DNA of 64,000 bases from Clostridia bacterium. Its GTDB lineage: Bacteria; Bacillota; Clostridia; Oscillospirales; Acutalibacteraceae. How positions within the stretch are numbered: position 1 is the first letter of the stretch; each line of letters opens with the position of its first letter. Position numbers and translations under genes: made by a program. The notes under the pieces were generated by a model. That model searched no databases and was not told the origin of the DNA. It saw nothing but the letters and a program-made list of their open reading frames with translations. The stretch spans positions 9,911 through 73,910 of the forward strand of contig JAFVEY010000027.1 in the NCBI GenBank assembly GCA_017475765.1, given 5' to 3'. Positions 1-64,000 of the stretch are shown one piece after another.

Positions 1-277
1 CAAAAAATCGGAATTGTCCGACAATATAGACAGGAAAATATATGTATACGAACGGGCAAGTCAGTTTGATCTGCTTTCGGAAAATTACGAAACATTTATG
101 TGGGTATCTCCTTTGCCTGACAATATTCTGGAGAAGCATCGTCTTGTGCAGAGATCGTGTCCGGAAAACAGCAGGCAGTACAGAGATGTGCTGATCCATA
201 AAAAGGATTACAGCCTTTCGGAGCTTGATCAATACTTTATCACAGAAGTATGCGATTCAAAACGCAGGTATCTGTGA
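1..277 (+). CDS. 3' end of a gene entering from upstream of the window (hypothetical protein)
   Basis: Reading frame stays open back to position 1 with no stop. No recognisable motifs. Confidence 0.2.
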   Translation, partial: KKSELSDNIDRKIYVYERASQFDLLSENYETFMWVSPLPDNILEKHRLVQRSCPENSRQYRDVLIHKKDYSLSELDQYFITEVCDSKRRYL

Positions 278-324
278 AGAAAACACAGCAGAACATACAA
301 GTGATGTTTATTCTGAAATGAATA

Positions 325-353
325 TTGACTTTGATTTCTGCGTATGCTATAAT
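325..353 (+). promoter_or_regulatory. sigma-A type promoter (TTGACT-17-TATAAT)
   Basis: -35 TTGACT at 325-330, 17-nt spacer, -10 TATAAT at 348-353. No CDS with an RBS follows before the terminator. Confidence 0.4.
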
Positions 354-395
354 AGCCTCAGGCAAAAAGATGTGGTTGCTCCATTGCAACAAATC

Positions 396-439
396 GCCCC
401 CGTATATGTTCGCAGCATATACGGGGGCTTGTTCTTTTT
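396..439 (+). terminator. intrinsic terminator (13-bp perfect stem plus T-tract)
   Basis: gcccccgtatatg (396-408) pairs with catatacgggggc (416-428), followed by ttgttcttttt. Confidence 0.65.
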
Positions 440-948
440 GGTCGGAATTGCAATACATATACTTTTATTCAATCAAAGCGCTCATTCTTGACAGGAAAGA
501 ATTAATATGATAAGATATAGATGTAGTCATTGGGGACTAAGGAAGCCGCATATTTCTGTGGGCTTATCTGCCTTGATGACTTCATTTTATATGATCCCGT
601 CCAGGATATATGAGCACAGAGAACGAAAAAAAATATGGTCATTATTTTATCATATACTGACAAAAAATAAAAAATCTTCGGTTTCAGACATTTTATTAAA
701 AAAATATATGGATTTTTTTGAATAAATATGTTATTATTTATGATGGTTATTCCGGTTTGCGGTATGGATAAAGCATATCCGGAATAAGATGTGTTATTGT
801 ATGATCATTGGTATATTCTGCGGCATGACCGGGAAGCCGCATAAAATGCACAGCGGATTTGCAGCTGTCAGTACGGCAGCAAGTACCGTCCGCCTGCGCT
901 GATGTCCCGGTGCGGATACGCATCATTTTCATAAGGGAGTTTTAAATA

Positions 949-1539
949 ATGAATGAAAAAAGACTGATTTTTGTAACATCACCGCCTGCCTGCGGCAAAA
1001 CCAAACTTTCAAAGAAACTTGCCACCGAGATAAAACATATCGTTTATCTCGATAAGGACACGCTGATTCCGCTTTCAAAGCAGATATTCGCCGTTGCGGG
1101 GCAGCCGTATAACAGAAGCTCGGATTTCTTTGAAAAGGAGATCCGTGACTATGAATATGAGGTCATTATGGATCTTGCTTTTGAGGCTATCAAATATGAA
1201 GATCTCGTTATGGTGAATGCTCCGTTTACACAGGAAATACGTGACGATGAATATATCGCTTCTCTCAGAGCAAAGCTGAAGGAATATGACGCAAAGCTTT
1301 CAGTTGTATGGATCGTGACAGACCCGGAGGTATGTCATCAGAGAATGATCGACAGAGGCAGCGACAGAGATACATGGAAGCTGGAGCACTGGGATGAATA
1401 TCTTGCTTCGGTTAATTTCGAGATTCCTGAAAATCTCCGTGATCCAGACGATGAATACAGTCTGCTGCTCTATCATAATTCAACAGATGAAATGGCTGCT
1501 GAGTCCTTTGAAAAGCTGATGAAGGTGTTTGAGGAATAA
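949..1539 (+). CDS. P-loop NTPase / putative kinase (AAA_33 / zeta-toxin-like fold)
   Basis: Walker A motif PACGKTK near the N-terminus, about 196 aa, and an RBS GGGAG upstream. Confidence 0.5.
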   Translation: MNEKRLIFVTSPPACGKTKLSKKLATEIKHIVYLDKDTLIPLSKQIFAVAGQPYNRSSDFFEKEIRDYEYEVIMDLAFEAIKYEDLVMVNAPFTQEIRDDEYIASLRAKLKEYDAKLSVVWIVTDPEVCHQRMIDRGSDRDTWKLEHWDEYLASVNFEIPENLRDPDDEYSLLLYHNSTDEMAAESFEKLMKVFEE

Positions 1540-1618
1540 TTCGGAAATTGCGGCTTTGGTGATGTATGTACAGGCTGAAGCCGCATTATTTATCATTTGA
1601 ATGAAAGGAAAAAATATC

Positions 1619-3367
1619 ATGCTCAGAGAAAATGTTTACCGCACTAAATATTGCGGAGAGCTCAGAGAGTCCGACATAGGAACGGATGTCAGAGTGGCAG
1701 GATGGGTAGAAAATATCCGTGACCACGGCGGCGTTATGTTCCTTGATATCCGTGATCACTACGGCGTTGTTCAGGTGGTGGTTCATAATGAGGAGCTTCT
1801 CGCCAATATCAATAAGGAATGTACCGTTACCGTAAGCGGAAAGGTGACAAAGCGTGATGAGGATACCATCAACCCGAAGATCGCAACAGGTACGGTGGAG
1901 ATACACTCAGAAAATATAACAGTTCTCGGTAAGGCTCCGTCTGCTCTTCCGTTTGAGATACAGACCTCGACAGAGGTCAAGGAGGATGTGCGTCTGAAAT
2001 ACCGCTTCCTCGATCTCAGAAACAAAAGAGTGCATAACAATATCGTGATGAGAGCCGAGCTGATCTCTTTCCTCAGAAATAAAATGACGGAGCTGGGCTT
2101 CCTCGAAATTCAGACGCCGATCCTTTCATGCTCTTCTCCCGAAGGCGCAAGAGATTACCTCATTCCCAGCAGAAAGCATAAGGGAATGTTCTATGCGCTT
2201 CCGCAGGCTCCGCAGATTTTCAAGCAGCTTCTGATGGTTTCGGGATTTGATAAGTATTTTCAGATCGCTCCTTGCTTCCGTGACGAGGACGCAAGGGCAG
2301 ATCGTTCGCCGGGTGAATTCTATCAGCTTGACTTTGAAATGGCTTTTGCAGAGCAGGATGATGTTTTTGCCGTTGCCGAAGAGGTTCTTTATGCGGCATT
2401 CACAAAGTTCTCCGAAAAAGAGGTTTCAAAGCCGCCTTTCAGAAGGATTCCCTTCGCTGAGGCAATGCTGACTTACGGTTCGGATAAACCCGACCTGAGA
2501 AATCCGCTTCTTATCAAGGATATCAGCCCGATGTTCGAGGAAACGGACTTTGCTCCGTTCAGAAAGAAAACGGTGCGCAGCATCAATGTTCCGGGTGCAT
2601 CGGCTCAGTCGAAGAAGTGGTTTAAGAATATGGAAGAGTTTGCGCTTTCCATCGGAATGAAGGGTCTGGGATATGTCAAGGTTCGTGACGACCTGACGTT
2701 TGACGGTCCGATTGATAAGTTCCTCAAAGAGGGCGACAGGGAAAAGCTGATTGAGATCAACGGTTCCAGGGCAGGAGATGTGATCTACTTTATCGCAGAC
2801 AGCGCTGACGCTGCTCCGAAGCTTGCAGGACAGATCCGCACAGAGGTGGCAAAGCGCCTGAGCCTGATTGATGAAAGCCGCTTTGAGCTTTGCTTCATCA
2901 CAGACTTCCCGATGTATGAGCGTGACGAGGCAACAGGAGAGATCATCTTCACCCACAACCCGTTCTCCATGCCGCAGGGCGGTATGCAGGCACTTCTTGA
3001 AAAAGACCCGACAGAAATACTTGCCTACCAGTATGATATCGTGTGCAACGGAGTTGAATTAAGTTCCGGTGCAGTAAGAAACCACGATATTGATACGATG
3101 ATCAAGGCATTTGAAATTGCAGGCTATGACGAGGAAACGCTGAAGACAAAATTCAAGTCGCTCTATAATGCTTTCCAATACGGTGCTCCGCCTCATGCAG
3201 GAATGGCACCCGGACTGGACAGAATGCTCATGCTTCTTGCCGAAGAAGAAAATATCAGAGAAGTCATTGCTTTCCCGATGAACAGCAATGCACAGGATCT
3301 GCTTCTGGGTTCTCCGACAGAGGTAACAGAGCAGCAGCTTCGTGAAGTACACATCAAGATCAGATGA
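1619..3367 (+). CDS. aspS: aspartate--tRNA ligase
   Basis: N-terminal anticodon-binding OB fold (YCGELR, FLDIRD..GVVQVV), class II motifs (FYALPQSPQ-like, QLDFEMAF, GLDRMLML). Start taken at ATG 1619 with RBS aaagga; the ATG at 1601 is also possible. Confidence 0.9.
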   Translation: MLRENVYRTKYCGELRESDIGTDVRVAGWVENIRDHGGVMFLDIRDHYGVVQVVVHNEELLANINKECTVTVSGKVTKRDEDTINPKIATGTVEIHSENITVLGKAPSALPFEIQTSTEVKEDVRLKYRFLDLRNKRVHNNIVMRAELISFLRNKMTELGFLEIQTPILSCSSPEGARDYLIPSRKHKGMFYALPQAPQIFKQLLMVSGFDKYFQIAPCFRDEDARADRSPGEFYQLDFEMAFAEQDDVFAVAEEVLYAAFTKFSEKEVSKPPFRRIPFAEAMLTYGSDKPDLRNPLLIKDISPMFEETDFAPFRKKTVRSINVPGASAQSKKWFKNMEEFALSIGMKGLGYVKVRDDLTFDGPIDKFLKEGDREKLIEINGSRAGDVIYFIADSADAAPKLAGQIRTEVAKRLSLIDESRFELCFITDFPMYERDEATGEIIFTHNPFSMPQGGMQALLEKDPTEILAYQYDIVCNGVELSSGAVRNHDIDTMIKAFEIAGYDEETLKTKFKSLYNAFQYGAPPHAGMAPGLDRMLMLLAEEENIREVIAFPMNSNAQDLLLGSPTEVTEQQLREVHIKIR

Positions 3368-3436
3368 TCGGAACTCAAGGGGACGGGATGTACTGCTTTA
3401 TGAAATCCTTGATACCTGACGGCGGAGGAATTCCCT

Positions 3437-4306
3437 ATGCACTATAAAGAAGTGAAAGGAATTCTTTCCGCTGATGGTGGGATGAATCTTTATAGAGGAT
3501 GTACACACGGATGTATATACTGCGATGCTCGCAGCAAATGCTACCGGATGGAGCATGACTTTGAGGATATTGAAGTCAAATCCAATGCTGTTGTGCTGCT
3601 GGAAAGAGCGCTGCGGGGAAAACGCAGAAAATGTATGATAGGAACGGGCGCTATGAGTGACCCGTATATACACCTTGAAGAAAAGCTGCAAAATACAAGA
3701 AAATGTCTTGAAATCATCAACAGATACGGCTTCGGACTTTCGATACAGACGAAATCAACAAGGATTCTCCGTGACCTTGATTTGCTGAAAAGTATCAATG
3801 AAAAGTCCAAATGCGTTGTCCAGATGACAATGACAACCTATGATGAGGATTTATGCAGAGTGCTTGAACCGAATGTTTCATCCACGAAGGAACGGTTTGA
3901 AGCACTAAAAATATTTCGTGACAGCGGCATACCGACAATTGTATGGCTTAGTCCGATTCTTCCGTTCATCAATGATACGGAGGAAAATATCAAGGGAATA
4001 CTTTCATATTGTATTGAAGCAGAAGTCAGGGGAATTATGTGCTTCGGAATGGGTATGACGCTCAGAGAAGGAAACAGAGAATATTTTTATAAAAAGCTTG
4101 ATGAACACTTTCCCGGTATGAAATACAGGTATATAAGAAGATATGGAAATTCTTATGAATTAGCAAGTGATAATAATATTGAGCTTATGAGGCTTTTAGC
4201 TGACGAATGCAGAAAGCATAATATTATGTCCGGCAGAGACCGGATATTCAGATATCTGCATGAATTTCCCAAAGAGGAAGAGATGCAGATGTCATTTTTT
4301 GATTGA
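3437..4306 (+). CDS. radical SAM protein, COG1533 / spore-photoproduct-lyase-like family
   Basis: CTHGCIYC = CxxxCxxC cluster near the N-terminus, and family-typical size of 289 aa. Confidence 0.65.
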   Translation: MHYKEVKGILSADGGMNLYRGCTHGCIYCDARSKCYRMEHDFEDIEVKSNAVVLLERALRGKRRKCMIGTGAMSDPYIHLEEKLQNTRKCLEIINRYGFGLSIQTKSTRILRDLDLLKSINEKSKCVVQMTMTTYDEDLCRVLEPNVSSTKERFEALKIFRDSGIPTIVWLSPILPFINDTEENIKGILSYCIEAEVRGIMCFGMGMTLREGNREYFYKKLDEHFPGMKYRYIRRYGNSYELASDNNIELMRLLADECRKHNIMSGRDRIFRYLHEFPKEEEMQMSFFD

Positions 4307-4398
4307 TTTATTCAGAGAAGATATCTTTGTAGTGAAAAAGAACGGTGCAGTTTCGTGGATGATGTGCGAATTTCCTAAGGAAATTATTATAGGAGAGG

Positions 4399-6294
4399 AT
4401 GAAATTGAATTATACTGCAAAAAAATTATTATCGCTGCTTCTGGCGGTCATGATGCTTGTAGGCTTCTGTTTTTCTGTTAATGCGGAAGACGGCAGCGGA
4501 TATAATGAAGACGGTAAAATGAATCTGGATGTGATGTTTGTATTGGATGCCAGCGGCTCTATGCTGTATTCGGATCCTAACAGAATAGCGTTAGACGCAT
4601 TTAACCTGTATGTGGATCTGTGTGACGAATCATGCGGTGCAGGCTATGCTGTATATACCGAAAAGATCATTGCATCAAGTCCGGTCGTCAGCCTGAGCAA
4701 TAAAAAGAATCTGGAAAGCATGAAGCAAAAGATATCGGACATTAATTATGATCCGAACGGCGATACGGATATTGCGCTCGGTCTGACAAAGGCAATGAAC
4801 CTTTTTGCAGAGCAGAAATCATCCGACGCCAACAGAAAAAAAGCTATCATCCTGTTAAGTGACGGTAATACGCATCTTCTCAATGGACCGAGAACGGTGG
4901 CAGATTCACAGAAGGAAATGGAATCCACGCTGAAATCCCTGAACGAGAAAAATATTCCTGTCTATTCTATCGGTCTGAACTATGACGGCACTCTCGATAA
5001 AAAGGAAATCGAGAAAATTTCCAAACAGACCAACGGCAAATCCTATGAAACCAACACATCCGACAGACTGACATCCATTATATCGGATATCTTCAGCGAT
5101 ATCTATAAAATTGATGGTACAGAGCTGGATATCATCAAAGGCAATGTTGATATCAAAATAAAGGATAACAGCGTTTTTTATGTAAATATTATCATCAAAA
5201 GTAATTTCACCACGGCAGAGCTGAATCCGGTGCTTACCTCCCCGAAAAGGGAAGAGGTGTCGCTGACAGACAATGACAATGTCAAAGTGACATCAACGGC
5301 AAGCTATACGCTGATCAAGCTGATATATCCCGAAAGCGGAAAATGGAGACTGCACCTTGACAATGCGACAAGCGATAACTGTCAGATAACACAGCTCGAT
5401 TTTTATTCAGTTTATATCAAGCAGACAGTTGACAAAAGCTCCTCTGTCGGTAAAATGGTGACGATAGAGGCATCACTCAATGACAGTAACGGCATTGTCA
5501 GAGACGAGGATCTGCTGAAAACGATCACTATGACCTCGACCGTCAGCGGTAAAAACGGCGATAAGGAAGTCGTTCTTACAAGAGAACCGGACGGCAGATT
5601 TACCGGAAAATTCACGGTGGATGAAGAGGGAGATTATACCGTCAAAACAATCGCAAGCTCCGAGAAGTTTGAAAAAGAAAGTGAAGTCGCAAAGATAAAG
5701 ATCAGTCCCCTGACAGATGAAGAAAGTATCACAGAGCAGTCGGAGCTGGAACCGTCTGAGGATGATAGCGCATACTTTTTCAAAACATTGGCAACCATCC
5801 TGATCATTGCGCTTATTGCGGTTATGGCGATTGTTGTTGTGGTTGTCGTGATTTTGGTGATACGTGCAAAGCTCAAGGACAAAGTGCAGGTCAATGTCAG
5901 GGCTTCTGCACCGCCGCCTCCTCCGCCTCCGAAACCGGAGCCGCCGAGACCGAGACCGCAGCCGATGCCGCAGCCGCCTGTAAAACCGCAGCCGCCTGCA
6001 AAGCCGCCGGAGTATGTGGATATTCCGCTTGTGGAGCACGGAGATCTTGAATCTCTGATCAAAAAGGGTTCGGATGACGCATTCGATGCAAAACCGGAAG
6101 ACTATGAGGCAGACGCTTCATTGGAAGCGATTATCAAGAAAGGCTCGGAGGATCCGTTCCATGCCGATGCCGACAGCTATGAGGTGGATCCGGCGCTTGC
6201 TGCCCTTATCAAGACAGGCGGCGAGAATCTGGGAGATAAAATCCAGCCCGAAAAAAAGGAACCGTCCACAGATGAGGATGACGGTGAAGAATGA
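4399..6294 (+). CDS. von Willebrand factor A (VWA) domain membrane protein with proline-rich and acidic-repeat cytoplasmic tail
   Basis: Signal peptide, MIDAS motif DVMFVLDASGSM, a beta-rich middle region, one TM helix (ILIIALIAVMAIVVVVVVILVI), then PPPPPPPKPEPPRPRPQP... and three acidic repeats. The start could be TTG 4405, which has better SD spacing. Confidence 0.7.
   Translation: MKLNYTAKKLLSLLLAVMMLVGFCFSVNAEDGSGYNEDGKMNLDVMFVLDASGSMLYSDPNRIALDAFNLYVDLCDESCGAGYAVYTEKIIASSPVVSLSNKKNLESMKQKISDINYDPNGDTDIALGLTKAMNLFAEQKSSDANRKKAIILLSDGNTHLLNGPRTVADSQKEMESTLKSLNEKNIPVYSIGLNYDGTLDKKEIEKISKQTNGKSYETNTSDRLTSIISDIFSDIYKIDGTELDIIKGNVDIKIKDNSVFYVNIIIKSNFTTAELNPVLTSPKREEVSLTDNDNVKVTSTASYTLIKLIYPESGKWRLHLDNATSDNCQITQLDFYSVYIKQTVDKSSSVGKMVTIEASLNDSNGIVRDEDLLKTITMTSTVSGKNGDKEVVLTREPDGRFTGKFTVDEEGDYTVKTIASSEKFEKESEVAKIKISPLTDEESITEQSELEPSEDDSAYFFKTLATILIIALIAVMAIVVVVVVILVIRAKLKDKVQVNVRASAPPPPPPPKPEPPRPRPQPMPQPPVKPQPPAKPPEYVDIPLVEHGDLESLIKKGSDDAFDAKPEDYEADASLEAIIKKGSEDPFHADADSYEVDPALAALIKTGGENLGDKIQPEKKEPSTDEDDGEE
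6050..6240 (+). repeat. three imperfect tandem ~63-bp coding repeats (LIKKGSxDxFxAxxxxYExD) inside the VWA gene
   Basis: Repeats read directly from the translation ESLIKKGSDDAFDAKPEDYEAD / AIIKKGSEDPFHADADSYEVD / ALIKTGGENLGD. Confidence 0.5.
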
Positions 6295-6344
6295 CAGGAA
6301 ATGGTTATACAGTCAGATTATGATGATCATAAGGGGGAAACAGT

Positions 6345-6626
6345 ATGGTAACAAAAGAAGAAGTCATGAAAATAGCAATTCTTTCCAAGCTGTTTGTGGC
6401 AGAGGATGAAATTGATAAGCTGACAAAGGATATGGGCGAGATCATATCCTTTGCCGACACCATTAACAATGCAGCTGACGAGGGCAGCAAATTTGATAAT
6501 ATCAACAATCTTTCCAATGTTCTTCGTGAGGATGAAGTGGTGCCTTCTCTTGACAGGGAAAAAATCCTTCAGAACGCAAAGGACAGCGACGACGGCTGTT
6601 TCATGGTCAAGAATATAATGAAATGA
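6345..6626 (+). CDS. gatC: Asp-tRNA(Asn)/Glu-tRNA(Gln) amidotransferase subunit C
   Basis: 93 aa, a GatC-like sequence, and position immediately 5' of gatA and gatB. Confidence 0.85.
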   Translation: MVTKEEVMKIAILSKLFVAEDEIDKLTKDMGEIISFADTINNAADEGSKFDNINNLSNVLREDEVVPSLDREKILQNAKDSDDGCFMVKNIMK

Positions 6627-6630
6627 CAGG

Positions 6631-8100
6631 GTGAATAGAATGAGTGAAAGCAAAATCGTACAGCTGCATGAAAGCCTTGTGAAAAAGGAAATATCATGCA
6701 GAGAGCTGACAGAAAAGTATATCGGAGCCATCGAAAAAGATAATGCCGAGCTGAATGCTTATGTTACCGTGACGGCAGACGAGGCGCTGAAAACGGCTGA
6801 AGCAGTGGATAAGAAAATTGCGTCAGGGGAGGAAATCGCTCTTCTGGAAGGTATTCCGATGACACTAAAGGATAATATTTCAACGGACGGAATCCGCACC
6901 ACCTGCTGCTCGAAAATTCTGGAGGATTATGTTCCGATCTATGATGCGACTGTCTGGGACATACTCAAAAAGCAGAATGCCGTGCTTCTCGGCAAAACCA
7001 ATATGGATGAATTTGCAATGGGTTCTTCCTGCGAAACCTCGTATTTCGGCGGAGCAAAAAATCCGCACAATACAGGCCATGTTGCCGGAGGAAGTTCGGG
7101 AGGCGTTGCTTCGGCTGTCGGCGGAAATATCGCTGTCTACGGTCTTGGCTCGGATACGGGAGGATCTATCCGTCAGCCTGCCAGCTTCTGCGGTATTGTC
7201 GGTCTGAAGCCGACCTACGGTGCAGTTTCAAGATTCGGTCTGATCGCCTATGCTTCAAGTTTGGATCAGATCGGTCCGATAACGACCAATGTGGAAGATG
7301 CGGCGATCGTTTTTGATGCGATTGCTCAGTATGATAAAATGGATTCGACTTCAAGGGGCAGACAGGGATCGCCTGTATATGACAGCCTTAAAAATGATAT
7401 TAAGGGCATGAAAATAGGCATTGCAAAGGAATATCTTGAGGGAATCAGAGATGATGTCAGACAGGCAGTGGAGGATGCAGCGAAGGTTTATCAGTCTTTG
7501 GGTGCGGAAATTGTGTATTTTGATCTGCCCTCTCTGAAATATGCCCTTCCTGTGTACTATATCATTGCTTGTGCGGAGGCTTCCTCCAATCTCGGAAGAT
7601 ATGACGGCATACGCTACGGCTATAAAGCCGAAAATTATAAAGACCTGAATGATATGGTCAAGAAAACAAGAAGCACAGGCTTCGGTGAAGAGGTGAAGAG
7701 GAGAATTCTTCTCGGTACTTATGTGCTGAGTTCGGGTTATTATGACGCTTACTACAAAAAGGCTCAGAATCTCAGAGGAACGATCGTAAAGGCATTCAAG
7801 GACGCTTTTGAAAGCTGTGATGTGATCCTCGCTCCGACTGTGCCGATGACAGCTTTCGAGAACGGTCATGCCGTCAGCGACCCCGTTGAAACCTACCTGA
7901 CGGATATATGCACAGTACCGGTCAATATCTGCGGACTGCCGGGCGTTTCTGTTCCCTGCGGCTTTAATGCAAAGGGAATGCCGATAGGTATGCAGCTGAT
8001 CGGAAACACCTTCGGTGAAGCAAAGATCCTGAATGCGGCATGGCAATATGAAAATGCCGCCAATCAGTTCAGAGCCGCCGGGTTCGGCGTAAAACTTTGA
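6631..8100 (+). CDS. gatA: Asp-tRNA(Asn)/Glu-tRNA(Gln) amidotransferase subunit A
   Basis: Amidase signature GGSSGGVASAVGG...GSDTGGSIRQPA, 489 aa. Confidence 0.9.
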   Translation: MNRMSESKIVQLHESLVKKEISCRELTEKYIGAIEKDNAELNAYVTVTADEALKTAEAVDKKIASGEEIALLEGIPMTLKDNISTDGIRTTCCSKILEDYVPIYDATVWDILKKQNAVLLGKTNMDEFAMGSSCETSYFGGAKNPHNTGHVAGGSSGGVASAVGGNIAVYGLGSDTGGSIRQPASFCGIVGLKPTYGAVSRFGLIAYASSLDQIGPITTNVEDAAIVFDAIAQYDKMDSTSRGRQGSPVYDSLKNDIKGMKIGIAKEYLEGIRDDVRQAVEDAAKVYQSLGAEIVYFDLPSLKYALPVYYIIACAEASSNLGRYDGIRYGYKAENYKDLNDMVKKTRSTGFGEEVKRRILLGTYVLSSGYYDAYYKKAQNLRGTIVKAFKDAFESCDVILAPTVPMTAFENGHAVSDPVETYLTDICTVPVNICGLPGVSVPCGFNAKGMPIGMQLIGNTFGEAKILNAAWQYENAANQFRAAGFGVKL

Positions 8101-8119
8101 AACAGGGGAGGAAATAACA

Positions 8120-9535
8120 ATGAAATATGAATTGGTTGCAGGCTTTGAAACTCATGTGGAGCTTGCTACAAATACAAAGATTTTCTGCTCCTGTACGACA
8201 GCGTTCGGCGGAGAGCCTAACACACATTGCTGCCCGATCTGTATCGGTCTGCCCGGAACTCTTCCGAAGCTGAACAAAAGGGTAGTGGAATATGCCATCC
8301 GTGCCGGTCTTGCTACCAACTGCGAGATTGCAGAAATATCGAAGATGGACAGAAAAAATTACTGCTATCCCGACCTCCCAAAGGCATATCAGATCTCCCA
8401 GTATGACAAGCCACTTTGTGAGCATGGCTATATTCAGCTTTCTAACGGCAGAAAAATACGTATCCTCAGAATTCATATCGAAGAGGATGCAGGAAAGCTC
8501 GTTCACCGCAGAGGAGATACGCTGGTGGATTATAACAGGGGCGGCGTTCCGTTGATTGAGATCGTAACGGAGCCTGATTTCAGAAGCGTTGATGAAGCAA
8601 AGGAATATGTCGAAAAATTGCAGACGATCATGAGATATATCGGCGTTTCCGACTGTAAAATGCAGGAAGGCTCCATGCGCTGCGATGTCAATATTTCCGT
8701 TCGTCCCGAAGGCAGCGAAAAGCTCGGAACAAGAACCGAGATAAAGAATATGAACTCGATCACCTTTATCGCAAAAGCAATGGAATATGAGTTTGCAAGA
8801 CAAGTAGATCTGATCGAAAGCGGCGAAAAGGTGATTCAGGAAACGCTGCGCTATGACGATGTTACCAATACAACGTCAAGTATGAGAGGAAAAGAGGACG
8901 CTAACGATTACCGCTATTTCCGTGACCCCGACCTTGTCACCATTCATGTTCCGGGAGAGCTTGTCGAAAAGGTCAGGGAAGAGCTTCCCGAACTGCCCGA
9001 AGCAAAGAAGGAACGCTATATCAGCGAGCTGGGACTGCCTGAATCGGACGCATTGCTTCTGACGAAGTACAGAAAAATTGCCGAATATTTTGAAAAAGCG
9101 ATTGAAGGTACAAAGACTCCGAAAACGGCTGCCAACTTTATTATCGGTCAGATTTTCCGTTCGGTGGAGACAGAATCTGAAAAGGAAGAGTTTGATGTTA
9201 GTGTTTCTGCCGAAAACCTGAACGAGTTGATAAAGCTGCTGGACAGCGGCAAGATCAGGATGAATCTTGCCAAATCAACGCTTGACAAAATGCTTGAAAC
9301 AGGCAAAAAGGCAACAGAGCTGATCAGCGAAAGCGATATGGGCGGACTGGATGAAAACGCTCTTAACGATCTGTGCAGACAGGCGGTGGAAGCTAATCCG
9401 AAGGCTGTCAGCGACTATCTTGCCGGCAAAGAAAAAGCTGTCAAGGCAATGGTTGGCTTTGTGATGAAAAACAGCAGAGGAAAGGCTGATGCTGCCCTTG
9501 CCGAGCAGAAAATTATTGAGCTGATCAAAAAGTAA
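8120..9535 (+). CDS. gatB: Asp-tRNA(Asn)/Glu-tRNA(Gln) amidotransferase subunit B
   Basis: GatB N-terminus (GFETHVELATNTKIFCSC) and a C-terminal GatB/YqeY domain. Confidence 0.9.
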   Translation: MKYELVAGFETHVELATNTKIFCSCTTAFGGEPNTHCCPICIGLPGTLPKLNKRVVEYAIRAGLATNCEIAEISKMDRKNYCYPDLPKAYQISQYDKPLCEHGYIQLSNGRKIRILRIHIEEDAGKLVHRRGDTLVDYNRGGVPLIEIVTEPDFRSVDEAKEYVEKLQTIMRYIGVSDCKMQEGSMRCDVNISVRPEGSEKLGTRTEIKNMNSITFIAKAMEYEFARQVDLIESGEKVIQETLRYDDVTNTTSSMRGKEDANDYRYFRDPDLVTIHVPGELVEKVREELPELPEAKKERYISELGLPESDALLLTKYRKIAEYFEKAIEGTKTPKTAANFIIGQIFRSVETESEKEEFDVSVSAENLNELIKLLDSGKIRMNLAKSTLDKMLETGKKATELISESDMGGLDENALNDLCRQAVEANPKAVSDYLAGKEKAVKAMVGFVMKNSRGKADAALAEQKIIELIKK

Positions 9536-9540
9536 GAAAA

Positions 9541-9590
9541 TGTTCCCGGAAGCCGGATCTTTGGTCGGACTTTCGGGAAATGTTTTTTTG
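9541..9590 (+). terminator. putative intrinsic terminator after gatB
   Basis: Imperfect hairpin ttcccgga...ttcgggaa followed by T7 at 9583-9589. Confidence 0.4.
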
Positions 9591-9647
9591 TTGTATTTGT
9601 GTGTATAAATTTTATGGTTATATTATTGTGAGAGTAAAAAATAATGC

Positions 9648-9677
9648 TTGACAACGGCGGATTGGCTATGTTATAAT
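9648..9677 (+). promoter_or_regulatory. str operon promoter (TTGACA-18-TATAAT)
   Basis: -35 TTGACA at 9648-9653 and -10 TATAAT at 9672-9677, with a ~180-nt leader before rpsL. Confidence 0.6.
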
Positions 9678-9857
9678 ACGAAATTGTAGGCAAGAAGCCT
9701 GAATAAAACCGGTTTACCGTCAAAAAGTACAAAATTCCTGTGATAATGGGAATAACTACGGTGGACTTGTATAATGTGCTGTTTATCGGGCATATTCCAT
9801 ATAGCCCGCTGAACATAAATTTTTAATTTTTATTCATCATGTAAGGAGGTGCGAAGA

Positions 9858-10280
9858 TTGCCAACGTTTAACCAGTTAGTTCGTAAGGGCAGAGAGGTTT
9901 CCGAAAAGAAGGCTAAGGCTCCCGCACTGCTCAAGGGCTGGAACTCTAAAAAGAGAAGAGCTATTGATCAGAACTCTCCGCAGAAGAGAGGCGTGTGCAC
10001 AGCTGTTAAGACCGCAACACCGAAAAAGCCTAACTCCGCTATCAGAAAGATCGCCAGAGTAAGACTTTCCAACGGAATCGAGGTAACGTCCTATATTCCT
10101 GGTATCGGTCATAACCTTCAGGAACACAGCGTTGTTCTCATCAGAGGCGGCCGTGTAAAGGATCTCCCTGGTGTGCGTTATCACATCATCAGAGGAACTC
10201 TCGATGCACAGGGTGTTGCAAAGCGTATGCAGGCAAGATCCAAATACGGTGCAAAGCGTCCTAAGGCAGGAAAGAAATAA
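9858..10280 (+). CDS. rpsL: 30S ribosomal protein S12
   Basis: [11 protein letters not shown]...[21 protein letters not shown] start at 9858, 9 nt after the RBS aaggagg. Confidence 0.9.
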
Positions 10281-10425
10281 TAGCCTGAAAAGTTCTTAAG
10301 GATTAAATTGTTTAAGCAATACAGAGATGTATTTTAATATATAATTATAGATACCTCTGGAGCTTACGAAAGAAATCCTTTCGAGTACCTATGAAATCAC
10401 CACTATTGTGAAGGAGGGAAGTAAA

Positions 10426-10896
10426 GTGCCAAGAAGAGGTAATGTTGCAAAACGTGACGTTTTGCCGGATCCGGTTTATAATTCAAAGCTCGTTACTCGT
10501 TTGATTAACAATATCATGTACGACGGTAAGAAGGGTGTCGCTCAGAAGATCGTTTACGGTGCATTCGATATTATTTCAGACAAGACAGGCAAAGAGCCGC
10601 TCGAAGTTTTCGAGGAGGCTATGGAAAAGGTAATGCCTACTCTTGAGGTAAAGGCTCGCCGTGTCGGCGGTGCTACCTACCAGGTTCCGATGGAGGTTCG
10701 CCCTGAGAGAAGACAGACTCTCGGACTCCGTTGGATCTCAAGATACTCCAGAGAGAGATCTGAGAAAACAATGAAAGAGAGACTTGCCGGTGAGATCCTT
10801 GATGCTGTCAACGGTATTGGCGGAGCAGCCAAGAAGTGCGAAGAAACACACAGAATGGCTGAGGCTAATAAGGCATTCGCTCATTACAGATGGTAA
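10426..10896 (+). CDS. rpsG: 30S ribosomal protein S7
   Basis: [16 protein letters not shown]... GTG start at 10426 after the RBS aaggaggg. Confidence 0.9.
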
Positions 10897-10968
10897 TATC
10901 ACGCTTTTGAAGGCGTGTTGACGGTAATTACGGCGAAAGCCGCCAGATAAATGAAGGAAGATACATAG

Positions 10969-13074
10969 ATGGGCAGAGAAGTCTCGCTTGAAAAAACAAG
11001 AAATATCGGCATTATGGCACACATCGACGCCGGTAAAACAACGACAACAGAGCGTATCCTTTTCTACACAGGTATCAACCATAAAATAGGCGAAACACAT
11101 GACGGTGCGGCGACCATGGACTGGATGGTACAGGAGCAGGAAAGAGGTATTACAATCACATCTGCTGCTACAACTTGTTACTGGGAAGGTACCAAGCATG
11201 ATAAGGGCAGACACAGAATCAATATCATCGACACCCCCGGTCACGTTGACTTTACCGTTGAGGTTGAGCGTTCGCTCCGTGTACTTGACGGATCTGTAAC
11301 AGTCCTCTGTGCAAAGGGCGGTGTTGAGCCTCAGTCTGAAACAGTATGGCGTCAGGCAGACAAATATAAGGTTCCTCGTATGGCTTATGTCAATAAGATG
11401 GACATTATGGGTGCCGACTTCTACCGTGTTGTCAAGATGATGAAGGACAGACTGAAATGTAACGCTGTTCCGATCCAGCTTCCGATCGGTTCAGAAGATA
11501 CATTCAAGGGTATCGTTGACCTCATTGAAATGAATGCGGACATCTATTACGATGATCTCGGCAAGGATATGAGAGTTGAAGAGATCCCTGAAGATATGAA
11601 GGAGCTTGCAGAGCAGTATCACTCAGAGCTGATCGAGCACGTTGTTGAGCAGGACGAGGAACTTATGATGGCTTATCTTGAGGACGGCACAGAGCCTTCC
11701 GTTGAGGACATCAGAAGAGTTATCCGTAAGTCAACTATCGACAACACAATGGTTCCTGTTACCTGCGGTACATCCTACCGCAACAAGGGCGTACAGAAGC
11801 TCCTCGATGCTATCGTTGACTATATGCCGGCTCCGACCGATGTTCCGGCTATCAAGGGCATCAACCCCGATACAGAGGAAGAGATTGAGATCGAATCAAG
11901 CGATGAGCTTCCTTTCGCTGCACTCGCATTCAAGATCGCAACTGACCCGTTCGTTGGTAAGCTGTGCTTCTTCCGTGTGTATGCAGGCGTTCTCAATGCC
12001 GGCTCTTCTGTATATAACTCAACCAAGGACAACACAGAGCGTATCGGACGTATACTCCAGATGCACTCCAACCACAGAAAGGATATCGAAACTGTTTATG
12101 CAGGTGATATCGCTGCTGCGGTAGGTCTTAAGAATACAACCACAGGTGATACCCTCTGCGATGAGAGCCACCCCGTTATTCTTGAGTCGATGGAGTTCCC
12201 GGATCCGGTTATCCGTGTTGCTATCGAGCCGAAAACAAAGGCAGGTCAGGAAAAGATGGGCATTGCTCTTGCAAAGCTCGCAGAAGAAGACCCGACCTTC
12301 AAGGCTTATACAGACGAAGAAACAGGTCAGACGATCATCGCAGGTATGGGTGAACTTCACCTTGAGATCATCGTTGACAGACTTCTCCGTGAATTCAAAG
12401 TAGAGGCTAACATTGGTAAGCCTCAGGTTGCCTATAAAGAAACAATCCGCAAGGGTTCCGATGTTGACGAGAAATATGCCCGTCAGTCAGGCGGTAAGGG
12501 TCAGTACGGTCATGTTAAGATCAAGCTGGAGCCGAACCCCGGAAAGGGCTATGAGTTTGTTAACGCTGTTGTCGGCGGTGCAATTCCGAAGGAATATATC
12601 CCGGCAGTTGATGCAGGTATCCAGGGCGCAATGCTCAGCGGTGTTCTCGCTAACTACAACGTAGTTGACGTTAAGGTAACACTTTACGATGGTTCTTACC
12701 ATGAAGTCGATTCTTCTGAAATGGCATTCAAGATCGCTGCTTCCATGGCGTTCAAGAGCGGTATGAGAAAGGCTGATCCGGTTATCCTTGAGCCTATCAT
12801 GAAGGTAACAGTAACTGTTCCTGAGGAGTACATGGGCGATGTTATCGGCGACCTTAACTCAAGACGTGGTATGATTCAGGGTATGGAGGCTATCGCAGGC
12901 GCTCAGAGAATCGTTGCCATGGTTCCGCTTTCGGAAATGTTCGGTTATGCAACCGATATGCGTTCCAAGACACAGGGAAGAGGTCAGTATGTCATGGAGC
13001 CTAATAACTATGCAGAGGTTCCGAAGAATATTGCTGACGGTATTATCACAGCACGTTCCAAGAAGGACGACTGA
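10969..13074 (+). CDS. fusA: elongation factor G
   Basis: GTPase motifs AHIDAGKTT and DTPGHVDF, 701 aa. Confidence 0.95.
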
Positions 13075-13104
13075 TCGTTTTTACAAATAATTTCATAAAA
13101 ACGC

Positions 13105-13133
13105 TTGCAATTTGGTCTTATTACTGGTAAAAT
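13105..13133 (+). promoter_or_regulatory. putative internal promoter for tuf (TTGCAA-17-TAAAAT) overlapped by a 9-bp inverted repeat
   Basis: -35 at 13105-13110 and -10 at 13128-13133. Inverted repeat ggtcttatt (13114-13122) / aataagacc (13131-13139). Confidence 0.4.
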
Positions 13134-13184
13134 AAGACCAAAGAGCAATGCTTTTCAAATATTTTATTTAGGAGGAAAATTCCA

Positions 13185-14387
13185 ATGGCTAAGGAAAAAT
13201 TTAACAGAAGTAAGCCGCACGTTAACATTGGTACAATCGGCCACGTTGACCACGGTAAAACGACTCTTACAGCTGCTATCACAAAGGTTCTCAACCTTGA
13301 CGGTGATGCAGAGTTCGTTGATTACGCTAATATTGATAAGGCTCCCGAAGAGAGAGAGCGTGGTATTACAATCAACACAGCTCACGTTGAGTATGAGACA
13401 GACAAGCGTCACTATGCTCACGTTGACTGCCCCGGTCACGCAGACTATGTAAAGAACATGATCACAGGTGCTGCTCAGATGGACGGCGCTATCCTCGTTG
13501 TTTCTGCTGCTGACGGTCCTATGCCCCAGACAAGAGAGCACATCCTTCTTTCCCGTCAGGTTGGCGTTCCTTACATCGTTGTATTCATGAACAAGACTGA
13601 CCAGGTTGACGATGAAGAGCTTCTCGACCTCGTTGAGATGGAGATCCGTGACCTCCTCAGCGAGTATGACTTCCCGGGCGACGATATTCCGATCGTTCGT
13701 GGTTCAGCTTACCAGGCTCTTTCTTCAGACAGCAAGGATACAAACGCTCCTGAGTATGCAGCTATTCACGAGCTTATGAACGCTGTTGACGAGTATATCC
13801 CGACTCCTGAAAGAACAACAGACCTTCCTTTCCTTATGCCTGTTGAGGATGTATTCACCATCTCAGGCCGTGGTACAGTTGCTACCGGTAGAGTTGAGAG
13901 AGGTCAGATCAAGGTTTCTGAGGAAATCGAGATCGTTGGTCTTGTAGAAGAGAAGAAGAAGTCCGTTGTTACAGGTCTTGAAATGTTCAGAAAGACTCTT
14001 GACTTCGCTGAAGCAGGCGACAACATCGGCGTACTGCTCCGTGGCGTTCAGAAGAACGAGATTGAGCGTGGACAGGTTATCGCTAAGCCGGGTTCTGTAC
14101 ATCCTCACACAAAGTTCCAGGGTCACGTTTACGTTCTTACAAAGGACGAGGGCGGCCGTACAACTCCGTTCTTCAGCAACTATCGTCCGCAGTTCTATTT
14201 CAGAACAACTGACGTTACAGGCGTTATCAACCTTCCGGAAGGCACAGACATGTGTATGCCCGGCGATAACGTAGATATGGACGTTGAGCTTATTAAGCCA
14301 ATCGCTATGGAAGAGGGTCTCCGTTTCGCTATCCGTGAGGGCGGCCACACAGTAGGTTCAGGCGTTGTTTCCAAGATCTATGAATAA
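13185..14387 (+). CDS. tuf: elongation factor Tu
   Basis: [27 protein letters not shown]; 400 aa. RBS aggagga. Confidence 0.95.
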
Positions 14388-14424
14388 TTTCCGTTTTACA
14401 CGGCTTATATTCTGATATAAAATT

Positions 14425-14459
14425 GCTCCGCACAGGTTACGGCTTGTGCGGAGCTTTTT
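14425..14459 (+). terminator. intrinsic terminator after tuf
   Basis: gctccgcaca (14425-14434) pairs with tgtgcggagc (14445-14454), followed by ttttt. A second hairpin (cccctgac/gtcagggg, 14489-14519) may terminate the convergent minus-strand gene. Confidence 0.75.
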
Positions 14460-14523
14460 ATTGCAGTTTATATTTTATGCAAAAGCCCCTGACGAATGAA
14501 GCCATCTGTCAGGGGTTTAATTA

Positions 14524-15660
14524 TTAAGTATACAGCTTTACATCGGTGGGTTTGAAGAAAACAGCGATCACCGTATCGCCCTTTTTGACTCCGGAGCGCC
14601 TATGACCTTCAAGAACCGCTTGGTTTCCGGCTTTATCCGCACAGGTGTAGTAATAATAGGTTTTGCTTTTTCTGCCGGCATGATATGCTGCGGTATTGAT
14701 ATCCTTCAACAGGTATCTCTGACAATGCAGATTTGGATTTTTCAGCTCGGAAAGTGTTTTCATAATGTCTACAAAAAATCCCAAAGAAATGATGAAGCAA
14801 AGTATACTTATCAGTACAAAGACAACGAACAGTTTATCTGCCATCATTGAACTGACGCTGTCAATATTGCTGTGCTGCGGTTCCAATAGGATGATCCCGT
14901 GAGATACACAGTACAGAAATACACAAAACAGCACCAGTATCGGGAATGGGAGTATTGTCGGAATAAGATGTTTTCTTTCTTTTGCTGTCAGATAAGCCCG
15001 CTCATTATCGGTCATGATATGTGAGCTTTGAGGAATGGAGGGCGTTTTTATATCTGCCGGAAAAAGCACTTCTCCGCTGATTCTGTTTCCTGTATGCTCA
15101 TAAATATCATCAACGATCTCGCCGAACTGTTCTCTTGTATATCCCGGCTCCGGCGCCTCAACGGTTTTCACCGCAATGCAGGTGCGCCTGTTGGCAGCTT
15201 CTTCGCCGAGAAGATCAACAAGATATACTTTGTCTCCCGGCTGACATTCCGTAAATACCTCTATGGTGCATTTGACCTTGATATCCTTTCTGCCGACAGA
15301 TACAATGATGTCAAACAGGTCGTCACCGTTATGTGAGGGACGGCTGCTCAGATCGCCTGACTTTTTTGCAATGACAGCGTCCGTATAATGGGCATGATTG
15401 CTTTCAAGACAGGATTTGATCTCCTTTTCCTTTTTGGAACAGATCACCGTCAGGATGACAAGCACAGCGGTAATGGTGATAAAAACCAGCAAAAAACCGA
15501 CTGCCAATCCATCCATTTCCCTATACTGGAGTAATTTGAGCATTAACAACAAGCCGGTCAGCGCAAACCAAAAGGCATAAGCACCAACCATCGGTACAAA
15601 ACCTGAATTCATTTTTCTTTTCAGACTGTAATACAGTTCGTTGTCTATTCTTTTCCACAT
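14524..15660 (-). CDS. hypothetical membrane protein (two TM-pair + soluble-domain modules)
   Basis: 378-aa ORF with four hydrophobic helices and no recognisable catalytic motif. Confidence 0.5.
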   Translation of the reverse strand: MWKRIDNELYYSLKRKMNSGFVPMVGAYAFWFALTGLLLMLKLLQYREMDGLAVGFLLVFITITAVLVILTVICSKKEKEIKSCLESNHAHYTDAVIAKKSGDLSSRPSHNGDDLFDIIVSVGRKDIKVKCTIEVFTECQPGDKVYLVDLLGEEAANRRTCIAVKTVEAPEPGYTREQFGEIVDDIYEHTGNRISGEVLFPADIKTPSIPQSSHIMTDNERAYLTAKERKHLIPTILPFPILVLFCVFLYCVSHGIILLEPQHSNIDSVSSMMADKLFVVFVLISILCFIISLGFFVDIMKTLSELKNPNLHCQRYLLKDINTAAYHAGRKSKTYYYYTCADKAGNQAVLEGHRRSGVKKGDTVIAVFFKPTDVKLYT

Positions 15661-15700
15661 AATAACACCTCATTGTCTGATATATCATTTTGTTTCGCCG

Positions 15701-16456
15701 TTATTTTCCGTATCTTCTGAAATCCTCTTCCGAGCCGCAGAATACGTTCAGGTCAATAAAGTGCTCATCGCCGCTGTAACCTTCAAGCTGACCCTTTTCG
15801 CTGTACTGCCAGAATGTCCACTTCCTTCCGTCAGGAAGTGACGGCTCACGGAAAATATCACGAATCCATATATCATAATCCATATATCCGCCGGAAAGAT
15901 ATATTTGATATGCTGCACCGGTGGAGTAAATGACGGGTTTTGTGCCGTAATGCTTTTCCAGCTGGCTGATAAGTATGTCGAGCTGAGCATTTACGTCCTC
16001 ACGGTTCGGCGGATGATTCTGTTTGTCCGCATAAAATTCGATATCTATAACAGGCGGGAGCATATCAGGGACAGCTTCAACGGTTGAGATGAAATTCTCA
16101 GCCTGTGTTTTGCCGCTGCTGTCAAAGCTAAAAAAATGGTAAGCACCTGTTCGTATACCAGTTTTCTGTGCCTGCTGCCAGTTATATTCAAACCTGCTGT
16201 CGAAGGAGCTGCTGCCCTCGGTTGCTTTGATGTAGGCAAAATCAATATCTTTGGAAAGCACCTGCCAGTCGATATCACCCTGATAGGACGAAACATCAAC
16301 ACCTTTGACCGGATATTTTTTCTCCGGGTGATTCAGCGTAATCAATCCGTTTATGTATAATAAAATTACGGTACCGATCATAACTGCCAGAGCGGCTGAA
16401 ATGCCAACTGTAATTTTAACTGCAAAAGTGATTCTTTGCCTGACTGTTTTCTTCAT
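15701..16456 (-). CDS. glycoside hydrolase family 25 lysozyme (N-terminal membrane anchor)
   Basis: GVDVSSYQGDIDW...FAYIKATEG...GAYHF, typical of GH25 muramidases. Confidence 0.75.
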   Translation of the reverse strand: MKKTVRQRITFAVKITVGISAALAVMIGTVILLYINGLITLNHPEKKYPVKGVDVSSYQGDIDWQVLSKDIDFAYIKATEGSSSFDSRFEYNWQQAQKTGIRTGAYHFFSFDSSGKTQAENFISTVEAVPDMLPPVIDIEFYADKQNHPPNREDVNAQLDILISQLEKHYGTKPVIYSTGAAYQIYLSGGYMDYDIWIRDIFREPSLPDGRKWTFWQYSEKGQLEGYSGDEHFIDLNVFCGSEEDFRRYGK

Positions 16457-16580
16457 GCTATCACCTCGCAGAATATTCTATCATGAAATTATGAATAGAT
16501 TTTTACTTAATCGTAAATTCGTATCCGGTTATAAAAGTATATAGGATGGTGTATTCTCATTGGGAGGCAGCTTTTTCTTC

Positions 16581-16609
16581 TTGTAAATTTTCCAAATTGA
16601 TTGTATAAT
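16581..16609 (+). promoter_or_regulatory. promoter for tmk (TTGTAA-17-TATAAT)
   Basis: -35 at 16581-16586 and -10 at 16604-16609. Confidence 0.45.
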
Positions 16610-16641
16610 GGATTTATTCTATACGAAAGAAAAGAGATCAG

Positions 16642-17283
16642 ATGATGCAAAAAGGTAAATTTATTGTTTTCGAGGGACTTGACGGTTCCGGCAAGGGTAC
16701 ACAGATACAGCTTCTTACAGAGGAAATGAGAAAGCGTGGAAGAATTGTTTATCAGACGGCTGAACCGACCTCGTCCTCTACGGGCGGTATGATCAGAGAC
16801 GCTCTCGGAGGTTTTGTCAGTCGTGACGCTTATGAGCTTTCGGCGCTTTTTCTGACAGACAGAATATTTCACAATGTCAATCTGAAAAACGGCATTGCAC
16901 AGTTTCTTGAAAAGGGAATTGATGTTGTCTGCGACAGATACTATTATTCGTCCTTTGCCTATCAGGGAACGGATGCCGACCTTGACTGGGTGATGGAGAT
17001 GAACCTCGGCTGCCGGGAAATACGCCGTCCCGATCTGTGTATTTTTCTTGATGTGGATATTGATTCCTGCGATGAGCGGATAGAGAAAAACCGCCTTGAA
17101 AGAGAAATATATGAAAACAAGGAAGCACAAACCAGAATCCGCAGGCGGTTTTATGAGGTTTTTGAAAAACTCAAGGACAGCGAAAATATCAGAATCGTTG
17201 ATGCCGCAAGAAGCATTGCCGAAGTGTCGGCAGACATCCTTAAAATATATGACAGCATAAATGATATTGAAACGCAAATATGA
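16642..17283 (+). CDS. tmk: thymidylate (dTMP) kinase
   Basis: FIVFEGLDGSGKGTQ P-loop and a DRYYYSSFAYQG lid region. Confidence 0.8.
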   Translation: MMQKGKFIVFEGLDGSGKGTQIQLLTEEMRKRGRIVYQTAEPTSSSTGGMIRDALGGFVSRDAYELSALFLTDRIFHNVNLKNGIAQFLEKGIDVVCDRYYYSSFAYQGTDADLDWVMEMNLGCREIRRPDLCIFLDVDIDSCDERIEKNRLEREIYENKEAQTRIRRRFYEVFEKLKDSENIRIVDAARSIAEVSADILKIYDSINDIETQI

Positions 17284-17325
17284 TATCGGGACGAAATTAT
17301 TCCGCTAAGATATGGCAAAGCCGCC

Positions 17326-17358
17326 TCTTCAGATTCGGAAGGCGGCTTTAGCTGTATT
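17326..17358 (+). terminator. putative terminator hairpin between tmk and the convergent TspO gene
   Basis: aaagccgcc pairs with ggcggcttt across a 15-nt loop; the following T-tract is weak. Confidence 0.35.
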
Positions 17359-17381
17359 TTCTCTGCAAATGACGAAGTTTT

Positions 17382-17846
17382 TTATTTGTTTAACAAATAT
17401 ATTCCCAGGTTCAGATAGGCTGCAAATGTCAGCCAGAGCAAATAGGGGATCTGTATCAGTGCGGAGAGTTTGTCGATTTTATAAAAGGCGATGATCATGG
17501 CAAGTACCAATATCCAGAGAATCACCAGCCATATAAATGCTGTCAGATATGCGTCGAAGCCGAAAAAAATTACGCTCCACCAGAAATTAAAGAATAGCTG
17601 TACAACATAAAGCAGAAGTGCACCGGAAAGCTGTGAACCGCTTTTGATATATATTCTTGCCGCTCCGAATGCCATAAGAGAATAAAGTATCGTCCATACG
17701 ATGGGAAAAAGAAAGGACGGCGGAGCAAGCGGCGGCTGAACTACTTTCTCAAAACTGTCCATTCCCAGATAAGTGACGATACCACCCAGTAAGGCAGTAG
17801 CAAAAGTTATTGCAAAAGAAATAATATAAGGCTTGTATTTTGACAT
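17382..17846 (-). CDS. TspO/MBR family tryptophan-rich sensory protein
   Basis: 154 aa with five TM helices and the typical Trp-rich motifs (PSFLFPIVWTILY, WSVIFFG). Confidence 0.8.
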   Translation of the reverse strand: MSKYKPYIISFAITFATALLGGIVTYLGMDSFEKVVQPPLAPPSFLFPIVWTILYSLMAFGAARIYIKSGSQLSGALLLYVVQLFFNFWWSVIFFGFDAYLTAFIWLVILWILVLAMIIAFYKIDKLSALIQIPYLLWLTFAAYLNLGIYLLNK

Positions 17847-17941
17847 TGGTTACCCCCCGAATCAAATAATATTATATTTTTATCTATATGTATTTTCTGA
17901 CATTTTATACTTCATAATAATGTTATGATAAAATAAAACTC

Positions 17942-17970
17942 TTGACAAATTATATTTTATAAAATATAAT
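17942..17970 (+). promoter_or_regulatory. consensus sigma-A promoter (TTGACA-17-TATAAT) for gpx-ohrR
   Basis: -35 at 17942-17947 and -10 at 17965-17970. Confidence 0.6.
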
Positions 17971-17971
17971 T
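17948..17971. other. perfect 24-bp AT-rich palindrome overlapping the promoter spacer and -10; candidate OhrR operator
   Basis: aattatatttta|taaaatataatt is its own reverse complement. Confidence 0.5.
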
Positions 17972-18005
17972 GAATAAAATAAATCTGATAACGGAGGTAA
18001 CACAA

Positions 18006-18548
18006 ATGAGTATTTATGATTATTCGGTAACAAAACCAAACGGCGAAGAGATTTCTTTGAAGGAATATGAGGGTAAGGTTCTTATTATTGTCAATACGGC
18101 AACAGGATGCGGCTTCACTCCACATTATAAGGATCTTGAGGCTATGTATGAGGAATTTCATGATAAGGGATTTGATATTATTGATATTCCATGCAACCAG
18201 TTTGCAGGGCAGACACCGGGTACGGATGAGGAAATACATCAGTTCTGTACACTCAAATATAACACACAATTTCCTCAGATGAAAAAGTCCGATGTTAATG
18301 GAGAAAAGGAACTGCCGCTTTTCGGGTATCTCAAATCTCAGCAGGGCTTCAAAGGGTTCGGAATGAGTCCGAAGGGGATCGCTTTATCAGCAATGCTGAA
18401 AGGAATTGATAAAAATTATAAGAGCAGCCCTGATATCAAATGGAACTTTACAAAATTTATCGTTGACCGCAGCGGTAATGTTGTTGCACGCTTTGAGCCG
18501 AGCGCTCCCATGAAGGATGTCAGAGCCTTTGTGGAAAAACTGCTCTGA
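18006..18548 (+). CDS. glutathione peroxidase
   Basis: Catalytic-Cys motif NTATGCGFTP and the WNFTKF motif. RBS ggaggt 6 nt upstream of ATG 18006. Confidence 0.85.
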   Translation: MSIYDYSVTKPNGEEISLKEYEGKVLIIVNTATGCGFTPHYKDLEAMYEEFHDKGFDIIDIPCNQFAGQTPGTDEEIHQFCTLKYNTQFPQMKKSDVNGEKELPLFGYLKSQQGFKGFGMSPKGIALSAMLKGIDKNYKSSPDIKWNFTKFIVDRSGNVVARFEPSAPMKDVRAFVEKLL

Positions 18549-18582
18549 TGAGGGCAGCGCAAATGGATTGAGGTTGAAGAGC

Positions 18583-19029
18583 ATGGAAGAAAATGTACAG
18601 GAAAGCGGATATGACGCATTAAAACTTGATAATCAGCTTTGCTTTCCGCTTTATGCGGCTGCCAGAAAGGTTGTTTCTTTGTATACTCCCCATTTCAAGG
18701 AGATCGGAATCACCTATACACAGTATATCGTTTTTTTGGTGCTTTGGGAGCATGAGAGTGTTACCGTGGGGGAACTGTGCCAAAAGCTGTATCTTGACAG
18801 CGGCACAGTTACGCCAATGCTTAAAAAACTGGAAACCGAGGGTTATATTACAAGAGAAAGAAGCATAGATGATGAAAGAGTGGTTTTTGTAAGCCTTACA
18901 GAAAAGGGCGCCAGACTGAAAGAAAAGGCAAAAAATATTCCGGCGGCGGTCGGCGCCTGTGTTCCGCTTACTCCTGACGAAGCCGCTGCTATGTACGGTC
19001 TGCTTTACAAGCTGCTGGGAAAAATATGA
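18583..19029 (+). CDS. ohrR: MarR-family organic-hydroperoxide sensor/repressor OhrR
   Basis: N-terminal LDNQLCFPLYAAAR (the sensing Cys), a winged-helix region and near-colinear similarity to B. subtilis OhrR. Confidence 0.75.
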   Translation: MEENVQESGYDALKLDNQLCFPLYAAARKVVSLYTPHFKEIGITYTQYIVFLVLWEHESVTVGELCQKLYLDSGTVTPMLKKLETEGYITRERSIDDERVVFVSLTEKGARLKEKAKNIPAAVGACVPLTPDEAAAMYGLLYKLLGKI

Positions 19030-19048
19030 AATCGGGGAGCGTTTTTTT

Positions 19049-20173
19049 ATGAATGGTGCAGACATAAAATATCGTGAAAAAGTTATAGTGCGTACAAGTA
19101 TGATCGGGATCGCCGCCAATATCGTTCTTGTTCTGTTCAAGGCGGCTGTCGGCTTTGTGACAAATTCAATAGCCGTCATGCTGGATGCGGTCAATAATCT
19201 CAGCGATGCACTTTCAAGCATTATCACGATAGCCGGCACAAAGCTGGCTAACAAAGAACCGGACAAAAAACATCCTTACGGACACGGCAGGATTGAATAT
19301 CTCAGTCAGCTTGTTGTTGCCGCCATCGTGCTTTATGCCGGAATCACCGCAGCAGTTGAATCTGTAAAGAAAATTATCTTCCCGGAAGCGGCAGATTACA
19401 GTATTGCTTCGCTCATTATCATAGGGGCAGCGGTGGCGGTTAAAATCGTACTCGGAATTTATGTCGGAAAAAAGGGCAGAGAGGTAAAATCGGGCTCTTT
19501 GGAGGCTTCCGGCTCGGACGCATTTTTTGATGCGGTTCTTTCCGCTTCCGTACTCTTTTCGGCGGTGATCTATCTCCTGACAGGAGTGAGCCTTGAAGCG
19601 TGGGTGGGCGCAGTTATCGCTGTGTTTATCATCAAATCGGGATTTGAAATGATCAGGGACGCTGTCGATGAAATGCTTGGTGTCAGAGTCAGCGGAGAGC
19701 TTGCATCGGAGATAAAACACACCATAACGGAGGAACCGGAGGTTCAGGGTGTGTATGATCTTATCATGCACAATTACGGTCCCGACAGATTTCTCGGCTC
19801 TGCCCATATCGAGGTGTCTGACACTTTGACGGCATCTGAAATCGACACCCTGACCCGCAGAATACAGGATAATGTTTATAAAAATCATGCGGTTATTATG
19901 ACGGCAGTCGGCATTTATTCCGTCAATACAAGCGATGATGAAGCCGAAGCAATCCGCACAAGGGTTCGTGAAACAGTAATGAGCCGGAACGGTGTTATTC
20001 AGTTTCACGGATTTTATATCGACATAAAGAGCCGGCAGATGAGCTTTGATGTCATCATTGATTTTGACTGTGACAGAAAAAGAATTTACGAGGAGATCAC
20101 CGAAGAGATCAAAAAAGCATATCCCGATTATCATATCCGTATCACGCTTGACAGCGATATGAGCGATTCGTGA
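19049..20173 (+). CDS. cation diffusion facilitator (CDF) family transporter
   Basis: Six TM helices, HPYGHGRIE motif and a C-terminal cytoplasmic domain. Confidence 0.8.
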   Translation: MNGADIKYREKVIVRTSMIGIAANIVLVLFKAAVGFVTNSIAVMLDAVNNLSDALSSIITIAGTKLANKEPDKKHPYGHGRIEYLSQLVVAAIVLYAGITAAVESVKKIIFPEAADYSIASLIIIGAAVAVKIVLGIYVGKKGREVKSGSLEASGSDAFFDAVLSASVLFSAVIYLLTGVSLEAWVGAVIAVFIIKSGFEMIRDAVDEMLGVRVSGELASEIKHTITEEPEVQGVYDLIMHNYGPDRFLGSAHIEVSDTLTASEIDTLTRRIQDNVYKNHAVIMTAVGIYSVNTSDDEAEAIRTRVRETVMSRNGVIQFHGFYIDIKSRQMSFDVIIDFDCDRKRIYEEITEEIKKAYPDYHIRITLDSDMSDS

Positions 20174-20187
20174 AATCAGATATATCA

Positions 20188-20227
20188 ATTTGCTGCTGTG
20201 CCGAAAGGTATGGCAGCAAATTTTTTC
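20188..20227 (+). terminator. intrinsic terminator after the CDF gene
   Basis: atttgctgc pairs with gcagcaaat, followed by T6. Confidence 0.7.
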
Positions 20228-20300
20228 GCCCTTGTTGACTGAAATAAATGAAATATAGTATAATAATATCAATATATGAAAGATACAGGGGGATTTGCCG

Positions 20301-22778
20301 ATGAAAACAGTTTTTGTATCAAGCACATTCAAGGATATGCAGTATGAACGTGATGCCATAAAGCGTATTACCGCACCAATTCTGAATGAAGAAGCACGAA
20401 AGCATAATGACGAGTTTGATTTCTGTGACCTTCGGTGGGGTATCAATACAAGTGACCTCGACACAGAAGAGGGCTCAAAGAAGGTACTTGATGTTTGTCT
20501 TGACGAAATAGACCGCTGCAAACCGCCAATGGTGGTGCTTCTCGGCTATCGCTACGGCTGGATTCCGGATGGGGATCTGATTAAGACAGCAGCCGAAAGG
20601 AAGAAAATGCAGCTGGAAGATCTGGAGCGAAGCGTGACAGCGCTTGAGATCGAATATGGTGCGCTGAGAGATGAGGAACACTTTGCCAATACACTTTTCT
20701 ATTTCAGAGAGATAGAGGGAGAGGTTCCGTCCGACTATCAGTCCGAGGATGACGAACACGCCCGAAAAATCAAGGCACTCAAAGAAAGAATCCTGTCAAA
20801 AACGGGCGGCAGGATCAAAACCTACACCCTCCGCCGGAATGAAAGCGGTTTTGACGGAATTGAAGATTTTGCCGCATTGCTTGCCGAGGATATAAAGGAG
20901 AAGCTGCTGCCGGAGTGGGAAAAAACCGATAAGCTGACACCGTTTGAAAGAGAGCGCAGAACACACGATACCTATATCCGTGAAAAGAACGAGATGTTCT
21001 GTGCAAGAAAGGCAGAAGCCGAAAAGCTGAAAGCCGATATTCTTGCCAATCCGGTGACGATCATCAAAGGCGAAGTCGGCAGCGGAAAGAGTACAATTTT
21101 CAGCCGCCTTGTCACAGAACTTGAAAAGACAGACTGGACGGTTCTGCCGTTTGTATCGGGACTGACCGTGAGCAGCAATGATGCAGGTGATATTATTGAG
21201 AATACGGTTTATTTTATTGAAAATGAACTGAAAACAGAGAAGCATTATATTGACGAAACCGATCCGCAGACGGGTGAAAAATTAAGACACACACCTGACG
21301 AATGGAGAGAAAAGCTCGCAGAGATGTGTTCATTATATACCCGTGACGGCGGAAAAAAACTGCTCATCATGCTTGATGCAGCCGATCAGCTTGCGCAGAG
21401 TGAGCAGAGGGACAATCTGCATTTTATTCCCTTGTCCGTTTCCGGGAATATACACTTTGTCATGACAAGCACCCTTGATTTCAAAACGGGCAGCAGAGAA
21501 TTTTATACCCTTCAGCCGATAGACGAGGCAGGCAAAAGAGAGGTGATCGAAGGAATTTTAAGGCGCAGCGGACGAGAGCTTTCAAAGCCTGTGATCAATC
21601 AGATGATCAGCCTGAGATCATCGGACAATCCGCTGTATCTGTCGCTTTTGGTTCAGCGGCTGGTGATGATGAACTATGACGATTTCGCAGCAATCAGAAG
21701 CATGGGCGACGGCATGACGGCGATAGAGCAGCACCAGATGAAACTCATCCATTCCTGCCCCGATGATCTTGACGAGATGAGTGCGGCTCTTCTGAATGAA
21801 GCAGGCAGAAGGATCAATCACGTTCTTGTGTCAAAAGCGGCGCAGTACCTCGCTGTGTCAAGATACGGACTCAGAAAATCCGACCTTTCTGCCCTGCTGG
21901 GGGAAAACTGGACAGATGTTGACTTTTCCCATTTTCTGAGTTATATGAACGACTGTTTCATGCTCAGGGATGACGGCCGTTTTGATTTTACCCACAAAAG
22001 CATAAGGGCAGGATTTTTAAAACAATGTGCAGACATCCATCAGGCCAACAAAGAAATTCAGGAACATCTGAAAGCGCTGGAAGAAAACGACCCTGTCAGG
22101 ATCGGTGAACTGATATATCATACGATCAGGGCAGATGATAAAGCATATTTTGTATATCATATAAAAAAGTATGAATACTTTGACAATACGAAATATATCC
22201 ATCAGGCTGCATTGGATGTCTATGAAAAATGTATGTCTGACGGTGGAAAATGGATCGTTGATCTGCTTGAAGAGACAGAAAAGGATGAATTGAATTCTGA
22301 ATACAGATATATTTCTTCTTTTATTAATTTTGATTTAAAAAAGATATTTACCGGTTCTCAGAAGGAATTGGAGATACAGCTTTATATACAACAACAGAAT
22401 CTGAGGTTTGCAGAAATATTGAATGAAACTGTTGGTGACAATGACACGCAAAGAAGTCTGTCTGTTACGCTCAATATAACAGGTTATGTATACCAATCAT
22501 CGGGCGGCAGAGAAAATCTTGAAAAGGCGTTGGAACTGTATCAAAAATGTCTTGAACTTTTCGAGCAGTTGAAAACCATTAATGCTTATGATGATCTGGC
22601 AGTAAGTCTGTATAAGATTGCGGCAAACGAACTGACACCAAAGGAGGAGAAGAAAAAGCTGATTGAAAGAGCGCTTGAAATTGCCGATATGCTGTATCGG
22701 GAAACCAAAATGGACAGATATCAGATGTTCATTAAAGTATTTACCGATTTGCAGATTCAATCGACCTCCGATTCATAA
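20301..22778 (+). CDS. STAND-type P-loop NTPase with N-terminal DUF4062 (TIR/Rossmann-like) domain and C-terminal TPR-like repeats
   Basis: N-terminus VFVSSTFKDMQYERDA...VVLLGYRYGWIP...LEIEYG matches the DUF4062 pattern. Walker A GEVGSGKST, Walker B LLIMLDAAD, and a helical repeat C-terminus. Confidence 0.65.
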   Translation: MKTVFVSSTFKDMQYERDAIKRITAPILNEEARKHNDEFDFCDLRWGINTSDLDTEEGSKKVLDVCLDEIDRCKPPMVVLLGYRYGWIPDGDLIKTAAERKKMQLEDLERSVTALEIEYGALRDEEHFANTLFYFREIEGEVPSDYQSEDDEHARKIKALKERILSKTGGRIKTYTLRRNESGFDGIEDFAALLAEDIKEKLLPEWEKTDKLTPFERERRTHDTYIREKNEMFCARKAEAEKLKADILANPVTIIKGEVGSGKSTIFSRLVTELEKTDWTVLPFVSGLTVSSNDAGDIIENTVYFIENELKTEKHYIDETDPQTGEKLRHTPDEWREKLAEMCSLYTRDGGKKLLIMLDAADQLAQSEQRDNLHFIPLSVSGNIHFVMTSTLDFKTGSREFYTLQPIDEAGKREVIEGILRRSGRELSKPVINQMISLRSSDNPLYLSLLVQRLVMMNYDDFAAIRSMGDGMTAIEQHQMKLIHSCPDDLDEMSAALLNEAGRRINHVLVSKAAQYLAVSRYGLRKSDLSALLGENWTDVDFSHFLSYMNDCFMLRDDGRFDFTHKSIRAGFLKQCADIHQANKEIQEHLKALEENDPVRIGELIYHTIRADDKAYFVYHIKKYEYFDNTKYIHQAALDVYEKCMSDGGKWIVDLLEETEKDELNSEYRYISSFINFDLKKIFTGSQKELEIQLYIQQQNLRFAEILNETVGDNDTQRSLSVTLNITGYVYQSSGGRENLEKALELYQKCLELFEQLKTINAYDDLAVSLYKIAANELTPKEEKKKLIERALEIADMLYRETKMDRYQMFIKVFTDLQIQSTSDS

Positions 22779-22794
22779 ATTATTTGTCCGTCTT

Positions 22795-22837
22795 AGCCAT
22801 GCTGCGAAAATCCTGCCGCAGCATGGCTGTTTGTATT
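22795..22837 (+). terminator. intrinsic terminator
   Basis: agccatgctgcg pairs with cgcagcatggct (12 bp), followed by gtttgtatt. Confidence 0.6.
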
Positions 22838-22864
22838 GAAAAGCAGGAAAAATTCGTGTATAAT
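22836..22864 (+). promoter_or_regulatory. promoter for rsmA (TTGAAA-17-TATAAT)
   Basis: -35 at 22836-22841 and -10 at 22859-22864. Confidence 0.45.
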
Positions 22865-22910
22865 AAAGCAGGCAGCAGGTAATGAAATCAAAAGAAATTG
22901 AGGGAAATAT

Positions 22911-23783
22911 ATGAGCAGGCTGACAGAGATATCCTATATCAGAAATGTACTCGGAAAACACGGCTTTACTTTTTCAAAGGCGCTGGGACAGAATTTTCTT
23001 GTCAATCCCAATGTCTGCCCGAAAATGGCAGAGCTTTGCGGCGCTTCCGAAACGGTCGGAGCAATTGAGATTGGACCGGGCGCCGGAGTGCTGACAAACG
23101 AACTTGCACAGGTCGCACATAAGGTTGTCGCCATAGAACTGGACAAAAGACTTCTTCCCGTGCTGGAAGAAACTCTTGCCGGGCATGATAATGTAAAAAT
23201 CATTAACGGCGATGTCATGAAGCTGGATCTCAGACAGCTGATAGCAGAGGAATTCGGCGGCGGCAATGCCGTTATCTGCGCCAACCTGCCGTATTATATC
23301 ACTTCGCCCGTCATCATGCGGATTTTAGAGGAAAAGCTGCCGGTCGATTCGCTCACCGTTATGGTGCAGAAGGAGGCAGCCGACAGAATATGCGCAAAAC
23401 CCGGAACAAGAGAGTCGGGTGCGATCAGCGCAGCAGTACATTATTACAGCGAACCCGAAATGCTTTTCAAGGTGTCAAGGGGCAGCTTTATGCCTGCACC
23501 GAATGTGGATTCTGCTGTCATCAAGCTGAATATATTACAGCAGCCGCCTGTTGCGGTATCGGACGAAAAAGCGTTTTTCAGGGTGGTCAGAGCGTCATTT
23601 TTGCAAAGAAGAAAAACCCTTTCCAATTCACTCAGCTCAGGGCTTTCCATGCCGAAAGCAGCAATCGCCGGAATCCTTTCCGCAGCCGGAATCAAGCCCA
23701 ATGCAAGAGCCGAAGAAATGACGATGGAGCAGTTTGCCGCCATAACAGAGGAATATGTCGGAAAGCTAAGCTCCGGACTTTGA
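22911..23783 (+). CDS. rsmA: 16S rRNA (adenine1518/1519-N6)-dimethyltransferase
   Basis: ALGQNFL, IEIGPGAGVLT and a C-terminal KsgA domain. Confidence 0.85.
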   Translation: MSRLTEISYIRNVLGKHGFTFSKALGQNFLVNPNVCPKMAELCGASETVGAIEIGPGAGVLTNELAQVAHKVVAIELDKRLLPVLEETLAGHDNVKIINGDVMKLDLRQLIAEEFGGGNAVICANLPYYITSPVIMRILEEKLPVDSLTVMVQKEAADRICAKPGTRESGAISAAVHYYSEPEMLFKVSRGSFMPAPNVDSAVIKLNILQQPPVAVSDEKAFFRVVRASFLQRRKTLSNSLSSGLSMPKAAIAGILSAAGIKPNARAEEMTMEQFAAITEEYVGKLSSGL

Positions 23784-23876
23784 GATATGTCCGATTTATT
23801 TGGATTCTTATTGAATTTATCTTTCGATTGGAATATAATTATATAAGAAATATATTACTGAGAGAGGAAATCTGTG

Positions 23877-25271
23877 ATGGATAACAAAACCGAGAAATTT
23901 TTTGATTTTATCAACGGCAAGACAATTGCGCTCTGCGGTATCGGAGGAAGTAATCTGCCGCTGATAAGACTTTTTAAGAAATACGGGGCAAATGTTCTTG
24001 CCTGTGATAAGAGAGAGCGTGAGGCGCTCGGAGAAAATGCCGAAAAAGCCGAACAGTCGGGGGCGCAGCTCAGACTTGGTGAGAATTATCTTACCGACCT
24101 CGGAGCGGATATCATTTTCCGTACCCCCGGAATGAAATATTATATGCCCGAACTGACACAGGCAAGAGAAAACGGCACAGCCGTGACAAGCGAAATGGAG
24201 GTCTTTTTTGACCTTTGTCCGTGTAAGATCATTGCAGTAACGGGCAGCGACGGCAAAACGACAACAACAACAATCATATCTGAGATACTTAAGGCGCAGG
24301 GATATCATGTCCACCTCGGCGGCAATATCTGCAGACCGCTTCTCCCTGATATCGAAAGCATCAAGCCGGATGATATCGCCGTTGTGGAGCTTTCGAGTTT
24401 CCAACTGATTTCTATGAGAAAAAGCCCCGATATCGCAGTCGTCACTAACCTTGCACCGAACCATCTGGACATACACAAGGATATGCAGGAATATATTGAT
24501 TCAAAGAAAAATATTGTGCTTCATCAGAACGCTTTCGGCAAGGCAGTCCTGAATCTTGATAACGATATCTCCTATTCCTTCAGGGACGATGTGAGAGGAA
24601 GCACCTATTTGTTTTCACGCAGAAGTCCGGTCGGAAATGGCGCTTATATGGACGAAAACGGAAAAATCATCATGAGCGAATACGGAAAAGAAACCGAAAT
24701 TATGAATGCGTCCGATATCAAAATACCCGGTCTGCATAATATCGAAAACTATCTTGCTGCTATATCCGCCGTGTGGGGATTGGTTTCCGCAGAAACAATC
24801 AGAACGGTTGCCCGGAACTTCGGCGGAGTGGAGCATCGTGCCGAGCTTGTCCGTGAGCTTGACGGAGTGAAGTATTATAATGACGCTATCGGCACAAGTC
24901 CGACAAGAACGGTAAGGGGTACGCTTTCACTCTATGACAAAAAGATCATACTGATATCGGGCGGCTATGACAAAAAGATTCCTTATGATGAAATGGGAGC
25001 AGTCGTACCCGATAAGGTGAAGGTGCTGATCCTTTTCGGTGCAACAGCGGATAAAATTGAAGCGGCAACAAAGGCTTCGCCGCATTATGCCGAAAATAAT
25101 CCGGTGATTATCAGAGTTGCCGATATGGAGGAAGCGGTCAGGGCGGCAAGAGAAAATGCCGTCAGCGGAGATATCGTTTCCATGTCGCCGGCAAGCGCCA
25201 GCTTTGATATGTATAAAAACTTTGCGGAAAAGGGTCTGCATTTCAAGAGAATTGTCAATGAGATGAAGTGA
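23877..25271 (+). CDS. murD: UDP-N-acetylmuramoylalanine--D-glutamate ligase (Mur ligase family)
   Basis: N-terminal Rossmann motif ALCGIGGSN, Mur ligase P-loop VTGSDGKTTTTT, and a length of 465 aa. Confidence 0.7.
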   Translation: MDNKTEKFFDFINGKTIALCGIGGSNLPLIRLFKKYGANVLACDKREREALGENAEKAEQSGAQLRLGENYLTDLGADIIFRTPGMKYYMPELTQARENGTAVTSEMEVFFDLCPCKIIAVTGSDGKTTTTTIISEILKAQGYHVHLGGNICRPLLPDIESIKPDDIAVVELSSFQLISMRKSPDIAVVTNLAPNHLDIHKDMQEYIDSKKNIVLHQNAFGKAVLNLDNDISYSFRDDVRGSTYLFSRRSPVGNGAYMDENGKIIMSEYGKETEIMNASDIKIPGLHNIENYLAAISAVWGLVSAETIRTVARNFGGVEHRAELVRELDGVKYYNDAIGTSPTRTVRGTLSLYDKKIILISGGYDKKIPYDEMGAVVPDKVKVLILFGATADKIEAATKASPHYAENNPVIIRVADMEEAVRAARENAVSGDIVSMSPASASFDMYKNFAEKGLHFKRIVNEMK

Positions 25272-25401
25272 TGGCTGTTGATGACAGTATATATTATCAG
25301 AGTTATGCGTTTGTATGCAAAAATTCCTATTAAAACATTCGGCTGCCGTGGTCTGTATCAGGTACCGGCAGCTTTTTTTATAAAGTGAAGGAGGAAAAAA
25401 T

Positions 25402-26415
25402 TTGAAAACCATAGATATTTTAAAGGCTCTTTGCATTGAGCACGGTATATCGGGCAGAGAAAGCGGACTGTTTTCCACCGTACAATCACTTCTCGAAGAG
25501 ATTGCCCAAGTCAGACAGATGGAAAACGGCAATATCATCGCTGAAATAGGAAACTGTGAGTCCGATTATCATATCATGCTTGACGCTCATATTGACAGAA
25601 TCGGTCTGGTTGTTACTTATATTGACGATAACGGCTTTATCAAAGCGGAGCCTGTCGGCGGAATTGATCTGCGCACGCTTCCGAGCAGTACGGTCGTTGT
25701 CAATGATGATCTGCTCGGCATTGTATGCACTATGCCGCCGCATATAGATAAGGGTGACGGCGAACTCAGCCGTGATGCTATATGGGTTGATACAGGACTG
25801 CCGGCAGACAGGGTGAAGCAGCTGGTAAGACTCGGCGACAGTATCATCGTAAAAAGTAAATTTGCAGAGCTGCTGAATAATAGGGTGACGGTTTCTGCAC
25901 TGGATAACAGGGCTGGCTGTGCGGCGCTGATAAAATGCGCATATCTGCTGAAGGACAGGGAACTGCCGTGCAAAGTATCGCTGGTATTTTCGGTTCAGGA
26001 GGAAACGAACGAAAGCGGAGCAAAAACAGCGGCTTTCGAGCTTGCGCCCGATGAAGCGGTAATTGTTGATGTCGGATTTGCAAAGCAGGACGGTGTACCG
26101 AACGAAAAAAGCGGAGCGGTCGGCTGCGGCGCTGTCATAAGCATTGCGCCTGTGCTTTCAGGAAAGGTTACAGAAAGACTGATCCGTATTTCGGAAGAAC
26201 TGGGAATGGAATGTGACTATGAAGTGGACGGCGGAGGAACGGGTACGAATGCGGACGGGATCGCTGTGTCAAGGGGCGGCGTTCCGTGCGGAGTGCTTTC
26301 TGTTCCCGAAAAGAATATGCACACACAGACAGAAACCGTTTGCATTGATGATATTGAAGCGGTGGCAAACATTCTTTCTGTCTATGTTGCAGGGGAGGGT
26401 ATAAAAAATGCTTGA
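25402..26415 (+). CDS. M42 family metallopeptidase (glutamyl aminopeptidase/CelM-like)
   Basis: Family-typical N-terminus LKALCIEHGISGRE; TTG start after a ggagg RBS. Confidence 0.7.
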   Translation: MKTIDILKALCIEHGISGRESGLFSTVQSLLEEIAQVRQMENGNIIAEIGNCESDYHIMLDAHIDRIGLVVTYIDDNGFIKAEPVGGIDLRTLPSSTVVVNDDLLGIVCTMPPHIDKGDGELSRDAIWVDTGLPADRVKQLVRLGDSIIVKSKFAELLNNRVTVSALDNRAGCAALIKCAYLLKDRELPCKVSLVFSVQEETNESGAKTAAFELAPDEAVIVDVGFAKQDGVPNEKSGAVGCGAVISIAPVLSGKVTERLIRISEELGMECDYEVDGGGTGTNADGIAVSRGGVPCGVLSVPEKNMHTQTETVCIDDIEAVANILSVYVAGEGIKNA

Positions 26416-27436
26416 TGATAAACTTCTGGAAAGGCTCTGTACAGCCTGCGGCATATCGGGAGATGAAGGAGAGGTAAGGGAGATCATTCTGCAAGAGATA
26501 AAGCCCTTTGCCGATGATATCAAAGTGGACGCTCTCGGAAATGTTATCGTATTCAGAAAGGGCAGAGAAAGAGCCAAAAGAAAGCTGATGATCTCTGCTC
26601 ATATGGACGAGGTGGGATTTATCGTTACGGATATCACTTCGGAGGGATTGCTGAAATTCACTTCTGTCGGAGGAATCAACAACAGCGCCGCATTTGCAAA
26701 GCAGGTTCTGATTGGCAAAAATAAAATACATGGCGTTGTTTGTTCCAAGCCTGTTCATCTTCTGAGTGCCGATGAAAAAAAGAAATGCCCGAAGATAGAA
26801 AGTCTTTCGATTGATATTGGTGCCAAAAGTAAGGAAGAAGCAAAGCAATATGTACGTCTCGGCGACAGTATCATGTTTGATTCCTTTTATGAAAACAAGG
26901 ACGGCAGGATTATTGCCAAAGCGCTGGATGACCGCTTCGGCTGTCTGGTGCTGATTACGATGATAAAATCAGAGCTGCCGTATGATATGTATTTTACCTT
27001 CTGTGTTCAGGAGGAGGTAGGACTGAGGGGTTCAACAGCAGCAGCATTTACCGTCGCACCCGACAGCGCCATTGTGATTGAAGCAACCACAGCGGCGGAT
27101 GTGCCGTTTGCGGAAAACGAAAAAAGAGTTTGTCTTGTCGGCGGAGGAGCGGTTGTTTCGTTCATGGACAGAGCTTCCATATATGATAAAGGCTATTATG
27201 ACCTTGCCATGGAGATCGCAGAGAAAAACGGCATTGCGGCACAAACCAAAACGATGGTTGCCGGCGGAAATGATGCCGGAGCAATACACCGTTCAAGGGG
27301 CGGAGTACGCACAGCGGCGGTTTCTGTTCCGTGCAGATATCTTCATTCTTCAAGCAGCCTGATCAGCGTTTCCGATGCGCAGGCAGTATATTCGCTTGTC
27401 AGCGAGCTTGCAAAGAGGATCGCCGGAGATGATTAA
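26408..27436 (+). CDS. M42 family metallopeptidase (paralog)
   Basis: LERLCTACGISGDEGEVRE; overlaps the upstream paralog by 8 nt. Confidence 0.7.
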   Translation: MLDDKLLERLCTACGISGDEGEVREIILQEIKPFADDIKVDALGNVIVFRKGRERAKRKLMISAHMDEVGFIVTDITSEGLLKFTSVGGINNSAAFAKQVLIGKNKIHGVVCSKPVHLLSADEKKKCPKIESLSIDIGAKSKEEAKQYVRLGDSIMFDSFYENKDGRIIAKALDDRFGCLVLITMIKSELPYDMYFTFCVQEEVGLRGSTAAAFTVAPDSAIVIEATTAADVPFAENEKRVCLVGGGAVVSFMDRASIYDKGYYDLAMEIAEKNGIAAQTKTMVAGGNDAGAIHRSRGGVRTAAVSVPCRYLHSSSSLISVSDAQAVYSLVSELAKRIAGDD

Positions 27437-28181
27437 ATTCGTATCCGGAGAGTATATTGATGATCTGAAAGAGATATGCCGACACGCAAGTGTCTGTGCC
27501 TGTCGGATAATGTGTCTTTATGACAGCTGGTTTTCCTGTCCGGATATGGTGATGTTCTGGGTACAGTATACGGATGGCGGTATGCCTGCTGCCGCCATTT
27601 CAAAATACGGCGCCGATGTTAATGTATATATGACAGAAACATCGGACAAAGAGGAATTGATCGCCTTTCTGAATATGTTGGGTGCAGCTTCTGTAACAAG
27701 CAATGAAAGGCTTTTGGATAATTCGGAAAGAGGTGCTGTAATGGCATATCAAGGCAGCACAAACAGTTTTGGAGCAGAAAACGAAAGGGAAGAGAATATC
27801 CCTTTTTTGCAGATATATTCACTATTGAAAAAATGCGAAGCCGAGGATTTTGCGGTTCCGTCCTATGAAGATTTTATTCTGGATATGTCTCACCGCTTAA
27901 GACATCGGACGGCTCTTTGCAGTATTCTTATGGACGGGGATAGGGTGGCTGCCTGTTCCATGACAGCGGCTATGAGTGAAAATACGGCGGTGATCGGAGC
28001 AGTATGCACCGACCCGGAATACAGACGTATGGGACTTGGCACAAAATGCGTTCAGTCGCTTTTGGCAAAGCTCGGCAGCAGAAATATTTTTATTATGAGA
28101 GCCGAACATAAAAACGAAGTATTTTATCAAGAACTCGGCTTTGAAAATACCGGATTTTTTTACAGGTATCTTTCCGGCTAA
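27429..28181 (+). CDS. GNAT family N-acetyltransferase
   Basis: C-terminal acetyl-CoA-binding motif RRMGLGTKCV and the family fold. ATG 27429 overlaps the upstream stop (ATGATTAA). Confidence 0.55.
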   Translation: MIKFVSGEYIDDLKEICRHASVCACRIMCLYDSWFSCPDMVMFWVQYTDGGMPAAAISKYGADVNVYMTETSDKEELIAFLNMLGAASVTSNERLLDNSERGAVMAYQGSTNSFGAENEREENIPFLQIYSLLKKCEAEDFAVPSYEDFILDMSHRLRHRTALCSILMDGDRVAACSMTAAMSENTAVIGAVCTDPEYRRMGLGTKCVQSLLAKLGSRNIFIMRAEHKNEVFYQELGFENTGFFYRYLSG

Positions 28182-28195
28182 AGGAGTAAGAAAAA

Positions 28196-29452
28196 ATGGA
28201 CAACAGTTTTTTTGAAATATCGCCTGAAATACTTGCTTTGGGTGAAAAGGCGATGGAAATGGTAAAGCCTTATTTTAAGGAAATAGATGAAATTACAGAG
28301 TATAATCAGCTGAAAATGCTGAAGGCTTTTCAGAATGCAAAGGTCAGCGAAAGCTGCTTCACCGCTTCGACAGGCTATGGCTACGGCGACAGGGGAAGAG
28401 AGGTGCTTGACCGTATATTTGCCGAAGTCCTCGATACGGAGGATGCACTTGTGCGCCATCATTTTGCAAGCGGAACACATACCCTGACGGTGGCACTTTT
28501 CGGAGTGCTTCGTCCGGGAGATACGATGGTTTCTGTGACGGGTCTTCCTTATGATACGCTTCAGGGCGTGATCGGAATCGGCGGAGAAAGCTCAGGGTCG
28601 CTTAAAGAATTCGGGATAAACTATGAACAGCTGGATCTTCTTGAGGACGGCAGGGTTGATTTTGAGGGCATGAAGCGTGTGATAAAGCCTGATACGAAAA
28701 TGGTGTATATACAGCGTTCAAGGGGTTATTCTCTCAGACCGACTCTCACGGCAAAGGAAATCGGGGCAATATCGGAGCTGGCTCATCGGCTGGCACCGGA
28801 TTGTATTGTTATGCTCGATAATTGCTACGGTGAATTTGTGGAAAAAACCGCTCCGGGCGGGTTGGTTGATCTGATGGCAGGTTCGCTTATCAAGAATCCG
28901 GGCGGCGGCATTGCTCCGACAGGCGGATATATCGCTGGAAAGAAAGAGCTTGTCGAGGCTTGCTCTTACAGGCTCACCACACCGGGAACTGGCAAGGAGA
29001 TCGGCTGTACCCTCGGACAGAACAGAGAGCTTTTTATGGGCGCATTCAATGCTCCTCATGTGACAGGCGAAGCGGTTAAAACGGCAGTTTTTGCGTCTGC
29101 CCTTTTTGAGCTGATGGGCTATGAGGTGACACCACGTTATTATGAAACAAGGGGTGATATCATCCAGGCGATACTTCTCGGCAATGAAGAAAAGCTGATT
29201 GCTTTCTGTCGGGGCATACAGGCGGCTTCTCCTGTGGATTCCTTTGTCACTCCCGAACCGTGGGATATGCCCGGCTATGACAGCAAGGTTATTATGGCGG
29301 CAGGAGCGTTCACACTCGGAGCGTCGATAGAGCTTTCGGCAGATGCCCCTCTTCGGGAGCCTTATGCCGTATGGATGCAGGGAGGACTCAATTTCCATAC
29401 GGGAAAAACAGCCGTTCTGCTTGCGGCAGGCGGAGTGCCTCCGCTGTCATAA
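28196..29452 (+). CDS. PLP-dependent Cys/Met-metabolism family enzyme (YnbB / methionine gamma-lyase-like)
   Basis: Colinear with YnbB-family proteins (N-terminus and GTHTLTVALFGVLRPGD). Confidence 0.6.
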   Translation: MDNSFFEISPEILALGEKAMEMVKPYFKEIDEITEYNQLKMLKAFQNAKVSESCFTASTGYGYGDRGREVLDRIFAEVLDTEDALVRHHFASGTHTLTVALFGVLRPGDTMVSVTGLPYDTLQGVIGIGGESSGSLKEFGINYEQLDLLEDGRVDFEGMKRVIKPDTKMVYIQRSRGYSLRPTLTAKEIGAISELAHRLAPDCIVMLDNCYGEFVEKTAPGGLVDLMAGSLIKNPGGGIAPTGGYIAGKKELVEACSYRLTTPGTGKEIGCTLGQNRELFMGAFNAPHVTGEAVKTAVFASALFELMGYEVTPRYYETRGDIIQAILLGNEEKLIAFCRGIQAASPVDSFVTPEPWDMPGYDSKVIMAAGAFTLGASIELSADAPLREPYAVWMQGGLNFHTGKTAVLLAAGGVPPLS

Positions 29453-29472
29453 GGCTGCAGGGGTGCTGAATT

Positions 29473-30396
29473 ATGAGCAAAGAGGATCAGAGAGCCGAGT
29501 TGTATGATCGTATGAAGATGAAAAAGGCGGTCAATATTGCCGCACTTGCGGGAATATTTGCCATTATCGTCAGATTGGCGGCAGGACTGGCGGTCAACAG
29601 ATTTTTTCCCGGTTTATCGGGCAGTACAGCATTTCTTTTTTCTGTCACTTGCTGTACCATGCTGCCGCCGGTTGTCGTATACAGACTTGAATTCGGAAAA
29701 ATAAAAACACTTGCCGTTTCCGGAAAGAAAAAAAGAAAAGGACTCGGAGCTTCATGTCTGTCTGTGCTGACAGGTTTCGGATTTTGCAGCGCATGGAATT
29801 TTCTGATCAGTATGGCTTATCGGTTGGCAGGGGATTCGGACAGCGGCACTTCTGCCAATATGCTGTTTACGAATGTTAATGAATTGCTCTTTGCGGTTTT
29901 CGCCGTTGTGATTGCACCGGCAGTATGTGAGGAGATTCTTTTCAGAGGATGTGTTTCAGGCTCTTTGCAGCCTTATGGAAACGGTATTGCTGTGTTGATA
30001 TCGGCATTGATATTCGGAATGCTTCATTCGGGGATCAGGGGTGCGGTCTTTGCCTTTGTGTCGGGAATTGTGCTGGGGCTGGTAAGAGTATATACAGGAC
30101 GGCTTTCGGCAGCGGTGGGTGTTCATTTGCTCAATAATCTTCTTGCGATTCTGACCTCGGCAGCAGGAGTGTTCATATCGGCAAAGGCTCAGAGTCTTGT
30201 GTTTTACCTTTCGGGCGGTGCGGCTTGTGTATTGTCGGCGGTAGGGATGACATTGATCAAAGCAAAGAAAATTTCTGCTAAGTCAGAATCTTTGCTTTCC
30301 GGTATGTCTTTTTCCGGCAAGCTGAAGTTAATTGCAGGGGAATGTCCCATGCTTTGGATATATTTAGTGCTGGCGGCTGCCTTGATGTTTTTTTAA
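29473..30396 (+). CDS. CPBP family intramembrane glutamic endopeptidase (CAAX protease / Abi)
   Basis: Multi-TM protein with EEILFRG and the HxxxN motif region. Confidence 0.65.
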   Translation: MSKEDQRAELYDRMKMKKAVNIAALAGIFAIIVRLAAGLAVNRFFPGLSGSTAFLFSVTCCTMLPPVVVYRLEFGKIKTLAVSGKKKRKGLGASCLSVLTGFGFCSAWNFLISMAYRLAGDSDSGTSANMLFTNVNELLFAVFAVVIAPAVCEEILFRGCVSGSLQPYGNGIAVLISALIFGMLHSGIRGAVFAFVSGIVLGLVRVYTGRLSAAVGVHLLNNLLAILTSAAGVFISAKAQSLVFYLSGGAACVLSAVGMTLIKAKKISAKSESLLSGMSFSGKLKLIAGECPMLWIYLVLAAALMFF

Positions 30397-30411
30397 TGGA
30401 GTGGGGATGTT

Positions 30412-30876
30412 ATGACGGATGATGAAATGCTGATGCAGCTTGCGATTGAGCAGGCAAAAAAGGCATACAGACTGAATGAGGTTCCGATCGGTGCGGTTGT
30501 CGTAAAGGACGGCGAGGTTGTCGGGACCGGTTATAACAGAAGAGAAACGGGGAAGAATGCGCTTTATCATGCGGAGCTGGAAGCTATTGATGCTGCCTGT
30601 AAAAAGCTGGGCGGCTGGCGGCTGTGGCAATGTGAGATCTATGTCACGCTTGAGCCTTGTCCGATGTGCGCCGGAGCAATCATCAATTCCAGACTGAAAA
30701 GGGTGGTTTACGGATGTGAGGACTATAAAGCCGGCTCGGTGAAATCTGTGATCAACCTGTTTGAGCTTCCCTATAATCACAAGCCGGAATATATCGGCGG
30801 CGTGCTTCGGCAAGAGTGTTCTTCGCTTTTAACCGACTTTTTCAGGGAACTCAGAGAGAAAAAGAAATCATATTAA
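30412..30876 (+). CDS. tadA: tRNA adenosine(34) deaminase
   Basis: HAELEAI...LEPCPMCAGAI zinc-binding CDA motifs. Confidence 0.85.
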   Translation: MTDDEMLMQLAIEQAKKAYRLNEVPIGAVVVKDGEVVGTGYNRRETGKNALYHAELEAIDAACKKLGGWRLWQCEIYVTLEPCPMCAGAIINSRLKRVVYGCEDYKAGSVKSVINLFELPYNHKPEYIGGVLRQECSSLLTDFFRELREKKKSY

Positions 30877-30984
30877 AACGATCAATGATACCTACACAAA
30901 ACGAAATTTGTCGGGAACAGCTCATTTTTTGTATGCTATAATTGCCTTAGGCAAATGATAGGAATTGTCCATGAAGACAAAAAT

Positions 30985-31027
30985 GCCAACACACTAACTG
31001 GCACCTAGTGTGTTGGCTATACTTTTT
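30985..31027 (+). terminator. hairpin (12-bp perfect stem) with downstream T-tract
   Basis: gccaacacacta pairs with tagtgtgttggc; ttttt lies 5 nt downstream. Confidence 0.4.
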
Positions 31028-31117
31028 GTACGAGACGGTAACAAGAATATTATATCACATCTTGTCGAAAATTCAATACAGAACATTTTATCTTCGGAAT
31101 TGACGGATTTAAAATAA

Positions 31118-31171
31118 GGCTCCCACACGGGTGTGAGAGGTTGCACTCACATTGCCGTGTGGGAGCCTTTT
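31118..31171. terminator. bidirectional intrinsic terminator between tadA (+) and the flotillin gene (-)
   Basis: ggctcccacacgg pairs with ccgtgtgggagcc (13 bp), flanked by A4 upstream and T4 downstream. Confidence 0.7.
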
Positions 31172-31190
31172 GGCTAATGTATCTGTATTT

Positions 31191-32813
31191 TTATGATTCG
31201 GGTTTGGGTGTTGTATCGGACGGAAGTTCGCCGTTTGTATCGGCGCTTCCTTCGGCGGCAGAGCCGTTATTTTCTCCGATATCCGACGGAGGAGAAGTTG
31301 AAATAATGCCCTTAAGCGGTTCCGCTAAGCTGGCAATCAGCTGCTGAAGCTCATCGTTGATGGGTTTTCCGTTAAGTGCCTGATTTTCCGCATTCAGCGT
31401 TTTCATAAGGGCAGGAATGTTCATAAGCGTATCAATAAGCACATTTCCTGTTCCTGATGCACCCGGACCGGCAGCGGTGCCGCCGATATTGACAAATTCG
31501 GCATTCTTTCCGAGATCCGCCATGATGGTTGCTGTCTTTGTCGCAATCTCTATTCTTGCGTTGGCTTCAATTCTGAGCTTTTCGATCTCAAAGTTTACCT
31601 TTTCGTTGGAAGCTCGTGCGTCGGCGAGAGCCTTTTCACCTTCTGCCTGCGCCATGAGTCTTGCCTTTTCTGCTTCTGCTTCTGCAAGACCCTTCTGACG
31701 TGTTATCTCGGCTTCGGCAAAACCCTTCTGCTTTTCAACATCGGCAACTGCCGTACCTTCCTTGCGTATCTTTTCGGCTTCGGCATCTGCTGCTATTTTG
31801 GTGGCGCTTGCCGCTCTTTCGGCAACAAGAACATCGGCTTCTGCGCTGATTTTTCTGACGCTGGCATCGGCTTCGGCGGCAATCTGTGCCTTTTGCTTTT
31901 CAGCCTCGGCACGGGTGGCGATTACTTCCTTCTCCTTCTGTGCGGCAAGGTTGGCCTGTTCCTGACGGACAACCTCGACACGACCCTGCTGGGTGGCAAC
32001 CTCCTGCTGTCTGATCGTTGTCTGAAGCTCTCCGGCTACTGCTGCATCTGCATTCGCCTTGTCTGTTTCGGATTTGAACTGGGCAAATTTGATCTGATTG
32101 TCACGCTGCTTTTCGGCAACTGCCAGCTGAGATTCCAGCTCATTCTGAGCAGCGACCTTTTCGGATTCTGCTTTCTGTGAGCGGACAGCCTGATCGACAA
32201 CCGCCTTTTTATTTTCAGCCGCCTGACGTTTTTCCTCCATGTCAAGTGCGGCGATATTGTCATAGTAACCGTTATTATCGGAAATATCCTGAATGTTGAG
32301 TGACACAAGCTCCATGCCCATGCTCTGCATTTCATCTTCAACGATTTCTTTTACTTTGTTGGTGAAGGTCACCTTATCTCTGAGAACCTCTTCCGGTGAC
32401 ATCGAAGCAACGATATCACGAACCGCACCTGTGAGCGTCAGGCGGACATCATTGATAATACCGTCCTGTCCTCTTTCCTTAAAGGACATGATCGCCTTTT
32501 TGAGCTTTTCCATATCGTTCGTATCCGGACGGATCTGAGCCGTCCAGTCGATGACGATCGGAACGGATGTTCTTGTTTTTACCTCGTCCTTGTCAGCCTT
32601 TACTGTCAACATACAAAGATCGAAATACTGTGCCTTGCGGAAAATCGGAATGACGAACGAGCCGCCCGAAACCTTTATTTTCGGTTCTTTTCCGCCGGTA
32701 ATGATAAGTGCTTTGTCGATATCCGCAACACGGTATATCATACAAAGAAACACGATTATTACAATCAGTACTGCTGCTGCTATTAAAACAGGAATAAAAA
32801 AGTCTTCCATCAT
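31191..32813 (-). CDS. SPFH/band-7 (flotillin-like) membrane protein with long coiled-coil
   Basis: N-terminal TM helix, an SPFH domain and Ala/Glu/Lys-rich repeats. Confidence 0.8.
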   Translation of the reverse strand: MMEDFFIPVLIAAAVLIVIIVFLCMIYRVADIDKALIITGGKEPKIKVSGGSFVIPIFRKAQYFDLCMLTVKADKDEVKTRTSVPIVIDWTAQIRPDTNDMEKLKKAIMSFKERGQDGIINDVRLTLTGAVRDIVASMSPEEVLRDKVTFTNKVKEIVEDEMQSMGMELVSLNIQDISDNNGYYDNIAALDMEEKRQAAENKKAVVDQAVRSQKAESEKVAAQNELESQLAVAEKQRDNQIKFAQFKSETDKANADAAVAGELQTTIRQQEVATQQGRVEVVRQEQANLAAQKEKEVIATRAEAEKQKAQIAAEADASVRKISAEADVLVAERAASATKIAADAEAEKIRKEGTAVADVEKQKGFAEAEITRQKGLAEAEAEKARLMAQAEGEKALADARASNEKVNFEIEKLRIEANARIEIATKTATIMADLGKNAEFVNIGGTAAGPGASGTGNVLIDTLMNIPALMKTLNAENQALNGKPINDELQQLIASLAEPLKGIISTSPPSDIGENNGSAAEGSADTNGELPSDTTPKPES

Positions 32814-33077
32814 TTTTCTCCTTTGCTTTTCACGATATGATGATTTTATGTGTGATCATATCAATAATACATTGGCTTCACCCCTTTTGGCATTACCTGA
32901 AATGATAGCATATTTTGATTAACGGATTATGTACTAAAATTAAATAATCATGTCCGGATAATGTCTAAAAAATGAACGAAGCTGTCATATTGCTCCCACG
33001 ATAAGGTTATAAATTTTATATATGAAATTTAATTAATTGATTTTATATAATGTATAACGGATTTGTTTTTAAACCTA

Positions 33078-33106
33078 TTGACAAAAAGAAAAAAAAGTGC
33101 TAATAT
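33078..33106 (+). promoter_or_regulatory. putative promoter for cysK (TTGACA-17-TAATAT)
   Basis: -35 at 33078-33083 and -10 at 33101-33106. Confidence 0.4.
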
Positions 33107-33197
33107 AAAACCTAGGAAACAGATAGGTTTAAAGGATAAAGAAACCGCTGGTGTCAGCCGAACCGTCATCTTCATAATATGAAAGGGAATGGTGAGT

Positions 33198-34127
33198 ATG
33201 AATACATTCGATACAGTTACAGATCTTATCGGAAAAACACCTCTTCTGAAGCTGGGCAATTTTGTAAGACAAAAGGAGCTTCATGCGTCTGTGTATGGAA
33301 AATTGGAGTATTATAATCCCGCAGGAAGCGTCAAGGACAGAGTCGCAAAAGCAATGATCGAGGATGCCGAGGATAAGGGAATTATTAATTCCGATACGGT
33401 GCTGATCGAGCCTACCAGCGGAAATACAGGAATAGGTCTTGCCGCCGTTGCTGCTTCAAAGGGTTACAGAATCATTCTTGCAATGCCTGAAACTATGAGC
33501 ATCGAAAGAAGAAATCTGCTCAAGGCTTACGGTGCGGAGCTTGTTCTGACAGAGGGTTCAAAGGGAATGAAGGGCGCTATCGCTAAGGCACAGGAGCTGG
33601 CGGCGGAAATACCCAACAGTTTTATTCCCGGTCAGTTTACTAATCCTGCCAATCCGCTGATTCACCTCAACACAACGGGTCCCGAAATCTGGGAGGATAC
33701 CGATGGAAAGGTTGATATCTTTGTGGCAGGTGTCGGAACAGGCGGAACGATCACCGGAACAGGTCAGTATCTGAAAAGCAAAAATCCGGAGATTAAAATT
33801 GTTGCAGTTGAACCAGCAGGCTCGCCTGTTCTGTCAGAGGGCAAGGCAGGACCGCATAAGATACAGGGTATCGGAGCCGGATTTGTTCCGGATATACTTG
33901 ATACCGAGGTTTTTGACGAAATTATTACCGTTGAAAACGAGGACGCTTTTGAGACTGGAAAAACGCTTGCAAGAAAGGAAGGACTTCTTGTCGGCATATC
34001 TTCGGGTGCAGCCGTCTGGGCTGCAGCAGAGCTTGCAAAGCGTCCCGAAAATAAGGGCAAACTGATTGTGGCACTTCTCCCCGATACGGGAGAACGCTAT
34101 CTTTCGACTCCGATGTTCTCGGAATAA
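33198..34127 (+). CDS. cysK: cysteine synthase A (O-acetylserine sulfhydrylase)
   Basis: LIGKTPL, the PLP-lysine motif SVKDR, and the TSGNTG and GAGTGGT motifs. Confidence 0.85.
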
Positions 34128-34161
34128 TACATCTTGATTTGAGGAAAGCGAGGAAAATATC

Positions 34162-34317
34162 ATGAAAGCACAGATAATGAAAAATATCAATGCTGTAAGA
34201 AATATGATCGAAGTCAACACAGTCCGCTTCAACACGCTCGCTAAGTCCGGAATTTCACGCTGTTTGTGTTGCTGTTGCTGCAGTTATACAGGCGGCGGTC
34301 TTTGCCTGCGCTTTTAA
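34162..34317 (+). CDS. unannotated 51-codon poly-cysteine leader ORF (MKAQIMKNINAVRNMIEVNTVRFNTLAKSGISRCLCCCCCSYTGGGLCLRF)
   Basis: ATG 34162 with RBS aggaa 6 nt upstream. Six Cys in seven codons at 34261-34281. A terminator follows directly. Too short to appear in the supplied ORF track. Confidence 0.45.
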   Translation: MKAQIMKNINAVRNMIEVNTVRFNTLAKSGISRCLCCCCCSYTGGGLCLRF

Positions 34318-34350
34318 TCAAGCAGGGGGTATAAGATAGAATTGAAACAA

Positions 34351-34423
34351 GGACTCCGCCTGTTTATTTCTCCTGAACGATATTTTCGGGAGTTTGGGCG
34401 GAGTCTTTTTGTGTTTTGTTTTT
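34351..34423 (+). terminator. intrinsic terminator / attenuator between the leader ORF and the methyltransferase-metK operon
   Basis: ggactccgcc (34351-34360) pairs with ggcggagtc (34397-34405). There is an inner hairpin in the loop and a U-rich run at 34406-34423. Confidence 0.6.
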
Positions 34424-34450
34424 GGATCCATAAAATTGAGGTGACTGACA

Positions 34451-35356
34451 ATGATAGATACATTGGAGAGCGTGACGGCAAAGCTTTGCTCCTTTGCCAG
34501 AGCGTATCATTCAAATTACGGCAGGCAGAAGATTTTTGACGATTATCTTGCTTTTGATATTATGGGCAAGCAGCAGTATGATGAGATCGGGCAGCTGATA
34601 CAAAAGGGCTTTGAGCTTTCGGGACTTGATCTCAACAGCGGTTTCAGCGGACAGAAGGTTTATCCTGAGCTGAACAGGTATATCGCTCCGATTCCTCTTT
34701 CGAGAATTGCTTTTGCGGAACGGGAACTGACAAAATTTGCAGAGGAAAAAGGCAGATGTCAGTATGTGATATGCGGCGCAGGAATGGACACCTTTGCTTT
34801 CCGCAATGAAAATCCTGATATAGAGGTTTTTGAGCTTGACCACCCTGATACAAGCCGCTATAAGCTGAACAGGATCAGGGAGCTTGAATGGAATATTCCT
34901 GAAAATGTAAGCTACGTTCCGATTGATTTCTCAAAGGATGATATGACAGAGGTGCTGAAAAATGCAGGCTTTGATTCTGAGCTTCCGACATTTTATGCTA
35001 TACTGGGAGTAACTTATTATCTGACGCTTCCTGTTTTTGAGCAGACAATTGAAAAAATTAACCGCTTGTCTGCCGGCGGCGGCAAACTGGTTTTCGATTT
35101 TCCTGATGAAACAACACTCAGCAAAAAAGCAGCGGACAGAGTGAAACGACTTACAGAGATCACCGCAAAGCTGGGGGAGCCGATGCAGCATGGTTTTTCC
35201 GTCAGCGAAATAAAAAACGCACTTGAAAGACATCATTTTACAATAGAGGTTCATAAAACACCCGAAAAAATACAAAATCAGTTTTTTGATAAAAGAACGG
35301 ACGGGCAGACCGCTTTTGAAAATATACATTTTATACTTGCAAAAAAGGAGAAGTGA
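34451..35356 (+). CDS. class I SAM-dependent methyltransferase (LCM/TcmP-like; YrrT-type position in the operon)
   Basis: GAGMDT SAM-binding motif I; first gene of the metK-luxS-transsulfuration operon. Confidence 0.65.
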
Positions 35357-35358
35357 TT

Positions 35359-36546
35359 ATGAGTACATTTATTTTTACATCCGAATCGGTGACAAAAGGA
35401 CATCCGGATAAAGTAAGTGATATCATTTCGGATTCAGTACTGGACGCCTATATTGAAAAGGATCCCAGAGCCCGTGTGGCTGTGGAAACGGTTGTCAAGA
35501 ATAATACGATCATTCTTGTCGGAGAGATTTCTTCGGCGGCAGAAATAGATATTGATTCTGTTGTCAGGGACGCCGTCAGGAATATCGGCTATAACCGCAG
35601 CGAACTCGGCTTTGATGCTGACGGCGCAGAGATCATTGTGCGGCTTGAAAGACAGTCGCCCGATATTGCAGGAGGCGTTGACAAGGCGCTTGAAATAAGG
35701 GATGGAGATGCCGGAAAGGAGGAAGAGATCGGTGCAGGAGATCAGGGAATGATGTTCGGCTTCGCAACAGACGAAACGCCCGAATATATGCCCGTTGCCA
35801 TTACCTATGCACACCGTCTTGCCAAAAGACTGACAGACGTCAGGGAAAAAGGGATTCTTCCGTATCTCCGTCCGGACGGAAAGACACAGGTTTCGGCTGT
35901 ATATACAGACGGCGAGTTTACAGGCATTGATACCGTTGTCGTTTCAACACAGCATGACCCTGATGTGACGCAGGAGCAGCTCAGGGAGGATATTATCAAA
36001 GAGGTGATCAAGCCTGTTCTTACTGACAAGCTGAACGATTCCGTCAAGATACTCGTCAACCCCACAGGCAGATTTGTCATCGGCGGTCCTGTCGGCGACA
36101 GCGGTCTGACAGGCAGAAAGATCATTGTTGATACCTACGGCGGTTCGGCACGTCACGGCGGCGGAGCATTTTCGGGAAAGGATCCGACAAAGGTTGACCG
36201 CAGCGCTGCTTATGCTGCGAGGTATGCAGCCAAAAACATCGTTGCTGCAGGACTTGCGAAAAAAGTAGAAATACAGCTTGCCTATGCCATCGGTGTCGCT
36301 TCCCCTGTTTCAATCAATGTGAATACCTTCGGAACAGGAACAGTTCCGGATGATATTATAAGGGAGGCTATTGAAAATGTATTGGATCTCAGACCGAAGG
36401 GAATCATCAATTCTCTCGGACTGCGCAGACCGATATATGCTCAGACGGCGGCTTACGGTCACTTCGGCAGAAACGATCTTGATCTGCCATGGGAAAAACT
36501 CGATATAACCGATCAGCTCAGAAATTATACGGAGGGAAGAAAATGA
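35359..36546 (+). CDS. metK: S-adenosylmethionine synthetase
   Basis: [19 protein letters not shown], and [16 protein letters not shown] motifs. Confidence 0.9.
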
Positions 36547-37004
36547 AAACAATTGCCAGCTTCACAGTCAACCATGATAAGCTCGACAGAGGAATGTATA
36601 CCTCAAGAATAGACGGAGACGCTGTTACTTATGATATAAGAATGAAGAAGCCGAATAACGGAGATTATCTTGAAAACGGCGCACTCCATACGATTGAACA
36701 TCTTTTTGCCACTTATGTGCGCAACGGCAGCCTGTCGGATAATATCATATATGTCGGTCCTATGGGCTGTCGGACAGGCTTTTATCTGATTGTCCGTGAC
36801 AGCATCCGCCCGGCGGATGCCATCAGGCTTGTTCAGCAGACATTTGAATTCATTGCCGGTTTTGAAGGGGAGATTCCGGGCAATCAAAGACAGGAATGCG
36901 GCAATTATCTGGAGCATGATCTGGACGGTGCCAAAAAGGAAGCAGCTTTGATGATCGATGTCCTGAAGGATTGGACAGAAGATCAACTGAAATATAAAAA
37001 CTGA
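36543..37004 (+). CDS. luxS: S-ribosylhomocysteine lyase
   Basis: HTIEHL metal-binding motif, about 153 aa, and an ATGA start/stop overlap with metK. Confidence 0.85.
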
Positions 37005-37022
37005 TATCAGGAGGAAATTGTT

Positions 37023-38180
37023 ATGTCAGAATATAAATTTATTGAATCGGCGCTGATTCACGGAGGAATTTACGGAGATAAGACCACAGGAGCAGTTAAT
37101 GTTCCTATTTATCAGACCTCGACCTATGAACAGAAGGCTCTTGGCGAAAATACGGGATGGGAATATTCAAGAACGGGTAACCCGACAAGAGCTGCGCTGG
37201 AAGCGCTGATCGCAGAGTTGGAAAAGGGCAGCGCAGGTTTTGCTTTTGCTTCGGGAATGGCAGCGATCACAGCTGTTCTGAGTCTTTTCAAATCCGGAGA
37301 TAAGGTGCTGATATCCAGCAATGTGTATGGAGGTACTTTCAGAGTTCTTGATAAGGTATTCAACAATTTCAATATCGGATATTCGATAGAGGATACCACC
37401 AATCTGAAAGCGCTGGAGGAAAAGATTACTCCCGATGTAAAGGCAATCCTGGTTGAAAGTCCTGCCAATCCGCTGCTGACGGTAACGGATCTGGGTGCTG
37501 TTGCGGCACTTGCCAAAAAGCACGGAATCCTTTCCATTGTTGACAATACGTTTATGACACCTTATCTTCAGCGTCCGATCGAGCTTGGAGTGGATATTGT
37601 TATCCACAGCGCAACAAAATATCTTGGCGGACACAGCGATGTAGTGGCAGGTCTTGTCGTTGTTAATGATGATACCCTTGCCGAAAGACTTGCCTTTATA
37701 CAGAATTCCACAGGCGGCGTTCTTGGCCCGTTTGATTCCTTCCTTCTCATCAGAGGTATCAAGACGCTGGGTGTACGTCTTGACCGTCATGTGGAAAATG
37801 CAGAGAAGGCAGCAGCATTCCTTAAGGCTCACAAGGGAGTCAGGAATGTTTACTACCCCGGACTTCCCGAAGCGCAGGGCTATGAGATCAACAAAAAACA
37901 GGCGAAAAACGGCGGTGTTATGATCTCCTTTGAGCTGGACGAAAAATATGACATCAAGAAGTTTTTCTCATCGCTAAAGCTGATCGCCCTTGCCGAAAGT
38001 CTCGGAGGAGTGGAAAGCCTTGTTTGCCATCCAGCAAGCATGACACACGCTTCTATTCCCTATGAAATCAGACAAAAGGTCGGAATTACAGACGGACTGA
38101 TCCGTCTTTCTATCGGAATTGAAAATATTGAGGATATACTGGCTGATCTTGAAAATGCAATTGCAGAAAGCGAGAGATAA
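37023..38180 (+). CDS. trans-sulfuration PLP enzyme (cystathionine gamma-lyase / homocysteine gamma-lyase, MccB-like)
   Basis: Cys/Met-metabolism PLP fold with the PLP-lysine in the SATKYLGGHSDV region. Confidence 0.75.
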   Translation: MSEYKFIESALIHGGIYGDKTTGAVNVPIYQTSTYEQKALGENTGWEYSRTGNPTRAALEALIAELEKGSAGFAFASGMAAITAVLSLFKSGDKVLISSNVYGGTFRVLDKVFNNFNIGYSIEDTTNLKALEEKITPDVKAILVESPANPLLTVTDLGAVAALAKKHGILSIVDNTFMTPYLQRPIELGVDIVIHSATKYLGGHSDVVAGLVVVNDDTLAERLAFIQNSTGGVLGPFDSFLLIRGIKTLGVRLDRHVENAEKAAAFLKAHKGVRNVYYPGLPEAQGYEINKKQAKNGGVMISFELDEKYDIKKFFSSLKLIALAESLGGVESLVCHPASMTHASIPYEIRQKVGITDGLIRLSIGIENIEDILADLENAIAESER

Positions 38181-38182
38181 TT

Positions 38183-39094
38183 ATGGGCTATTTTGATTCA
38201 ATGCAGGAGCTTATCGGCAACACACCGCTTGTACGTCTCAGACATATTGATCTTCCTGAAGGTGCAGTTATTTTTGCAAAGCTGGAGTATTATAATCCTT
38301 CCGGAAGTGTTAAGGACAGGATCGGAAAATTCATGCTTGAGGACTTTGAAAAAAGAGGAGTGCTCAAAAAAGGCGGAACCATCGTTGATGCAACGGCAGG
38401 AAATACAGGTCTTGGAATTGCATTTGCGGCGCTTAACAAGGGTTACAGAGTGATATTTACCGTTCCAACAAAATTTTCGGAGGAGAAGCAGACCCTTCTC
38501 CGTGCGCTGGGTGCAGAAATCATCAATACACCCCGTGAGGAGGGTATGCTCGGAGCAGCAAGAAAAGCGGAAGAGCTCAGACAGTCCATTGAAGGCGCAG
38601 TATCGCTTGAACAGTTCAGAAATCAGGCAAATCCGCAGACGCATTACGAATCCACGGGACCAGAACTTTACCGTGATCTTGACGGCAGGATAGACTATCT
38701 TGTGGCAGGAGCAGGAAGCGGCGGAACTTACAGCGGAACGGTTCGCTATCTGAAGGAGCAGAATCCGGCAGTCAAGGGTGTTCTTGCTGATCCGGTTGGC
38801 TCTACGATCGGCGGCGGCGAGCATGGGGATTATGATATCGAGGGAATAGGAAATGATTTTATTCCTGAAACTATGGACACCTCTCTTGTCGATACAGTTG
38901 TCAAGATAACCGATACAGACGCTTACGAAGGTGCAAGAGAGCTTGCAGCAAAAGAAGGAATTTTTGCCGGCTCTTCATCGGGTGCAGCACTGGCGGCAGC
39001 AAAAAAACTGATCGAAAGCGGTGCAAGAGGCAATGTAGTTATTATTCTTCCCGACAGAGGAGACCGCTATTTTAGCAAAAATCTTTATGAGTGA
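38183..39094 (+). CDS. cysteine synthase family protein (MccA / cystathionine beta-synthase-like)
   Basis: LIGNTPL, SVKDR, TAGNTG, GAGSGGT; paralog of cysK, placed directly after the gamma-lyase. Confidence 0.75.
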   Translation: MGYFDSMQELIGNTPLVRLRHIDLPEGAVIFAKLEYYNPSGSVKDRIGKFMLEDFEKRGVLKKGGTIVDATAGNTGLGIAFAALNKGYRVIFTVPTKFSEEKQTLLRALGAEIINTPREEGMLGAARKAEELRQSIEGAVSLEQFRNQANPQTHYESTGPELYRDLDGRIDYLVAGAGSGGTYSGTVRYLKEQNPAVKGVLADPVGSTIGGGEHGDYDIEGIGNDFIPETMDTSLVDTVVKITDTDAYEGARELAAKEGIFAGSSSGAALAAAKKLIESGARGNVVIILPDRGDRYFSKNLYE

Positions 39095-39114
39095 TAATAT
39101 ACAGGGTGAAAAAT

Positions 39115-40038
39115 ATGACACTGCAGCAGCTACATTATGTTATTACCATTTCTGAAATGGGATCCTTCAACAAGGCTTCAGAAATACTGTACATAGCTCA
39201 GCCCTCCCTGACAAGTGCGGTCAAGGAGCTTGAAAAGGAGCTTGGTATCGTTATTTTTAACCGAAGCGGCAGAGGAGTGACCTTGACAAATGACGGAGTT
39301 GAATTTATTGCATATTCAAGGCAGCTATATAATCAATATGAATCACTTCTTGACCGCTACGGCAAAAACGGCACCTACAAAAAGAAATTCGGCATCTCAA
39401 CACAGCATTATTCATTTGCAGTAAAGAGCTTTGTGGAAATGGTAAAGCGCTTTAATACGGCGGAATATGAATTTGCCATTCGTGAGACCAAAACAAGAGA
39501 GGTTATTGACGATGTGGCAGGTTCCAAAAGTGAGGTAGGAATTCTGTATCTGAACGATTTTAACCGCAAGATCATCACTAAACTGCTTCGTTCCAATGGA
39601 CTTGACTTTCACAGACTTATCGACTGTGACGCTTTTGTTTATCTTTGGAGAGGGCATCCTCTGGCGGATAAAAGCTCCCTGACACTTGAAGATCTGGAAG
39701 ATTATCCGTGTCTTTCTTTTGAGCAGGGTGATAACAGCTCGTTCTACTTTGCCGAGGAGATATTGAGCATGAATGAGTATCAGCGAACGATCAAGGCAAA
39801 CGACAGAGCGACAATGCTCAATCTGATGATAGGTCTCAATGGCTATACGCTCTGTTCGGGAATTATCTGTGAGGAGCTTAACGGAACCGATTATATCGCT
39901 GTTCCGTTTGACAGCGGAGAAATCCGGACGGACAAAATGGAAATCGGCTATATTACCAAAAAGGACGCTATGCTCAGCAAGATGGGCGAGCTTTATATCA
40001 GGGAGATCAAGGAATATTTGTCGAAAACCGTCAAATAA
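39115..40038 (+). CDS. LysR family transcriptional regulator
   Basis: N-terminal helix-turn-helix LQQLHYVITISEMGSFNKASEILYIAQPSLTSAVKELE; overlaps the end of the cysteine synthase gene. Confidence 0.8.
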   Translation: MTLQQLHYVITISEMGSFNKASEILYIAQPSLTSAVKELEKELGIVIFNRSGRGVTLTNDGVEFIAYSRQLYNQYESLLDRYGKNGTYKKKFGISTQHYSFAVKSFVEMVKRFNTAEYEFAIRETKTREVIDDVAGSKSEVGILYLNDFNRKIITKLLRSNGLDFHRLIDCDAFVYLWRGHPLADKSSLTLEDLEDYPCLSFEQGDNSSFYFAEEILSMNEYQRTIKANDRATMLNLMIGLNGYTLCSGIICEELNGTDYIAVPFDSGEIRTDKMEIGYITKKDAMLSKMGELYIREIKEYLSKTVK

Positions 40039-40310
40039 TCATTTTGTCCGGTAAAATACAGATTTGGCGGTAATACATGATAATTGATTTTTGCCCCGGA
40101 GGGGAGTCAGGTCAGCAGCATCGACTGTTTTTCCTGCTTCTCCTGCGGGGCAAATATTATGCGGATTTTTTTGAACCTTTTTTGATTTCCCATATTATAG
40201 TGATAAAAATGTCGAAAAATGCTCGGATTTTGATAGATAATTTATAGAATACCTATAAATACTATATTCACATATAGATTTGGATTATCACCTATTATAC
40301 CTATATGATA

Positions 40311-40340
40311 TTGGACAATGTCGGGATTTGGCGTTATAAT
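40311..40340 (+). promoter_or_regulatory. putative promoter (TTGGAC-18-TATAAT) giving a ~265-nt leader for the ABC transporter operon
   Basis: -35 at 40311-40316 and -10 at 40335-40340. Confidence 0.4.
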
Positions 40341-40368
40341 ATTCCCATACCAACAATAAGGGGGCTAA

Positions 40369-40458
40369 ATGATGACGGCAGGAATTAATCCGGACAATCA
40401 GATGTGTATTGACACAGCAAAATGCAGCTTTGAGCGATGTTGCGGTTTACGAATGTGA
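40369..40458 (+). CDS. possible 29-codon leader sORF (MMTAGINPDNQMCIDTAKCSFERCCGLRM) rich in Met/Cys
   Basis: RBS aaggggg 3-6 nt upstream of a tandem ATGATG. It lies in the 5' leader of a sulfur-compound ABC transporter, and no clear terminator follows. Confidence 0.2.
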   Translation: MMTAGINPDNQMCIDTAKCSFERCCGLRM

Positions 40459-40605
40459 CTTTGTCAGCAGAGATTCTGCTTATCGTGAAAAGGGCAGCTT
40501 GCGGAGGTCAGAAGGTCTCCTGTTTTATGCCTGTTTATGAATGAAATGAAGAAACAATTATAACAAACAGAAAGGGATATGTTTATAACATATATGGTGA
40601 TAATT

Positions 40606-41766
40606 ATGAGAAAGAGAAGATTTTTTGCCGGTGCTCTTGCTCTGACATTGGCTTTATCATTTGCAGCATGTAATAATGACAGCGGTTCGGGCAATTCAAC
40701 AAGCTCGACAGCTTCAACAGCATCAACCGATGCAAGCGGTTCAGCCGATCAGTCACAGGCTTCGGGCGGCGAAGCAAGCAAGGCACAGCTTGAAAAAACA
40801 GATTTCAATCTGGGATATCTTAATTCAACTGCTCATCTTCTTGGTTTTGTTGCAAAGGAAGAGGGATATTTTGAAGAGGAAGGTCTGAATGTCACATTGA
40901 CTCAATTCTCAAGTGCAGCAGAGCTTTCATCAGGTCTTGAGTCAGGCAAGCTGGACGTTGCTTTCATCGGTTCTGTTCCGATTCTTACCTTCCAGAGCCA
41001 GGGACATGATCTTACGATCTTCGGCGGTGCCATGACAAACGGTCACGGCTATGTCATCAAGTCACAGTATACAGAGGGTCTGAGCGATTGGGATGTTTCC
41101 ATCCTTAAGGGAAGAAATGTGGCTTCCGTTAAGAACAGCGTTCAGGATGCGGAGCTTCAGATACTTCTTAAGAATGCCAATATCGAAATTGGTGAAAACG
41201 ATCCCGAAAAGGTAAACATCGTTTATTTTGACAGCCAAAAGGATGCTTATGCAGCTCTTCAGAATGATTCCATTGACGCTGCTTCCGTATATTCTCCTTA
41301 TGCTTCTCTTGCAAAGGGTCAGGGCTATGAGATCGTTTACCGCTGCTCGGAAGAAGAAGCTCTCAAGAACCAGCCCTGCTGCCGTCAGGTTGCTGCAACA
41401 AGCGCACTCCAGGCTAATCCGAATTCGTATAACGCATTTGAAAGAGCGCTCATAAAGGCGTACAAGTTCTCACAGGAAAATCAGGAGGGTACGATCAAGG
41501 ATATCAAGAAGTACATCGACATTGACGAGGACTATATCAAGACAGAGGTTTACGGCGGCTATGGCACATCCGTTCCGGATCCGGATAAGAAGGGTACAGT
41601 AGATCTGAAGGACAAGATCGTGGAACTCGGTTATACAGAGGATTATGATATCGAAAAGGTTTACAATACAGAAGTCTACAAAAACGCTCTTGACAGTCTG
41701 ATTGCTGAAAATGCTGATGATGCTGTTTATAAGACACTTAAGGAGCATTTCGACCAGTACGAATAA
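40606..41766 (+). CDS. ABC transporter substrate-binding lipoprotein, NMT1/SsuA/TauA family
   Basis: Lipobox LALSFAAC after a signal peptide, a Ser-rich linker, and an SsuA-like fold. Confidence 0.7.
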   Translation: MRKRRFFAGALALTLALSFAACNNDSGSGNSTSSTASTASTDASGSADQSQASGGEASKAQLEKTDFNLGYLNSTAHLLGFVAKEEGYFEEEGLNVTLTQFSSAAELSSGLESGKLDVAFIGSVPILTFQSQGHDLTIFGGAMTNGHGYVIKSQYTEGLSDWDVSILKGRNVASVKNSVQDAELQILLKNANIEIGENDPEKVNIVYFDSQKDAYAALQNDSIDAASVYSPYASLAKGQGYEIVYRCSEEEALKNQPCCRQVAATSALQANPNSYNAFERALIKAYKFSQENQEGTIKDIKKYIDIDEDYIKTEVYGGYGTSVPDPDKKGTVDLKDKIVELGYTEDYDIEKVYNTEVYKNALDSLIAENADDAVYKTLKEHFDQYE

Positions 41767-41851
41767 TAATTTTATAATATCATTTGAGGCATTTTCCGCA
41801 GAAAGGACCTTTCTGCGGAAAATATGCTGTTAATAGAGGAGAGGTGAGTCT

Positions 41852-42665
41852 GTTGAGCAAAATTGAGATACAGAATTTAACAGTTGATTATGTTGAAAGA
41901 AATAAAAGCTTTACCGCACTCAAGGATGTTTCCTTTTCCGTGGAGGCAGGTGAGTTTGTGAGCGTCATAGGCTCCAGCGGCTGCGGTAAGAGTACGCTGC
42001 TGAGTATACTGGAGGGCATTAACTTCCCGACAGGCGGTCAGATACTGATCGACGGCGAGCCGATAAAGGGAACAGGTTCGGACAGGGGAGTTGTTTTTCA
42101 GCATTATTCACTCTTCCCCTGGATGACGGCAAGAAAAAATGTAGCCTTTGGAATTAAACAGGTGAAAAAGAAAATTTCAAAGGAAGAAAGATTTCGTATC
42201 GCCGATCAATTTCTTGACAAGGTCGGTCTGGAGGATTTCAAAAACAAATATCCGTCACAGCTTTCCGGCGGAATGCAGCAGAGAGTGGCAATCGCAAGAG
42301 CGCTTGCCATGGATACAGATATACTGCTGATGGACGAGCCGTTCGGTGCTATTGATGCCAAAAACCGCACGATACTGCAGGAGCTTCTTCTGAAGCTTTG
42401 GGAAGGCGACGGCAAACAGGAAAAGAAAACCGTTGTGTTTGTAACGCACGACATTGATGAAGCGATCCTCCTTTCGGACAAGATCGTGATGATGGCTACG
42501 AATCCGGGAAGAGTATCAAAGGAGATAGAGGTTCCGTTTAAAAGACCAAGGGTCAGGGCGGAGCTTGTGCAGACAAAAGAATATGGTGTATTCAGAAATG
42601 AGCTTTTGTCGCTTTTTTACAGCGATATTGCAAGTAAAATCGGCGGAGATGAGGTGGTGCTGTAA
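41852..42665 (+). CDS. ABC transporter ATP-binding protein (NitT/TauT family)
   Basis: Walker A GSSGCGKST, signature LSGGMQQRV, Walker B ILLMDEP. Start at TTG 41852 or GTG 41844 after the RBS ggagagg. Confidence 0.8.
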
Positions 42666-43585
42666 TGACATTCAAAAAAAGATATCTGAGAGTGACAAAT
42701 CTTTTGTTTGTCATTTTGCTTTTGGTACAGCTTTTGCCGAATCAGGCATCCAAAGATCCAATAACTGCCTATACAGTATGGTTTGCTGTCGGGGTTGAGG
42801 TGATCGTTCTTGCGGCGTCCTCGTTTGTAAAAAAGATCGAAGGACTGAATCTGTTTCTTGATATTATCGGATTTCTGTACGGACTTCTGATCGTCTGGAC
42901 ATTGGCAACGGCAAAATTCAATTTGTTGAATCCGGCACTTTTTCCGGCACCGGGACAGGTGTTTCTTCAGTTTGTCGAGGATATCGACAAGATACTGATC
43001 AATATAAAAAGCTCGGTAGGAATTATTCTGGAGGGTTATCTTCTGGCATCTGCCATTGCAATTCCTTTGGGTCTGTTTCTTGGATGGGGAGCAAGACTGG
43101 GAAATGCAGCTACATATATTTCAAAGTTTTTAGGCTCCATTCCGCCTATTGTCTATATTCCCTACGGAATCGCTCTTTTGCCGACCTTCCGTTCAGTATC
43201 GGTCTTTGTTATATTCCTTGCTACCTTTTGGCCGGTGCTTGCAGGCACGATGAGCGGTGTGCTTAATGTAGAAAAAAGGCTGATAGATTCGGCAAAGGTT
43301 CTGAATGTCAATAAATTTACGATGCTTTTTTCAGTCATACTTCCGGCAGCGCTGCCGCAGATTTTTATCGGCTGTAATCAGGGTCTGACGGTTTCGTTCG
43401 TTCTGCTCACATCCGCAGAAATGATCGGCGCACGTGACGGTCTCGGATACTATGTGAAGCAGTATTCGGATTTCGGCGACTATACAAGAACAATTGTCGG
43501 ACTTCTTGTGATCGGTATCGTTGTCATTATCATATCCTTCCTGTTCAATAAACTGCAGAGATTTCTGCTGAGATGGAAGAGATAA
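42665..43585 (+). CDS. ABC transporter permease (BPD-type)
   Basis: Six TM helices and an EAA-like loop; the start overlaps the ATPase stop. Confidence 0.8.
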   Translation: MTFKKRYLRVTNLLFVILLLVQLLPNQASKDPITAYTVWFAVGVEVIVLAASSFVKKIEGLNLFLDIIGFLYGLLIVWTLATAKFNLLNPALFPAPGQVFLQFVEDIDKILINIKSSVGIILEGYLLASAIAIPLGLFLGWGARLGNAATYISKFLGSIPPIVYIPYGIALLPTFRSVSVFVIFLATFWPVLAGTMSGVLNVEKRLIDSAKVLNVNKFTMLFSVILPAALPQIFIGCNQGLTVSFVLLTSAEMIGARDGLGYYVKQYSDFGDYTRTIVGLLVIGIVVIIISFLFNKLQRFLLRWKR

Positions 43586-43603
43586 AGCCAAGGAGGAAAA
43601 AAT

Positions 43604-44773
43604 ATGCCTGCATTATCCGAAAGAACAAAGGATTTTACAGATTCGGTCATCAGAAGAATGACACGAGTTTCTCTGCAATATAATGCGGTCAATCTTTCGC
43701 AGGGATTCCCTGATTTTGACCCGCCGAAGGAAATACTTGACCGTCTTGCACAGGTTGCAGGAGAAGATTTTCATCAGTATTCCATTACATGGGGTGCTCA
43801 GAATTTCAGAGAAGCGCTTGCAGAAAAACAGTCCCGTCTGATGGGAAGAAAAATTGACCCTAACGGAGAAATTGTCGTTACCTGCGGAAGCACAGAGGCA
43901 ATGATGGCTGCTGTTATGACGGTGACGAATCCGGGAGATAAGGTTGTCGTATTTTCTCCATTTTATGAAAATTACGGTGCCGATACGGTTCTTTCCGGTT
44001 CGCAACCAATCTATGTACCGCTTTATCCACCCGAATTCAATTTTAATCCCGATGAGCTGGAAGCAGCATTCCGGCAGAAACCGAAGGCGCTGATCCTTTG
44101 CAATCCCTCCAATCCGAGCGGTAAGGTATTTACGCTTGAAGAACTTAAGATCATTGCGGAGCTTGCGGAAAAATACGATACCTTTGTCATAACTGATGAG
44201 GTTTACGAGCATATTGTTTATGAGCCGAATAAGCATATTTATTTCAGCTCTCTGCCCGGAATGTGGGAAAGAACGATATCCTGTTCATCGCTTTCAAAAA
44301 CCTATTCGATAACCGGATGGCGGCTGGGATATATTATTGCACCGTCCTATATTATTGATACAGCAAAAAAGGTGCATGATTTTCTGACTGTCGGAGCGGC
44401 TGCACCATTGCAGGAAGCGGCGGTAACAGGTCTTAAATTCGGTGATGACTATTACAGACAGCTTCGGGATACCTATACCGGAAAGCGTGATCTTTTCCTC
44501 AAAGGGCTGGATGATCTGAAAATTCCTCATACCATACCCCAGGGAGCTTATTATATACTTCTTGATATATCGGAATTCGGTTATGAAAGTGATCTTGAAT
44601 TCTGTGAGGTGCTGGCAAGGGATGTGGGAGTTGGAGCTGTTCCCGGTTCGAGCTTTTTCAGGGAAAATGTCAATCATCTTATCCGTCTGCACTTTGCAAA
44701 GAAGGATGAAATACTGAATGAAGCACTTAACCGATTGGAAGGCTTCAGGACAAAAATTGCTTACAGAAAATAA
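43604..44773 (+). CDS. class I/II PLP-dependent aminotransferase (MalY/YbdL-like)
   Basis: SLSKTYSITGWRLGY PLP-lysine region; 389 aa. Confidence 0.75.
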   Translation: MPALSERTKDFTDSVIRRMTRVSLQYNAVNLSQGFPDFDPPKEILDRLAQVAGEDFHQYSITWGAQNFREALAEKQSRLMGRKIDPNGEIVVTCGSTEAMMAAVMTVTNPGDKVVVFSPFYENYGADTVLSGSQPIYVPLYPPEFNFNPDELEAAFRQKPKALILCNPSNPSGKVFTLEELKIIAELAEKYDTFVITDEVYEHIVYEPNKHIYFSSLPGMWERTISCSSLSKTYSITGWRLGYIIAPSYIIDTAKKVHDFLTVGAAAPLQEAAVTGLKFGDDYYRQLRDTYTGKRDLFLKGLDDLKIPHTIPQGAYYILLDISEFGYESDLEFCEVLARDVGVGAVPGSSFFRENVNHLIRLHFAKKDEILNEALNRLEGFRTKIAYRK

Positions 44774-44788
44774 CAGGTCTTTTCTATA

Positions 44789-44833
44789 ACACACGTCTGC
44801 GCATTAATGAAACGATGCAGACGTGTGTTTTTC
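44789..44833 (+). terminator. intrinsic terminator (12-bp perfect stem + T5)
   Basis: acacacgtctgc pairs with gcagacgtgtgt, followed by ttttt. Confidence 0.8.
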
Positions 44834-44989
44834 AGAAAAAATTCGCCCCCAATTAATAAATGCTTGAGAGGATATGGTATTATCCTTACAGTACAGTATT
44901 TCATGTCTGTCAACAGCTTATCGTAACAGTCTGCCGAAAGCCGAGGTGATTTTTAATATTTTTTGATTATGAAATGAATCAGATAATTG

Positions 44990-45018
44990 TTGACAATCTG
45001 TATGAAATATGGTATCAT
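44990..45018 (+). promoter_or_regulatory. promoter with extended -10 (TTGACA-17-TGgTATCAT)
   Basis: -35 at 44990-44995 and -10 at 45013-45018 with TG at 45010-45011. Confidence 0.55.
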
Positions 45019-45083
45019 TTAACTATGTTGTTGTTATGAACAATAATGTCGAGAAATAATAATAAAAACTGGAGGTATTTACA

Positions 45084-45566
45084 ATGGCTGACGAATTACT
45101 TGCGAGAAGAGTTTATGATAGAATGGTTGAACTTCTTCCTGATTCGGGAATCAAAAATTTCACTAAGAACGAGGAAAAGCTGAATGTCAGATTTACAGTC
45201 AACGGCGACGACATCCCCATGGATTTTATCATGAGAGTAATACCTAATTCACAGCTCATATCACTTCTTTCATTCATGCCGTTCGATTTCAAGAGCGACA
45301 GGATGATGGAGGGTGCAATTGCGGTTACTGCTATCAATGATAACATACTTAACGGCAGCTTCTGCCTTGATATGTCTGACGGTACGACCTACTTTAATGT
45401 ATACAACAGCTATATCGGAACGGAATTATCAGTAGAACTCCTCAGATATCTGATAGGCATTTCAGTAAATACCGTTGATGATTATAACGACAGACTCCTT
45501 GCTTTGAACAAGAGCATCATTTCTATCGAGGACTTCCTCAAATGGATCAATGAAAATAATGAGTAA
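45084..45566 (+). CDS. hypothetical protein, YbjN-like (putative sensory-transduction regulator fold)
   Basis: 160-aa acidic protein, with similarity to YbjN-family proteins judged by eye only. Confidence 0.35.
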   Translation: MADELLARRVYDRMVELLPDSGIKNFTKNEEKLNVRFTVNGDDIPMDFIMRVIPNSQLISLLSFMPFDFKSDRMMEGAIAVTAINDNILNGSFCLDMSDGTTYFNVYNSYIGTELSVELLRYLIGISVNTVDDYNDRLLALNKSIISIEDFLKWINENNE

Positions 45567-45593
45567 TAGCTGATATTGCTCCTGTACTTTCAG

Positions 45594-45634
45594 GCTCCGC
45601 TGCACGACTTTGCTTAGTGCGGCGGAGCTTTTCT
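45594..45634 (+). terminator. intrinsic terminator
   Basis: gctccgctgcac pairs with gtgcggcggagc (one G-U pair), followed by ttttc. Confidence 0.75.
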
Positions 45635-45947
45635 GTATGTCTTTAATCCGCAGAAATAATTTCCCCCCCCTGTTATCAAAAGATGGAAAAGGCTGTTATA
45701 ATATGTATATCGACAGGATAATCTGTCGGAACTTTGAAAAAACAAGCTGCAGCTTTTAGCCGTCTGCTGTTGGAAGAATTCGGATTAATGAAGAATGGAT
45801 TTCGATGACCTTCATTCTGAGATACCCCCTTGAGCCGATAAAGGTACACAATGCTGCTTTATCTGACGGCAGACGACTAAAAATTACAACAGAAAAGGAG
45901 GTAATTTTCTATATAAAAAATCAGACTTTGACGGATTCTGCGGTATC

Positions 45948-45976
45948 TTGACAAAGTGAAAATAAACAAGTATAAT
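45948..45976 (+). promoter_or_regulatory. consensus promoter (TTGACA-17-TATAAT) for the AAA+ protease operon
   Basis: -35 at 45948-45953 and -10 at 45971-45976. Confidence 0.6.
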
Positions 45977-46017
45977 TAAAAATATTATATATTTTTGTAA
46001 AAAAGGCGGTAATTTGT

Positions 46018-49000
46018 ATGGCGACTATTGAGAACAGTAAATTTCTTGAATCCATTATTGAAAAAGCAAAAACGTATACCGAAGAGGGCAATGTAACGAT
46101 TGATACGATTTTTCTTGCAATGATGGAATTTGTTGAAAATGTATCAGGACCGGAACTGACATCTGAGCAGATAGAGCTGAAAAGGCTTATTTCCGAAAAT
46201 GTCGATCTTTCAAGCGCCGCAAAGCTCCTGCATGAAGAAATAAAGAAAAAGAAAATTTCTTTTATTGATAATATCAATTATCAGAAACTGATCAAGGAAG
46301 CATCGGAACAGTCGGAAAAAAGCAGCCTGACAGAGCTGAGAGCAGATATTCTTGCTCAGTGTATCGTAAGATCTCCTTCCAACTCCATTAAAACAATTCT
46401 GAACCGTAAATCCGATAAACCGGCATTGGATGTGCCGCTGCAGAAAGCCGCTGATATATCCGAAACTCACGATAAGACAACCGCTGATGAAAAAACAGAG
46501 GCTCCCGAACCGGAAAAAGAAGAATCTGCAGACCCGCTTGATAAGCTCCGTCAGGTCGAGGCACTTGTAAAGAAAACAAAGCAGATAAGCGATATTCTGT
46601 CGAAAAAGCTGTATGGTCAGAATAATGCGATCGCCACCTTTGTTTCGGGCTATTTCCAGTCACTTATGCTGAAACTGACAGGAGAAACAAGAAATGCTCC
46701 CGGAGCATCATTTCTTTTTGCAGGCCCTCCCGGTGTCGGCAAGACCTTCCTTGCGGAATCGGTTGCGGAAGTTCTGGAGCTTCCGTATAAGCGCTTCGAT
46801 ATGAGCGAATACTCCGATCATGAGGCTAATATGATGTTCTGCGGCTATGATAACGTCTATAAAAATGCCGCTCCCGGTCATGTAACATCGTTTGTGGAAG
46901 AAAATCCGAAATGTATCCTTCTTTTTGATGAAATCGAAAAATGTCATCTCAATGTCATACACCTTTTCCTTCAGCTTCTGGATGCAGGCAGACTTAAGGA
47001 TAACTATACAAGAAAAGAAGTATCGTTCAAGGATGCGATCATTATTCTGACGACAAATGCAGGAAGAGAAATCTATGAAAATTCCGATTCCGGAGATTTC
47101 TCCGATATTCCGAGAAAGGTGATACTCAAGACGCTTCAGAGCGACATCAACCCCGTGACGGGAGCACCGTTCTTTCCGGGAGCAATATGCTCACGCTTTG
47201 CAACAGGCAATGTTGTCATGTTCAATCGTATGGATGTTACGGGACTCAGCTCGATCGTGAAAAAGGAAATGTCCAGAAATGCGGATAATATTGCAAAGAG
47301 CCTTGATGTCAAACTGGAAATTGACGAAAATATCTATACGGCTGTTTTGTTTGCCGAGGGCGGCGGAGTTGATGCAAGAACCGCAAGGAGCAGAGCGCAG
47401 ACCTTTATAGATAAGGAATTGTTTGAGCTTTTCAGACTGATGACATCGGAAGCATCTGTCAGCAAGATTGAGGATGTCAAGAAAATATCATTCTCGATGG
47501 AGCTGCCGAAGGAAAACAAGGTGATCTACGAAACCTTTAATATGTGTGAAAAGCCGGAAGCGCTTGTATTTGCTTCGTCAGATGTGGAGAGTAAATTTGA
47601 AAAAAGCAAGGGGTTCTTTGATCCTGTATTCGTTGATAATATTGAAAAAGCAAAGGAGCTTCTGACAAAGCGTGATATTAAATTCGTACTGATTGATTTC
47701 AGCTTCGGTGGAAACAACAATATTTATAATTATCTGAATATTGAGGATGTTTACTCTGCCGGAAGAGATTTTTTGCGTGAGATCAGAGAAAACTATAAAT
47801 CAGTTCCTGCCTATATTATCCAGACCGAAACCTATGAGTTCAGCCCAGAGGAAAGAGTTTCGCTCCTGCACCAAGGCGCAAGAGATATCATTGAGCTTGA
47901 ACCGAATGATACCATGACCGAACAGCTTGCCGAAATATGCAGAGCTTTGCATCGCCAGCAGAGTATGTATGAAATGACCAGCAGGGGAAAGGTGCTTACC
48001 TTTGAAACCGCTCAGACTGTTTCAAAAACAGATGAGGGACTGGAAGCCGAAATAAAACTGTTCGATTTCAGAACGGTAACTGCGGTTGATGCAGAGGATA
48101 ATGGACAGATCGTCAACAACCTTTCAAGACCCAATACGAAATTTGATGATGTGATCGGTGCGGATGATGTCAAGGAGGAACTCAGATATTTTGCGGAGTA
48201 TATGAAAAATCCGAGAAAATATGCCGGCACCGGACTCAGAGCGCCGAGAGGTATCCTTCTTTACGGTCCTCCCGGAACAGGTAAAACGCTTATGGCAAAG
48301 GCGCTGGCAGGGGAATCGGATACGACATTTATCAGCGCAGAAGGAAATCAGTTCCTTAAAAAATATGTGGGAGAGGGTCCTGAAGCGGTACACAGACTTT
48401 TCAGAACCGCAAGAAAATATGCGCCGTCCATTCTTTTTATTGATGAAATTGATGCTATCGGCAAATCAAGAGAGGGAGAGGGAGGACATATCAACGGCGA
48501 TATTCTTACTGCCTTTCTTGCAGAGATGGATGGTTTCAGCTCCGACCCGTCCAAGCCTGTGTTTGTGCTTGCCGCTACCAATTATGATGTTGACCCGGAA
48601 AGTCCGAGGTGCATAGACCCTGCACTTCTCAGACGCTTTGACAGAAAAATGTATGTCGATCTTCCGAAAAAGGAGGAAAGAAAGAAATATCTTGATATGA
48701 AACTGGCGGCAAATAAGGCGTTCAGTGTTAGTGATGCTGCTGCCGGCAGTCTTGCCAACCGTTCAATCGGAATGAGCCTTGCAGAGCTGGAATCGGTTCT
48801 GGAGCTTGCTCTTCGCAGCGCTGTCCGTACAGGCAGTATGTCTGTCACCGATAAGATCCTTGACGATGCTTTTGAAACCTTCAACAGCGGAGAAAGGAAG
48901 GAATGGAGCGAGGAGATCATGCTGCGTACGGCAAGGCATGAATCAGGTCATACGCTTATGTGCCGTCTTACGGGTGAAAAGCCGTCTTATGTGACCATCG

Positions 49001-49464
49001 TTTCCAGAGGAAACTTCGGCGGCTATATGCAGCATGCCGACAATGAAGAAAAGAGCGGCTATACAAAGAAGGATATGTTCGGCAAGATACGCACAGCCCT
49101 CGGAGGACGTGCAGCTGAAATCGTTTATTACGGAAATGAGGACGGCATCTCGACAGGCGCATCATCCGATCTTTCTTCCGCAACAAGAATGGCAACAAGT
49201 ATGCTTTGCCGGTTCGGTATGATAGAAGAATTCGGAATGGGTGTGCTTTCGGATCAGGAGCTTTTATATTCTCCTGCTGCCTCTGAGGTGAGAAGTGCCG
49301 TCAATAAGATACTGAATGAGCAGCTTGAAATGGCAGTCATGCTGATCTCCGCACACAGAGACTGCATTGACGCTCTTTCCTCACAGCTGCTTGCGAATAA
49401 TCATCTGAATACCGAGGAGATAGATGAAATTATAGGAAGATTTATTGATCTGAGCAAGATTTAA
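46018..49464 (+). CDS. chimeric soluble AAA+ metalloprotease: Clp-N-like + ClpA/B-D2-type AAA + receiver-like + FtsH-type AAA + M41 peptidase
   Basis: LYGQNNAIA..GPPGVGKTFLAESVAEVL..LLFDEIEKCH..LLDAGRL..TTNAG (ClpAB D2). A CheY-like alternating pattern follows. Then ILLYGPPGTGKTLMAKALA..ILFIDEIDA..ATNYDVDP..ALLRRFD (FtsH AAA) and HESGH with conserved downstream acidic residues (M41). No TM helices. Confidence 0.7.
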   Translation: MATIENSKFLESIIEKAKTYTEEGNVTIDTIFLAMMEFVENVSGPELTSEQIELKRLISENVDLSSAAKLLHEEIKKKKISFIDNINYQKLIKEASEQSEKSSLTELRADILAQCIVRSPSNSIKTILNRKSDKPALDVPLQKAADISETHDKTTADEKTEAPEPEKEESADPLDKLRQVEALVKKTKQISDILSKKLYGQNNAIATFVSGYFQSLMLKLTGETRNAPGASFLFAGPPGVGKTFLAESVAEVLELPYKRFDMSEYSDHEANMMFCGYDNVYKNAAPGHVTSFVEENPKCILLFDEIEKCHLNVIHLFLQLLDAGRLKDNYTRKEVSFKDAIIILTTNAGREIYENSDSGDFSDIPRKVILKTLQSDINPVTGAPFFPGAICSRFATGNVVMFNRMDVTGLSSIVKKEMSRNADNIAKSLDVKLEIDENIYTAVLFAEGGGVDARTARSRAQTFIDKELFELFRLMTSEASVSKIEDVKKISFSMELPKENKVIYETFNMCEKPEALVFASSDVESKFEKSKGFFDPVFVDNIEKAKELLTKRDIKFVLIDFSFGGNNNIYNYLNIEDVYSAGRDFLREIRENYKSVPAYIIQTETYEFSPEERVSLLHQGARDIIELEPNDTMTEQLAEICRALHRQQSMYEMTSRGKVLTFETAQTVSKTDEGLEAEIKLFDFRTVTAVDAEDNGQIVNNLSRPNTKFDDVIGADDVKEELRYFAEYMKNPRKYAGTGLRAPRGILLYGPPGTGKTLMAKALAGESDTTFISAEGNQFLKKYVGEGPEAVHRLFRTARKYAPSILFIDEIDAIGKSREGEGGHINGDILTAFLAEMDGFSSDPSKPVFVLAATNYDVDPESPRCIDPALLRRFDRKMYVDLPKKEERKKYLDMKLAANKAFSVSDAAAGSLANRSIGMSLAELESVLELALRSAVRTGSMSVTDKILDDAFETFNSGERKEWSEEIMLRTARHESGHTLMCRLTGEKPSYVTIVSRGNFGGYMQHADNEEKSGYTKKDMFGKIRTALGGRAAEIVYYGNEDGISTGASSDLSSATRMATSMLCRFGMIEEFGMGVLSDQELLYSPAASEVRSAVNKILNEQLEMAVMLISAHRDCIDALSSQLLANNHLNTEEIDEIIGRFIDLSKI

Positions 49465-49480
49465 AGGAAGGGATTTTTTT

Positions 49481-51763
49481 ATGACACAGCTTATGATACT
49501 ATTCTGCCTTTCTCCGATATGTCTGTTGATCGGTGTAGCTTGGCTTGTAAAGCTGAAAATCAGTAAGAAATACAGCTCTACAAGCCGTAAGCTGTGTATA
49601 TTCTCTCTGTCGCTGGTTCTGACCATTTTTATCATGCACCTGCTGGTTTCCGTATATCAGGTTCATTTTGTGCTGGGGGCTGACGGTGAACAAAACGGAA
49701 TGGAGCTGATATCGGCAAGTATCATCCACACGCTGCAAAGCTTCAGTATGGATGCTTCCTATGGAGATTATATTGCTGATGCCAAATCAATGCTTGCCGC
49801 TTATTTCGGCAGCGGTTCACCTTGGGTGACGGCTTATACGGTTTTCATAGCTTTGACCAATGTGGCGGCACCTGTGTCCGGAGGAGCAATTTTGTTTGAT
49901 ATCCTGACGACATTTATACCGGAGCTGAGGCTTTTTGTCGTGCTGCCGTTCAGAAAAAAATATTATTTTTCAGAACTGAATGAGCGTTCGCTTGCACTTG
50001 CGGAAAGTATCTATTCCCGCAGCAGAAAAAGTTTTCTGAAGCCTGTACTGATTTTTACGGACGCTTATGTTGACGAAGACGATGAATTAAAATCAGAGCT
50101 GCTGATTGCGGCAAAGGCGATCGGAGCAATATGTGTAAAATCAGATCTCAGGTACACGCTGAAACAGGAAAAGAATACTTATGTTTTTCTGATTGACGAA
50201 AATGAAACAGATAATCTGAAAACTCTTATCACACTTACAGAAAAAAAACATTATCAGACGCTCAAAAATGCCTTTATTTATATTTTTTGCGAAAAGGGAT
50301 ATACAAGCAGCGTTGAAAGAGAAGTACACAGCAAGCTCGAAAGGTTTTTCTCTTCAAAGTGGAAAAATTGTGAAAAGAATATGCCTATCATCATTTCCGT
50401 CAAAAGCTATCAGAATATGATCTGTAATTTGTTTAATGATGTGCCGCTGTTTGAACCGTTTCTGACGAAGAATGCGATACCCTATCATCAGGAAAAAAAG
50501 CTGGTGCTTACGATCATCGGAAGCGGAAAGATTGGAACAGAGGCATTTCTGACGGCAACATGGTGTGCGCAGATGCTCGACACAGAGCTTGTCATCAATG
50601 TTATCTCCAAAGAAACCGAGGAGGAATTCTGCAGTAGGGTAGACTTTGTCAATCCGGATATTCTTGAAAGTACCAAAGAACGATCCGAACTTTTAAGAAT
50701 TTACAAGCACAGGGAGGATGAGCAGGCTTTTGCTGCTCCTTATTTCAGATTCCAGTATTTTCGGTCGGATCTTGTTTCCAAAAATACAGATGAGCTTCTT
50801 GATGAAAAGCTGAAGGTGGGCGGCACTTTATTTGATACGGACTATTTTATTGTGACACTAGGTGCAGATGATATCAATATTTCCTTTGCAGACAAGCTGA
50901 GAACGGCAATTGAAAGGAAAGCTCTGGGACACCTGACAGATAGTGAGAGTACATATAAAAAGAAGATCATCGCCTATGCCGTTTATGACAAGGAAATATC
51001 TGATTCGCTGAATCATGCGGATTCACTCAGAAGCAGCTCCGCCGGCGGCAATGTGCTTGAACGCTGCAAGCCTTGTATGTATGCCTTTGGCAATATCAAG
51101 GAGCTGTACGGGGCAGAAAATGTATTTATGAGTATCTTCGAGGATATGTCCGAGCAACTGGCAGCAGCCTATCAGGAAAGAAAGGAAGCTCTGGTTGATA
51201 CCGACAAGGAAAAATTCAGAGAGAAAACGGATAAAAGGTACAATGACGAATACAATTACAGTTCCAATAATGCAAGAGCGGTTCATCAGCCGTATAAGAT
51301 GTATTCGGCAGGTATTCTGAAGGAATCTGTTTTTGACGATCATTGCTGTTTCAGGCATAAATCGGATTATGAAGCATTGATTTACCGTTTTTATCAGTTC
51401 CTTACAGACAAAGAGGAGTTTTCTCAGGAGAAAAAGGATATCATTAGAAGGCTGACATGGCTCGAACACAGAAGATGGAATGCGTTCATCAGGGTGCAGG
51501 GACTCAGGCACGCAACCGATGATGAGCATGAGACATTCTTTAAGCTCACAGGAAAGCATAAAGACCTGTCTGCAAAACTGCATAACTGTCTTGTTGAAAG
51601 CAGCGATAAGGAATTTGAAGATGTCACCACTCTTTATCATGATGAATCGGAGCTTGACGAAAACAAGCATGATCTTCTCGACTATGAATCATTCAAGGCT
51701 CACAGTTATTACAAATCTTATGATATGCCTGTTGCCGAGATAAAAATTACTATGAAAAAATGA
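49481..51763 (+). CDS. membrane protein with N-terminal TM helices, RCK/TrkA-N-like Rossmann motif and C-terminal RyR-like domain
   Basis: TM helices in the first ~70 aa. IIGSGKIGTEAF is a GxGxxG motif. LTWLEHRRWNAFIRVQG...KLHNCLV resembles the RyR domain pattern LAExHExW...GW...KLHPxLV. It starts 17 nt after the protease gene, so the two are probably co-transcribed. Confidence 0.45.
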   Translation: MTQLMILFCLSPICLLIGVAWLVKLKISKKYSSTSRKLCIFSLSLVLTIFIMHLLVSVYQVHFVLGADGEQNGMELISASIIHTLQSFSMDASYGDYIADAKSMLAAYFGSGSPWVTAYTVFIALTNVAAPVSGGAILFDILTTFIPELRLFVVLPFRKKYYFSELNERSLALAESIYSRSRKSFLKPVLIFTDAYVDEDDELKSELLIAAKAIGAICVKSDLRYTLKQEKNTYVFLIDENETDNLKTLITLTEKKHYQTLKNAFIYIFCEKGYTSSVEREVHSKLERFFSSKWKNCEKNMPIIISVKSYQNMICNLFNDVPLFEPFLTKNAIPYHQEKKLVLTIIGSGKIGTEAFLTATWCAQMLDTELVINVISKETEEEFCSRVDFVNPDILESTKERSELLRIYKHREDEQAFAAPYFRFQYFRSDLVSKNTDELLDEKLKVGGTLFDTDYFIVTLGADDINISFADKLRTAIERKALGHLTDSESTYKKKIIAYAVYDKEISDSLNHADSLRSSSAGGNVLERCKPCMYAFGNIKELYGAENVFMSIFEDMSEQLAAAYQERKEALVDTDKEKFREKTDKRYNDEYNYSSNNARAVHQPYKMYSAGILKESVFDDHCCFRHKSDYEALIYRFYQFLTDKEEFSQEKKDIIRRLTWLEHRRWNAFIRVQGLRHATDDEHETFFKLTGKHKDLSAKLHNCLVESSDKEFEDVTTLYHDESELDENKHDLLDYESFKAHSYYKSYDMPVAEIKITMKK

Positions 51764-51902
51764 TTCGTTTGATATCGGACTGTCAGACAGTAAAATATCT
51801 CAGCTAAGACTTTTGTATGTTTTTAACTCACCCCCCACCTTTTGTGCAATGAAATTTACCAAAACATACTGAAAAATATAGTAAGTGAAAGTAGGTGATA
51901 AT

Positions 51903-53789
51903 ATGTCATTATTTTTTGATCGCAAAATTGGTAAATCTAATCAACCAAAACAGTCAAAATGCTTTATCAGTCATTGTAGTGATGATAATATAATTATGAA
52001 CAGTCTGTCAGAATTTATTGATGTTACATTTGGCTACAATATAACAAGAGTCAATAACAGATTTTTCTGTACATATCATAATAGTGTGGCAGCAGGCATT
52101 GCATTAAATAAGAAGCTTAACCAAGAGCTTAATGAATGTGATTATATGATTGCTGTTATTACTGATAGTTATGTAAGAAGTACTGTATCAATTTATGAAC
52201 TTTGCTCATTTTACTTTGCTGGGAAGCCCGTGATACCGATTATTTATAATGGAGTTGTGGGAGAAAAATTTATAAGGGATATTTTTAATGAAAATATTGT
52301 TTATATTAAAGCTGATAAAAGTACTTCATTATCAGAACTTTCGTTACAATTTTTGAAATCTCTGAGCGAACAGGGATTAAGACCGAATGTATTAGAATCA
52401 CAGGCTGTCGAATATGCAGAAAGATTTTTTGAGGTGTCTGCGCAAAAAAAGCCAAGCAGATCTTTTATAGGTTGCGATGAAGAAAAATATGATAAACTTA
52501 TAAGAAAATGTGCAGAAATGGGTATTTGTGAATTCAGATCTGACAATAATGGAAATATTGAGCAACTTGCCGATAGCAAAGAGCTTTTCATACTTTCTAC
52601 TACCGGTGATTCACTGATAAAAAAACTATCTGAGTTTGTTATTCCTAAAATTATCAGAAACGGCGGAACTGTTATTGTTCTTATACCTAATAAGGAATCA
52701 GCATTTTGCAGAGATATAGCTGAGATAGAAAATCCAGATGATTTTCAGTACAATCAAAAACGTCTTGATAATGAATTTGATAATGTTATCATTAACTTAA
52801 GAAGATGCGTAAAGAAGGCATCTGAAGAGATTTCTGATCAGAAATTGGGAAAGATATATATAGGCTGTGCATTTAATCTTTTAAGACAGACTATTACACT
52901 TGGAATAACTGAGGAATATTTTTTGGGGTGGATGTCTGTTACAATTCCCCCTAAGCGTACTGTAACTGGAACACCTACAATTGATTTTAAGAGTGAAATA
53001 AACTGTGAATCTGGTCTTGGTTATATGCTGTATCATCATATAAATGCAGTATGCTCTATGGCAAAGACGAGAAATTGTTTTTTTGAAATAACATATGAAA
53101 GAAATTTTGACAGAGGATTTTATCTTGAACCTTCGACGGCAAAGGACTACTGGCAGGAAAAATCAGATTTGGCTGTTCAATTTATGAGGGAAGCTAAAAT
53201 TTATGACGATATTCTGATTGAAGTTGCGGCGCAGCATCCTCTGCATAATGGTAACAAACCGGGACCGGAATTTGCTGCACGGCTAGATTTTGCTTTTGAT
53301 TTATATAAAAAGTATAAGCAAATCGGAAAAAATGTAAAAATGTATGTTCCTGGAAGTATTCATAAGTATAAAGGCAAAACGGATAATATATCGCTAAGTA
53401 AATCAGGATGTGATTATCTTTTATCTAAAGGAGCAGAACCGGACGATCTTTATGGTGAAGAAATGAATAATAAATATAAAGGAGAAAGCGGAGTATACAA
53501 TTCTGCAGATGAGTGTTTTGTTGCAAAAAGTATTTTTTTTGATGGAGAGTTCAATTCACTTTTTTGCGTTTGCTCACCTAATCAGATGATGCGTAAAAAG
53601 TTGTTTTATTTAGAAATGGGAATTCTTCCGAAGTTTTATACTGTTCCGTGTGATATAATGTTTCATTCGGATATTTACGAAATATTTGAAGCTTTGCCAA
53701 ATGTTATATATCAAGATCATTCTCAGCAGGAAGAAGGTTCTGAAGAAGCAGTTCGTACAAGAAAAGAAAGAAAACCAGGATATATTTGA
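51903..53789 (+). CDS. TIR-like domain protein with long C-terminal extension (possible DUF218/YdcF-like region); very AT-rich gene
   Basis: N-terminus KCFISHCSDDN...ECDYMIAVITDSYVRSTVSIYELCSF follows the TIR pattern (FISY..D...L...G...ivlS..y..S.WC..EL). GC is about 30% against about 45-50% in the flanks. Confidence 0.5.
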   Translation: MSLFFDRKIGKSNQPKQSKCFISHCSDDNIIMNSLSEFIDVTFGYNITRVNNRFFCTYHNSVAAGIALNKKLNQELNECDYMIAVITDSYVRSTVSIYELCSFYFAGKPVIPIIYNGVVGEKFIRDIFNENIVYIKADKSTSLSELSLQFLKSLSEQGLRPNVLESQAVEYAERFFEVSAQKKPSRSFIGCDEEKYDKLIRKCAEMGICEFRSDNNGNIEQLADSKELFILSTTGDSLIKKLSEFVIPKIIRNGGTVIVLIPNKESAFCRDIAEIENPDDFQYNQKRLDNEFDNVIINLRRCVKKASEEISDQKLGKIYIGCAFNLLRQTITLGITEEYFLGWMSVTIPPKRTVTGTPTIDFKSEINCESGLGYMLYHHINAVCSMAKTRNCFFEITYERNFDRGFYLEPSTAKDYWQEKSDLAVQFMREAKIYDDILIEVAAQHPLHNGNKPGPEFAARLDFAFDLYKKYKQIGKNVKMYVPGSIHKYKGKTDNISLSKSGCDYLLSKGAEPDDLYGEEMNNKYKGESGVYNSADECFVAKSIFFDGEFNSLFCVCSPNQMMRKKLFYLEMGILPKFYTVPCDIMFHSDIYEIFEALPNVIYQDHSQQEEGSEEAVRTRKERKPGYI

Positions 53790-53935
53790 AGAAATCAGAA
53801 TGTGCTGTAATAATATTTTACTTGAATGTAAAGTATTTTGTTACAGCGCATTTTTAGTTAGTGAAATTATTGCTAATATTTTCATCTATTTTTTTGCAGG
53901 CATTGTTATAATTCCGAAAATATTGGTAATTGATT

Positions 53936-53964
53936 GACAAAGCGTAGGGAAAAAATTATAATAT
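53936..53964 (+). promoter_or_regulatory. consensus promoter (TTGACA-17-TATAAT) for the glycopolymer locus
   Basis: -35 at 53936-53941 and -10 at 53959-53964. Confidence 0.5.
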
Positions 53965-53996
53965 AACAGAATTATTATGTATAGGACTGCTTGCTT

Positions 53997-55106
53997 ATGA
54001 CGGTTTCTTTGTGTATCATTGCTTTTAATGAGGAAGAGGTTGTCGGAGGTCTGTTAAGTGAGGTTCTGGCTCAGAGCTATCCCAAAGCGAAAACGGAAAT
54101 AGTTCTTGTGAACAGCGCTTCAACTGACGGCACCCGTAAAATATTTTGTGAATTTGCAAAAAAGAATATTAAGGATTATTGGAATATAGCTGTGCTTGAT
54201 AACCCGAAACGCTTACAGGCTGCCGGCTGGAATACGGCAATCAGCGCAGCAGCAGGAGATATCATTATCCGTGTTGACGCCCATGCTTCAATTCCGCCTG
54301 AGTTTGTGGAGAAAAATGCGGCGCTTGCGGAAAGCGGCGAATATGTGTGCGGAGGGGCAAGACCCAATACGATTGACTCTCCGACTCCATACAAGGAAAT
54401 GCTGCTGCTGGCGGAAAGCTCTATGTTCGGCAGCTCCTTTGCATCATACAGGCGCAGGAGCAGCGGCAAAAAATATGTTGATTCGCTGTTCCATGCGGCA
54501 TACAGAAGAGAGGTTTTTGAAAAGGTCGGAGGTTTTAATGAGTCTCTCGGCAGGACAGAGGATAACGAGCTGCATTACAGAATCAGACAGAACGGTTTTA
54601 AAATATGCCAGAGTGAAGAGATCATTTCGTATCAGCAGATAAGACCTACTCTTTCTGAAATGGCAGCGCAGAAATACGGAAATGGAAAATGGATAGGTCT
54701 GACGTTGGGGGTCTGTCCCGGATGCCTTTCCGTTTTCCATTTTGCTCCGTTTTGCTTGGTACTGGCTTTTATGGCAGGAATCATTCTTGCAGCTGTGGGA
54801 GCTGTGAGCGGAAATATGGTTCTGATGCTGCCGCTTGCAGCACTTGCTGCCCTTTATGTTGTGGGAGATATCGTGATCACTCTTGCGGCGGTGATGACGG
54901 CTGAAAGAAAAAGCGGATGGCTGTATCTGCTGCCGTTGGTGTTTCCGGCGCTGCATTTTTCCTATGGTGCAGGTACACTAACAGGTATCTTTGAACTGCC
55001 GTTCTGGAAGCGCAGGCTTGACGGTTCAGCAGAAAAGGAAATTGAAAAAGTGAAAAACTGTGTGATAAACAATACGAAACGGAGGGGATCTGATGTCAGC
55101 GTATGA
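53997..55106 (+). CDS. family 2 glycosyltransferase with C-terminal TM region
   Basis: SLCIIAFNEE...LVNSASTDGT, a DxD region and four C-terminal TM helices. An alternative TTG start lies at 53991. Confidence 0.75.
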   Translation: MTVSLCIIAFNEEEVVGGLLSEVLAQSYPKAKTEIVLVNSASTDGTRKIFCEFAKKNIKDYWNIAVLDNPKRLQAAGWNTAISAAAGDIIIRVDAHASIPPEFVEKNAALAESGEYVCGGARPNTIDSPTPYKEMLLLAESSMFGSSFASYRRRSSGKKYVDSLFHAAYRREVFEKVGGFNESLGRTEDNELHYRIRQNGFKICQSEEIISYQQIRPTLSEMAAQKYGNGKWIGLTLGVCPGCLSVFHFAPFCLVLAFMAGIILAAVGAVSGNMVLMLPLAALAALYVVGDIVITLAAVMTAERKSGWLYLLPLVFPALHFSYGAGTLTGIFELPFWKRRLDGSAEKEIEKVKNCVINNTKRRGSDVSV

Positions 55107-55980
55107 AGCAAAAAAACAGAGTAAGGCTGCTCGTATTTTCAAAAACATCGGTGAGGGTATAATCAGAATACCGAAAGAGCATATCGGCTTCCGAAAACAG
55201 ATATTCATGCTTGCCAAGCAGGATTTGATCAAAACCTATAAGGGAGCGGTCATAGGACCCTTTTGGGCGCTTATGAAGCCGCTGTTTCAGCTTTTTGTAT
55301 ATTGGTTTGCGTTTACGATCGGCATGAACGGCAACTCTAACAGAGTGGCAACGGAGCTGAAAATACCATTTTTTGTGTTTATCATGGTAGGCTTTTTGCC
55401 GTGGTGCTTTATGAGTGACTGCGTTTCAAGAGGTTCAAAGTGCCTCAGAGACAACAGACAGTTTGTCAATAAAATTTCATTCCCTGTATCAGCTATCATG
55501 ACCTATACAACAATATCCAAATTTTATATACATTTGATGCTGTTCTCTTTTGCTTATGCCTATCTTGTGATAGCAGGCTTTATGCCAAGTATCTATAATT
55601 TTCAGATATTCGGCTATGCGGCTCTGATGTTTATCTTCTATCTTGCGCTGACATGGTCGCTGGCTCCGATGAGCGCCTTCAGCAAGGACTTCGAGAGCTT
55701 TATTGCAACCATTATGTCGGGACTTTTCTGGCTTTCCGGCGTATGCTTCGATTCCTACACCATTAAAAATGATTTTATTAAAAAACTCCTTCTTTTCAAT
55801 CCGATGACCTTTTTCATCAACGGCTACCGCAAGGCGCTGATTTATGATCAGTGGTTCTATGAGGGCTTCTATCATGCAGATTATGAAAATCTGATATTCC
55901 TGTGTGAATTTATATTTGTCCTTGTTTTGGGTATATTTAATTATAACCGTCTGAGAAAGGATTTGCCCGATGTTCTCTGA
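55093..55980 (+). CDS. ABC-2 type polysaccharide/teichoic-acid export permease (TagG/Wzm-like)
   Basis: LAKQDLIKTYKGAVIGPFWALMKPL signature N-terminus and six TM helices. Confidence 0.75.
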   Translation: MSAYEAKKQSKAARIFKNIGEGIIRIPKEHIGFRKQIFMLAKQDLIKTYKGAVIGPFWALMKPLFQLFVYWFAFTIGMNGNSNRVATELKIPFFVFIMVGFLPWCFMSDCVSRGSKCLRDNRQFVNKISFPVSAIMTYTTISKFYIHLMLFSFAYAYLVIAGFMPSIYNFQIFGYAALMFIFYLALTWSLAPMSAFSKDFESFIATIMSGLFWLSGVCFDSYTIKNDFIKKLLLFNPMTFFINGYRKALIYDQWFYEGFYHADYENLIFLCEFIFVLVLGIFNYNRLRKDLPDVL

Positions 55981-55999
55981 TAAAGAGTGGTGAAAATTT

Positions 56000-57202
56000 A
56001 TGGAGGAAACCTTCCTGCAAAAGCTGCAGCGTGTGAAAATAAAGGATGTCGGTCATATATTTCTTTTTCTTGCCGCTCTGCCCATTTCGCTTATATACAG
56101 GCTGTTCAGAAAGGATCTGTGGCTGATATGCGATAACGAAAATGAAGCAAGGGACAACGGATATTGGCTGTTCAGATACATCTGTGAAAATCATCCCGAT
56201 CAGGATGCTGTTTATGCCATCAACAGACATTCTCCCGACTATCATAAGGTAAAGGAACTTGGCAAAACCGTCCATTACGGCAGTCTCAGGCATTGGGTGC
56301 TGTATCTGACGGCAAAAAAGAATATAAGCTCGCAAAAGGGCGGAAAGCCGAATGCGGCTGTATGCTATGTGCTTGAAGTAAAGGGAATACTGAAAAATAC
56401 AAGAATATTTCTTCAGCATGGAATTATCAAGGACGATATGCCGTGGCTGCACTATGAAAATACCAAAATGAAAATGTTTGTTACCTCGACAGCAGGGGAA
56501 CAGAAATTTATTTCCGAAACCTACGGTTATCCGGAGGGCTGTGTCAGGCAGCTCGGACTCTGCCGCTTTGACAGACTGCATGACTTTGAGGTCAGACCGA
56601 AGCAGATTCTTCTTATGCCGACATGGAGAAGCTGGATTGCAGCTCCGACTTCGGCTTCCTTTGCTATCGAGGATGTGCGGAATTTTACGGATACAACCTA
56701 TTTCAGGGCATGGAGCGAATTTTTGCATAGCGAAAGACTGCATCATATATTGAGGGATAACGGTCTTAAGATGGTTTTCTATCCGCACAGGGATATGCAG
56801 TCGTTTTTGCCGTATTTTAAAACGGATGATGAAACGATCATAACGGCAAAATGGCCGGAATATGACGTTCAGGAGCTTTTGAAGGAATCGGCGTATCTGA
56901 TAACGGACTTTTCCAGTATTGCAATGGATTTTGCCTATATGGGGAAAAGACTTTCCTATTATCAGTTTGATTATGATGATTTCAGAAAGGGTCAATATCC
57001 TGAAGGCTATTTCAGCTATGAAAATGATGGCTTCGGACGGGTCTGCTACCGGCTTTCAGATATATTAGACGAGCTGGAAGCGGCTATTTCGGACGATTTT
57101 GAAAATCCCTTGCAATATAAAAAACGGCATGACGATTTCTTTGATCTTTTTGACAGTCATAACTGTGAAAGAAATTATTCGGCAATCAAGGAGCTGAAAT
57201 GA
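56000..57202 (+). CDS. CDP-glycerol glycerophosphotransferase family protein (TagB/TagF-like)
   Basis: Family-typical N-terminal and C-terminal motifs (WLICDNENEARDNGYWLF; ITDFSSIAMDFAYM). Confidence 0.75.
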   Translation: MEETFLQKLQRVKIKDVGHIFLFLAALPISLIYRLFRKDLWLICDNENEARDNGYWLFRYICENHPDQDAVYAINRHSPDYHKVKELGKTVHYGSLRHWVLYLTAKKNISSQKGGKPNAAVCYVLEVKGILKNTRIFLQHGIIKDDMPWLHYENTKMKMFVTSTAGEQKFISETYGYPEGCVRQLGLCRFDRLHDFEVRPKQILLMPTWRSWIAAPTSASFAIEDVRNFTDTTYFRAWSEFLHSERLHHILRDNGLKMVFYPHRDMQSFLPYFKTDDETIITAKWPEYDVQELLKESAYLITDFSSIAMDFAYMGKRLSYYQFDYDDFRKGQYPEGYFSYENDGFGRVCYRLSDILDELEAAISDDFENPLQYKKRHDDFFDLFDSHNCERNYSAIKELK

Positions 57203-58224
57203 TGAGGAAAAGTAAGGATAATCCAACGGCTGAAATAGATTTTGTGATTCCGTGGGTTGACGGAAGTGATAAAGAATGGCTTGTCGAAAAAGCAAAATAT
57301 GATCCCTCAGCAATGCTCAACAGCGACAGTCCTGTTCGTTACCGTGACTGGGATAATCTGCATTATTGGTTCAGAGCCGTCGAGAGGTTTGCACCGTGGG
57401 TCAATAAAGTGCATTTTATCACCTGGGGACACCTTCCGCCATGGCTCAATACAGAAAATCCGAAGCTCCATATCGTCAACCACAGAGATTATATTCCGGA
57501 AAAATATCTTCCGACCTTCAGTTCCCATACCATTGAGCTGAATATGCACAGGATCGAGGGACTTTCCGAGCAGTTTGTGTATTTTAATGATGATATGTTT
57601 ATTACCGCACCGACAGTTCCCGAAGATTTTTTCAAAGGCGGTCTGCCGTGTGATTGTTTCGGTCTGAACTGCATTTATTTCGGACACGACAGCGCAGGCC
57701 ATTTTAACGGCTCCAATATGGAGGTCATCAATACCGAATTCAAGGAAAAAAGAGCGATTATGAAGCGTGATTTCCGAAAATGGTTCAGTCCGAAAAACGG
57801 TTTGAGAAAAAATATCAAAACACTCATGCTTCTTGGCTGGGAATGGTTTCCGGGATTTAATTATAATCATCTTCCGACAAGTTTTCTTAAATCCACATTT
57901 GAAGAAGTATGGGGAAAATATCATGATGTGCTTGACAAGACTTGTTTGGATAAATTCCGGACAGAATCAAACGTCAATCAATGGCTGATGAAATACTGGC
58001 AGCTCTGTAAGGGCAGCTATGCCGTACGTTCCGATTCGATCGGAGAATGCTTTCATATTGAGGAAAAAAACTTCGGAGAGCTTATAAAGGCTCTTTCAGT
58101 TCAGCAATACAAAATGGTATGTATTAACGATACGCCGAGAACGATTCATTTTGAAGAGAAAAAACAAAAGGTGAAGGATTGCTTTGAAGTGATGCTTCCC
58201 GAAAAATCCTCGTTTGAAATATAA
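57199..58224 (+). CDS. Stealth-family hexose-1-phosphoryl transferase (capsule/teichoic phosphotransferase)
   Basis: CR1 IDFVIPWVDGSD; CR2 RYRDWDNLHYWFRAVERFAPWVNKVHFIT. Confidence 0.75.
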   Translation: MMRKSKDNPTAEIDFVIPWVDGSDKEWLVEKAKYDPSAMLNSDSPVRYRDWDNLHYWFRAVERFAPWVNKVHFITWGHLPPWLNTENPKLHIVNHRDYIPEKYLPTFSSHTIELNMHRIEGLSEQFVYFNDDMFITAPTVPEDFFKGGLPCDCFGLNCIYFGHDSAGHFNGSNMEVINTEFKEKRAIMKRDFRKWFSPKNGLRKNIKTLMLLGWEWFPGFNYNHLPTSFLKSTFEEVWGKYHDVLDKTCLDKFRTESNVNQWLMKYWQLCKGSYAVRSDSIGECFHIEEKNFGELIKALSVQQYKMVCINDTPRTIHFEEKKQKVKDCFEVMLPEKSSFEI

Positions 58225-58248
58225 GCAGCAAAAAAGGAGAGTATATTT

Positions 58249-60513
58249 ATGGGCAGGTATATTTGGTTAATTGGCGAAAATTTAGGTCAGACGGCAAATA
58301 ATAATTCCTATTATTTCTGGAGAAATTCGGTTGAGCATGAGGATGATATCGACAAGTATCTGATACTCGAAAAGAACAAGAAGAATCAGGAGGTTTATCG
58401 GAGTCTTCCCGAAAGCTGCAAAAAATTTATTGTATGGAGAGATACCGTAAAGCATCTGAAACTGTTTGTGAAGGCTGATATGTTTTTTGTTACACTCAGC
58501 TACCGTGATATAATACCTGAAAAGGTGATGGGAAAAAAACTTGACCTTTCCATTGAAAAGCCGGTCATTTATCTGCAGCACGGAACCCTCGCCATGAAAG
58601 TCCTTGGCTATAACGGACGTTCCTATAACAATAACTTTTTCAGATTTGTCTATTATAATAAGCTGGTGGCACCTATATTTCAGGAGATCAACGACTTTAA
58701 GCCGTATCAGATGTATTATGGTGAATATCATCCGAGATATATTGAGCTGGTTAAGAGATTCAAAGAATACAAACCACAAAACAAAAGAATATTATGGTTT
58801 CTTACATGGAGAGAATATCTGGGAGATAACCTGCCTACAAAAATCCTGCTGAAAAAAATTAAGAATGTAATTACAGATCCCGACTTGATTGATTATCTTG
58901 ACAAAACCTCAACCGACCTTGTTCTGTGTGTTCATAAATTCTTTGATGAGGAAAAAATAAAGGAGCTTCGAGGAGAGAGTGTTTCAGAGCATATTATTTT
59001 TGAACACGCTGCCGATGTTGATGTTATGGACGAGCTTGTGAAATGCAGTATGCTGATTACAGATTATTCATCAGTCGGCTTTGATGTCACACTACTGAAT
59101 AAGCCTGTGATACTCTTCCAGCCAGATATCGAGAATTATCTTAAAAAAAGGCAGCTTTACTGTCAGCTTGAGGAACTTGGCGAATATAATATTACAAAAA
59201 CCCGCAGGCTTGTCGAGGCGATCGTAAATGAAGATTACGGAGTCAATCCGTTTTTCCGTTCAAGAATGCCTGAAAATATAGATTATGATTATATTCTCAA
59301 TGGCAAACATATTGAACGTATGTATCAGGACTTTGCTAAGATACAGAGACACAAGATTACATTTATAGGTTATAATTTTTATGGTATAGGCGGCACCGTG
59401 TTTGCAACAAGATCATTGGCAGAAGCCCTTTTGGAAAAAGGATATCTTGTTCAGCTTCTTTCTCTGAAAAAAAATCAGAAGCCGAAGAATATGCCTTATG
59501 CACTAAATCTCTATCCGCTTTATGATGCCAACAGGAGAAGTCCGCTTAATTTGTTCAAAAGGCATTTTTACAGGCGGAAAAAGCTGTTTTCTTATCTTAA
59601 GTATGACAAGGATATTGTCAATCTGAAACCTTATGCCGGCTATAAGCTTACAAAATGGCTGGAAACCACCAACAGCGAAACTGTTATCTCGACAAGAGAG
59701 TCTTTGCATCTGTTCCTTAATGATGCACAATCCGATATGGTAAAAAATAAGATTTATTTCTTCCATTGTCCTGTCGAAATATTTGAGAGTGTATTTCCGA
59801 ACATTTTGGATGAGCTGAACAGATGCGATATTGGTAAGGCTGTTTTTGTAACGGAAACAAACAGACAGAAATATATCGAGGATTTTGGGTTCAAGAACTA
59901 TAATAAACATATTGTACTCGGTAACTGTCTTGAATCATCACGTTCCGTTTCAAGAGAAGAGATACTTCCGGTCGGAGAAAAGGAGAATAATGAGCCGTAC
60001 AGAGGAATATACCTTCTCAGAATAAGCTCGGACAGACAGACCGATATAGAAAATCTTGTGGGTTATGGGCGTTATCTGAGAGATAACGGGATCAGCAATA
60101 TCGTTATTGACGTTTACGGTACGGGCGATTATGTTGACGAATTTATTGATAAACTGATTGATGAGGATCTTACGGATTATATATGCTATCAGGGCAGTAC
60201 AGCAAACGGACCCAGAGAAATAAGAAATCATGATGCAGTAGTCGATTTTTCTCTTAACCATTCCTTCGGAATGCCGTATATTGAGGGTGTTATGAACGGA
60301 AAGATGGTATTCTGTGAGAAAAATCAAGGCTCCAAAGAGGTTATGGCAGGAATACCGGACGCATATATTCAGTCTTACGAGGATCTGACAAGAAAGATAC
60401 TCGGACTTCCGGAAATAACGGGAGAACAGCTTCAGGAAAATTACGACACCATTTCAAAAACCTATTCAAGAGAGGCTCTTGCCGATCATTTTCTGAAATT
60501 CCTTGATCAGTAA
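58249..60513 (+). CDS. bifunctional TagF-like glycerophosphotransferase / GT4 (group 1) glycosyltransferase
   Basis: N-terminal half resembles TagB/F (YIWLIGENLGQTANNNSYYFW); C-terminal half has GT4 features (KITFIGYNFYGIGGT...). Confidence 0.65.
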   Translation: MGRYIWLIGENLGQTANNNSYYFWRNSVEHEDDIDKYLILEKNKKNQEVYRSLPESCKKFIVWRDTVKHLKLFVKADMFFVTLSYRDIIPEKVMGKKLDLSIEKPVIYLQHGTLAMKVLGYNGRSYNNNFFRFVYYNKLVAPIFQEINDFKPYQMYYGEYHPRYIELVKRFKEYKPQNKRILWFLTWREYLGDNLPTKILLKKIKNVITDPDLIDYLDKTSTDLVLCVHKFFDEEKIKELRGESVSEHIIFEHAADVDVMDELVKCSMLITDYSSVGFDVTLLNKPVILFQPDIENYLKKRQLYCQLEELGEYNITKTRRLVEAIVNEDYGVNPFFRSRMPENIDYDYILNGKHIERMYQDFAKIQRHKITFIGYNFYGIGGTVFATRSLAEALLEKGYLVQLLSLKKNQKPKNMPYALNLYPLYDANRRSPLNLFKRHFYRRKKLFSYLKYDKDIVNLKPYAGYKLTKWLETTNSETVISTRESLHLFLNDAQSDMVKNKIYFFHCPVEIFESVFPNILDELNRCDIGKAVFVTETNRQKYIEDFGFKNYNKHIVLGNCLESSRSVSREEILPVGEKENNEPYRGIYLLRISSDRQTDIENLVGYGRYLRDNGISNIVIDVYGTGDYVDEFIDKLIDEDLTDYICYQGSTANGPREIRNHDAVVDFSLNHSFGMPYIEGVMNGKMVFCEKNQGSKEVMAGIPDAYIQSYEDLTRKILGLPEITGEQLQENYDTISKTYSREALADHFLKFLDQ

Positions 60514-60741
60514 AATACAGAATACAAAGGCTCCGTTCGGATTTTTATATATTTCGGGTCGGAGCCTATAATTTACAAGAAAAAACGGATAAAAGCTCAT
60601 AATTTGTTGAATTTACCGTTATTACAAAAATTTAACCGAATTGTAGTAAAATACGGCTTGATATTATCATAATGATGGAGTAAAATAATTTAGTGTAGAT
60701 AAGAAAAATGTAAAAAAAGCAAATTTTGTGGAGAGATAGTA

Positions 60742-62162
60742 ATGGTTTTTTCTTCTTTGTATTTTTTGTATATGTTCCTGCCGCTCGTTTTTGTGGCTTA
60801 TTTTGTATGCAGGAACAATAAGCAGAGGAATGCGGTTCTGATTGTATCCTCTCTTATTTTTTATGCCTGGGAGAACCCACATGGTTTCTGCTGCTGGTTT
60901 TCAGCGCTGCTATCAACTGGCTGTTTGCTTTGGGGATCGGTAAATTCAGGGGCAGCGGAGCTTCAGCTTTTTGTGCCGCAGCAGCAATAATCATTGATCT
61001 TGCATTGCTGATCGTGTTTAAATACAGCGGCTTTATTGTTGAGAATATTAATGCTGTAAGCGGACTCGGACTTCCTGTGCCACAGATACAGATGCCGATA
61101 GGCATCAGCTTCTTTACCTTCCAGGCAATCTCCTATATTATGGACTGCCTTTGGGAAACGGTTCCTCCGCAGAAAAGTTTCTGGAAATTTCTTCTCTATC
61201 TGTCGCTTTTCCCGCAGCTGGTGGCAGGACCAATCGTGCGTTACAGCGTTATCGAAGAGGAAATCACCAACAGGCGCTCAAGACCCTCCGATGTCAGCGA
61301 GGGTGCAATGAGGGCGATTATTGGACTTTCCAAAAAGGTTATCATCGCTAACAATCTCTATGCTGTTGTTGAACAGTTTTTCGGCGGAGATATATCCAAT
61401 ATGTCTTTCCTCGGTACATGGTATACGGTGATTCTTTATTCACTTTATGTCTATTTTGATTTCAGCGGTTATTCCGATATTGCGATCGGTCTGGGCAGAA
61501 TGTTCGGTTTCCACTTCAATGAAAATTTCAACTATCCTTTTATCTGTAAAAGCATCAGCGAATTTTGGCAGAGATGGCATATCTCTCTCAGCTCATTCTT
61601 CCGTGATTACCTGTTCTATGTTCCGATTTTTGGAAAGCAGAGAAAATATCTGAACCTGTTTCTGGTTTGGTTCTGTACGGGAATGTGGCACGGCGCTTCA
61701 TGGAATTTCATACTTTGGGGTCTTTATTTCGGAATATTTATATTTATTGAAACAAAGATCGGCAAAAAGCGCATGAAAAAATGGAACAAGGTGCTGACGC
61801 ATATATACAGCAAGCTGATTATCATCATCGGCTTCGGTATTTTCTATTTTACCGATCTTTCCAAGCTCGGTCAGTTCTTTTTGAATATTTCGGGAGCAAG
61901 TATGATTCTGAGCGGCAATTCCTTCAGCGATATCCTGACCCTCAATTCATTGCTGAATAATCTTTTCCTGATTATTTTTGCGATTATCGTTTCTATGCCT
62001 GTTCTGCCGAAAATCAAATACTTCTTCTTCACATGGGGCAATAATAAGGTTTATGCGTTCGGAAAAATAGCAGGAACCATTATCTGCTGCGGACTGCTTG
62101 TGCTTTCAAGCATACTGCTTGTCGATAATACCAACAACCCGTTCCTCTATTTCAGATTCTGA
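60742..62162 (+). pseudogene. MBOAT family O-acyltransferase (DltB/AlgI-like) interrupted by a -1 frameshift near 60880
   Basis: Frame 1 gives the MBOAT N-terminus ...LIVSSLIFYAWENP up to 60879. The rest (WFLLLVFSAAINWLFALGIGKFRG... onward) is in another frame from 60882. The downstream ORF has no ATG and starts with a track-assigned TTG. Confidence 0.5.
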
Positions 62163-62176
62163 AAGGAAATAAGCGG

Positions 62177-63643
62177 ATGGAAAATAAAGAAAAAAATCAG
62201 AAAAAGCCAACGAAAAAGGGCATTGAAGGAATTAAGCGCAGCGGAATCGTGAAGGGATTTTCTATTATATCGCTTTTCATTATGGTTCCCGTATTTTTCC
62301 TGACGGCATTATTTTTAGTGATCCTGCCCCGCTCAGAGGTGTCCAATATTGAAAAAAGAAATCTGGCGGAATTTCCGGAATTCAGCTTTGATGCACTTTT
62401 TTCGGGTCAGTATACGGAGGAACTCGGTAATTATTATGATGATACCGTTCCATACAGAGATGAACTGAAAACAGTCGGATATAACTTCAAATCGCTTTTC
62501 GGAATACATACCGATGATGAGATCAAGGTGGTAGGCAAGCCGATAGAGGTTGTCAATAAAGACGGAGAAAAGAAAAATCCGGACGAAGAGTCAAAGCCTT
62601 CCGATGAAACGTCAAAGCAAAGCTCAGAGGCTGATAGCAGTCAAAGCTCACAGCCCACGCAAACAGGTACGGACGAATCCTCCGTTCAGGAAAGCAGCGA
62701 GCAGGAGCCGGAGTATACTGTTGAAAACGGAATTATCGTTGTCAAGCAGAACGGACATTACCGTGCATTGGAGCTTTTCGGCGGCGGTACGGGAAATGCG
62801 TATGTCAAGGCGCTGAATAACTTCAATAAGGACTTCGGCGGTAAGGTGAAAATATACTCAATGATCGCTCCGCTGGCAAGCGAGTATTATACCCCGGCAG
62901 GTTACGAGGGATATACTGCAAGTCAGAAGGAATGTTTTGACAGCATAGCATCAAGGCTTGATGAAGGTATTGTTTCTGTTGATATTGATACCGTTCTAGG
63001 CGAGCATAAGGATGAGGATATCTATTTCAGAACAGACCATCATTGGTCGCCTCTCGGTGCTTATTATGCTGCTCAGACCTTTGCGAAGGCAGCAGGAGTT
63101 GATTTCAAGGATCTCAGCACCTACAAGAAAAATGATATCGAAGGATTTGTGGGAACAATGTACAGCTTCACACAGGATGCCAACATCAATAACGATCCCG
63201 AAACCTTCAGCTACTATACCCCCGACAATATTGATCATTGCACAGCCTATTATTACGATACATCATTTAATTATACAGGCTCCGGCAATTTCTTCAATAA
63301 AGTCGGAGATCCCACACATAACGCCTATCTGACGTTTATGGGCGGAGATGAACAGATCGTCAAGGTAAAAACCAATATCAAAAACGGCAAAAAGCTTCTG
63401 ATCGTAAAGGACAGCTACGGCAATGCCGTTCCCGGATATCTTTTCGGAGCGTATGAAGAGATTTATGTTGTCGATATGAGATATTTTGATCTGAATCTGG
63501 TCGATTTTGTCAATCAGAATAAAGTTACCGATATGCTCTTTGCAATGGTAACCTATTCGGCAGTCGGTGAAAATGCCGATAATCTTGAAATACTCCGCAC
63601 ACAGAACAAGGGTGCAAAAATTACGGACGGTGCGCCCGATTGA
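62177..63643 (+). CDS. DHHW family protein (AlgX/AlgJ/DltD-like SGNH partner of MBOAT)
   Basis: N-terminal TM anchor, a Ser/Glu-rich linker and the diagnostic RTDHHWSPLGAYYAAQ motif. Confidence 0.75.
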   Translation: MENKEKNQKKPTKKGIEGIKRSGIVKGFSIISLFIMVPVFFLTALFLVILPRSEVSNIEKRNLAEFPEFSFDALFSGQYTEELGNYYDDTVPYRDELKTVGYNFKSLFGIHTDDEIKVVGKPIEVVNKDGEKKNPDEESKPSDETSKQSSEADSSQSSQPTQTGTDESSVQESSEQEPEYTVENGIIVVKQNGHYRALELFGGGTGNAYVKALNNFNKDFGGKVKIYSMIAPLASEYYTPAGYEGYTASQKECFDSIASRLDEGIVSVDIDTVLGEHKDEDIYFRTDHHWSPLGAYYAAQTFAKAAGVDFKDLSTYKKNDIEGFVGTMYSFTQDANINNDPETFSYYTPDNIDHCTAYYYDTSFNYTGSGNFFNKVGDPTHNAYLTFMGGDEQIVKVKTNIKNGKKLLIVKDSYGNAVPGYLFGAYEEIYVVDMRYFDLNLVDFVNQNKVTDMLFAMVTYSAVGENADNLEILRTQNKGAKITDGAPD

Positions 63644-63665
63644 TGAAAATGACAGGGGGTAACTA

Positions 63666-64000
63666 TGAAGGAACTGGAATATCCGTTTGATACGGAATAT
63701 GTCATGAAAAAGAGAAAGTCGATCAGAAGAACGCTGCTTTCTGACGGCAGCACAAGGCTTAAGAAGAAAATAGCCGTTTTCGGCGGTTCAACAACCAATG
63801 ATATTGTCGTATATCTGGAGCTTTTCCTGCTGAATAACGGTATTGAGGCAGAATTCTATCAGTCCGAATATGCGCAGTACTGGCAGGACGCCATGTTTCC
63901 GAGTGAGGAGCTTTTGTCATTTTCTCCCGATATTGTGTTCATTCATACGACAAACAGGAATATCAACAGTTTTCCGACAACAGCCGATTCTGCTGATGAG
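63666..64000 (+). CDS. 5' part of a gene continuing beyond the window (hypothetical protein)
   Basis: ATG 63666 after the RBS acaggggg, with an open frame to the window end (MKELEYPFDTEYVMKKRKSIRR...). Confidence 0.35.

Follow-up and report, generated by a model that had tools for sequence, protein, structure and literature searches.

A gene at positions 20301..22778 of the forward strand of the 64,000-nucleotide stretch of DNA analyzed (the window) is predicted to encode a single-protein, NLR-like immune sensor that acts against phage by depleting NAD+, a reading to which we assign a probability of roughly 0.7. The complete coding sequence (825 aa plus stop) specifies an NIR (DUF4062) domain, a NACHT-type STAND ATPase and a helical repeat region with the corresponding folds and intact catalytic and ATPase residues, and the gene, which is arranged as a stand-alone cassette, is gained, lost and remodeled between strains. 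In the proposed mechanism, the STAND module (Walker A K263, Walker B D359, WHD H565) would keep the resting protein as an inactive monomer, the C-terminal helical, TPR-like region would recognize a signal that accompanies entry of a phage or another mobile element, and nucleotide exchange followed by oligomerization would gather and activate the N-terminal NIR domains. NADase chemistry, its dependence on a glutamate, activation by oligomerization and the antiphage outcome are drawn from the literature on NIR proteins, and this clade, including the short-repeat allele described below, may by analogy behave in the same way. The initial annotation had proposed a candidate antiphage sensor, and that proposal is now supported, by analogy, as a well-precedented assignment because three preprints of 2026 report that DUF4062, renamed NIR, hydrolyzes NAD+ and that the NIR-STAND-TPR protein PsAvs2 defends against phage (bioRxiv 10.64898/2026.09.04.749371).

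The 825-aa protein is identical to NCBI MBR2175915.1 ('DUF4062 domain-containing protein [Clostridia bacterium]') and was found unchanged in three metagenome assemblies and one NCBI MAG. Its open reading frame, which ends at 22778, may start at TTG 20295 or ATG 20301, the latter being credible because a ribosome-binding site, AGGGGG (20287..20292), lies 8 nt upstream. A sigma-70-like promoter with 11/12 matches (TTGACT, 18 nt, TATAAT) is present at 20235..20264. The flanking terminators described earlier were both recovered as hairpins that fold far better than shuffled sequence. The first of these (20187..20222, 16-bp stem followed by a U-run, -23.7 kcal/mol, z -5.5) serves as intrinsic terminator for the CDF gene upstream and delimits the cassette on its left, while the second, a perfect 12-bp hairpin past the stop codon (22795..22828, z -4.3) with a weak U-tract, is probably the terminator of the DUF4062 gene. 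With its own promoter-like site, ribosome-binding site and flanking hairpins, the gene is a stand-alone expression cassette, as had been suggested, and no att sites or target-site duplications were detected around it in a search for direct and inverted flanking repeats; tRNA genes were likewise absent from the window. Pfam matches placed the gene, in agreement with the initial annotation, between a CDF transporter (Cation_efflux plus ZT_dimer) on the left and RsmA/KsgA (RrnaAD) on the right, within a gene order, GPx-MarR-CDF upstream and rsmA-murD downstream, of housekeeping genes. A 435-aa antisense open reading frame (19214-20521), already suspected of being spurious, was rejected since it matched no Pfam family and runs across two genes that are themselves supported.

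The AlphaFold2 model of the protein (pLDDT 88) consists of a TIR-like N-domain, an NBD-HD1-WHD module and a helical solenoid of approximately 240 aa, and a helical linker (aa 186-249, 20856..21047) connects the effector to the NOD. The tripartite architecture claimed for the gene was confirmed by Pfam, structure prediction, fold searches and the invariance of catalytic and ATPase residues, and all of the motifs quoted for it (VFVSSTFKDMQYERDA, CLDEIDRCKPPMVVLLGYRYGWIP, SVTALEIEYG, GEVGSGKST and LLIMLDAAD) were found in the translation. The P-loop NBD (aa 250-400, 21048..21500) was delineated by Pfam, model and fold search. It includes Walker A (GEVGSGKST, aa 257-265, 21069..21095), of which G260, G262 and K263 do not vary among 63 homologs, and Walker B (LLIMLDAAD, aa 354-362, 21360..21386), of which D359 is invariant and D362 is Asp in 62/63; at the level of sequence, the D-x-x-D spacing of the latter motif is NACHT-like. 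The HD1 and winged-helix domains follow (aa 401-578, 21501..22034) and contain the DFTHKSIR motif, in which the WHD histidine H565 (codon 21993-21995) is also invariant in 63 homologs. Scores above the cut-off were obtained with NPHP3_N, a NACHT-type STAND family (aa 250-390, 30.8 bits versus 24.8), while the NACHT model itself matched the 825-aa protein with an E-value of only 0.051. Among 39 family members, NPHP3_N was matched by 38 and NACHT (PF05729) by 13, and NB-ARC was absent from the 25 Pfam families matched by most members. Top Foldseek matches to the full-length model were a STAND-TPR protein, Avs3, Avs5 (including the Avs5-type structures 9jap and 9nc9), SAMD9, plant NLRs and MalT. 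These findings indicate that the ATPase is a STAND, as the initial annotation had proposed, and belongs to the NACHT/NPHP3_N clade, with an NBD-HD1-WHD arrangement that resembles those of solved STANDs; by analogy, oligomerization is predicted to depend on ligand and nucleotide.

The region beyond the NBD, described in the initial annotation as about 350 aa of TPR-like repeats, proved to be helical as stated but less extensive in its repeats, since its first part is HD1/WHD (aa ~401-578) and the solenoid (aa 579-816) contains only approximately 1.6 units (aa 691-769) of the canonical 50-aa TPR-like repeat. The solenoid begins in the model with a family-specific helical domain (aa 579-689, 22035..22367), from the start of which both GC3 and identity to homologs fall. 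The repeat itself (150 bp per unit, aa 690-769, 22368..22607) was delimited by family repeat comparison and is followed by a conserved cap (aa 770-825, 22608..22775) that matches the extreme C-terminus of long homologs. Repeat-bearing homologs carry 3-14 units; other short members are P0013 with 3 units, P0007 with 4 and P0039 (975 aa), which occurs on 24 contigs. Units are 53% identical within one protein versus 36% between proteins and approximately 71-74% identical at the DNA level. No tandem array was detected by TRF in the 825-aa gene, which fits an array of less than two units. Truncation at the 3' end was rejected as the source of the short length, given that the final 60 aa correspond to the cap at the C-terminus of long homologs; as read from the sequence, the short sensor is thus the product of repeat contraction with the cap kept in frame.

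Comparison of strains within the species, based on contigs with close CDF and KsgA homologs, revealed four versions of the locus between flanks that are 97-98% identical. These were the intact gene, an allele with at least one more canonical repeat unit (on a contig with 98% identical flanks), an allele (P0001) that diverges after residue 629, and a CapH/CapP-like cassette. The divergent tail of P0001 was considered as a frameshift of the 825-aa gene and this was rejected, no frame of the window encoding the tail. In the sister strain that carries the cassette, collinearity extends up to 20243 and resumes from 22698, such that other cargo replaces the strain-variable segment (20244..22697, no strand assigned) and a 27-codon remnant of the gene is left. 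The promoter straddles this boundary, with the -35 box in DNA common to the sister strain and the -10 box in the variable segment. No second copy of the divergent 27-28 nt past the left breakpoint of the sister strain was detected when the window, the remaining fetched loci and viral contigs were searched.

From the same observations it could be argued that the present allele is decaying or impaired, i.e., that contraction of the array cost most of the recognition surface, that the trigger is no longer sensed and that loss is under way. The array of 1.6 units as opposed to 3-14, the longer allele in a near-identical setting, the divergence of P0001 and the reduction to 27 codons in the sister strain are all in line with this explanation. 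We nevertheless consider it unlikely, since the reading frame is intact, the catalytic and ATPase residues are all conserved, the C-terminal cap remains in frame, promoter, ribosome-binding site and terminator are intact, the identical protein recurs in the assemblies noted above and short forms recur within the family. The short array was also counted against the immune-sensor reading, inasmuch as sensing could be impaired.

The family to which the protein belongs is large, with 1,289 representatives of clusters formed at 50% identity (E <= 1e-30). The gene is not conserved in synteny, a point on which the initial annotation had made its interpretation depend. It was absent beside ksgA in 80 related genomes as well as being replaced in the sister strain. 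A KsgA-based scan of genome and metagenome contigs recovered no genome of the same species, and synteny was already lost at the distance of the best match (81% identity). The distribution is patchy and strain-variable, and the gene belongs to the accessory genes with fast turnover. Among seven homolog loci examined, one was next to a type III CRISPR system, one next to a TIR-LRR protein, one next to genes for an AAA_14/DUF4143 protein and a CHAT protease, and a further one was located on a recombinase/Mob/RepA element. No defense island was present within 10 kb of the gene in the source genome, and a scan with the family alignment detected no relatives on viral contigs. PADLOC v2 models, including AVAST/Avs, gave no match to the 825-aa protein or seven homologs beyond weak ones at the level of the P-loop, and an NCBIfam search similarly gave weak P-loop-level matches and no named defense family. 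Of the proposed Avs/NLR-like immune design, therefore, the NLR-like architecture was upheld but membership in Avs1-5, as defined by PADLOC models, was not; the protein is not filed with Avs1-5, though it would be Avs-like in its working, and the newer families Avs7-24 (PMC12803255) stand outside the Avs1-5 models applied here. The lack of a PADLOC match, the housekeeping neighbors and the lack of a homolog on viral contigs were counted against the immune-sensor reading.

The housekeeping neighborhood and the failure of known defense models to match are also what might be expected if an NIR-STAND sensor served a role unrelated to phage, either by controlling NAD+ or dormancy when an endogenous stress or metabolic signal is received or by acting in conflicts with other bacteria or with plasmids, and eukaryotic proteins with the same modules (TEP1, NPHP3, NWD1) do have non-immune or unknown roles. 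Such a role is nonetheless quite improbable in view of the sporadic, strain-variable occurrence of the gene and its association with mobile elements and defense genes, the family pattern of a variable sensor with a conserved effector, and the antiphage activity of all bacterial NIR proteins tested to date.

The effector of the predicted immune sensor is the NIR/DUF4062 domain (aa 1-185, 20301..20855), modeled as a TIR/NDT-like, five-stranded parallel alpha/beta fold and predicted to be a NADase. Pfam DUF4062 (PF13271) was matched at aa 4-98 (49 bits, cut-off 24.7) and in 39/39 family members, and the solved NADase domain of human TEP1 was matched both by the single sequence (E 3e-17) and by the family profile (E 1e-29). 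The predicted catalytic glutamate, E116 (codon 20646..20648, within the motif S111-x-T-x-L115-E116-x-x-Y119-G120), is invariant in 63/63 homologs and pairs with chain residue 115 of TEP1 structure 11gz_A, which, from the numbering, we infer to be the catalytic E1008. Corresponding catalytic residues of NIR proteins are KpSwz E97, PsAvs2 E108 and TEP1 E1008. Human NWD1, NWD2 and NPHP3, which contain the same domain pair, had no NADase activity in vitro; hence activity cannot be assumed from an intact Glu, and this too was counted against the immune-sensor reading. That the N-domain acts other than by NAD+ depletion, by making a signaling nucleotide or by hydrolyzing another nucleotide or nucleoside in the manner of CMP hydrolases or deoxyribosyltransferases, is likewise quite improbable, as its closest relative by sequence is the TEP1 NIR, a demonstrated NAD+/NADP+ hydrolase that yields solely ADPR(P) and nicotinamide, and NAD+ depletion is seen in every bacterial NIR system tested.

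The class of protein has already been described and the value of the present findings is therefore incremental; the repeat contraction and the four-version locus are new in this analysis. If the protein is active, the NIR NADase effector extends to a large NACHT-type, NLR-like family in anaerobic gut Clostridia that shares effector and NOD type with human TEP1 and NPHP3. The alleles at this locus, which form a series (minimal-repeat, longer-repeat, C-terminally divergent and replaced), provide a natural experiment on the extent of repeat array that such a sensor needs and on the speed of defense-gene turnover at a chromosomal hotspot. A broader and rather doubtful, if conceivable, proposal is that this gut-Clostridia NIR-NACHT-TPR family might be the counterpart among prokaryotes of the animal NPHP3/TTC41/TEP1-type module, and might have been its donor lineage, with a sensor that would evolve as in fungal NLRs and a 1.6-unit allele that would be minimal yet functional. 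Under that proposal, recognition would be tuned within the species as 50-aa units are gained, lost or exchanged and as the whole C-terminal module is swapped, with a recombination junction near codon 600-630, the site of the GC3 break and of the divergence of P0001.

Among known systems, animal TEP1, NPHP3, TTC41 and NWD1/2 contain the same pairing of NIR with an NPHP3_N-type NACHT, and the layout of NPHP3/TTC41 is NIR-NACHT-TPR as in the 825-aa family, 5/39 members of which match the Nephrocystin-3 TPR model (best E 4e-18). The eukaryotic proteins differ in having additional TROVE, WD40 or coiled-coil regions and vault, telomerase, cilia or unknown roles, and NADase activity among the animal proteins has been shown for TEP1 only. 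Fungal NLRs, in which tandem TPR, ANK and WD repeats evolve in concert and vary in number between isolates (TPR motifs from 2 to above 14; Dyrka et al., 2014, PMC4986451), are alike in joining NACHT or NB-ARC to repeats of variable copy number, here from 1.6 to 14 with arrays that differ between related contigs; internal conservation in the present family, approximately 71-74% in DNA, is lower than the >85% of fungal 'HiC' repeats. In the NIR defense systems Swarozyc, Evangelion, Vulcan and Vesta there is no STAND ATPase switch and NIR is joined directly to a short AUX/HTH domain, HEAT repeats or a partner phosphatase, whereas a STAND NOD of approximately 330 aa lies between NIR and repeats of the 825-aa protein, which places it outside Swarozyc, Evangelion and Vulcan. 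EfAvs5 (AVAST type 5) likewise combines STAND control with NAD+ depletion in a single protein but has a SIR2 effector in place of NIR and a different NOD clade and sensor. PsAvs2 of Pseudomonas chlororaphis, an NIR(DUF4062)-STAND-TPR Avs2 (bioRxiv 10.64898/2026.09.04.749371), has the same single-protein layout and an NIR with a catalytic Glu. The present protein differs from it in a STAND and sensor that are not Avs2-like (the NOD being of NACHT/NPHP3_N type, unmatched by PADLOC AVAST/Avs models), in a copy-number-variable 50-aa repeat array as opposed to a dedicated terminase-binding domain, and in its Gram-positive, gut-anaerobic host. By this likeness, NAD+ depletion and growth arrest would be the expected output of the 825-aa protein.

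The gene at 20301-22778 lies in a forward-strand open reading frame (20295/20301-22778) for which ATG 20301 is the likely start, since AGGGGG occurs 8 nt upstream; the 825-aa product is identical to NCBI MBR2175915.1 from a Clostridia MAG. A promoter-like site, TTGACT-18-TATAAT (20235-20264, forward strand), matched at 11 of 12 positions. In agreement with the initial annotation, which had described a terminator-flanked gene between a CDF transporter and ksgA, strong hairpins were noted on both sides, one at 20187-20222 (-23.7 kcal/mol, z -5.5) that is followed by a U-run and is the terminator of the upstream CDF gene, and one 3' of the stop codon at 22795-22828 (12-bp perfect stem, z -4.3) with only a weak U-tract, and the neighbors were identified as the CDF transporter on one side and RsmA/KsgA, then MurD, on the other. 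The 435-aa antisense ORF already dismissed in that annotation was also rejected here as spurious, having no family match and overlapping two supported genes.

All motifs quoted previously were found in the ORF, and the assignment of a DUF4062 N-terminus (now termed NIR) and a STAND NTPase was borne out by Pfam scores above cut-off for DUF4062 (aa 4-98, 49 bits versus 24.7) and NPHP3_N (aa 250-390, 30.8 bits versus 24.8). Models for nSTAND1/3/5 and NACHT scored under their cut-offs for this protein, and TPR models gave only faint matches near aa 738-771. A confident AlphaFold2 model (63-sequence alignment, pLDDT 88, pTM 0.78) showed an alpha/beta domain of five strands (aa 1-185) connected through linker helices to a P-loop NBD (aa 250-400), with HD1 and WHD (aa ~401-578) and a solenoid of ~12 helices (aa 579-816) after it. 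In sequence searches, the N-terminal 200 aa matched the solved 220-aa human TEP1 fragment 11gz_A (E 3e-17; E 1e-29 for the family profile), with E116 aligned to chain residue 115, which we infer to be the TEP1 catalytic E1008, assuming that the chain spans TEP1 residues 894-1113. Residues invariant across 63 homologs included S111, L115, E116, Y119 and G120 of the N-domain as well as G260, G262 and K263 of Walker A, D359 of Walker B and the WHD histidine H565, while F10, R17, R45, W46 and R84 were nearly so.

Clustered at 50% identity, the family defined by NIR plus the STAND module comprised 1,289 representatives (E <= 1e-30). Where homologs are named in their source, they are MAG proteins of Clostridiales, Lachnospiraceae, Coproplasma and Gastranaerophilales. 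Matches were collinear over residues 1 to ~660 in proteins of ~800-2,000 aa, and among 39 members DUF4062 was matched by 39, NPHP3_N by 38, NACHT by 13 and the Nephrocystin-3 TPR model by 5. Certain members (P0172, P0189, P0196, P0197, P0229 and P0238) carry ~320 additional residues N-terminal to NIR, which may be a second effector or regulatory domain; aa 10-94 of P0172 matched the PADLOC model BnzA (E 3.6e-12).

Most homologs are 1,100-1,400 aa long, versus 825 aa here. Loss of the C-terminus was ruled out as the cause, as residues 760-825 align with the cap at the very C-terminus of long homologs. Residues 690-760 correspond to a unit that is repeated every 50 aa in the latter and appears in homolog DNA as 150-bp tandem arrays (6.7 and 8.9 copies, 71-74% identity); no tandem array was found in 20301-22778 at the DNA level. 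A repeat-unit HMM counted 3-14 copies in homologs that carry the unit and ~1.6 in the 825-aa protein, and it is rather unlikely, with the cap retained and the motifs intact, that contraction of the array has crippled sensing. Among the scored proteins of full length (at least 800 aa), 46 lacked the unit, and their C-terminal regions therefore differ. Identity between units was 53% (up to 90%) inside one protein versus 36% across proteins and, on these sequence grounds, the units show concerted evolution.

Four versions of the locus were evident among contigs with flanks 97-98% identical to the window, which were taken to be strains of one species. The intact gene was present in three metagenome assemblies and one NCBI MAG. 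A second contig (L180), which begins inside the gene, has a canonical unit in place of the degenerate first unit and a 4-aa indel, so that its array is at least one unit longer. A third allele, P0001, was 99% identical over residues 1-629 and unrelated beyond, a divergence for which a frameshift was ruled out. The fourth, a sister strain, was collinear to 20243 and again from 22698, with other cargo (L178:132-2765, Logan SRR33718299) in place of 20244-22697; since a 27-codon 3' remnant persists, the STAND gene was present first and was then overwritten. The cargo, listed from left and right contigs that do not join, so that the full cassette may hold more, includes genes for an XRE HTH protein resembling CapH (E 9e-10) and an M78 peptidase resembling CapP (E 1e-10). 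It also encodes a DUF4417 protein that hits phrog_940 (5e-41), for which the PHROG annotation is nuclease, as well as two small ORFs and a 137-aa member of a phage family. The whole could be a defence cassette under CapH/CapP control or else derive from a phage. On an IMG/VR viral contig, a DUF4417 homolog was noted (62% identity). On the left, collinearity breaks off inside the promoter, after the -35 box but ahead of the -10 box, and the TTGACT box (within 20235-20243) is therefore part of the conserved flank; it could drive the alternative cargo too.

Identity to the 19 closest homologs was 0.74 for NIR, 0.65 for the NBD and 0.69 for HD1-WHD versus 0.45 for aa 579-689 and 0.31 for aa 690-825, and GC3 falls from ~0.55 to ~0.33 where identity falls. 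The break is sharp, GC3 in 22100-22640 (codons ~600-780) being ~0.33 versus ~0.55 elsewhere in the gene and ~0.50 in its neighbors. Since identity and GC3 fall together, the C-terminal third appears to have a different history, perhaps through recombination or module swapping, and coincidence of the break with the P0001 divergence point (residue 629/630, nt ~22188) suggests a recombination junction for exchange of sensor modules.

With AspRS, EF-G, EF-Tu, MurD and other such genes, the window belongs to the core chromosome; it has no tRNA, and no defence genes were found within 10 kb of the gene. Elsewhere in the window, an unusual double-AAA FtsH-like protease locus (46018-53789) encodes a 1148-aa protein with Clp/AAA_2-like and FtsH-like AAA modules fused to Peptidase_M41, followed by ORFs of 760 and 634 aa without a Pfam match at 1e-5, and at 14524-16456 (reverse strand) a 378-aa ORF without a Pfam match adjoins a GH25 lysozyme gene between EF-Tu and thymidylate kinase, a pair kept in the sister strain. 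The nearest reference genomes were uncultured Ruminococcaceae/Clostridia MAGs from herbivore guts (KsgA identity <=81%). Universal syntenic conservation, which would have argued against an accessory defence gene, was not seen, a homolog lying beside ksgA at none of 80 loci in related genomes; the genes ahead of ksgA varied (a BspA-LRR protein, or NUDIX and GpsA), and the next-closest species kept GPx-MarR-CDF followed by a two-component system. The homologs examined all had different surroundings: a serine recombinase/Mob/RepA element in one case and, in others, type III CRISPR-Cas, barnase-barstar, metabolic genes, a TIR-LRR protein, or a CHAT protease together with an AAA_14/DUF4143 protein. 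Next to homolog P0033, ~9 paralogous ORFs of 103-112 aa without a Pfam match (L088:5932-8757) are flanked by Sel1-repeat proteins, with Cas10 and Cas6 of a type III system ~8 kb away. Homolog P0039 is followed by a small HTH gene and, at a distance of 1 kb, by the gene for a 710-aa TIR_2-LRR protein without an NTPase domain (L089:14035-16167), possibly a further immune sensor of that island. Turnover at the locus is as expected for a defence gene at a hotspot, and a role other than against phage seems improbable.

The proposal of an antiphage or abortive-infection sensor was upheld, and the protein class is already described, because three 2026 preprints settle NIR effector biochemistry. In these, the conserved NIR glutamate was needed for defence in Swarozyc (portal-activated), PsAvs2, Vulcan, Vesta and Evangelion, TEP1 alone of the human proteins was active in vitro, and ~20% of prokaryotic NIR genes were near known defence genes. 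Different chemistry in the N-domain is the least probable alternative. The gene has the architecture and intact motifs of such a sensor and behaves as an accessory gene; by analogy, depletion of NAD+ with abortive infection is the most likely mechanism (probability roughly 0.7). Thus, an infection cue would be recognized by the C-terminal helical region, leading to STAND nucleotide exchange and oligomerization, which would bring NIR domains together for hydrolysis of NAD+ via E116, and growth arrest would follow. This chemistry and outcome are carried over from homologous systems and would apply to this clade and to the 825-aa allele.

The main points of interest are an NPHP3/TEP1-like module in a large gut-Clostridia family, a sensor with minimal repeats and an allelic series within one species. 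PsAvs2, a NIR-STAND-TPR Avs2, is toxic if co-expressed with phage terminase (bioRxiv 10.64898/2026.09.04.749371). PADLOC v2 models, including AVAST/Avs types, gave no match past the P-loop for the 825-aa protein and seven homologs, and the protein is therefore set apart from Avs1-5. Its NOD is NACHT/NPHP3_N-type, and the NIR-NACHT-TPR layout is common to animal NPHP3 and TTC41, while concerted evolution like that of the 50-aa units of this Clostridia family has been described for fungal NLR repeats (Dyrka et al. 2014, PMC4986451).

Follow-up and report, generated by a model that had tools for sequence, protein, structure and literature searches.

Our analysis of a 64,000-nt stretch of DNA from a Clostridia bacterium (hereafter the window) identified, between cysK and a downstream operon, a leader region that we interpret as a classical four-region, ribosome-mediated transcription attenuator reading the charging of Cys-tRNA. 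Judging from sequence comparison and RNA folding, we place the probability of this interpretation at roughly 0.85. The arrangement of the leader is real and beyond chance. As its genetic context suggests, the attenuator would control an operon for the conversion of methionine to cysteine, usually from inside a transcript led by cysK. The first-pass annotation of the window had proposed a layout of the trp/his/leu type; this is supported by our results, which add a protector hairpin (regions 1 and 2) that had been overlooked, and in which the Cys codons form the 5' arm.

The leader ORF (34162-34317, forward strand, as are all features described below) comprises 51 codons and the stop codon TAA (34315-34317), and encodes the peptide MKAQIMKNINAVRNMIEVNTVRFNTLAKSGISRCLCCCCCSYTGGGLCLRF. 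It is equipped with a Shine-Dalgarno sequence (GAGGAA, 34150-34155) placed 6 nt 5' of its ATG (34162). The putative regulatory codons, Cys-Leu-Cys-Cys-Cys-Cys-Cys (tgt ttg tgt tgc tgt tgc tgc; 34261-34281), contain six Cys in seven codons, with seven Cys in the 51 codons overall. No other stretch of the 64-kb window has at least five Cys in seven codons in any of the six frames. The ORF, its ribosome binding site and the codon run had been described correctly on first inspection. The amino acid specified by the codon cluster is the predicted product of the pathway encoded downstream.

Three alternative helices can be formed by four regions of the leader RNA. Region 1 (34258-34269) overlaps the first Cys codons and pairs with 34286-34297, which gives a 1:2 protector hairpin (-22.7 kcal/mol) sequestering region 2. 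The latter (34288-34303) starts 27 nt past the first Cys codon, consists of the core ACAGGCGG (34288-34295) plus CGGTCTTT, and has either region 1 or region 3 as its partner. The antiterminator strand had earlier been given as caggcggcggtcttt at 34288-34303; the letters were right, but they occupy 34289-34303, a coordinate error of one base. Region 3 (AAGGACTCCGCCTGT, 34349-34363; core motif given as CCGCCTGT) serves the terminator as its 5' arm and the antiterminator as its 3' arm, and region 4 (TGGGCGGAGTCTTT, 34395-34408), the 3' arm of the terminator, includes GGGCGG and is followed by the U run. The antiterminator (34288-34303 with 34349-34363) is composed of 8+7 bp separated by a one-base bulge. 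The terminator stem (34349-34362 with 34395-34408) has 14 bp and encloses both arms recognized previously, ggactccgcc (34351-34360) and ggcggagtc (34397-34405). With the inner hairpin in its loop (34370-34392) and the U-rich tract (34406-34423, ending 27 nt before the methyltransferase gene), both of which had also been noted, it constitutes a predicted intrinsic terminator separating the leader ORF from the first structural gene; the 3:4 fold amounts to -27.2 kcal/mol. A small hairpin (34298-34337) whose loop holds the stop codon lies between regions 2 and 3, and comparable TTCTG...CAGAA hairpins around the stop were seen by eye in several other loci. A search for further copies of the attenuator elsewhere in the 64-kb window yielded none.

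The intergenic RNA folds considerably better than its dinucleotide shuffles (z = -4.9). In constrained folds of the window RNA, the 1:2 hairpin plus the terminator was obtained both when the ribosome was left out and when it was placed at the stop codon. When a ribosome mask was placed on Cys codon 2 and the RNA ended at 34366-34392, the minimum free energy structure was the antiterminator, which excludes the terminator. The mutually exclusive structures proposed in the first-pass annotation, including the pairing with the 5' arm of the terminator, were thus recovered, the antiterminator solely with a ribosome on the Cys codons. The antiterminator appeared under the mask solely when region 4 was omitted; in equilibrium folding with region 1 masked and region 4 present, the terminator was still favoured by 4.9 kcal/mol. 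Since the antiterminator loses at equilibrium once region 4 is present, the switch would have to be kinetic, and the ribosome would therefore have to keep up with RNA polymerase.

The leader peptide had no match in Pfam or NCBIfam, and a search of 5.8 billion proteins returned a single, near-identical relative. The family is therefore invisible at the protein level and was gathered by means of orthologues of the methyltransferase gene, which provided 80 loci; 72 sequences were aligned. A short ORF with at least four Cys in seven codons occupies the equivalent position in 68 of the 80 loci. The Cys run, the terminator (called only where 45 nt or more separated its 5' arm from the Cys run) and the antiterminator are conserved across Clostridia, namely in Ruminococcus, Lachnospiraceae, Oscillospiraceae, Acutalibacteraceae and Christensenellales, as well as in Anaerotignum, Ruminiclostridium, Eubacterium oxidoreducens and Bianquea. 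Cultured candidates among the carriers are E. oxidoreducens DSM 3217, Ruminiclostridium sufflavum DSM 19573, Anaerotignum propionicum, Bianquea renquensis NSJ-32 and Ruminococcus sp. JE7B6. In seven loci a U-rich stretch is also found 3' of region 3. Four orthologous loci (L047, L066, L071 and L073) are devoid of the element, and the Cys run is reduced in L021. A metagenome scan based on regions 2-4 only gave 79 matches, 19 on further contigs with a poly-Cys run just upstream and 60 without such a run; all 18 poly-Cys matches with recognisable neighbours were situated in cysK, methyltransferase or mccB loci, and no copy before unrelated genes was detected by this pattern scan. Overall, the element is carried by about 90 loci of gut and rumen Clostridia.

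The pairing regions are supported by covariation. The terminator helix is paired in 87% of cells and shows compensatory changes in 10 of 12 pairs, a value reached by 0/500 shuffles. For the antiterminator, 86% of cells are paired and seven of the ten pairs are compensatory, so that both competing helices covary. The 1:2 protector is paired in 83% of cells, compared with 27-48% when its register is slid; its few compensatory changes are explained by the fact that the Cys codons are fixed. Register-shifted controls over the three helices gave 27-50% pairing. Triple covariation of regions 2, 3 and 4 is visible in individual loci: CAGGTGG / CCACCTG / CAGGTGG in L005, TCAGGCGG / CCGCCTGA / TCAGGCGG in L011, AAGGCGG / CCGCCTT / AGGCGG in L045, and GCGGACGG / CCGTCCGT / GGACGG in L010. 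Local folds recovered the 1:2 helix in 68, the 2:3 helix in 68 and the 3:4 helix in 71 of the 72 sequences, and the terminator helix was predicted by RNAalifold unguided.

The helices are the most conserved nucleotides of the element, which would also be expected if it were a switch working independently of translation (either a riboswitch or a protein- or tRNA-binding RNA) and the ORF were incidental. The same may be said of a conserved “TGG”, which we rejected as a peptide motif: it is merely the RNA of region 2 read as codons, because the leaders of L007 and L013 stop before region 2. We nevertheless regard such a switch as very unlikely. An ATG with a Shine-Dalgarno sequence is present in the Cys frame of 68 of the 72 aligned sequences and in either other frame of none (0/72). 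Conservation is largely confined to the three helices and the UGY run, with no obvious conserved loop or junction for a ligand pocket seen, and a tRNA-Cys sensor that depends on a translating ribosome would need just such Cys codons. Rfam provided no family match either; there was no gathering-score match to the T-box riboswitch (RF00230) or to SAM riboswitches (S-box) in the window, and none in 26 related loci, in agreement with the earlier statement that an S-box is missing.

Even less credence should be given to the view that the short ORF encodes a functional Cys-rich micropeptide (for instance a metal binder, or a precursor of the RiPP/SCIFF type) and that the hairpin is a plain terminator of cysK. 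Small Cys-rich peptides are known in Clostridia, and 40-50 aa is long for a leader peptide. The peptide, however, has neither a Pfam or NCBIfam match nor more than the one near-identical relative mentioned above; it is poorly conserved outside the Cys run, and its C-terminal tail and stop position are variable. The N-terminal part of the leader appears to be only weakly constrained (136 synonymous versus 233 non-synonymous differences; 143/171/225 by codon position), a pattern that suits a spacer and not a protein. There is no precursor family match of the SCIFF, ranthipeptide or other Cys-rich RiPP type and no adjacent maturase or radical-SAM gene, all neighbours being involved in sulfur metabolism. 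Moreover, the terminator is also present where cysK is absent upstream, and there is no room for a promoter between the terminator and the operon. As leaders of a putative attenuator, the family ORFs are 21-53 aa long (median 45) with 3-8 Cys, their runs use TGT and TGC in the proportion 253:128, the start of the region 2 core lies 21-31 nt (mode 24) past the first Cys codon, and the stop lies 5' of the 5' arm of the terminator in 71 of the 72 aligned sequences.

The gene context provides further support for the attenuator. cysK (33189-34127; O-acetylserine sulfhydrylase, NCBIfam TIGR01139, 468 bits) is preceded by a promoter-like site, TTGACA-17-TAATAT (TG-extended, 33078-33106), which is the likely source of the leader-bearing transcript. 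Immediately 3' of the -10 box lies the palindrome AAACCTA-N9-TAGGTTT (33108-33130), a candidate repressor operator that might provide a first layer of control; in related loci a CCTAT-N7-9-ATAGG palindrome follows the -10 box of the promoter driving cysK or the leader directly. In 59 loci cysK is located immediately 5' of the leader on the same strand, at a distance of 34 nt in the window and of 6-49 nt (median 18 nt; 87 nt in one locus) in this set. No promoter-like site able to transcribe the leader ATG was found between cysK and the leader ORF. cysK and the attenuator thus appear to belong to one transcription unit, with cysK upstream. Loci without cysK contain a near-consensus promoter 5' of the leader, at a distance of 50-80 nt or, in three cases, of up to 195 nt.

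Downstream of the attenuator, and with the identities proposed on the first pass for both flanks, there are genes encoding an LCM-type SAM methyltransferase (34451-35356; ATG 34451, Shine-Dalgarno sequence 34438-34443, outside the terminator), MetK (35353-36546), LuxS (about 36543-37004), an MccB-like Cys/Met PLP gamma-lyase (37023-38180) and an MccA-like CysK/M-like enzyme (38183-39094). The products of this block (34451-39094), which is followed by a LysR regulator gene, are predicted to turn methionine jointly into cysteine. Synteny of the operon is kept across the loci, with metK and luxS being optional. No promoter-like site is present within 34406-34450, and in the family the T run is usually separated from the methyltransferase ATG by 22-52 nt, which is too short for a promoter; expression of the operon would therefore require read-through. 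These observations also bear on another explanation, a chance ORF beside an ordinary cysK terminator, with the operon served by its own promoter. In the window the hairpin does come after cysK, but the ORF with the Cys run and both alternative helices are kept in about 90 loci, no promoter-like site separates the U-rich tract from the methyltransferase gene, and the same element stands behind a dedicated promoter where cysK is missing. We consider coincidence of this kind to be scarcely credible.

The following mechanism may be envisaged for the attenuator, in which the translation of the leader, the cysteine-dependent stalling and the kinetic choice of structure are inferred. Transcription would start upstream of cysK (or at the dedicated promoter in loci without it) and proceed into the leader ORF of 51 codons. 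With plentiful cysteine, the ribosome would reach the stop codon, situated between regions 2 and 3, leaving region 2 either covered or re-paired with region 1 behind the ribosome; the 3:4 terminator would then form and the transcript would consist of cysK and the leader only. A ribosome that has reached the stop codon of the window leader would leave the core of region 2 uncovered, so termination would probably rely on re-folding of the 1:2 hairpin behind it. When charged Cys-tRNA is scarce, the ribosome would stall on the first Cys codons and mask region 1, region 2 would capture region 3 as soon as the latter is made, and the terminator would be blocked. RNA polymerase could then continue into the methyltransferase gene, metK, luxS, mccB and mccA, whose products would lead from methionine through SAM, SAH and homocysteine to cysteine.

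By this route, antitermination would follow from whatever slows the ribosome in region 1, and it might be argued that the true signal is not the supply of cysteine but translation stress, oxidised Cys-tRNA or arrest by the nascent peptide. The family runs often include a single codon for Met or Leu (CCCMCC, CCLCC), which could be taken to point in the same direction. This codon falls inside the 1:2 helix, so a reason at the RNA level suffices to explain it. Given that 4-6 Cys in seven codons are found across 68 loci and that the regulated genes serve cysteine production, we see only a very slight chance that a signal of this sort is the relevant one, and we retain Cys-tRNA charging as the probable input.

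The poly-Cys attenuator of Clostridia is a well-supported regulatory RNA family absent from Rfam 15. We found no description of it in Clostridia in the searchable literature, a search that excluded subscription journals and regulon databases. The sole Rfam match at E ≤ 10 over 32800-34700 was a spurious lncRNA, which was discarded; no relevant family was matched. The family would explain how abundant rumen and gut Clostridia turn on the synthesis of cysteine from methionine. It is also of value for annotation, in which the short ORFs are nearly always missed and the terminator might pass for the end of the cysK unit, and it might provide anaerobes with a cysteine-responsive expression part. 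Such an attenuator needs a ribosome close behind RNA polymerase, which would make the element a natural reporter of transcription-translation coupling in Clostridia. In Bacillus subtilis, transcription reportedly outruns translation.

Other Cys-codon uORFs were observed in the course of this analysis. A 10-codon uORF ending in Lys-Arg-Cys-stop is placed 5' of cysK in the same loci, and a leader of the form MCMCM...RCCxxRM (followed by a stop) precedes a sulfonate-type ABC transporter (an ssuA-like gene in the window). The Cys leader of the ssuA-like gene folds no better than its shuffles (z = -0.2) and no antiterminator was found in it. We tentatively suggest, at somewhat less than even odds, that rumen and gut Clostridia possess a cysteine “ribulon”, in which unrelated families of Cys-codon uORFs (KRC-stop, poly-Cys and RCCxxRM-stop) are layered on a shared promoter operator. 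If this is true, a lineage of Firmicutes would rely on ribosomes, and not on T-boxes, as its main cysteine sensors, and the leading ribosome would keep pace with RNA polymerase, unlike in the uncoupling reported for B. subtilis.

The closest formal parallels are the enterobacterial attenuators (trpL, hisL, leuL, pheL, thrL, ilvL), which have a translated leader with a run of cognate codons and 1:2, 2:3 and 3:4 pairings, terminate by default without translation, and permit read-through when a ribosome stalls on the regulatory codons. The element of Clostridia shares with them an ORF with codons for the cognate amino acid, the four regions and a terminator before the first gene. It differs in that it would sense cysteine, has no sequence similarity to them, has a long leader (median 45 codons), usually includes region 2 within the ORF (with the stop between regions 2 and 3), and is mostly intra-operonic, lying 6-49 nt past cysK (87 nt in one locus) and not at the 5' end.

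Poly-Cys uORFs upstream of cysteine genes in mycobacteria had been correctly pointed out in the first-pass annotation: these polycysteine sORFs are leaderless and act on translation, with the stalled ribosome opening a structure that hides the RBS (Canestrari et al., bioRxiv 10.1101/834739). For the predicted Cys leader peptides of Actinobacteria, no conserved terminator hairpins were detected (PMC1262725). Runs of Cys codons, downstream genes of cysteine metabolism and a stalled ribosome as the (here putative) sensor are common to the mycobacterial and clostridial systems. In contrast to the former, the clostridial sORF has a Shine-Dalgarno sequence and is placed inside a longer transcript (59 loci), so that it is not leaderless, and the element has a conserved terminator and antiterminator, with the Shine-Dalgarno sequence of the methyltransferase gene outside the terminator and not sequestered. 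Another predicted attenuator, uORFC-8-2, is located before cysS in Rhodobacterales and combines a stem that holds Cys codons with an intrinsic terminator and its U run (Brewer et al. 2021, PMC8632094). Its tandem Cys codons number two, compared with 4-6 in the element of Clostridia, and it is alpha-proteobacterial and controls the gene for cysteinyl-tRNA synthetase, not cysteine synthesis; judged from its description, taxon, downstream gene and Cys codon number suggest two unrelated families.

Leader-peptide attenuators are rare in Firmicutes, in which T-boxes usually fill the role of amino-acid attenuators. In Clostridium acetobutylicum, ubiG-mccB-mccA is controlled by a Cys-specific T-box and an S-box-driven antisense RNA (André et al. 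2008, PMC2566862). This T-box has in common with our element an operon with methyltransferase and mccB/mccA genes, tRNA-Cys charging as the (in our case predicted) signal, and antitermination. The T-box RNA binds uncharged tRNA directly, whereas the element described here would sense it by means of translated Cys codons. The yrrT-mtnN-mccA-mccB operon of B. subtilis, which resembles the clostridial one in its pathway and in having the methyltransferase gene first, is said to be repressed by CymR. Control in B. subtilis is exerted by a promoter-bound repressor protein only, and to our knowledge this operon has no leader peptide; the palindrome following the -10 box in Clostridia may be equivalent to a CymR-type repressor site. 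One regulatory problem would appear to have been met in different ways, C. acetobutylicum using a Cys T-box, Bacillus CymR, and the Clostridia studied here a poly-Cys leader as the sensor.

The comparative and folding evidence predicts that the poly-Cys element between cysK and the methyltransferase operon is a ribosome-mediated, cysteine-responsive attenuator (probability about 0.85), which supports the interpretation proposed in the first-pass annotation. The leader ORF (34162-34317, translated as MKAQIMKNINAVRNMIEVNTVRFNTLAKSGISRCLCCCCCSYTGGGLCLRF) is preceded by the Shine-Dalgarno sequence GAGGAA (34150-34155, 6 nt upstream of the ATG) and contains the regulatory codons Cys-Leu-Cys-Cys-Cys-Cys-Cys (34261-34281). 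It is followed by a terminator stem (34349-34362 paired with 34395-34408) enclosing an inner hairpin (34370-34392), and directly after the terminator by a U-rich run (34406-34423); the methyltransferase gene starts at 34451. The ORF, Shine-Dalgarno sequence, Cys codons, terminator and U-rich run had all been annotated earlier and were confirmed; the antiterminator segment was correct in sequence but misplaced by one base, since caggcggcggtcttt occupies 34289-34303. The Cys run is the sole stretch with at least five Cys in seven codons in all six frames of the 64-kb window, and comparison with dinucleotide shuffles gave a folding z of -4.9 for the 323-nt intergenic RNA; both results argue against a chance origin.

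The leader peptide had no match in Pfam or NCBIfam and a single relative (96% identical) among 5.8 billion proteins. As it is untraceable by sequence, loci were collected through the methyltransferase, which has 1140 relatives with E<=1e-20; an alignment of 23 methyltransferase relatives led to 80 loci from one-genome-per-species contigs. The search of orthologous regions for poly-Cys sORFs, suggested in the first-pass annotation, was positive in 68 of these 80 loci (at least four Cys in seven codons, within 450 nt upstream of the methyltransferase gene), the sORF ending about 75-150 nt before that gene, with typical tails ...CCCMCC(C)xDTGG... and ...CCLCCC..TGG. The carriers include Ruminococcus, Lachnospiraceae, Oscillospiraceae, Acutalibacteraceae and Christensenellales, as well as Eubacterium oxidoreducens DSM 3217, Bianquea renquensis, Ruminiclostridium sufflavum, Lachnoclostridium sp. 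MSJ-17 and two Anaerotignum species, and the conserved gene order is cysK-[leader]-methyltransferase-(metK)-(luxS)-mccB-mccA-(lysR). Several loci (L-numbers) depart from this arrangement: L047 and L066 pass straight from promoter and operator to the methyltransferase gene, without a leader; in L071 the methyltransferase gene adjoins cysK and the attenuator is missing; a KRC-type uORF takes the place of the leader in L073; L021 has a reduced leader with 3 Cys (VCRC...GCLLRF-stop) and retains the terminator; and L143 lacks the methyltransferase gene, its leader standing immediately before mccB.

An ATG with GGAG, GAGG or AGGA ahead of it was present in the Cys frame of 68 of 72 aligned sequences and never in the two remaining frames (0/72), and the leader stop lay upstream of the terminator 5' arm in 71/72. 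Leaders comprise 21-53 aa (median 45) with 3-8 Cys, encoded by TGT (253) and TGC (128). A functional micropeptide finds little encouragement in the N-terminal 28 codons: in one clade we counted 136 synonymous and 233 non-synonymous single-base differences, and differences by codon position (143/171/225) showed little third-position excess, indicating scant constraint on the peptide apart from its Cys run. The "TGG" following the Cys run, which is ACAGGCGGC translated, was likewise rejected as a peptide motif, because in L007 and L013 a stop codon precedes these nucleotides and they are still kept; their conservation is therefore at the RNA level. As an independent check, metagenome contigs were scanned with a pattern built only from the distal RNA pairing segments (regions 2-4, below) and the T run. 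Of 79 matches, 19 had a poly-Cys run immediately upstream; the 18 whose flanking genes could be recognised all lay in cysK, methyltransferase or mccB loci (the remaining short contig, L145, has no visible neighbouring gene); the other 60, about the chance expectation, had no Cys run and unrelated surroundings. None of the 79 matches placed the attenuator before another kind of gene. This outcome ties the Cys run to the RNA switch. The rival readings (a translation-independent switch, a functional micropeptide, another stalling signal and chance) are, even jointly, improbable.

The RNA part of the proposed attenuator consists of four regions forming three alternative helices. In the 72-sequence alignment, region 2 (ACAGGCGG(C)) lies right behind the Cys run, region 3 is CCGCCTGT or CCGTCTGT, and region 4 is CAGGCGG, followed by T's. 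The 3:4 terminator was paired in 87% of cells (40-51% when slid), with compensatory changes in 10 of 12 pairs, and the 2:3 antiterminator in 86% (31-49% when slid), with such changes in 7 of 10 pairs; these values were reached by 0/500 and 0-2/500 shuffles, respectively. The 1:2 protector, formed by the Cys codons with region 2, was paired in 83% of cells (27-48% when slid), with few compensatory changes because one arm must stay UGY. In some lineages regions 2, 3 and 4 have changed in concert, reading, in that order, CAGGTGG, CCACCTG and CAGGTGG in L005; TCAGGCGG, CCGCCTGA and TCAGGCGG in L011; AAGGCGG, CCGCCTT and AGGCGG in L045; and GCGGACGG, CCGTCCGT and GGACGG in L010. Unguided RNAalifold recovered the terminator core, and local folds of individual sequences gave 1:2 in 68/72, 2:3 in 68/72 and 3:4 in 71/72, with median energies of -15.4, -20.7 and -22.8 kcal/mol (-22.7, -29.4 and -27.2 kcal/mol in the window). 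The start of region 2 lies 21-31 nt (mode 24) past the first Cys codon, so that a ribosome halted on early Cys codons would mask region 1 and free region 2.

Without a ribosome, the window RNA folded into 1:2, a stop-codon hairpin and the terminator; placing a 28-nt mask over the stop codon, with the codon at its centre, gave 1:2 and the terminator. When the second Cys codon was masked and the RNA ended before region 4 (at 34366, 34380 or 34392), the MFE structure was the antiterminator (34288-34295 and 34297-34303 with 34349-34363; 8+7 bp, one bulged base). This is the very helix put forward in the first-pass annotation, and the two folds are mutually exclusive, as it had anticipated. Adding region 4 makes the terminator the more stable fold by 4.9 kcal/mol, so the choice has to rest on kinetics, as it does in classical attenuators. 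With the leader stop codon placed between regions 2 and 3, a median of 24 nt from the terminator 5' arm, a terminating ribosome leaves region 3 uncovered; in the window it would also expose the region 2 core, and we infer that 1:2 re-forms behind it. Low Cys-tRNA would thus induce the methionine-to-cysteine genes, which is physiologically sensible. The small hairpin between regions 2 and 3 (34298-34337) holds the stop codon in its loop, and such TTCTG..TAA..CAGAA hairpins were seen in several loci; they may draw regions 2 and 3 together, or melt under the terminating ribosome.

Family matches confirmed the neighbouring genes named earlier: cysK (33189-34127; TIGR01139, 468 bits) and, downstream of the leader, genes for an LCM-type SAM-dependent methyltransferase, MetK, LuxS, a PLP gamma-lyase of Cys/Met metabolism (MccB-like) and a CysK/CysM-like enzyme (MccA-like). 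After these come genes for a LysR regulator and an SsuA-like binding protein. The regulated operon (34451-39094) contains metK and luxS and lacks an SAH nucleosidase gene (mtnN/pfs), a step which must be encoded elsewhere. MetK would supply SAM, the methyltransferase would convert it to SAH, the external nucleosidase and then LuxS would yield homocysteine, and MccA and MccB would lead through cystathionine to cysteine. By analogy with B. subtilis yrrT-mtnN-mccAB, a pathway reportedly described by Hullo et al. in 2007, and with C. acetobutylicum ubiG-mccBA, the operon is assigned to methionine-to-cysteine conversion; the methyltransferase slot is filled by an LCM/TIGR00027-type enzyme here, by YrrT in B. 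subtilis and by UbiG in C. acetobutylicum. The work on ubiG-mccBA underlies this assignment (PMC2566862).

In 59 loci the gap between the cysK end and the leader ATG is 6-49 nt (87 nt in one; median 18; 34 in the window), which leaves no space for a promoter and places the attenuator inside a cysK-led transcript, where it doubles as a conditional end of the cysK unit. The 12 loci without cysK have a TTGACA-17-TATAAT-like promoter (10-12 of 12 matches) 50-80 nt (nine loci) or 134-195 nt (three) upstream of the leader ATG. The T run usually lies 22-52 nt from the first structural gene, and no promoter-like site was found in window 34406-34450; downstream expression therefore requires read-through, ruling out a mere cysK terminator. 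Rfam 15 gave no match in the whole window at the gathering score, nothing relevant in a permissive scan of 32800-34700, and one tRNA and nothing else in 26 related loci. There is thus no T-box and no S-box, in line with the earlier remark that no S-box precedes metK.

Other Cys-codon uORFs occur in these loci. An unrelated leader, equipped with a conserved promoter region, separates lysR from the SsuA-like ABC-transporter gene (40312-40530: promoter-like 40312-40340, sORF 40369-40458, hairpin 40503-40520 plus T run). It encodes MMTAGINPDNQMCIDTAKCSFERCCGLRM-stop in the window and, for example, MTAITIEKENMCMCMMRSEDCCIMRCCVSRM-stop in relatives (pattern ...NMCMCM...CCxxRCCxxRM-stop, up to 7 Cys), and also occurs in L002, L009, L011, L062, L065, L073, L129 and L144. 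A terminator-like hairpin and T run come after most copies; the window copy folds no better than shuffles (z = -0.2), and no antiterminator was found for this leader. A conserved block, (t)ataggNtcagcctattacc...cctataNgatattggaca (window about 40270-40317; also in L002, L011, L065, L129 and L144), overlaps the -35 region of its promoter and may be a site for the adjacent LysR regulator. Between this leader and the ssuA-like gene, L065 (minus strand), L073 and L011 have small lipoprotein-like ORFs in which DCC / CC motifs recur (e.g. MKLRILTAVFTAAVLLMAMTGCSSDDGKSDCCKSGAESSDCCSSGADGESVPDCCKGK). A third class, in the cysK 5' UTR of 38/56 related loci (e.g. L028 about 2700-2830, L042, L045, L062) and absent from window 33107-33188, has about 10 codons, a strong SD, the end ...QKRC-stop (or RCCC-stop) and conserved nucleotides AAACGATGTTGA, and stops about 32 nt short of the cysK start codon, near the cysK SD or paired with it. 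In 10/21 local folds its 3' part pairs with that SD, and this uORF resembles a translational Cys sensor of mycobacterial type; it shares the CGATGTTG motif with the ssuA leader class. Finally, a palindrome, CCTAT-N7-9-ATAGG (AAACCTAT-N7-9-ATAGGTTT), directly follows the -10 box of the cysK- or leader-driving promoter (window 33108-33130; also L007, L008, L009, L012, L021, L042, L045, L047, L048, L066 and L073), even in the leader-less L047 and L066. This palindrome is a probable repressor operator that may bind a CymR/Rrf2-like protein. Sketched only in outline, the ssuA leader, cysK uORF and palindrome together suggest a layered, largely ribosome-read cysteine regulon.

No description of the element in Clostridia was found in the full-text literature searched, which includes few subscription journals, so an earlier one may exist. 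The element thus appears to represent an undescribed regulatory family, with a textbook mechanism, in abundant anaerobes, and raises the question of transcription-translation coupling in Firmicutes. Leader-peptide attenuators are few in Firmicutes, the first, according to Naville and Gautheret, being a His leader in bacilli (PMC2965389). The mycobacterial poly-Cys sORFs, rightly mentioned in the first-pass annotation (10.1101/834739), are leaderless and act on translation, without terminators (10.1101/834739; PMC1262725), and uORFC-8-2 before cysS in Rhodobacterales combines two Cys codons with a terminator (PMC8632094). The Cys T-box of C. acetobutylicum reads the same signal, Cys-tRNA, as proposed here. 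Every defining feature of the trp/his/leu-type attenuators that can be checked in silico was found in this element; its intra-operonic position, its long leader and the fact that the regulatory codons also serve as region 1 are unusual, and vary the detail, not the principle, of classical attenuators.

Follow-up and report, generated by a model that had tools for sequence, protein, structure and literature searches.

The window analysed here, a stretch of 64,000 nucleotides from a Clostridia bacterium, contains a gene for a large AAA+ protease (PROT), with the length and position given in the first-pass annotation, followed by the genes of a membrane protein (PART) and a TIR-domain protein, and preceded by a YbjN-like gene (Table 1). 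A candidate promoter ends 41 nt upstream of the PROT start codon and matches the consensus perfectly, as had been proposed. The spacer between PROT and PART is 16 nt, not the 17 nt stated before, and no terminator-like site is found between both genes in the window; the YbjN-like gene, for its part, is accompanied by a separate promoter-like site (44990-45018) as well as a terminator-like one (45608-45627). The locus had also been described as a lower-GC island. This holds for the TIR gene, the YbjN-like gene and the intergenic region, but not for PROT itself, whose GC content of 0.443 is genome-typical (0.437 in the window). Of the genes, the TIR gene alone is clearly low (GC 0.326, GC3 0.225).

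Table 1. Features of the locus, with coordinates in the window and residue numbers in PROT
Feature	Coordinates	Strand	Basis
YbjN-like (type-III-secretion-chaperone-like) protein, 160 aa, f159 family	45084..45566	+	Pfam YbjN 3e-4
Candidate promoter, sigma-70-type consensus, TTGACA-17 nt-TATAAT	45948..45976	+	sequence match, 12/12
PROT, predicted soluble AAA+ metalloprotease, 1148 aa	46018..49464	+	ORF call, domain searches, models
N-terminal 7-helix domain, probably Clp-N-like, residues 1-133	46018..46416	+	model secondary structure; weak Clp N similarity
Disordered linker, acidic, Pro-rich, residues 132-170	46411..46527	+	pLDDT 29-39
ClpA/B D2-type AAA+ module and small domain, residues 173-475	46534..47442	+	Pfam AAA_2 4e-34; NCBIfam
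Pseudo-receiver (REC-fold) domain, residues 514-655	47557..47982	+	(βα)5 topology; Foldseek
Long conserved β-hairpin, residues 658-688, FETAQ...AEIKLFDF	47989..48081	+	both models
FtsH-type (classic clade) AAA+ module, residues 716-955	48163..48882	+	Pfam AAA 6e-51; FtsH_fam 345 bits
M41 zinc metallopeptidase domain, residues 965-1142	48910..49443	+	Pfam Peptidase_M41 2.5e-32
PART, membrane partner, 760 aa: 3-4 N-terminal TM helices, GxGxxG Rossmann-type motif, divergent C-terminal RyR-like domain	49481..51763	+	homology, TM scan, hhalign
TIR-domain protein, 634 aa, low GC	51885..53789	+	Pfam TIR_2 3e-4; PADLOC spbK 7e-5

From the N to the C terminus, PROT comprises a Clp-N-like helical domain, a linker, a ClpA/B-D2-type AAA module, a REC fold, a β-hairpin, an FtsH-type AAA module and an M41 peptidase. 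Pfam, NCBIfam, the AlphaFold models and Foldseek agree with the domain order that had been read from the translation. Pfam places AAA_2 at residues 229-358, AAA at 746-881 and Peptidase_M41 at 969-1138. In NCBIfam, residues 185-443 align with positions 446-689 of the 734 of the ClpA model, which correspond to its D2 part, and the same module aligns with positions 549-799 of ClpB and 545-806 of ClpV, while residues 703-1135 align with FtsH at 345 bits against an equivalog cutoff of 600. The solved structures closest to this C-terminal region are the cytosolic regions of FtsH (32-37% identity).

The ATPase, pore-loop and zinc-site residues checked are all invariant or conservatively substituted among 49 homologues. 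In the Clp-type module, K242/T243, the pore-loop Y281, D304/E305, N347, R393 and R454 are invariant, so this module is an intact second unfoldase, as had been suggested, and not a degenerate relic; its LLFDEIEK segment, formerly labelled as a sensor, is the Walker B motif. The FtsH-type module keeps K756/T757, the pore loop Y/F783-x-G785, D809/E810, N855 and R872/R873, invariant or with conservative changes, and H974-E-x-x-H978 and D1051 are invariant in the M41 domain. Also, no transmembrane helix is found, in line with the earlier description, the highest Kyte-Doolittle score over 19 residues being 1.08. Judged by these motifs and this hydropathy score, PROT is predicted to be a catalytically intact and soluble AAA+ zinc metalloprotease.

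Sequence conservation is lowest in the N-terminal domain, with a mean column identity of 39% against 63% for the whole protein, and the linker that follows it differs in length and sequence between homologues. The helical bundle of this domain and its similarity are consistent with the Clp-N assignment made before, but the matches behind that assignment are weak. For example, ClpA-N is matched with an E value of about 0.9, the ClpC2 match is also weak, and Clp_N is matched in 2 of 17 family members; hhalign against Clp N-domains gives a probability of 50% (E 1.6e-4, 102 columns in register), compared with 0.1% for the reversed-sequence control. The domain is probably Clp-N-like.

In two AlphaFold models, residues 514-655 form a (βα)5 unit, and in a Foldseek search of the PDB with this middle segment the top 50 matches are all response-regulator receivers (probability 1.0, target TM-score 0.67-0.79), which gives the claimed receiver-like domain a REC fold. 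The top matches include the receivers of LuxO, HupR, NtrX and NtrC1, which control AAA+ rings. The domain was said to lack the canonical Asp pocket. In this case, the acidic pair after β1 and the Lys after β5 are missing, but the Asp in the acceptor position is kept (D560, Asp in 48 of 49 sequences). Moreover, the segment does not reach the Response_reg threshold in the profile search, and an invariant polar loop motif, L573-N-x-E-D-x-x-S580-x-x-R583-D-F, lies on the canonical ligand face of the fold. Based on the models, the middle domain of PROT is a pseudo-receiver. Between it and the FtsH-type AAA module, both models contain a hairpin of about 30 residues that was absent from the earlier description, with strands 658-671 and 674-688 and with T664, Q666, A677, I679, L681 and D683 invariant.

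The architecture, formerly taken as unfamiliar, is not unique to this genome, being shared by a compact family. At 50% identity the family has 342 clusters, and at 90% its full-length members alone give more than 120. No paper describing the family was found in the literature, and its database name is solely 'AAA family ATPase'. The family is present in 67 species-level genomes, every one of gut or rumen Clostridia, uncultured members of which are the sole hosts found. Some relatives carry a protein kinase fused at the N terminus and others lack the AAA_2 module, the REC, AAA and M41 domains being the constant core.

For the downstream membrane protein, the proposed RCK/RyR-like character agrees with the Rossmann-type motif and with an RyR-like C terminus carrying H-x-x-W, H and D residues (H663-R-R-W666, H701 and D734, almost invariant in the PART family). 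A PDB profile search with PART returns ryanodine-receptor repeats as all of its top five matches (best E 0.0022), and hhalign against RyR gives 93.7% for the short form of PART and 40% for the long form. RyR domains (PF02026) were reported in 2026 to bind cADPR-type signals made by TIR proteins, the binding residues being such an H-x-x-W, H and D set. PART shows 36% identity to the downstream gene in locus L001 and 24% in L003. Over the same pairs of loci, identity is 30% for PART, 56% for PROT and 70% for the small RyR protein, and this fast evolution of PART may be read as an arms-race signature. The pair is conserved: in 27 of 56 loci the gene directly after PROT is PART, separated from it by 6-71 nt, and in 14 loci PART is followed in turn by a small RyR gene (RyR match 1e-35).

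The TIR-like neighbour had been correctly recognized: most of its approximately 50 homologues contain PF13676, and two bear the name 'TIR domain-containing protein'. TIR proteins occur in 19 of about 71 loci (about one-quarter), and in L031 the TIR protein is the only partner adjoining PROT. Among the 50 loci with enough flank, YbjN-like genes, usually as a tandem pair, lie within six genes upstream of PROT in 14 (YbjN is matched in 20 of 24 family members, best E 7e-7), and a CARF nuclease of the PD-(D/E)xK type (CARF4--CARF_PDDEXK, 3e-32) lies upstream in 12, being present in 22 loci overall. No Cas10 or CD-NTase able to feed this nuclease was seen. Further recurrent island genes are TIR-kinase, TIR-STAND, TIR-STING and ADP-ribosylglycohydrolase. 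At least one of the four main partners (PART, small RyR, YbjN-like and CARF nuclease) is found in 38 of 47 fully flanked loci and none in the other 9, no partner being universal. PADLOC has no model for this gene combination, and its IetA, DolB and PDC-M37B matches are to generic AAA domains. The recurrence of RyR, CARF-nuclease, TIR and TIR-STING neighbours across loci bears out the defence-island context, and the PROT gene is the conserved hub of a modular island, mostly co-oriented and nearly contiguous with PART.

These neighbours bear on whether PROT could simply be a housekeeping paralogue of FtsH or Clp, serving general protein quality control or a developmental role (sporulation, for example), or a protease placed under a His-Asp two-component phosphorelay by its receiver. 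The intact catalytic motifs, the genome-typical GC content, the conserved acceptor-position Asp and, in one lineage, SpoIIIAA and cell-wall genes near PROT would fit such an explanation. Nonetheless, it is very improbable, as the FtsH score stays below the equivalog cutoff, a transmembrane anchor is missing, neither the Mg-binding acidic pair nor the conserved Lys is present in the receiver, which falls below the Response_reg threshold, and no histidine kinase is found among the annotated recurrent neighbours. These are conflict-system genes (RyR, CARF nuclease, TIR, YbjN-like and TIR-STING), whereas the housekeeping genes of the outer flanks are unrelated and depend on the lineage; the PROT family is not a housekeeping FtsH paralogue.

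Because defence genes cluster in islands, some of the linkage between PROT and its partners could be co-localization and not co-function. If this were the whole explanation, PROT would work on its own, as a single-gene system or a stress protease, and the TIR/RyR (Thoeris-like) and CARF modules next to it would be independent; we find this rather improbable. It would be consistent with loci in which PART occurs without PROT (accompanied by TIR in L073, by itself in L074 and L075), with the nine loci devoid of the four partners, and with one insertion site whose content alternates between PROT plus CARF nuclease and PROT plus PART plus CARF nuclease. However, the order and orientation from PROT to the long PART to RyR are fixed and the gaps short, despite a PROT identity of approximately 56% and unrelated outer flanks; upstream, the YbjN-like pair, the CARF nuclease and the short PART likewise keep fixed places, and the missing terminator-like site between PROT and PART in the window points in the same direction.

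On balance, we lean with modest confidence toward a modular conflict system based on nucleotide signalling, with PROT as its gated proteolysis hub. PROT would form a hexamer as other AAA+ proteases do, with the Clp-type ring above the FtsH-type ring and the latter feeding the M41 chamber. The N-domain would be a docking site for substrates or adaptors, the YbjN-like pair being the obvious candidate, and substrates would be threaded past both pore-loop tyrosines and then degraded. By analogy with the placement of REC in NtrC-type AAA+ activators, the pseudo-receiver, directly before the FtsH-type ring, may gate ring assembly or coupling in response to a signal. This could be the binding of a ligand or partner at the invariant LN-ED-S-R loop or perhaps Ser/Thr phosphorylation, an option suggested by the relatives with a fused kinase. 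In a TIR/ADPR-type anti-phage or conflict system with RyR as sensor, the module would then supply the regulated proteolysis, and the likeliest client, restrained or activated by PROT, would be the putatively co-transcribed PART or other co-encoded effectors. Counted against this reading are PART without PROT (L073-L075), the low frequency of TIR, the lack of any universal partner and the lack of Cas10 or CD-NTase among the genes seen.

On the other hand, PROT could be a signal-activated, indiscriminate killing effector, comparable to the caspase-like ThsE of type IV Thoeris or to SAVED/CARF-Lon proteases. In this case, a nucleotide would bind the REC-like pocket, bulk cellular or phage protein would be degraded and infection aborted, with PART, RyR and the CARF nuclease as parallel effectors or buffers. 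The constancy of PROT while its partners vary, the polar motif on the ligand face, the known protease effectors of TIR signalling and loci such as L031, with TIR alone beside PROT, would agree with this. It is nonetheless unlikely, since the recognized signal-binding modules (RyR, CARF, STING) are on other proteins, REC domains are not known to bind ADPR-type signals, TIR is missing from about 75% of loci, and an adaptor-type N-domain on a processive AAA+ protease, encoded together with chaperone-like proteins, points to selected clients.

PROT combines traits of several known systems. Its C-terminal 440 residues resemble FtsH and the m-AAA and i-AAA proteases (YME1, AFG3L2) in the classic-clade AAA module, the aromatic-hydrophobic-Gly pore loop, the Arg-finger pair and an M41 peptidase whose zinc site combines HEXXH with an Asp as third ligand. 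Unlike these enzymes, PROT has no transmembrane helices or periplasmic domain, about 700 additional residues come first (N-domain, Clp-D2-type ring, REC and hairpin), and its SRH reads LLRRFDR, compared with LLRPGRFDR in E. coli FtsH. Residues 173-475 correspond to the D2 module and small domain of ClpA, ClpB, ClpC and ClpV, with Walker A/B, pore-loop Tyr, sensor-1, Arg finger and sensor-2 conserved, and the two-ring design and probably the N-domain are also shared with Hsp100/Clp. However, the order is inverted, with the D2-type (HCLR clade) ring first and the classic-clade ring second; the D1 ring and the coiled-coil middle domain of ClpB are absent, REC and the hairpin lie between the rings, and the peptidase is fused, whereas Clp recruits ClpP. 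As in the NtrC-family activators (NtrC1, NtrX, LuxO, HupR), in which REC controls AAA+ ring assembly, a receiver fold lies directly N-terminal to an AAA+ module, although in PROT it lacks the acidic pair and Lys, its AAA+ module is a protease motor and not a sigma-54 activator, and a cognate histidine kinase is not found among the annotated recurrent neighbours.

FtsH-type or classic AAA ATPases are also found in conflict systems, namely the Aravind-type 'FtsH ternary systems' (MoxR-vWA-FtsH) and IetAS/IteA, and PADLOC IetA and NCBIfam IteA match PROT at residues 683-958. In the ternary systems, the protein contains a pair of FtsH-type AAA domains of which the first is inactive; no M41 peptidase is mentioned in the passages describing it, and the MoxR and vWA proteins coupled to it are not among the annotated recurrent neighbours of PROT. 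For IetAS/IteA, PROT reaches 131 bits with IteA, whose cutoff is 510, and the IetS subtilase is not present. Finally, as in Thoeris and other TIR-signalling defence and in RyDEP-type RyR proteins, a TIR protein adjoins a membrane protein with a predicted signal-binding domain, and the H-x-x-W, H and D residues of RyR domains are also conserved in PART; the differences are that TIR is present in just about one-quarter of loci and that the RyR proteins of the PROT loci are cellular and not phage-encoded. Type IV Thoeris has a known protease effector. None of the 29 searchable published or proposed Thoeris types mentions RyR, M41, FtsH or YbjN. An AAA+ metalloprotease in TIR-signalling/RyR systems is hitherto undescribed, and PROT is a promising candidate for a protease-based defence module of a new type.

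The reading frame of the protease encodes 1148 residues, and a protein identical to it is recorded from an ENA assembly (P0001). Pfam recognizes AAA_2, AAA and Peptidase_M41 along the chain, and in NCBIfam residues 185-443 are aligned to positions 446-689 of the 734 of the ClpA model, corresponding to the D2 ring and its small domain, with the ClpB and ClpV models also matching over the equivalent D2 region. The FtsH model of NCBIfam aligns to residues 703-1135 at 345 bits, being its equivalog cutoff 600. Both resources thereby agree with the reading frame and with the order of a ClpA/B D2 module, an FtsH-type AAA module and an M41 peptidase proposed in the first-pass annotation. Also, the absence of transmembrane helices claimed there is confirmed, with a maximum Kyte-Doolittle hydrophobicity over 19 residues of 1.08 (threshold 1.6; family median 1.24), no 19-residue window near transmembrane hydrophobicity and no such helix in the AlphaFold2 model. 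This model, obtained with 49 homologues as input, has a mean pLDDT of 80 and shows the Clp-type module, the FtsH-type AAA and the M41 domain together with the elements listed in the table. No solved structure covers more of the protein than its FtsH-like 40%.

Features of the protease, of its genomic window and of the compared loci (L numbers designate loci; window coordinates otherwise)
Feature	Position	Size	Occurrence	Basis or remark
Seven-helix N-terminal bundle	protease residues 1-133			AlphaFold2 model
Disordered linker	protease residues 132-170			AlphaFold2 model
AAA_2	protease residues 229-358			Pfam, 4e-34
(beta-alpha)5 unit	protease residues 514-655			AlphaFold2 model
Long beta-hairpin	protease residues 658-688			AlphaFold2 model
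AAA	protease residues 746-881			Pfam, 6e-51
Peptidase_M41	protease residues 969-1138			Pfam, 2.5e-32
Window island	45084-53789			YbjN-like gene, protease, partner, TIR
YbjN-like gene	45084-45566			member of the YbjN-like family
Non-coding leader	45567-46017	450 nt		between YbjN-like gene and protease
TG-extended promoter-like site	45673-45702			additional site, within leader
Consensus promoter match	45948-45976			TTGACA-17-TATAAT, 12/12 match, 41 nt 5' of protease ATG
Protease gene	46018-49464, +	1148 aa		ATG start
Membrane partner gene	49481-51763, +	760 aa		
TIR gene	51885-53789			
Second perfect TTGACA-17-TATAAT	53934-53962			upstream of glycopolymer operon
Glycosyltransferase/teichoic-type glycopolymer operon	53991-60513			GT2, Glyphos_transf, Stealth
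MBOAT and DHHW genes	60930-63643			follow the glycopolymer operon
Partner, long form	next gene downstream, same strand, gap 6-71 nt	670-960 aa	27/56 loci with at least 3 kb downstream	
Partner, short form	upstream, mostly adjacent	about 596 aa	10/50 loci with at least 3 kb upstream	paralogue of the long form
Small RyR protein	after long partner	about 96 aa	directly after in 14 loci, within 4 genes in 17	Pfam RyR, 1.3e-35
YbjN-like family	upstream, mostly tandem pair	about 159 aa	14/50 loci	YbjN in 20/24 members
CARF nuclease	upstream	about 418 aa	22 loci overall; 12/50 with flank	CARF + PD-(D/E)xK nuclease
TIR-STING gene	L047 14507-15619			
Giant transglutaminase-like-core gene	L064 151-4836			
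Upstream triad, first member	L072 3717-4625	about 303 aa		
Upstream triad, second member	L058 4913-5182	about 90 aa		
Upstream triad, third member	L034 2994-3527	about 178 aa		opposite strand
TIR-kinase and STAND locus	L003 2304-7981, 14257-17814			
Partner set with TIR-LRR protein	L073 6087-11960			

The conservation of the catalytic motifs was scored over 49 homologues that share about 50% identity with the protease. All 49 keep, in the D2-type module, the residues of Walker A (K242/T243) and Walker B (D304/E305), the pore-loop Y281, sensor-1 N347, Arg finger R393 and sensor-2 R454, and the LLFDEIEK stretch that had been labeled as a sensor corresponds instead to Walker B. In the FtsH-type module, K756/T757, the pore loop Y/F783-x-G785, D809/E810, N855 and the arginines R872/R873 of the SRH are invariant or conservatively replaced, while the zinc site of the peptidase (H974-E-x-x-H978 with D1051 at the third-ligand position) is invariant. 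The concern that the N-terminal AAA module could be degenerate is answered by the retention of every catalytic residue checked and, as judged from these motifs, neither motor is a relic.

Similarity of the N-terminal domain to known families is low (E about 0.9 with the ClpA N-domain and 1.6 with ClpC2). A comparison by hhalign with Clp N-domains gave a probability of 50% and an E value of 1.6e-4 with 102 columns in register, being 0.1% the probability of the reversed-sequence control. This domain is likely, although unproven, to be Clp-N-like. Of the pair of Clp-N repeats read from the translation, the seven-helix bundle and a weak similarity stand, but Clp_N itself matches only 2 of 17 members, with no match stronger than E 0.099.

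The region between both motors, modeled separately (pLDDT 81, pTM 0.71), has the (beta-alpha)5 topology of a receiver (REC), and the top 50 Foldseek matches in the PDB are all response-regulator receivers (probability 1.0, target TM-score 0.67-0.79), LuxO, HupR, NtrX and NtrC1 among them. In these four proteins an AAA+ ring is regulated by its own receiver. A CARF or other Rossmannoid sensor, considered for this domain because of the CARF nuclease neighbor, was discarded since Foldseek gives receivers only. At the sequence level the support for a REC identity is weak but consistent: OKR_DC_1_N matches in 8 of 18 members (best 8.8e-5, Pfam), Response_reg in 4 of 18 (best E 0.019, short of the Pfam gathering threshold), and two receiver-domain PDB chains also match. 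The first-pass annotation described a receiver-like domain without the canonical Asp pocket, and its fold and the loss of most of the pocket are borne out, but the acceptor itself is kept. D560, judged equivalent to D57 of CheY from its position in the topology, is Asp in 48 of the 49 sequences. The acidic pair after beta-1 is not conserved (Ala or Ser at 519; at 520, 27 sequences have Ser, 8 have Asp and 5 have Asn), beta-5 (621-626) is not followed by a conserved Lys in the 49 sequences, and the Thr/Ser of beta-4 is present as T603 in 21 of 49 only. Moreover, an enlarged beta3-alpha3 loop carries an invariant family-specific motif, L573-N-x-E-D-x-x-S580-x-x-R583-D-F, in which S580 is Ser or Thr in every sequence. 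With most canonical residues lost and this loop in their place, the domain is a pseudo-receiver whose conserved site is particular to the family. Taken from its sequence, the protein is an intact, soluble metalloprotease of two motors with a pseudo-receiver between them.

A word-indexed search retrieved more than 120 full-length relatives of 1125-1250 residues; wherever one of them has a name, it is 'AAA family ATPase', and the source is a MAG of Clostridia, Oscillospiraceae or Eubacterium. When species-representative genomes were scanned, at least 67 loci were obtained, every one of them in uncultured Clostridia of the gut or the rumen (Oscillospiraceae, Acutalibacteraceae, Faecousia, Fimenecus, Ruminococcus and Clostridium sp. 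CAG:138), a number that is a lower bound because a single family-specific peptide pattern was used as query. With a profile of the REC-plus-hairpin module, an exhaustive HMMER search yielded 342 clusters at the 50% identity level, of which 255 reach E <= 1e-10; most are proteins of 1100-1250 residues in which the module keeps its position. Long metagenomic variants of 1600-2100 residues (P0343, P0352 and P0338) add an N-terminal Ser/Thr kinase, with or without TPR repeats, to a retained AAA_2-REC-AAA-M41 core. Short ones (P0309 and P0326) are reduced to REC-AAA-M41 without the Clp-type ring, and in one variant two classic AAA modules and then M41 come after REC. The core that stays constant through these architectures is therefore REC, FtsH-type AAA and M41. 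Among the viral contigs of IMG/VR no member of the family was found; the membrane partner gave one weak match (L076).

The predicted promoter of the protease gene has the perfect consensus claimed in the first-pass annotation, and the membrane gene does adjoin it, although the spacer between the stop codon and the next reading frame is 16 nt and not 17. Neither the island nor the 450-nt leader gave a match in Rfam. The island is flanked on one side by an ABC-transporter/aminotransferase operon and on the other by a glycopolymer-synthesis operon, and it had been described as lower in GC, which holds for the TIR gene (0.326, GC3 0.225) and mildly for the YbjN-like gene and the leader but not for the protease, whose GC of 0.443 is typical of the window (0.437). 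The much lower GC of the TIR gene than that of its neighbors suggests an acquisition later than that of the protease and the partner. The TIR-like assignment of this neighbor is supported by Pfam. Some homologues of the window TIR gene carry a Trans_reg_C or DUF218 N terminus instead of TIR.

For the genomic context, 73 loci were compared from crude gene calls, with the products clustered after all-against-all BLAST. At least one of four families (membrane partner, small RyR protein, YbjN-like protein and CARF nuclease) is present in 38 of the 47 loci with both flanks. The pairing with the downstream membrane gene, proposed earlier as a check, recurs with the long form of the partner directly downstream, at the frequency given in the table. 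The nuclease matches CARF4--CARF_PDDEXK of PADLOC (3e-32) and Card1_endonuc of Pfam (9e-6). TIR proteins lie near the protease in 19 of about 71 loci, a count from iterated jackhmmer with Pfam confirmation for some members only, in the architectures TIR x2, TIR-TPR, TIR-kinase, TIR-STAND and TIR-LRR, and ADP-ribosylglycohydrolases are less frequent neighbors. No universal signal-generating enzyme was found in these loci. The defense-island context, proposed at the outset as a check, is recovered in the recurrence of RyR, CARF-nuclease, TIR and TIR-STING genes around the protease. Further out, the flanking genes belong to ordinary metabolism or to the cell wall and change from one lineage to another. 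At one site, between the genes of a GHMP kinase and YgjV, the protease is found with the CARF nuclease in L029, L032 and L057, and with the partner and the CARF nuclease in L007 and L011. This varying content shows modular gain or loss, an island behavior rather than housekeeping synteny.

These data bear on two other explanations. One is that the protein is a housekeeping protease, or that it is driven by a classical two-component phosphorelay; the retained D560 and the intact catalytic motifs would suit it, and the loss of the acidic pair and Lys, the lineage-specific flanks and an FtsH score far from the equivalog cutoff make it very improbable. An ordinary FtsH among conserved housekeeping neighbors is not what was found. 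The other holds that the linkage is only co-localization in islands, for which the modular exchange at a single site and the separable partner, with solitary copies in L074 and L075, could speak. It is considered quite unlikely, being conserved the operonic linkage of the protease to the membrane RyR-like protein and to other genes of nucleotide-signaling conflict.

Other genes recur in these surroundings. A TIR-STING gene (prok_STING 7e-21 with a CAP12/Pycsar-type TIR) directly follows the trio of protease, partner and RyR protein in L047 and also in L008, and its product is a CBASS-type effector. In 7 loci (among them L064, L047, L061, L071, L043 and L046) the genes upstream of the protease include one for a giant protein of about 1500-1730 residues with a transglutaminase-like core, and a small DUF5640 protein accompanies the protease or the giant protein in L043, L061 and L045. 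Further upstream a triad is repeated in the loci of the table and in 8-11 others; its proteins have no convincing family match, the 90-residue member being only weakly ThsB-like. In L003 the protease is found with DUF2828/DUF7788, FHA, a TIR-kinase fusion and a TIR-NPHP3_N STAND NTPase.

The membrane partner has three or four hydrophobic helices at its N terminus and a GxGxxG Rossmann-type motif (VTIxGxGxIGTE), for which only weak family matches were obtained (TrkA_N and an NAD-binding match); the protein as a whole gave no matches in PADLOC, NCBIfam or Pfam. Its C terminus is nearly invariant at H663-R-R-W666, H701 (in LKLHPCLVE) and D734. When the profile of this region is compared with that of the genuine RyR proteins encoded in these loci, the probability is 93.7% with the short form of the partner and 40% with the long one, and the top five matches of the partner profile among PDB sequences are all ryanodine-receptor repeat chains (best E 0.0022), both results tying it to the RyR domain. 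The downstream gene product is then, as anticipated, a membrane protein with a Rossmann motif and a divergent RyR-like C terminus. The RyR domains of RyDEP use H75, W78, H100 and D117, and the conserved H-x-x-W, H and D of the partner agree with them in residue type and in order. This domain may be a candidate binder of the TIR-made signal. Over the same locus pairs, identity is 30% for the partner, 56% for the protease and 70% for the small RyR protein, and the divergence of the partner is the pattern expected under diversifying pressure. In L073, short and long partners occur with a TIR-LRR protein and no protease nearby, adjoining LHH and TNT polymorphic toxins, a SUKH immunity gene and Mu-like Mor/GemA genes; it is possible that this set is a stand-alone Thoeris-like module with an RyR-type membrane effector.

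By reference to known AAA+ proteases, the protein would form a hexamer in which a Clp-D2-type ring is stacked on an FtsH-type ring feeding the M41 chamber, and the N-domain on its flexible linker would be a docking point for substrates or adaptors. The tandem YbjN-like proteins, with a secretion-chaperone fold, would be candidate adaptors; the search of this family against PDB sequences gave nothing meaningful. NtrC-type REC-AAA+ proteins offer an analogy for the pseudo-receiver, which could gate the assembly or the coupling of the FtsH ring. The trigger might be a ligand or partner bound at the invariant REC loop, or perhaps Ser/Thr phosphorylation, suggested by the conservation of S580, the kinase-fused relatives and the loci with TIR-kinase and FHA proteins. 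From its context, the module would be the proteolytic arm of a TIR/ADPR-type, RyR-sensed defense system, and its most likely client would be the presumably co-transcribed partner or other co-encoded effectors, restrained or activated by the protease. This reading of a signal-gated protease acting on the partner or co-encoded effectors is regarded as moderately probable. A role of the protease as an indiscriminate effector switched on by a signal is unlikely; its constancy among varying partners and the invariant REC loop would be compatible with it, and the adaptor-type N-domain with chaperone-like proteins encoded nearby suggests selected clients. A more specific proposal is only tentative, namely that protease, partner, small RyR protein and YbjN-like pair are an undescribed class of anti-phage system in which an ADPR-type messenger, the product of variable TIR sensors, is read by cellular RyR domains and a signal-gated, three-tier AAA+ metalloprotease executes or resets the response.

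If this more specific proposal is true, it would bring the first FtsH-type machine and the first cellular RyR-domain receptors into bacterial immunity, and the two unfoldase rings would have a pseudo-receiver as their gate. A role of RyR domains with ADPR-type signals has been shown so far for phage counter-defense proteins only, and here cellular RyR-domain proteins are proposed as receptors or buffers of such signals. The module, unexplored and abundant in gut Clostridia, would join regulated proteolysis with TIR, RyR and CARF nucleotide signaling. By the textbook, FtsH-type proteases are membrane-anchored and single-ring, and Clp D2 rings come after a D1 ring. The protein is a natural chimera that breaks both rules and puts a receiver-fold switch between two motors, being a tractable system for the coupling and gating of tandem heterologous rings. 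Residues D560, S580 and R583 of the protease and H663, W666, H701 and D734 of the partner are available for testing.

Finally, the protease can be compared with known systems. It has in common with FtsH the classic-clade AAA motifs, the HEXXH of M41 and the third zinc ligand, and its C-terminal 40% is predicted from these to be FtsH-like in its working; however, it lacks the pair of N-terminal transmembrane helices that anchors FtsH and scores below the equivalog cutoffs (345 against 600 bits for TIGR01241 and 214 against 1008 for PRK10733). With the class I Hsp100/Clp proteins (ClpA/B/C) it shares intact D2 motifs, but there is no D1, and the D2-type module comes first, followed by a classic AAA of FtsH type. 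The middle domain is like REC (PF00072) in its fold and Asp, whereas the acidic pair, the Lys and a score above the Pfam threshold are missing. With regard to Thoeris, a candidate TIR signal synthase is encoded in the window, but TIR proteins occur in only 19 of about 71 loci. The MoxR-vWA-FtsH ternary system (eLife 2020) was rejected, MoxR and vWA being absent among the recurrent annotated neighbors; its protein has two FtsH-type AAA modules with the first inactive, whereas here both are intact and the first is Clp-D2-type. The anti-phage ATPase of IetAS was also rejected (IteA score of 131 bits against a cutoff of 510), and no IetS-type S8 protease is found among the recurrent neighbors. A recent systematic survey of TIR systems, with its supplements, does not mention any of the partners of the protease, and no description of its architecture was found in open-access papers and preprints. 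The protease is a new AAA+ protease architecture, and the defense-type module around it, built from known domains, is probably new.
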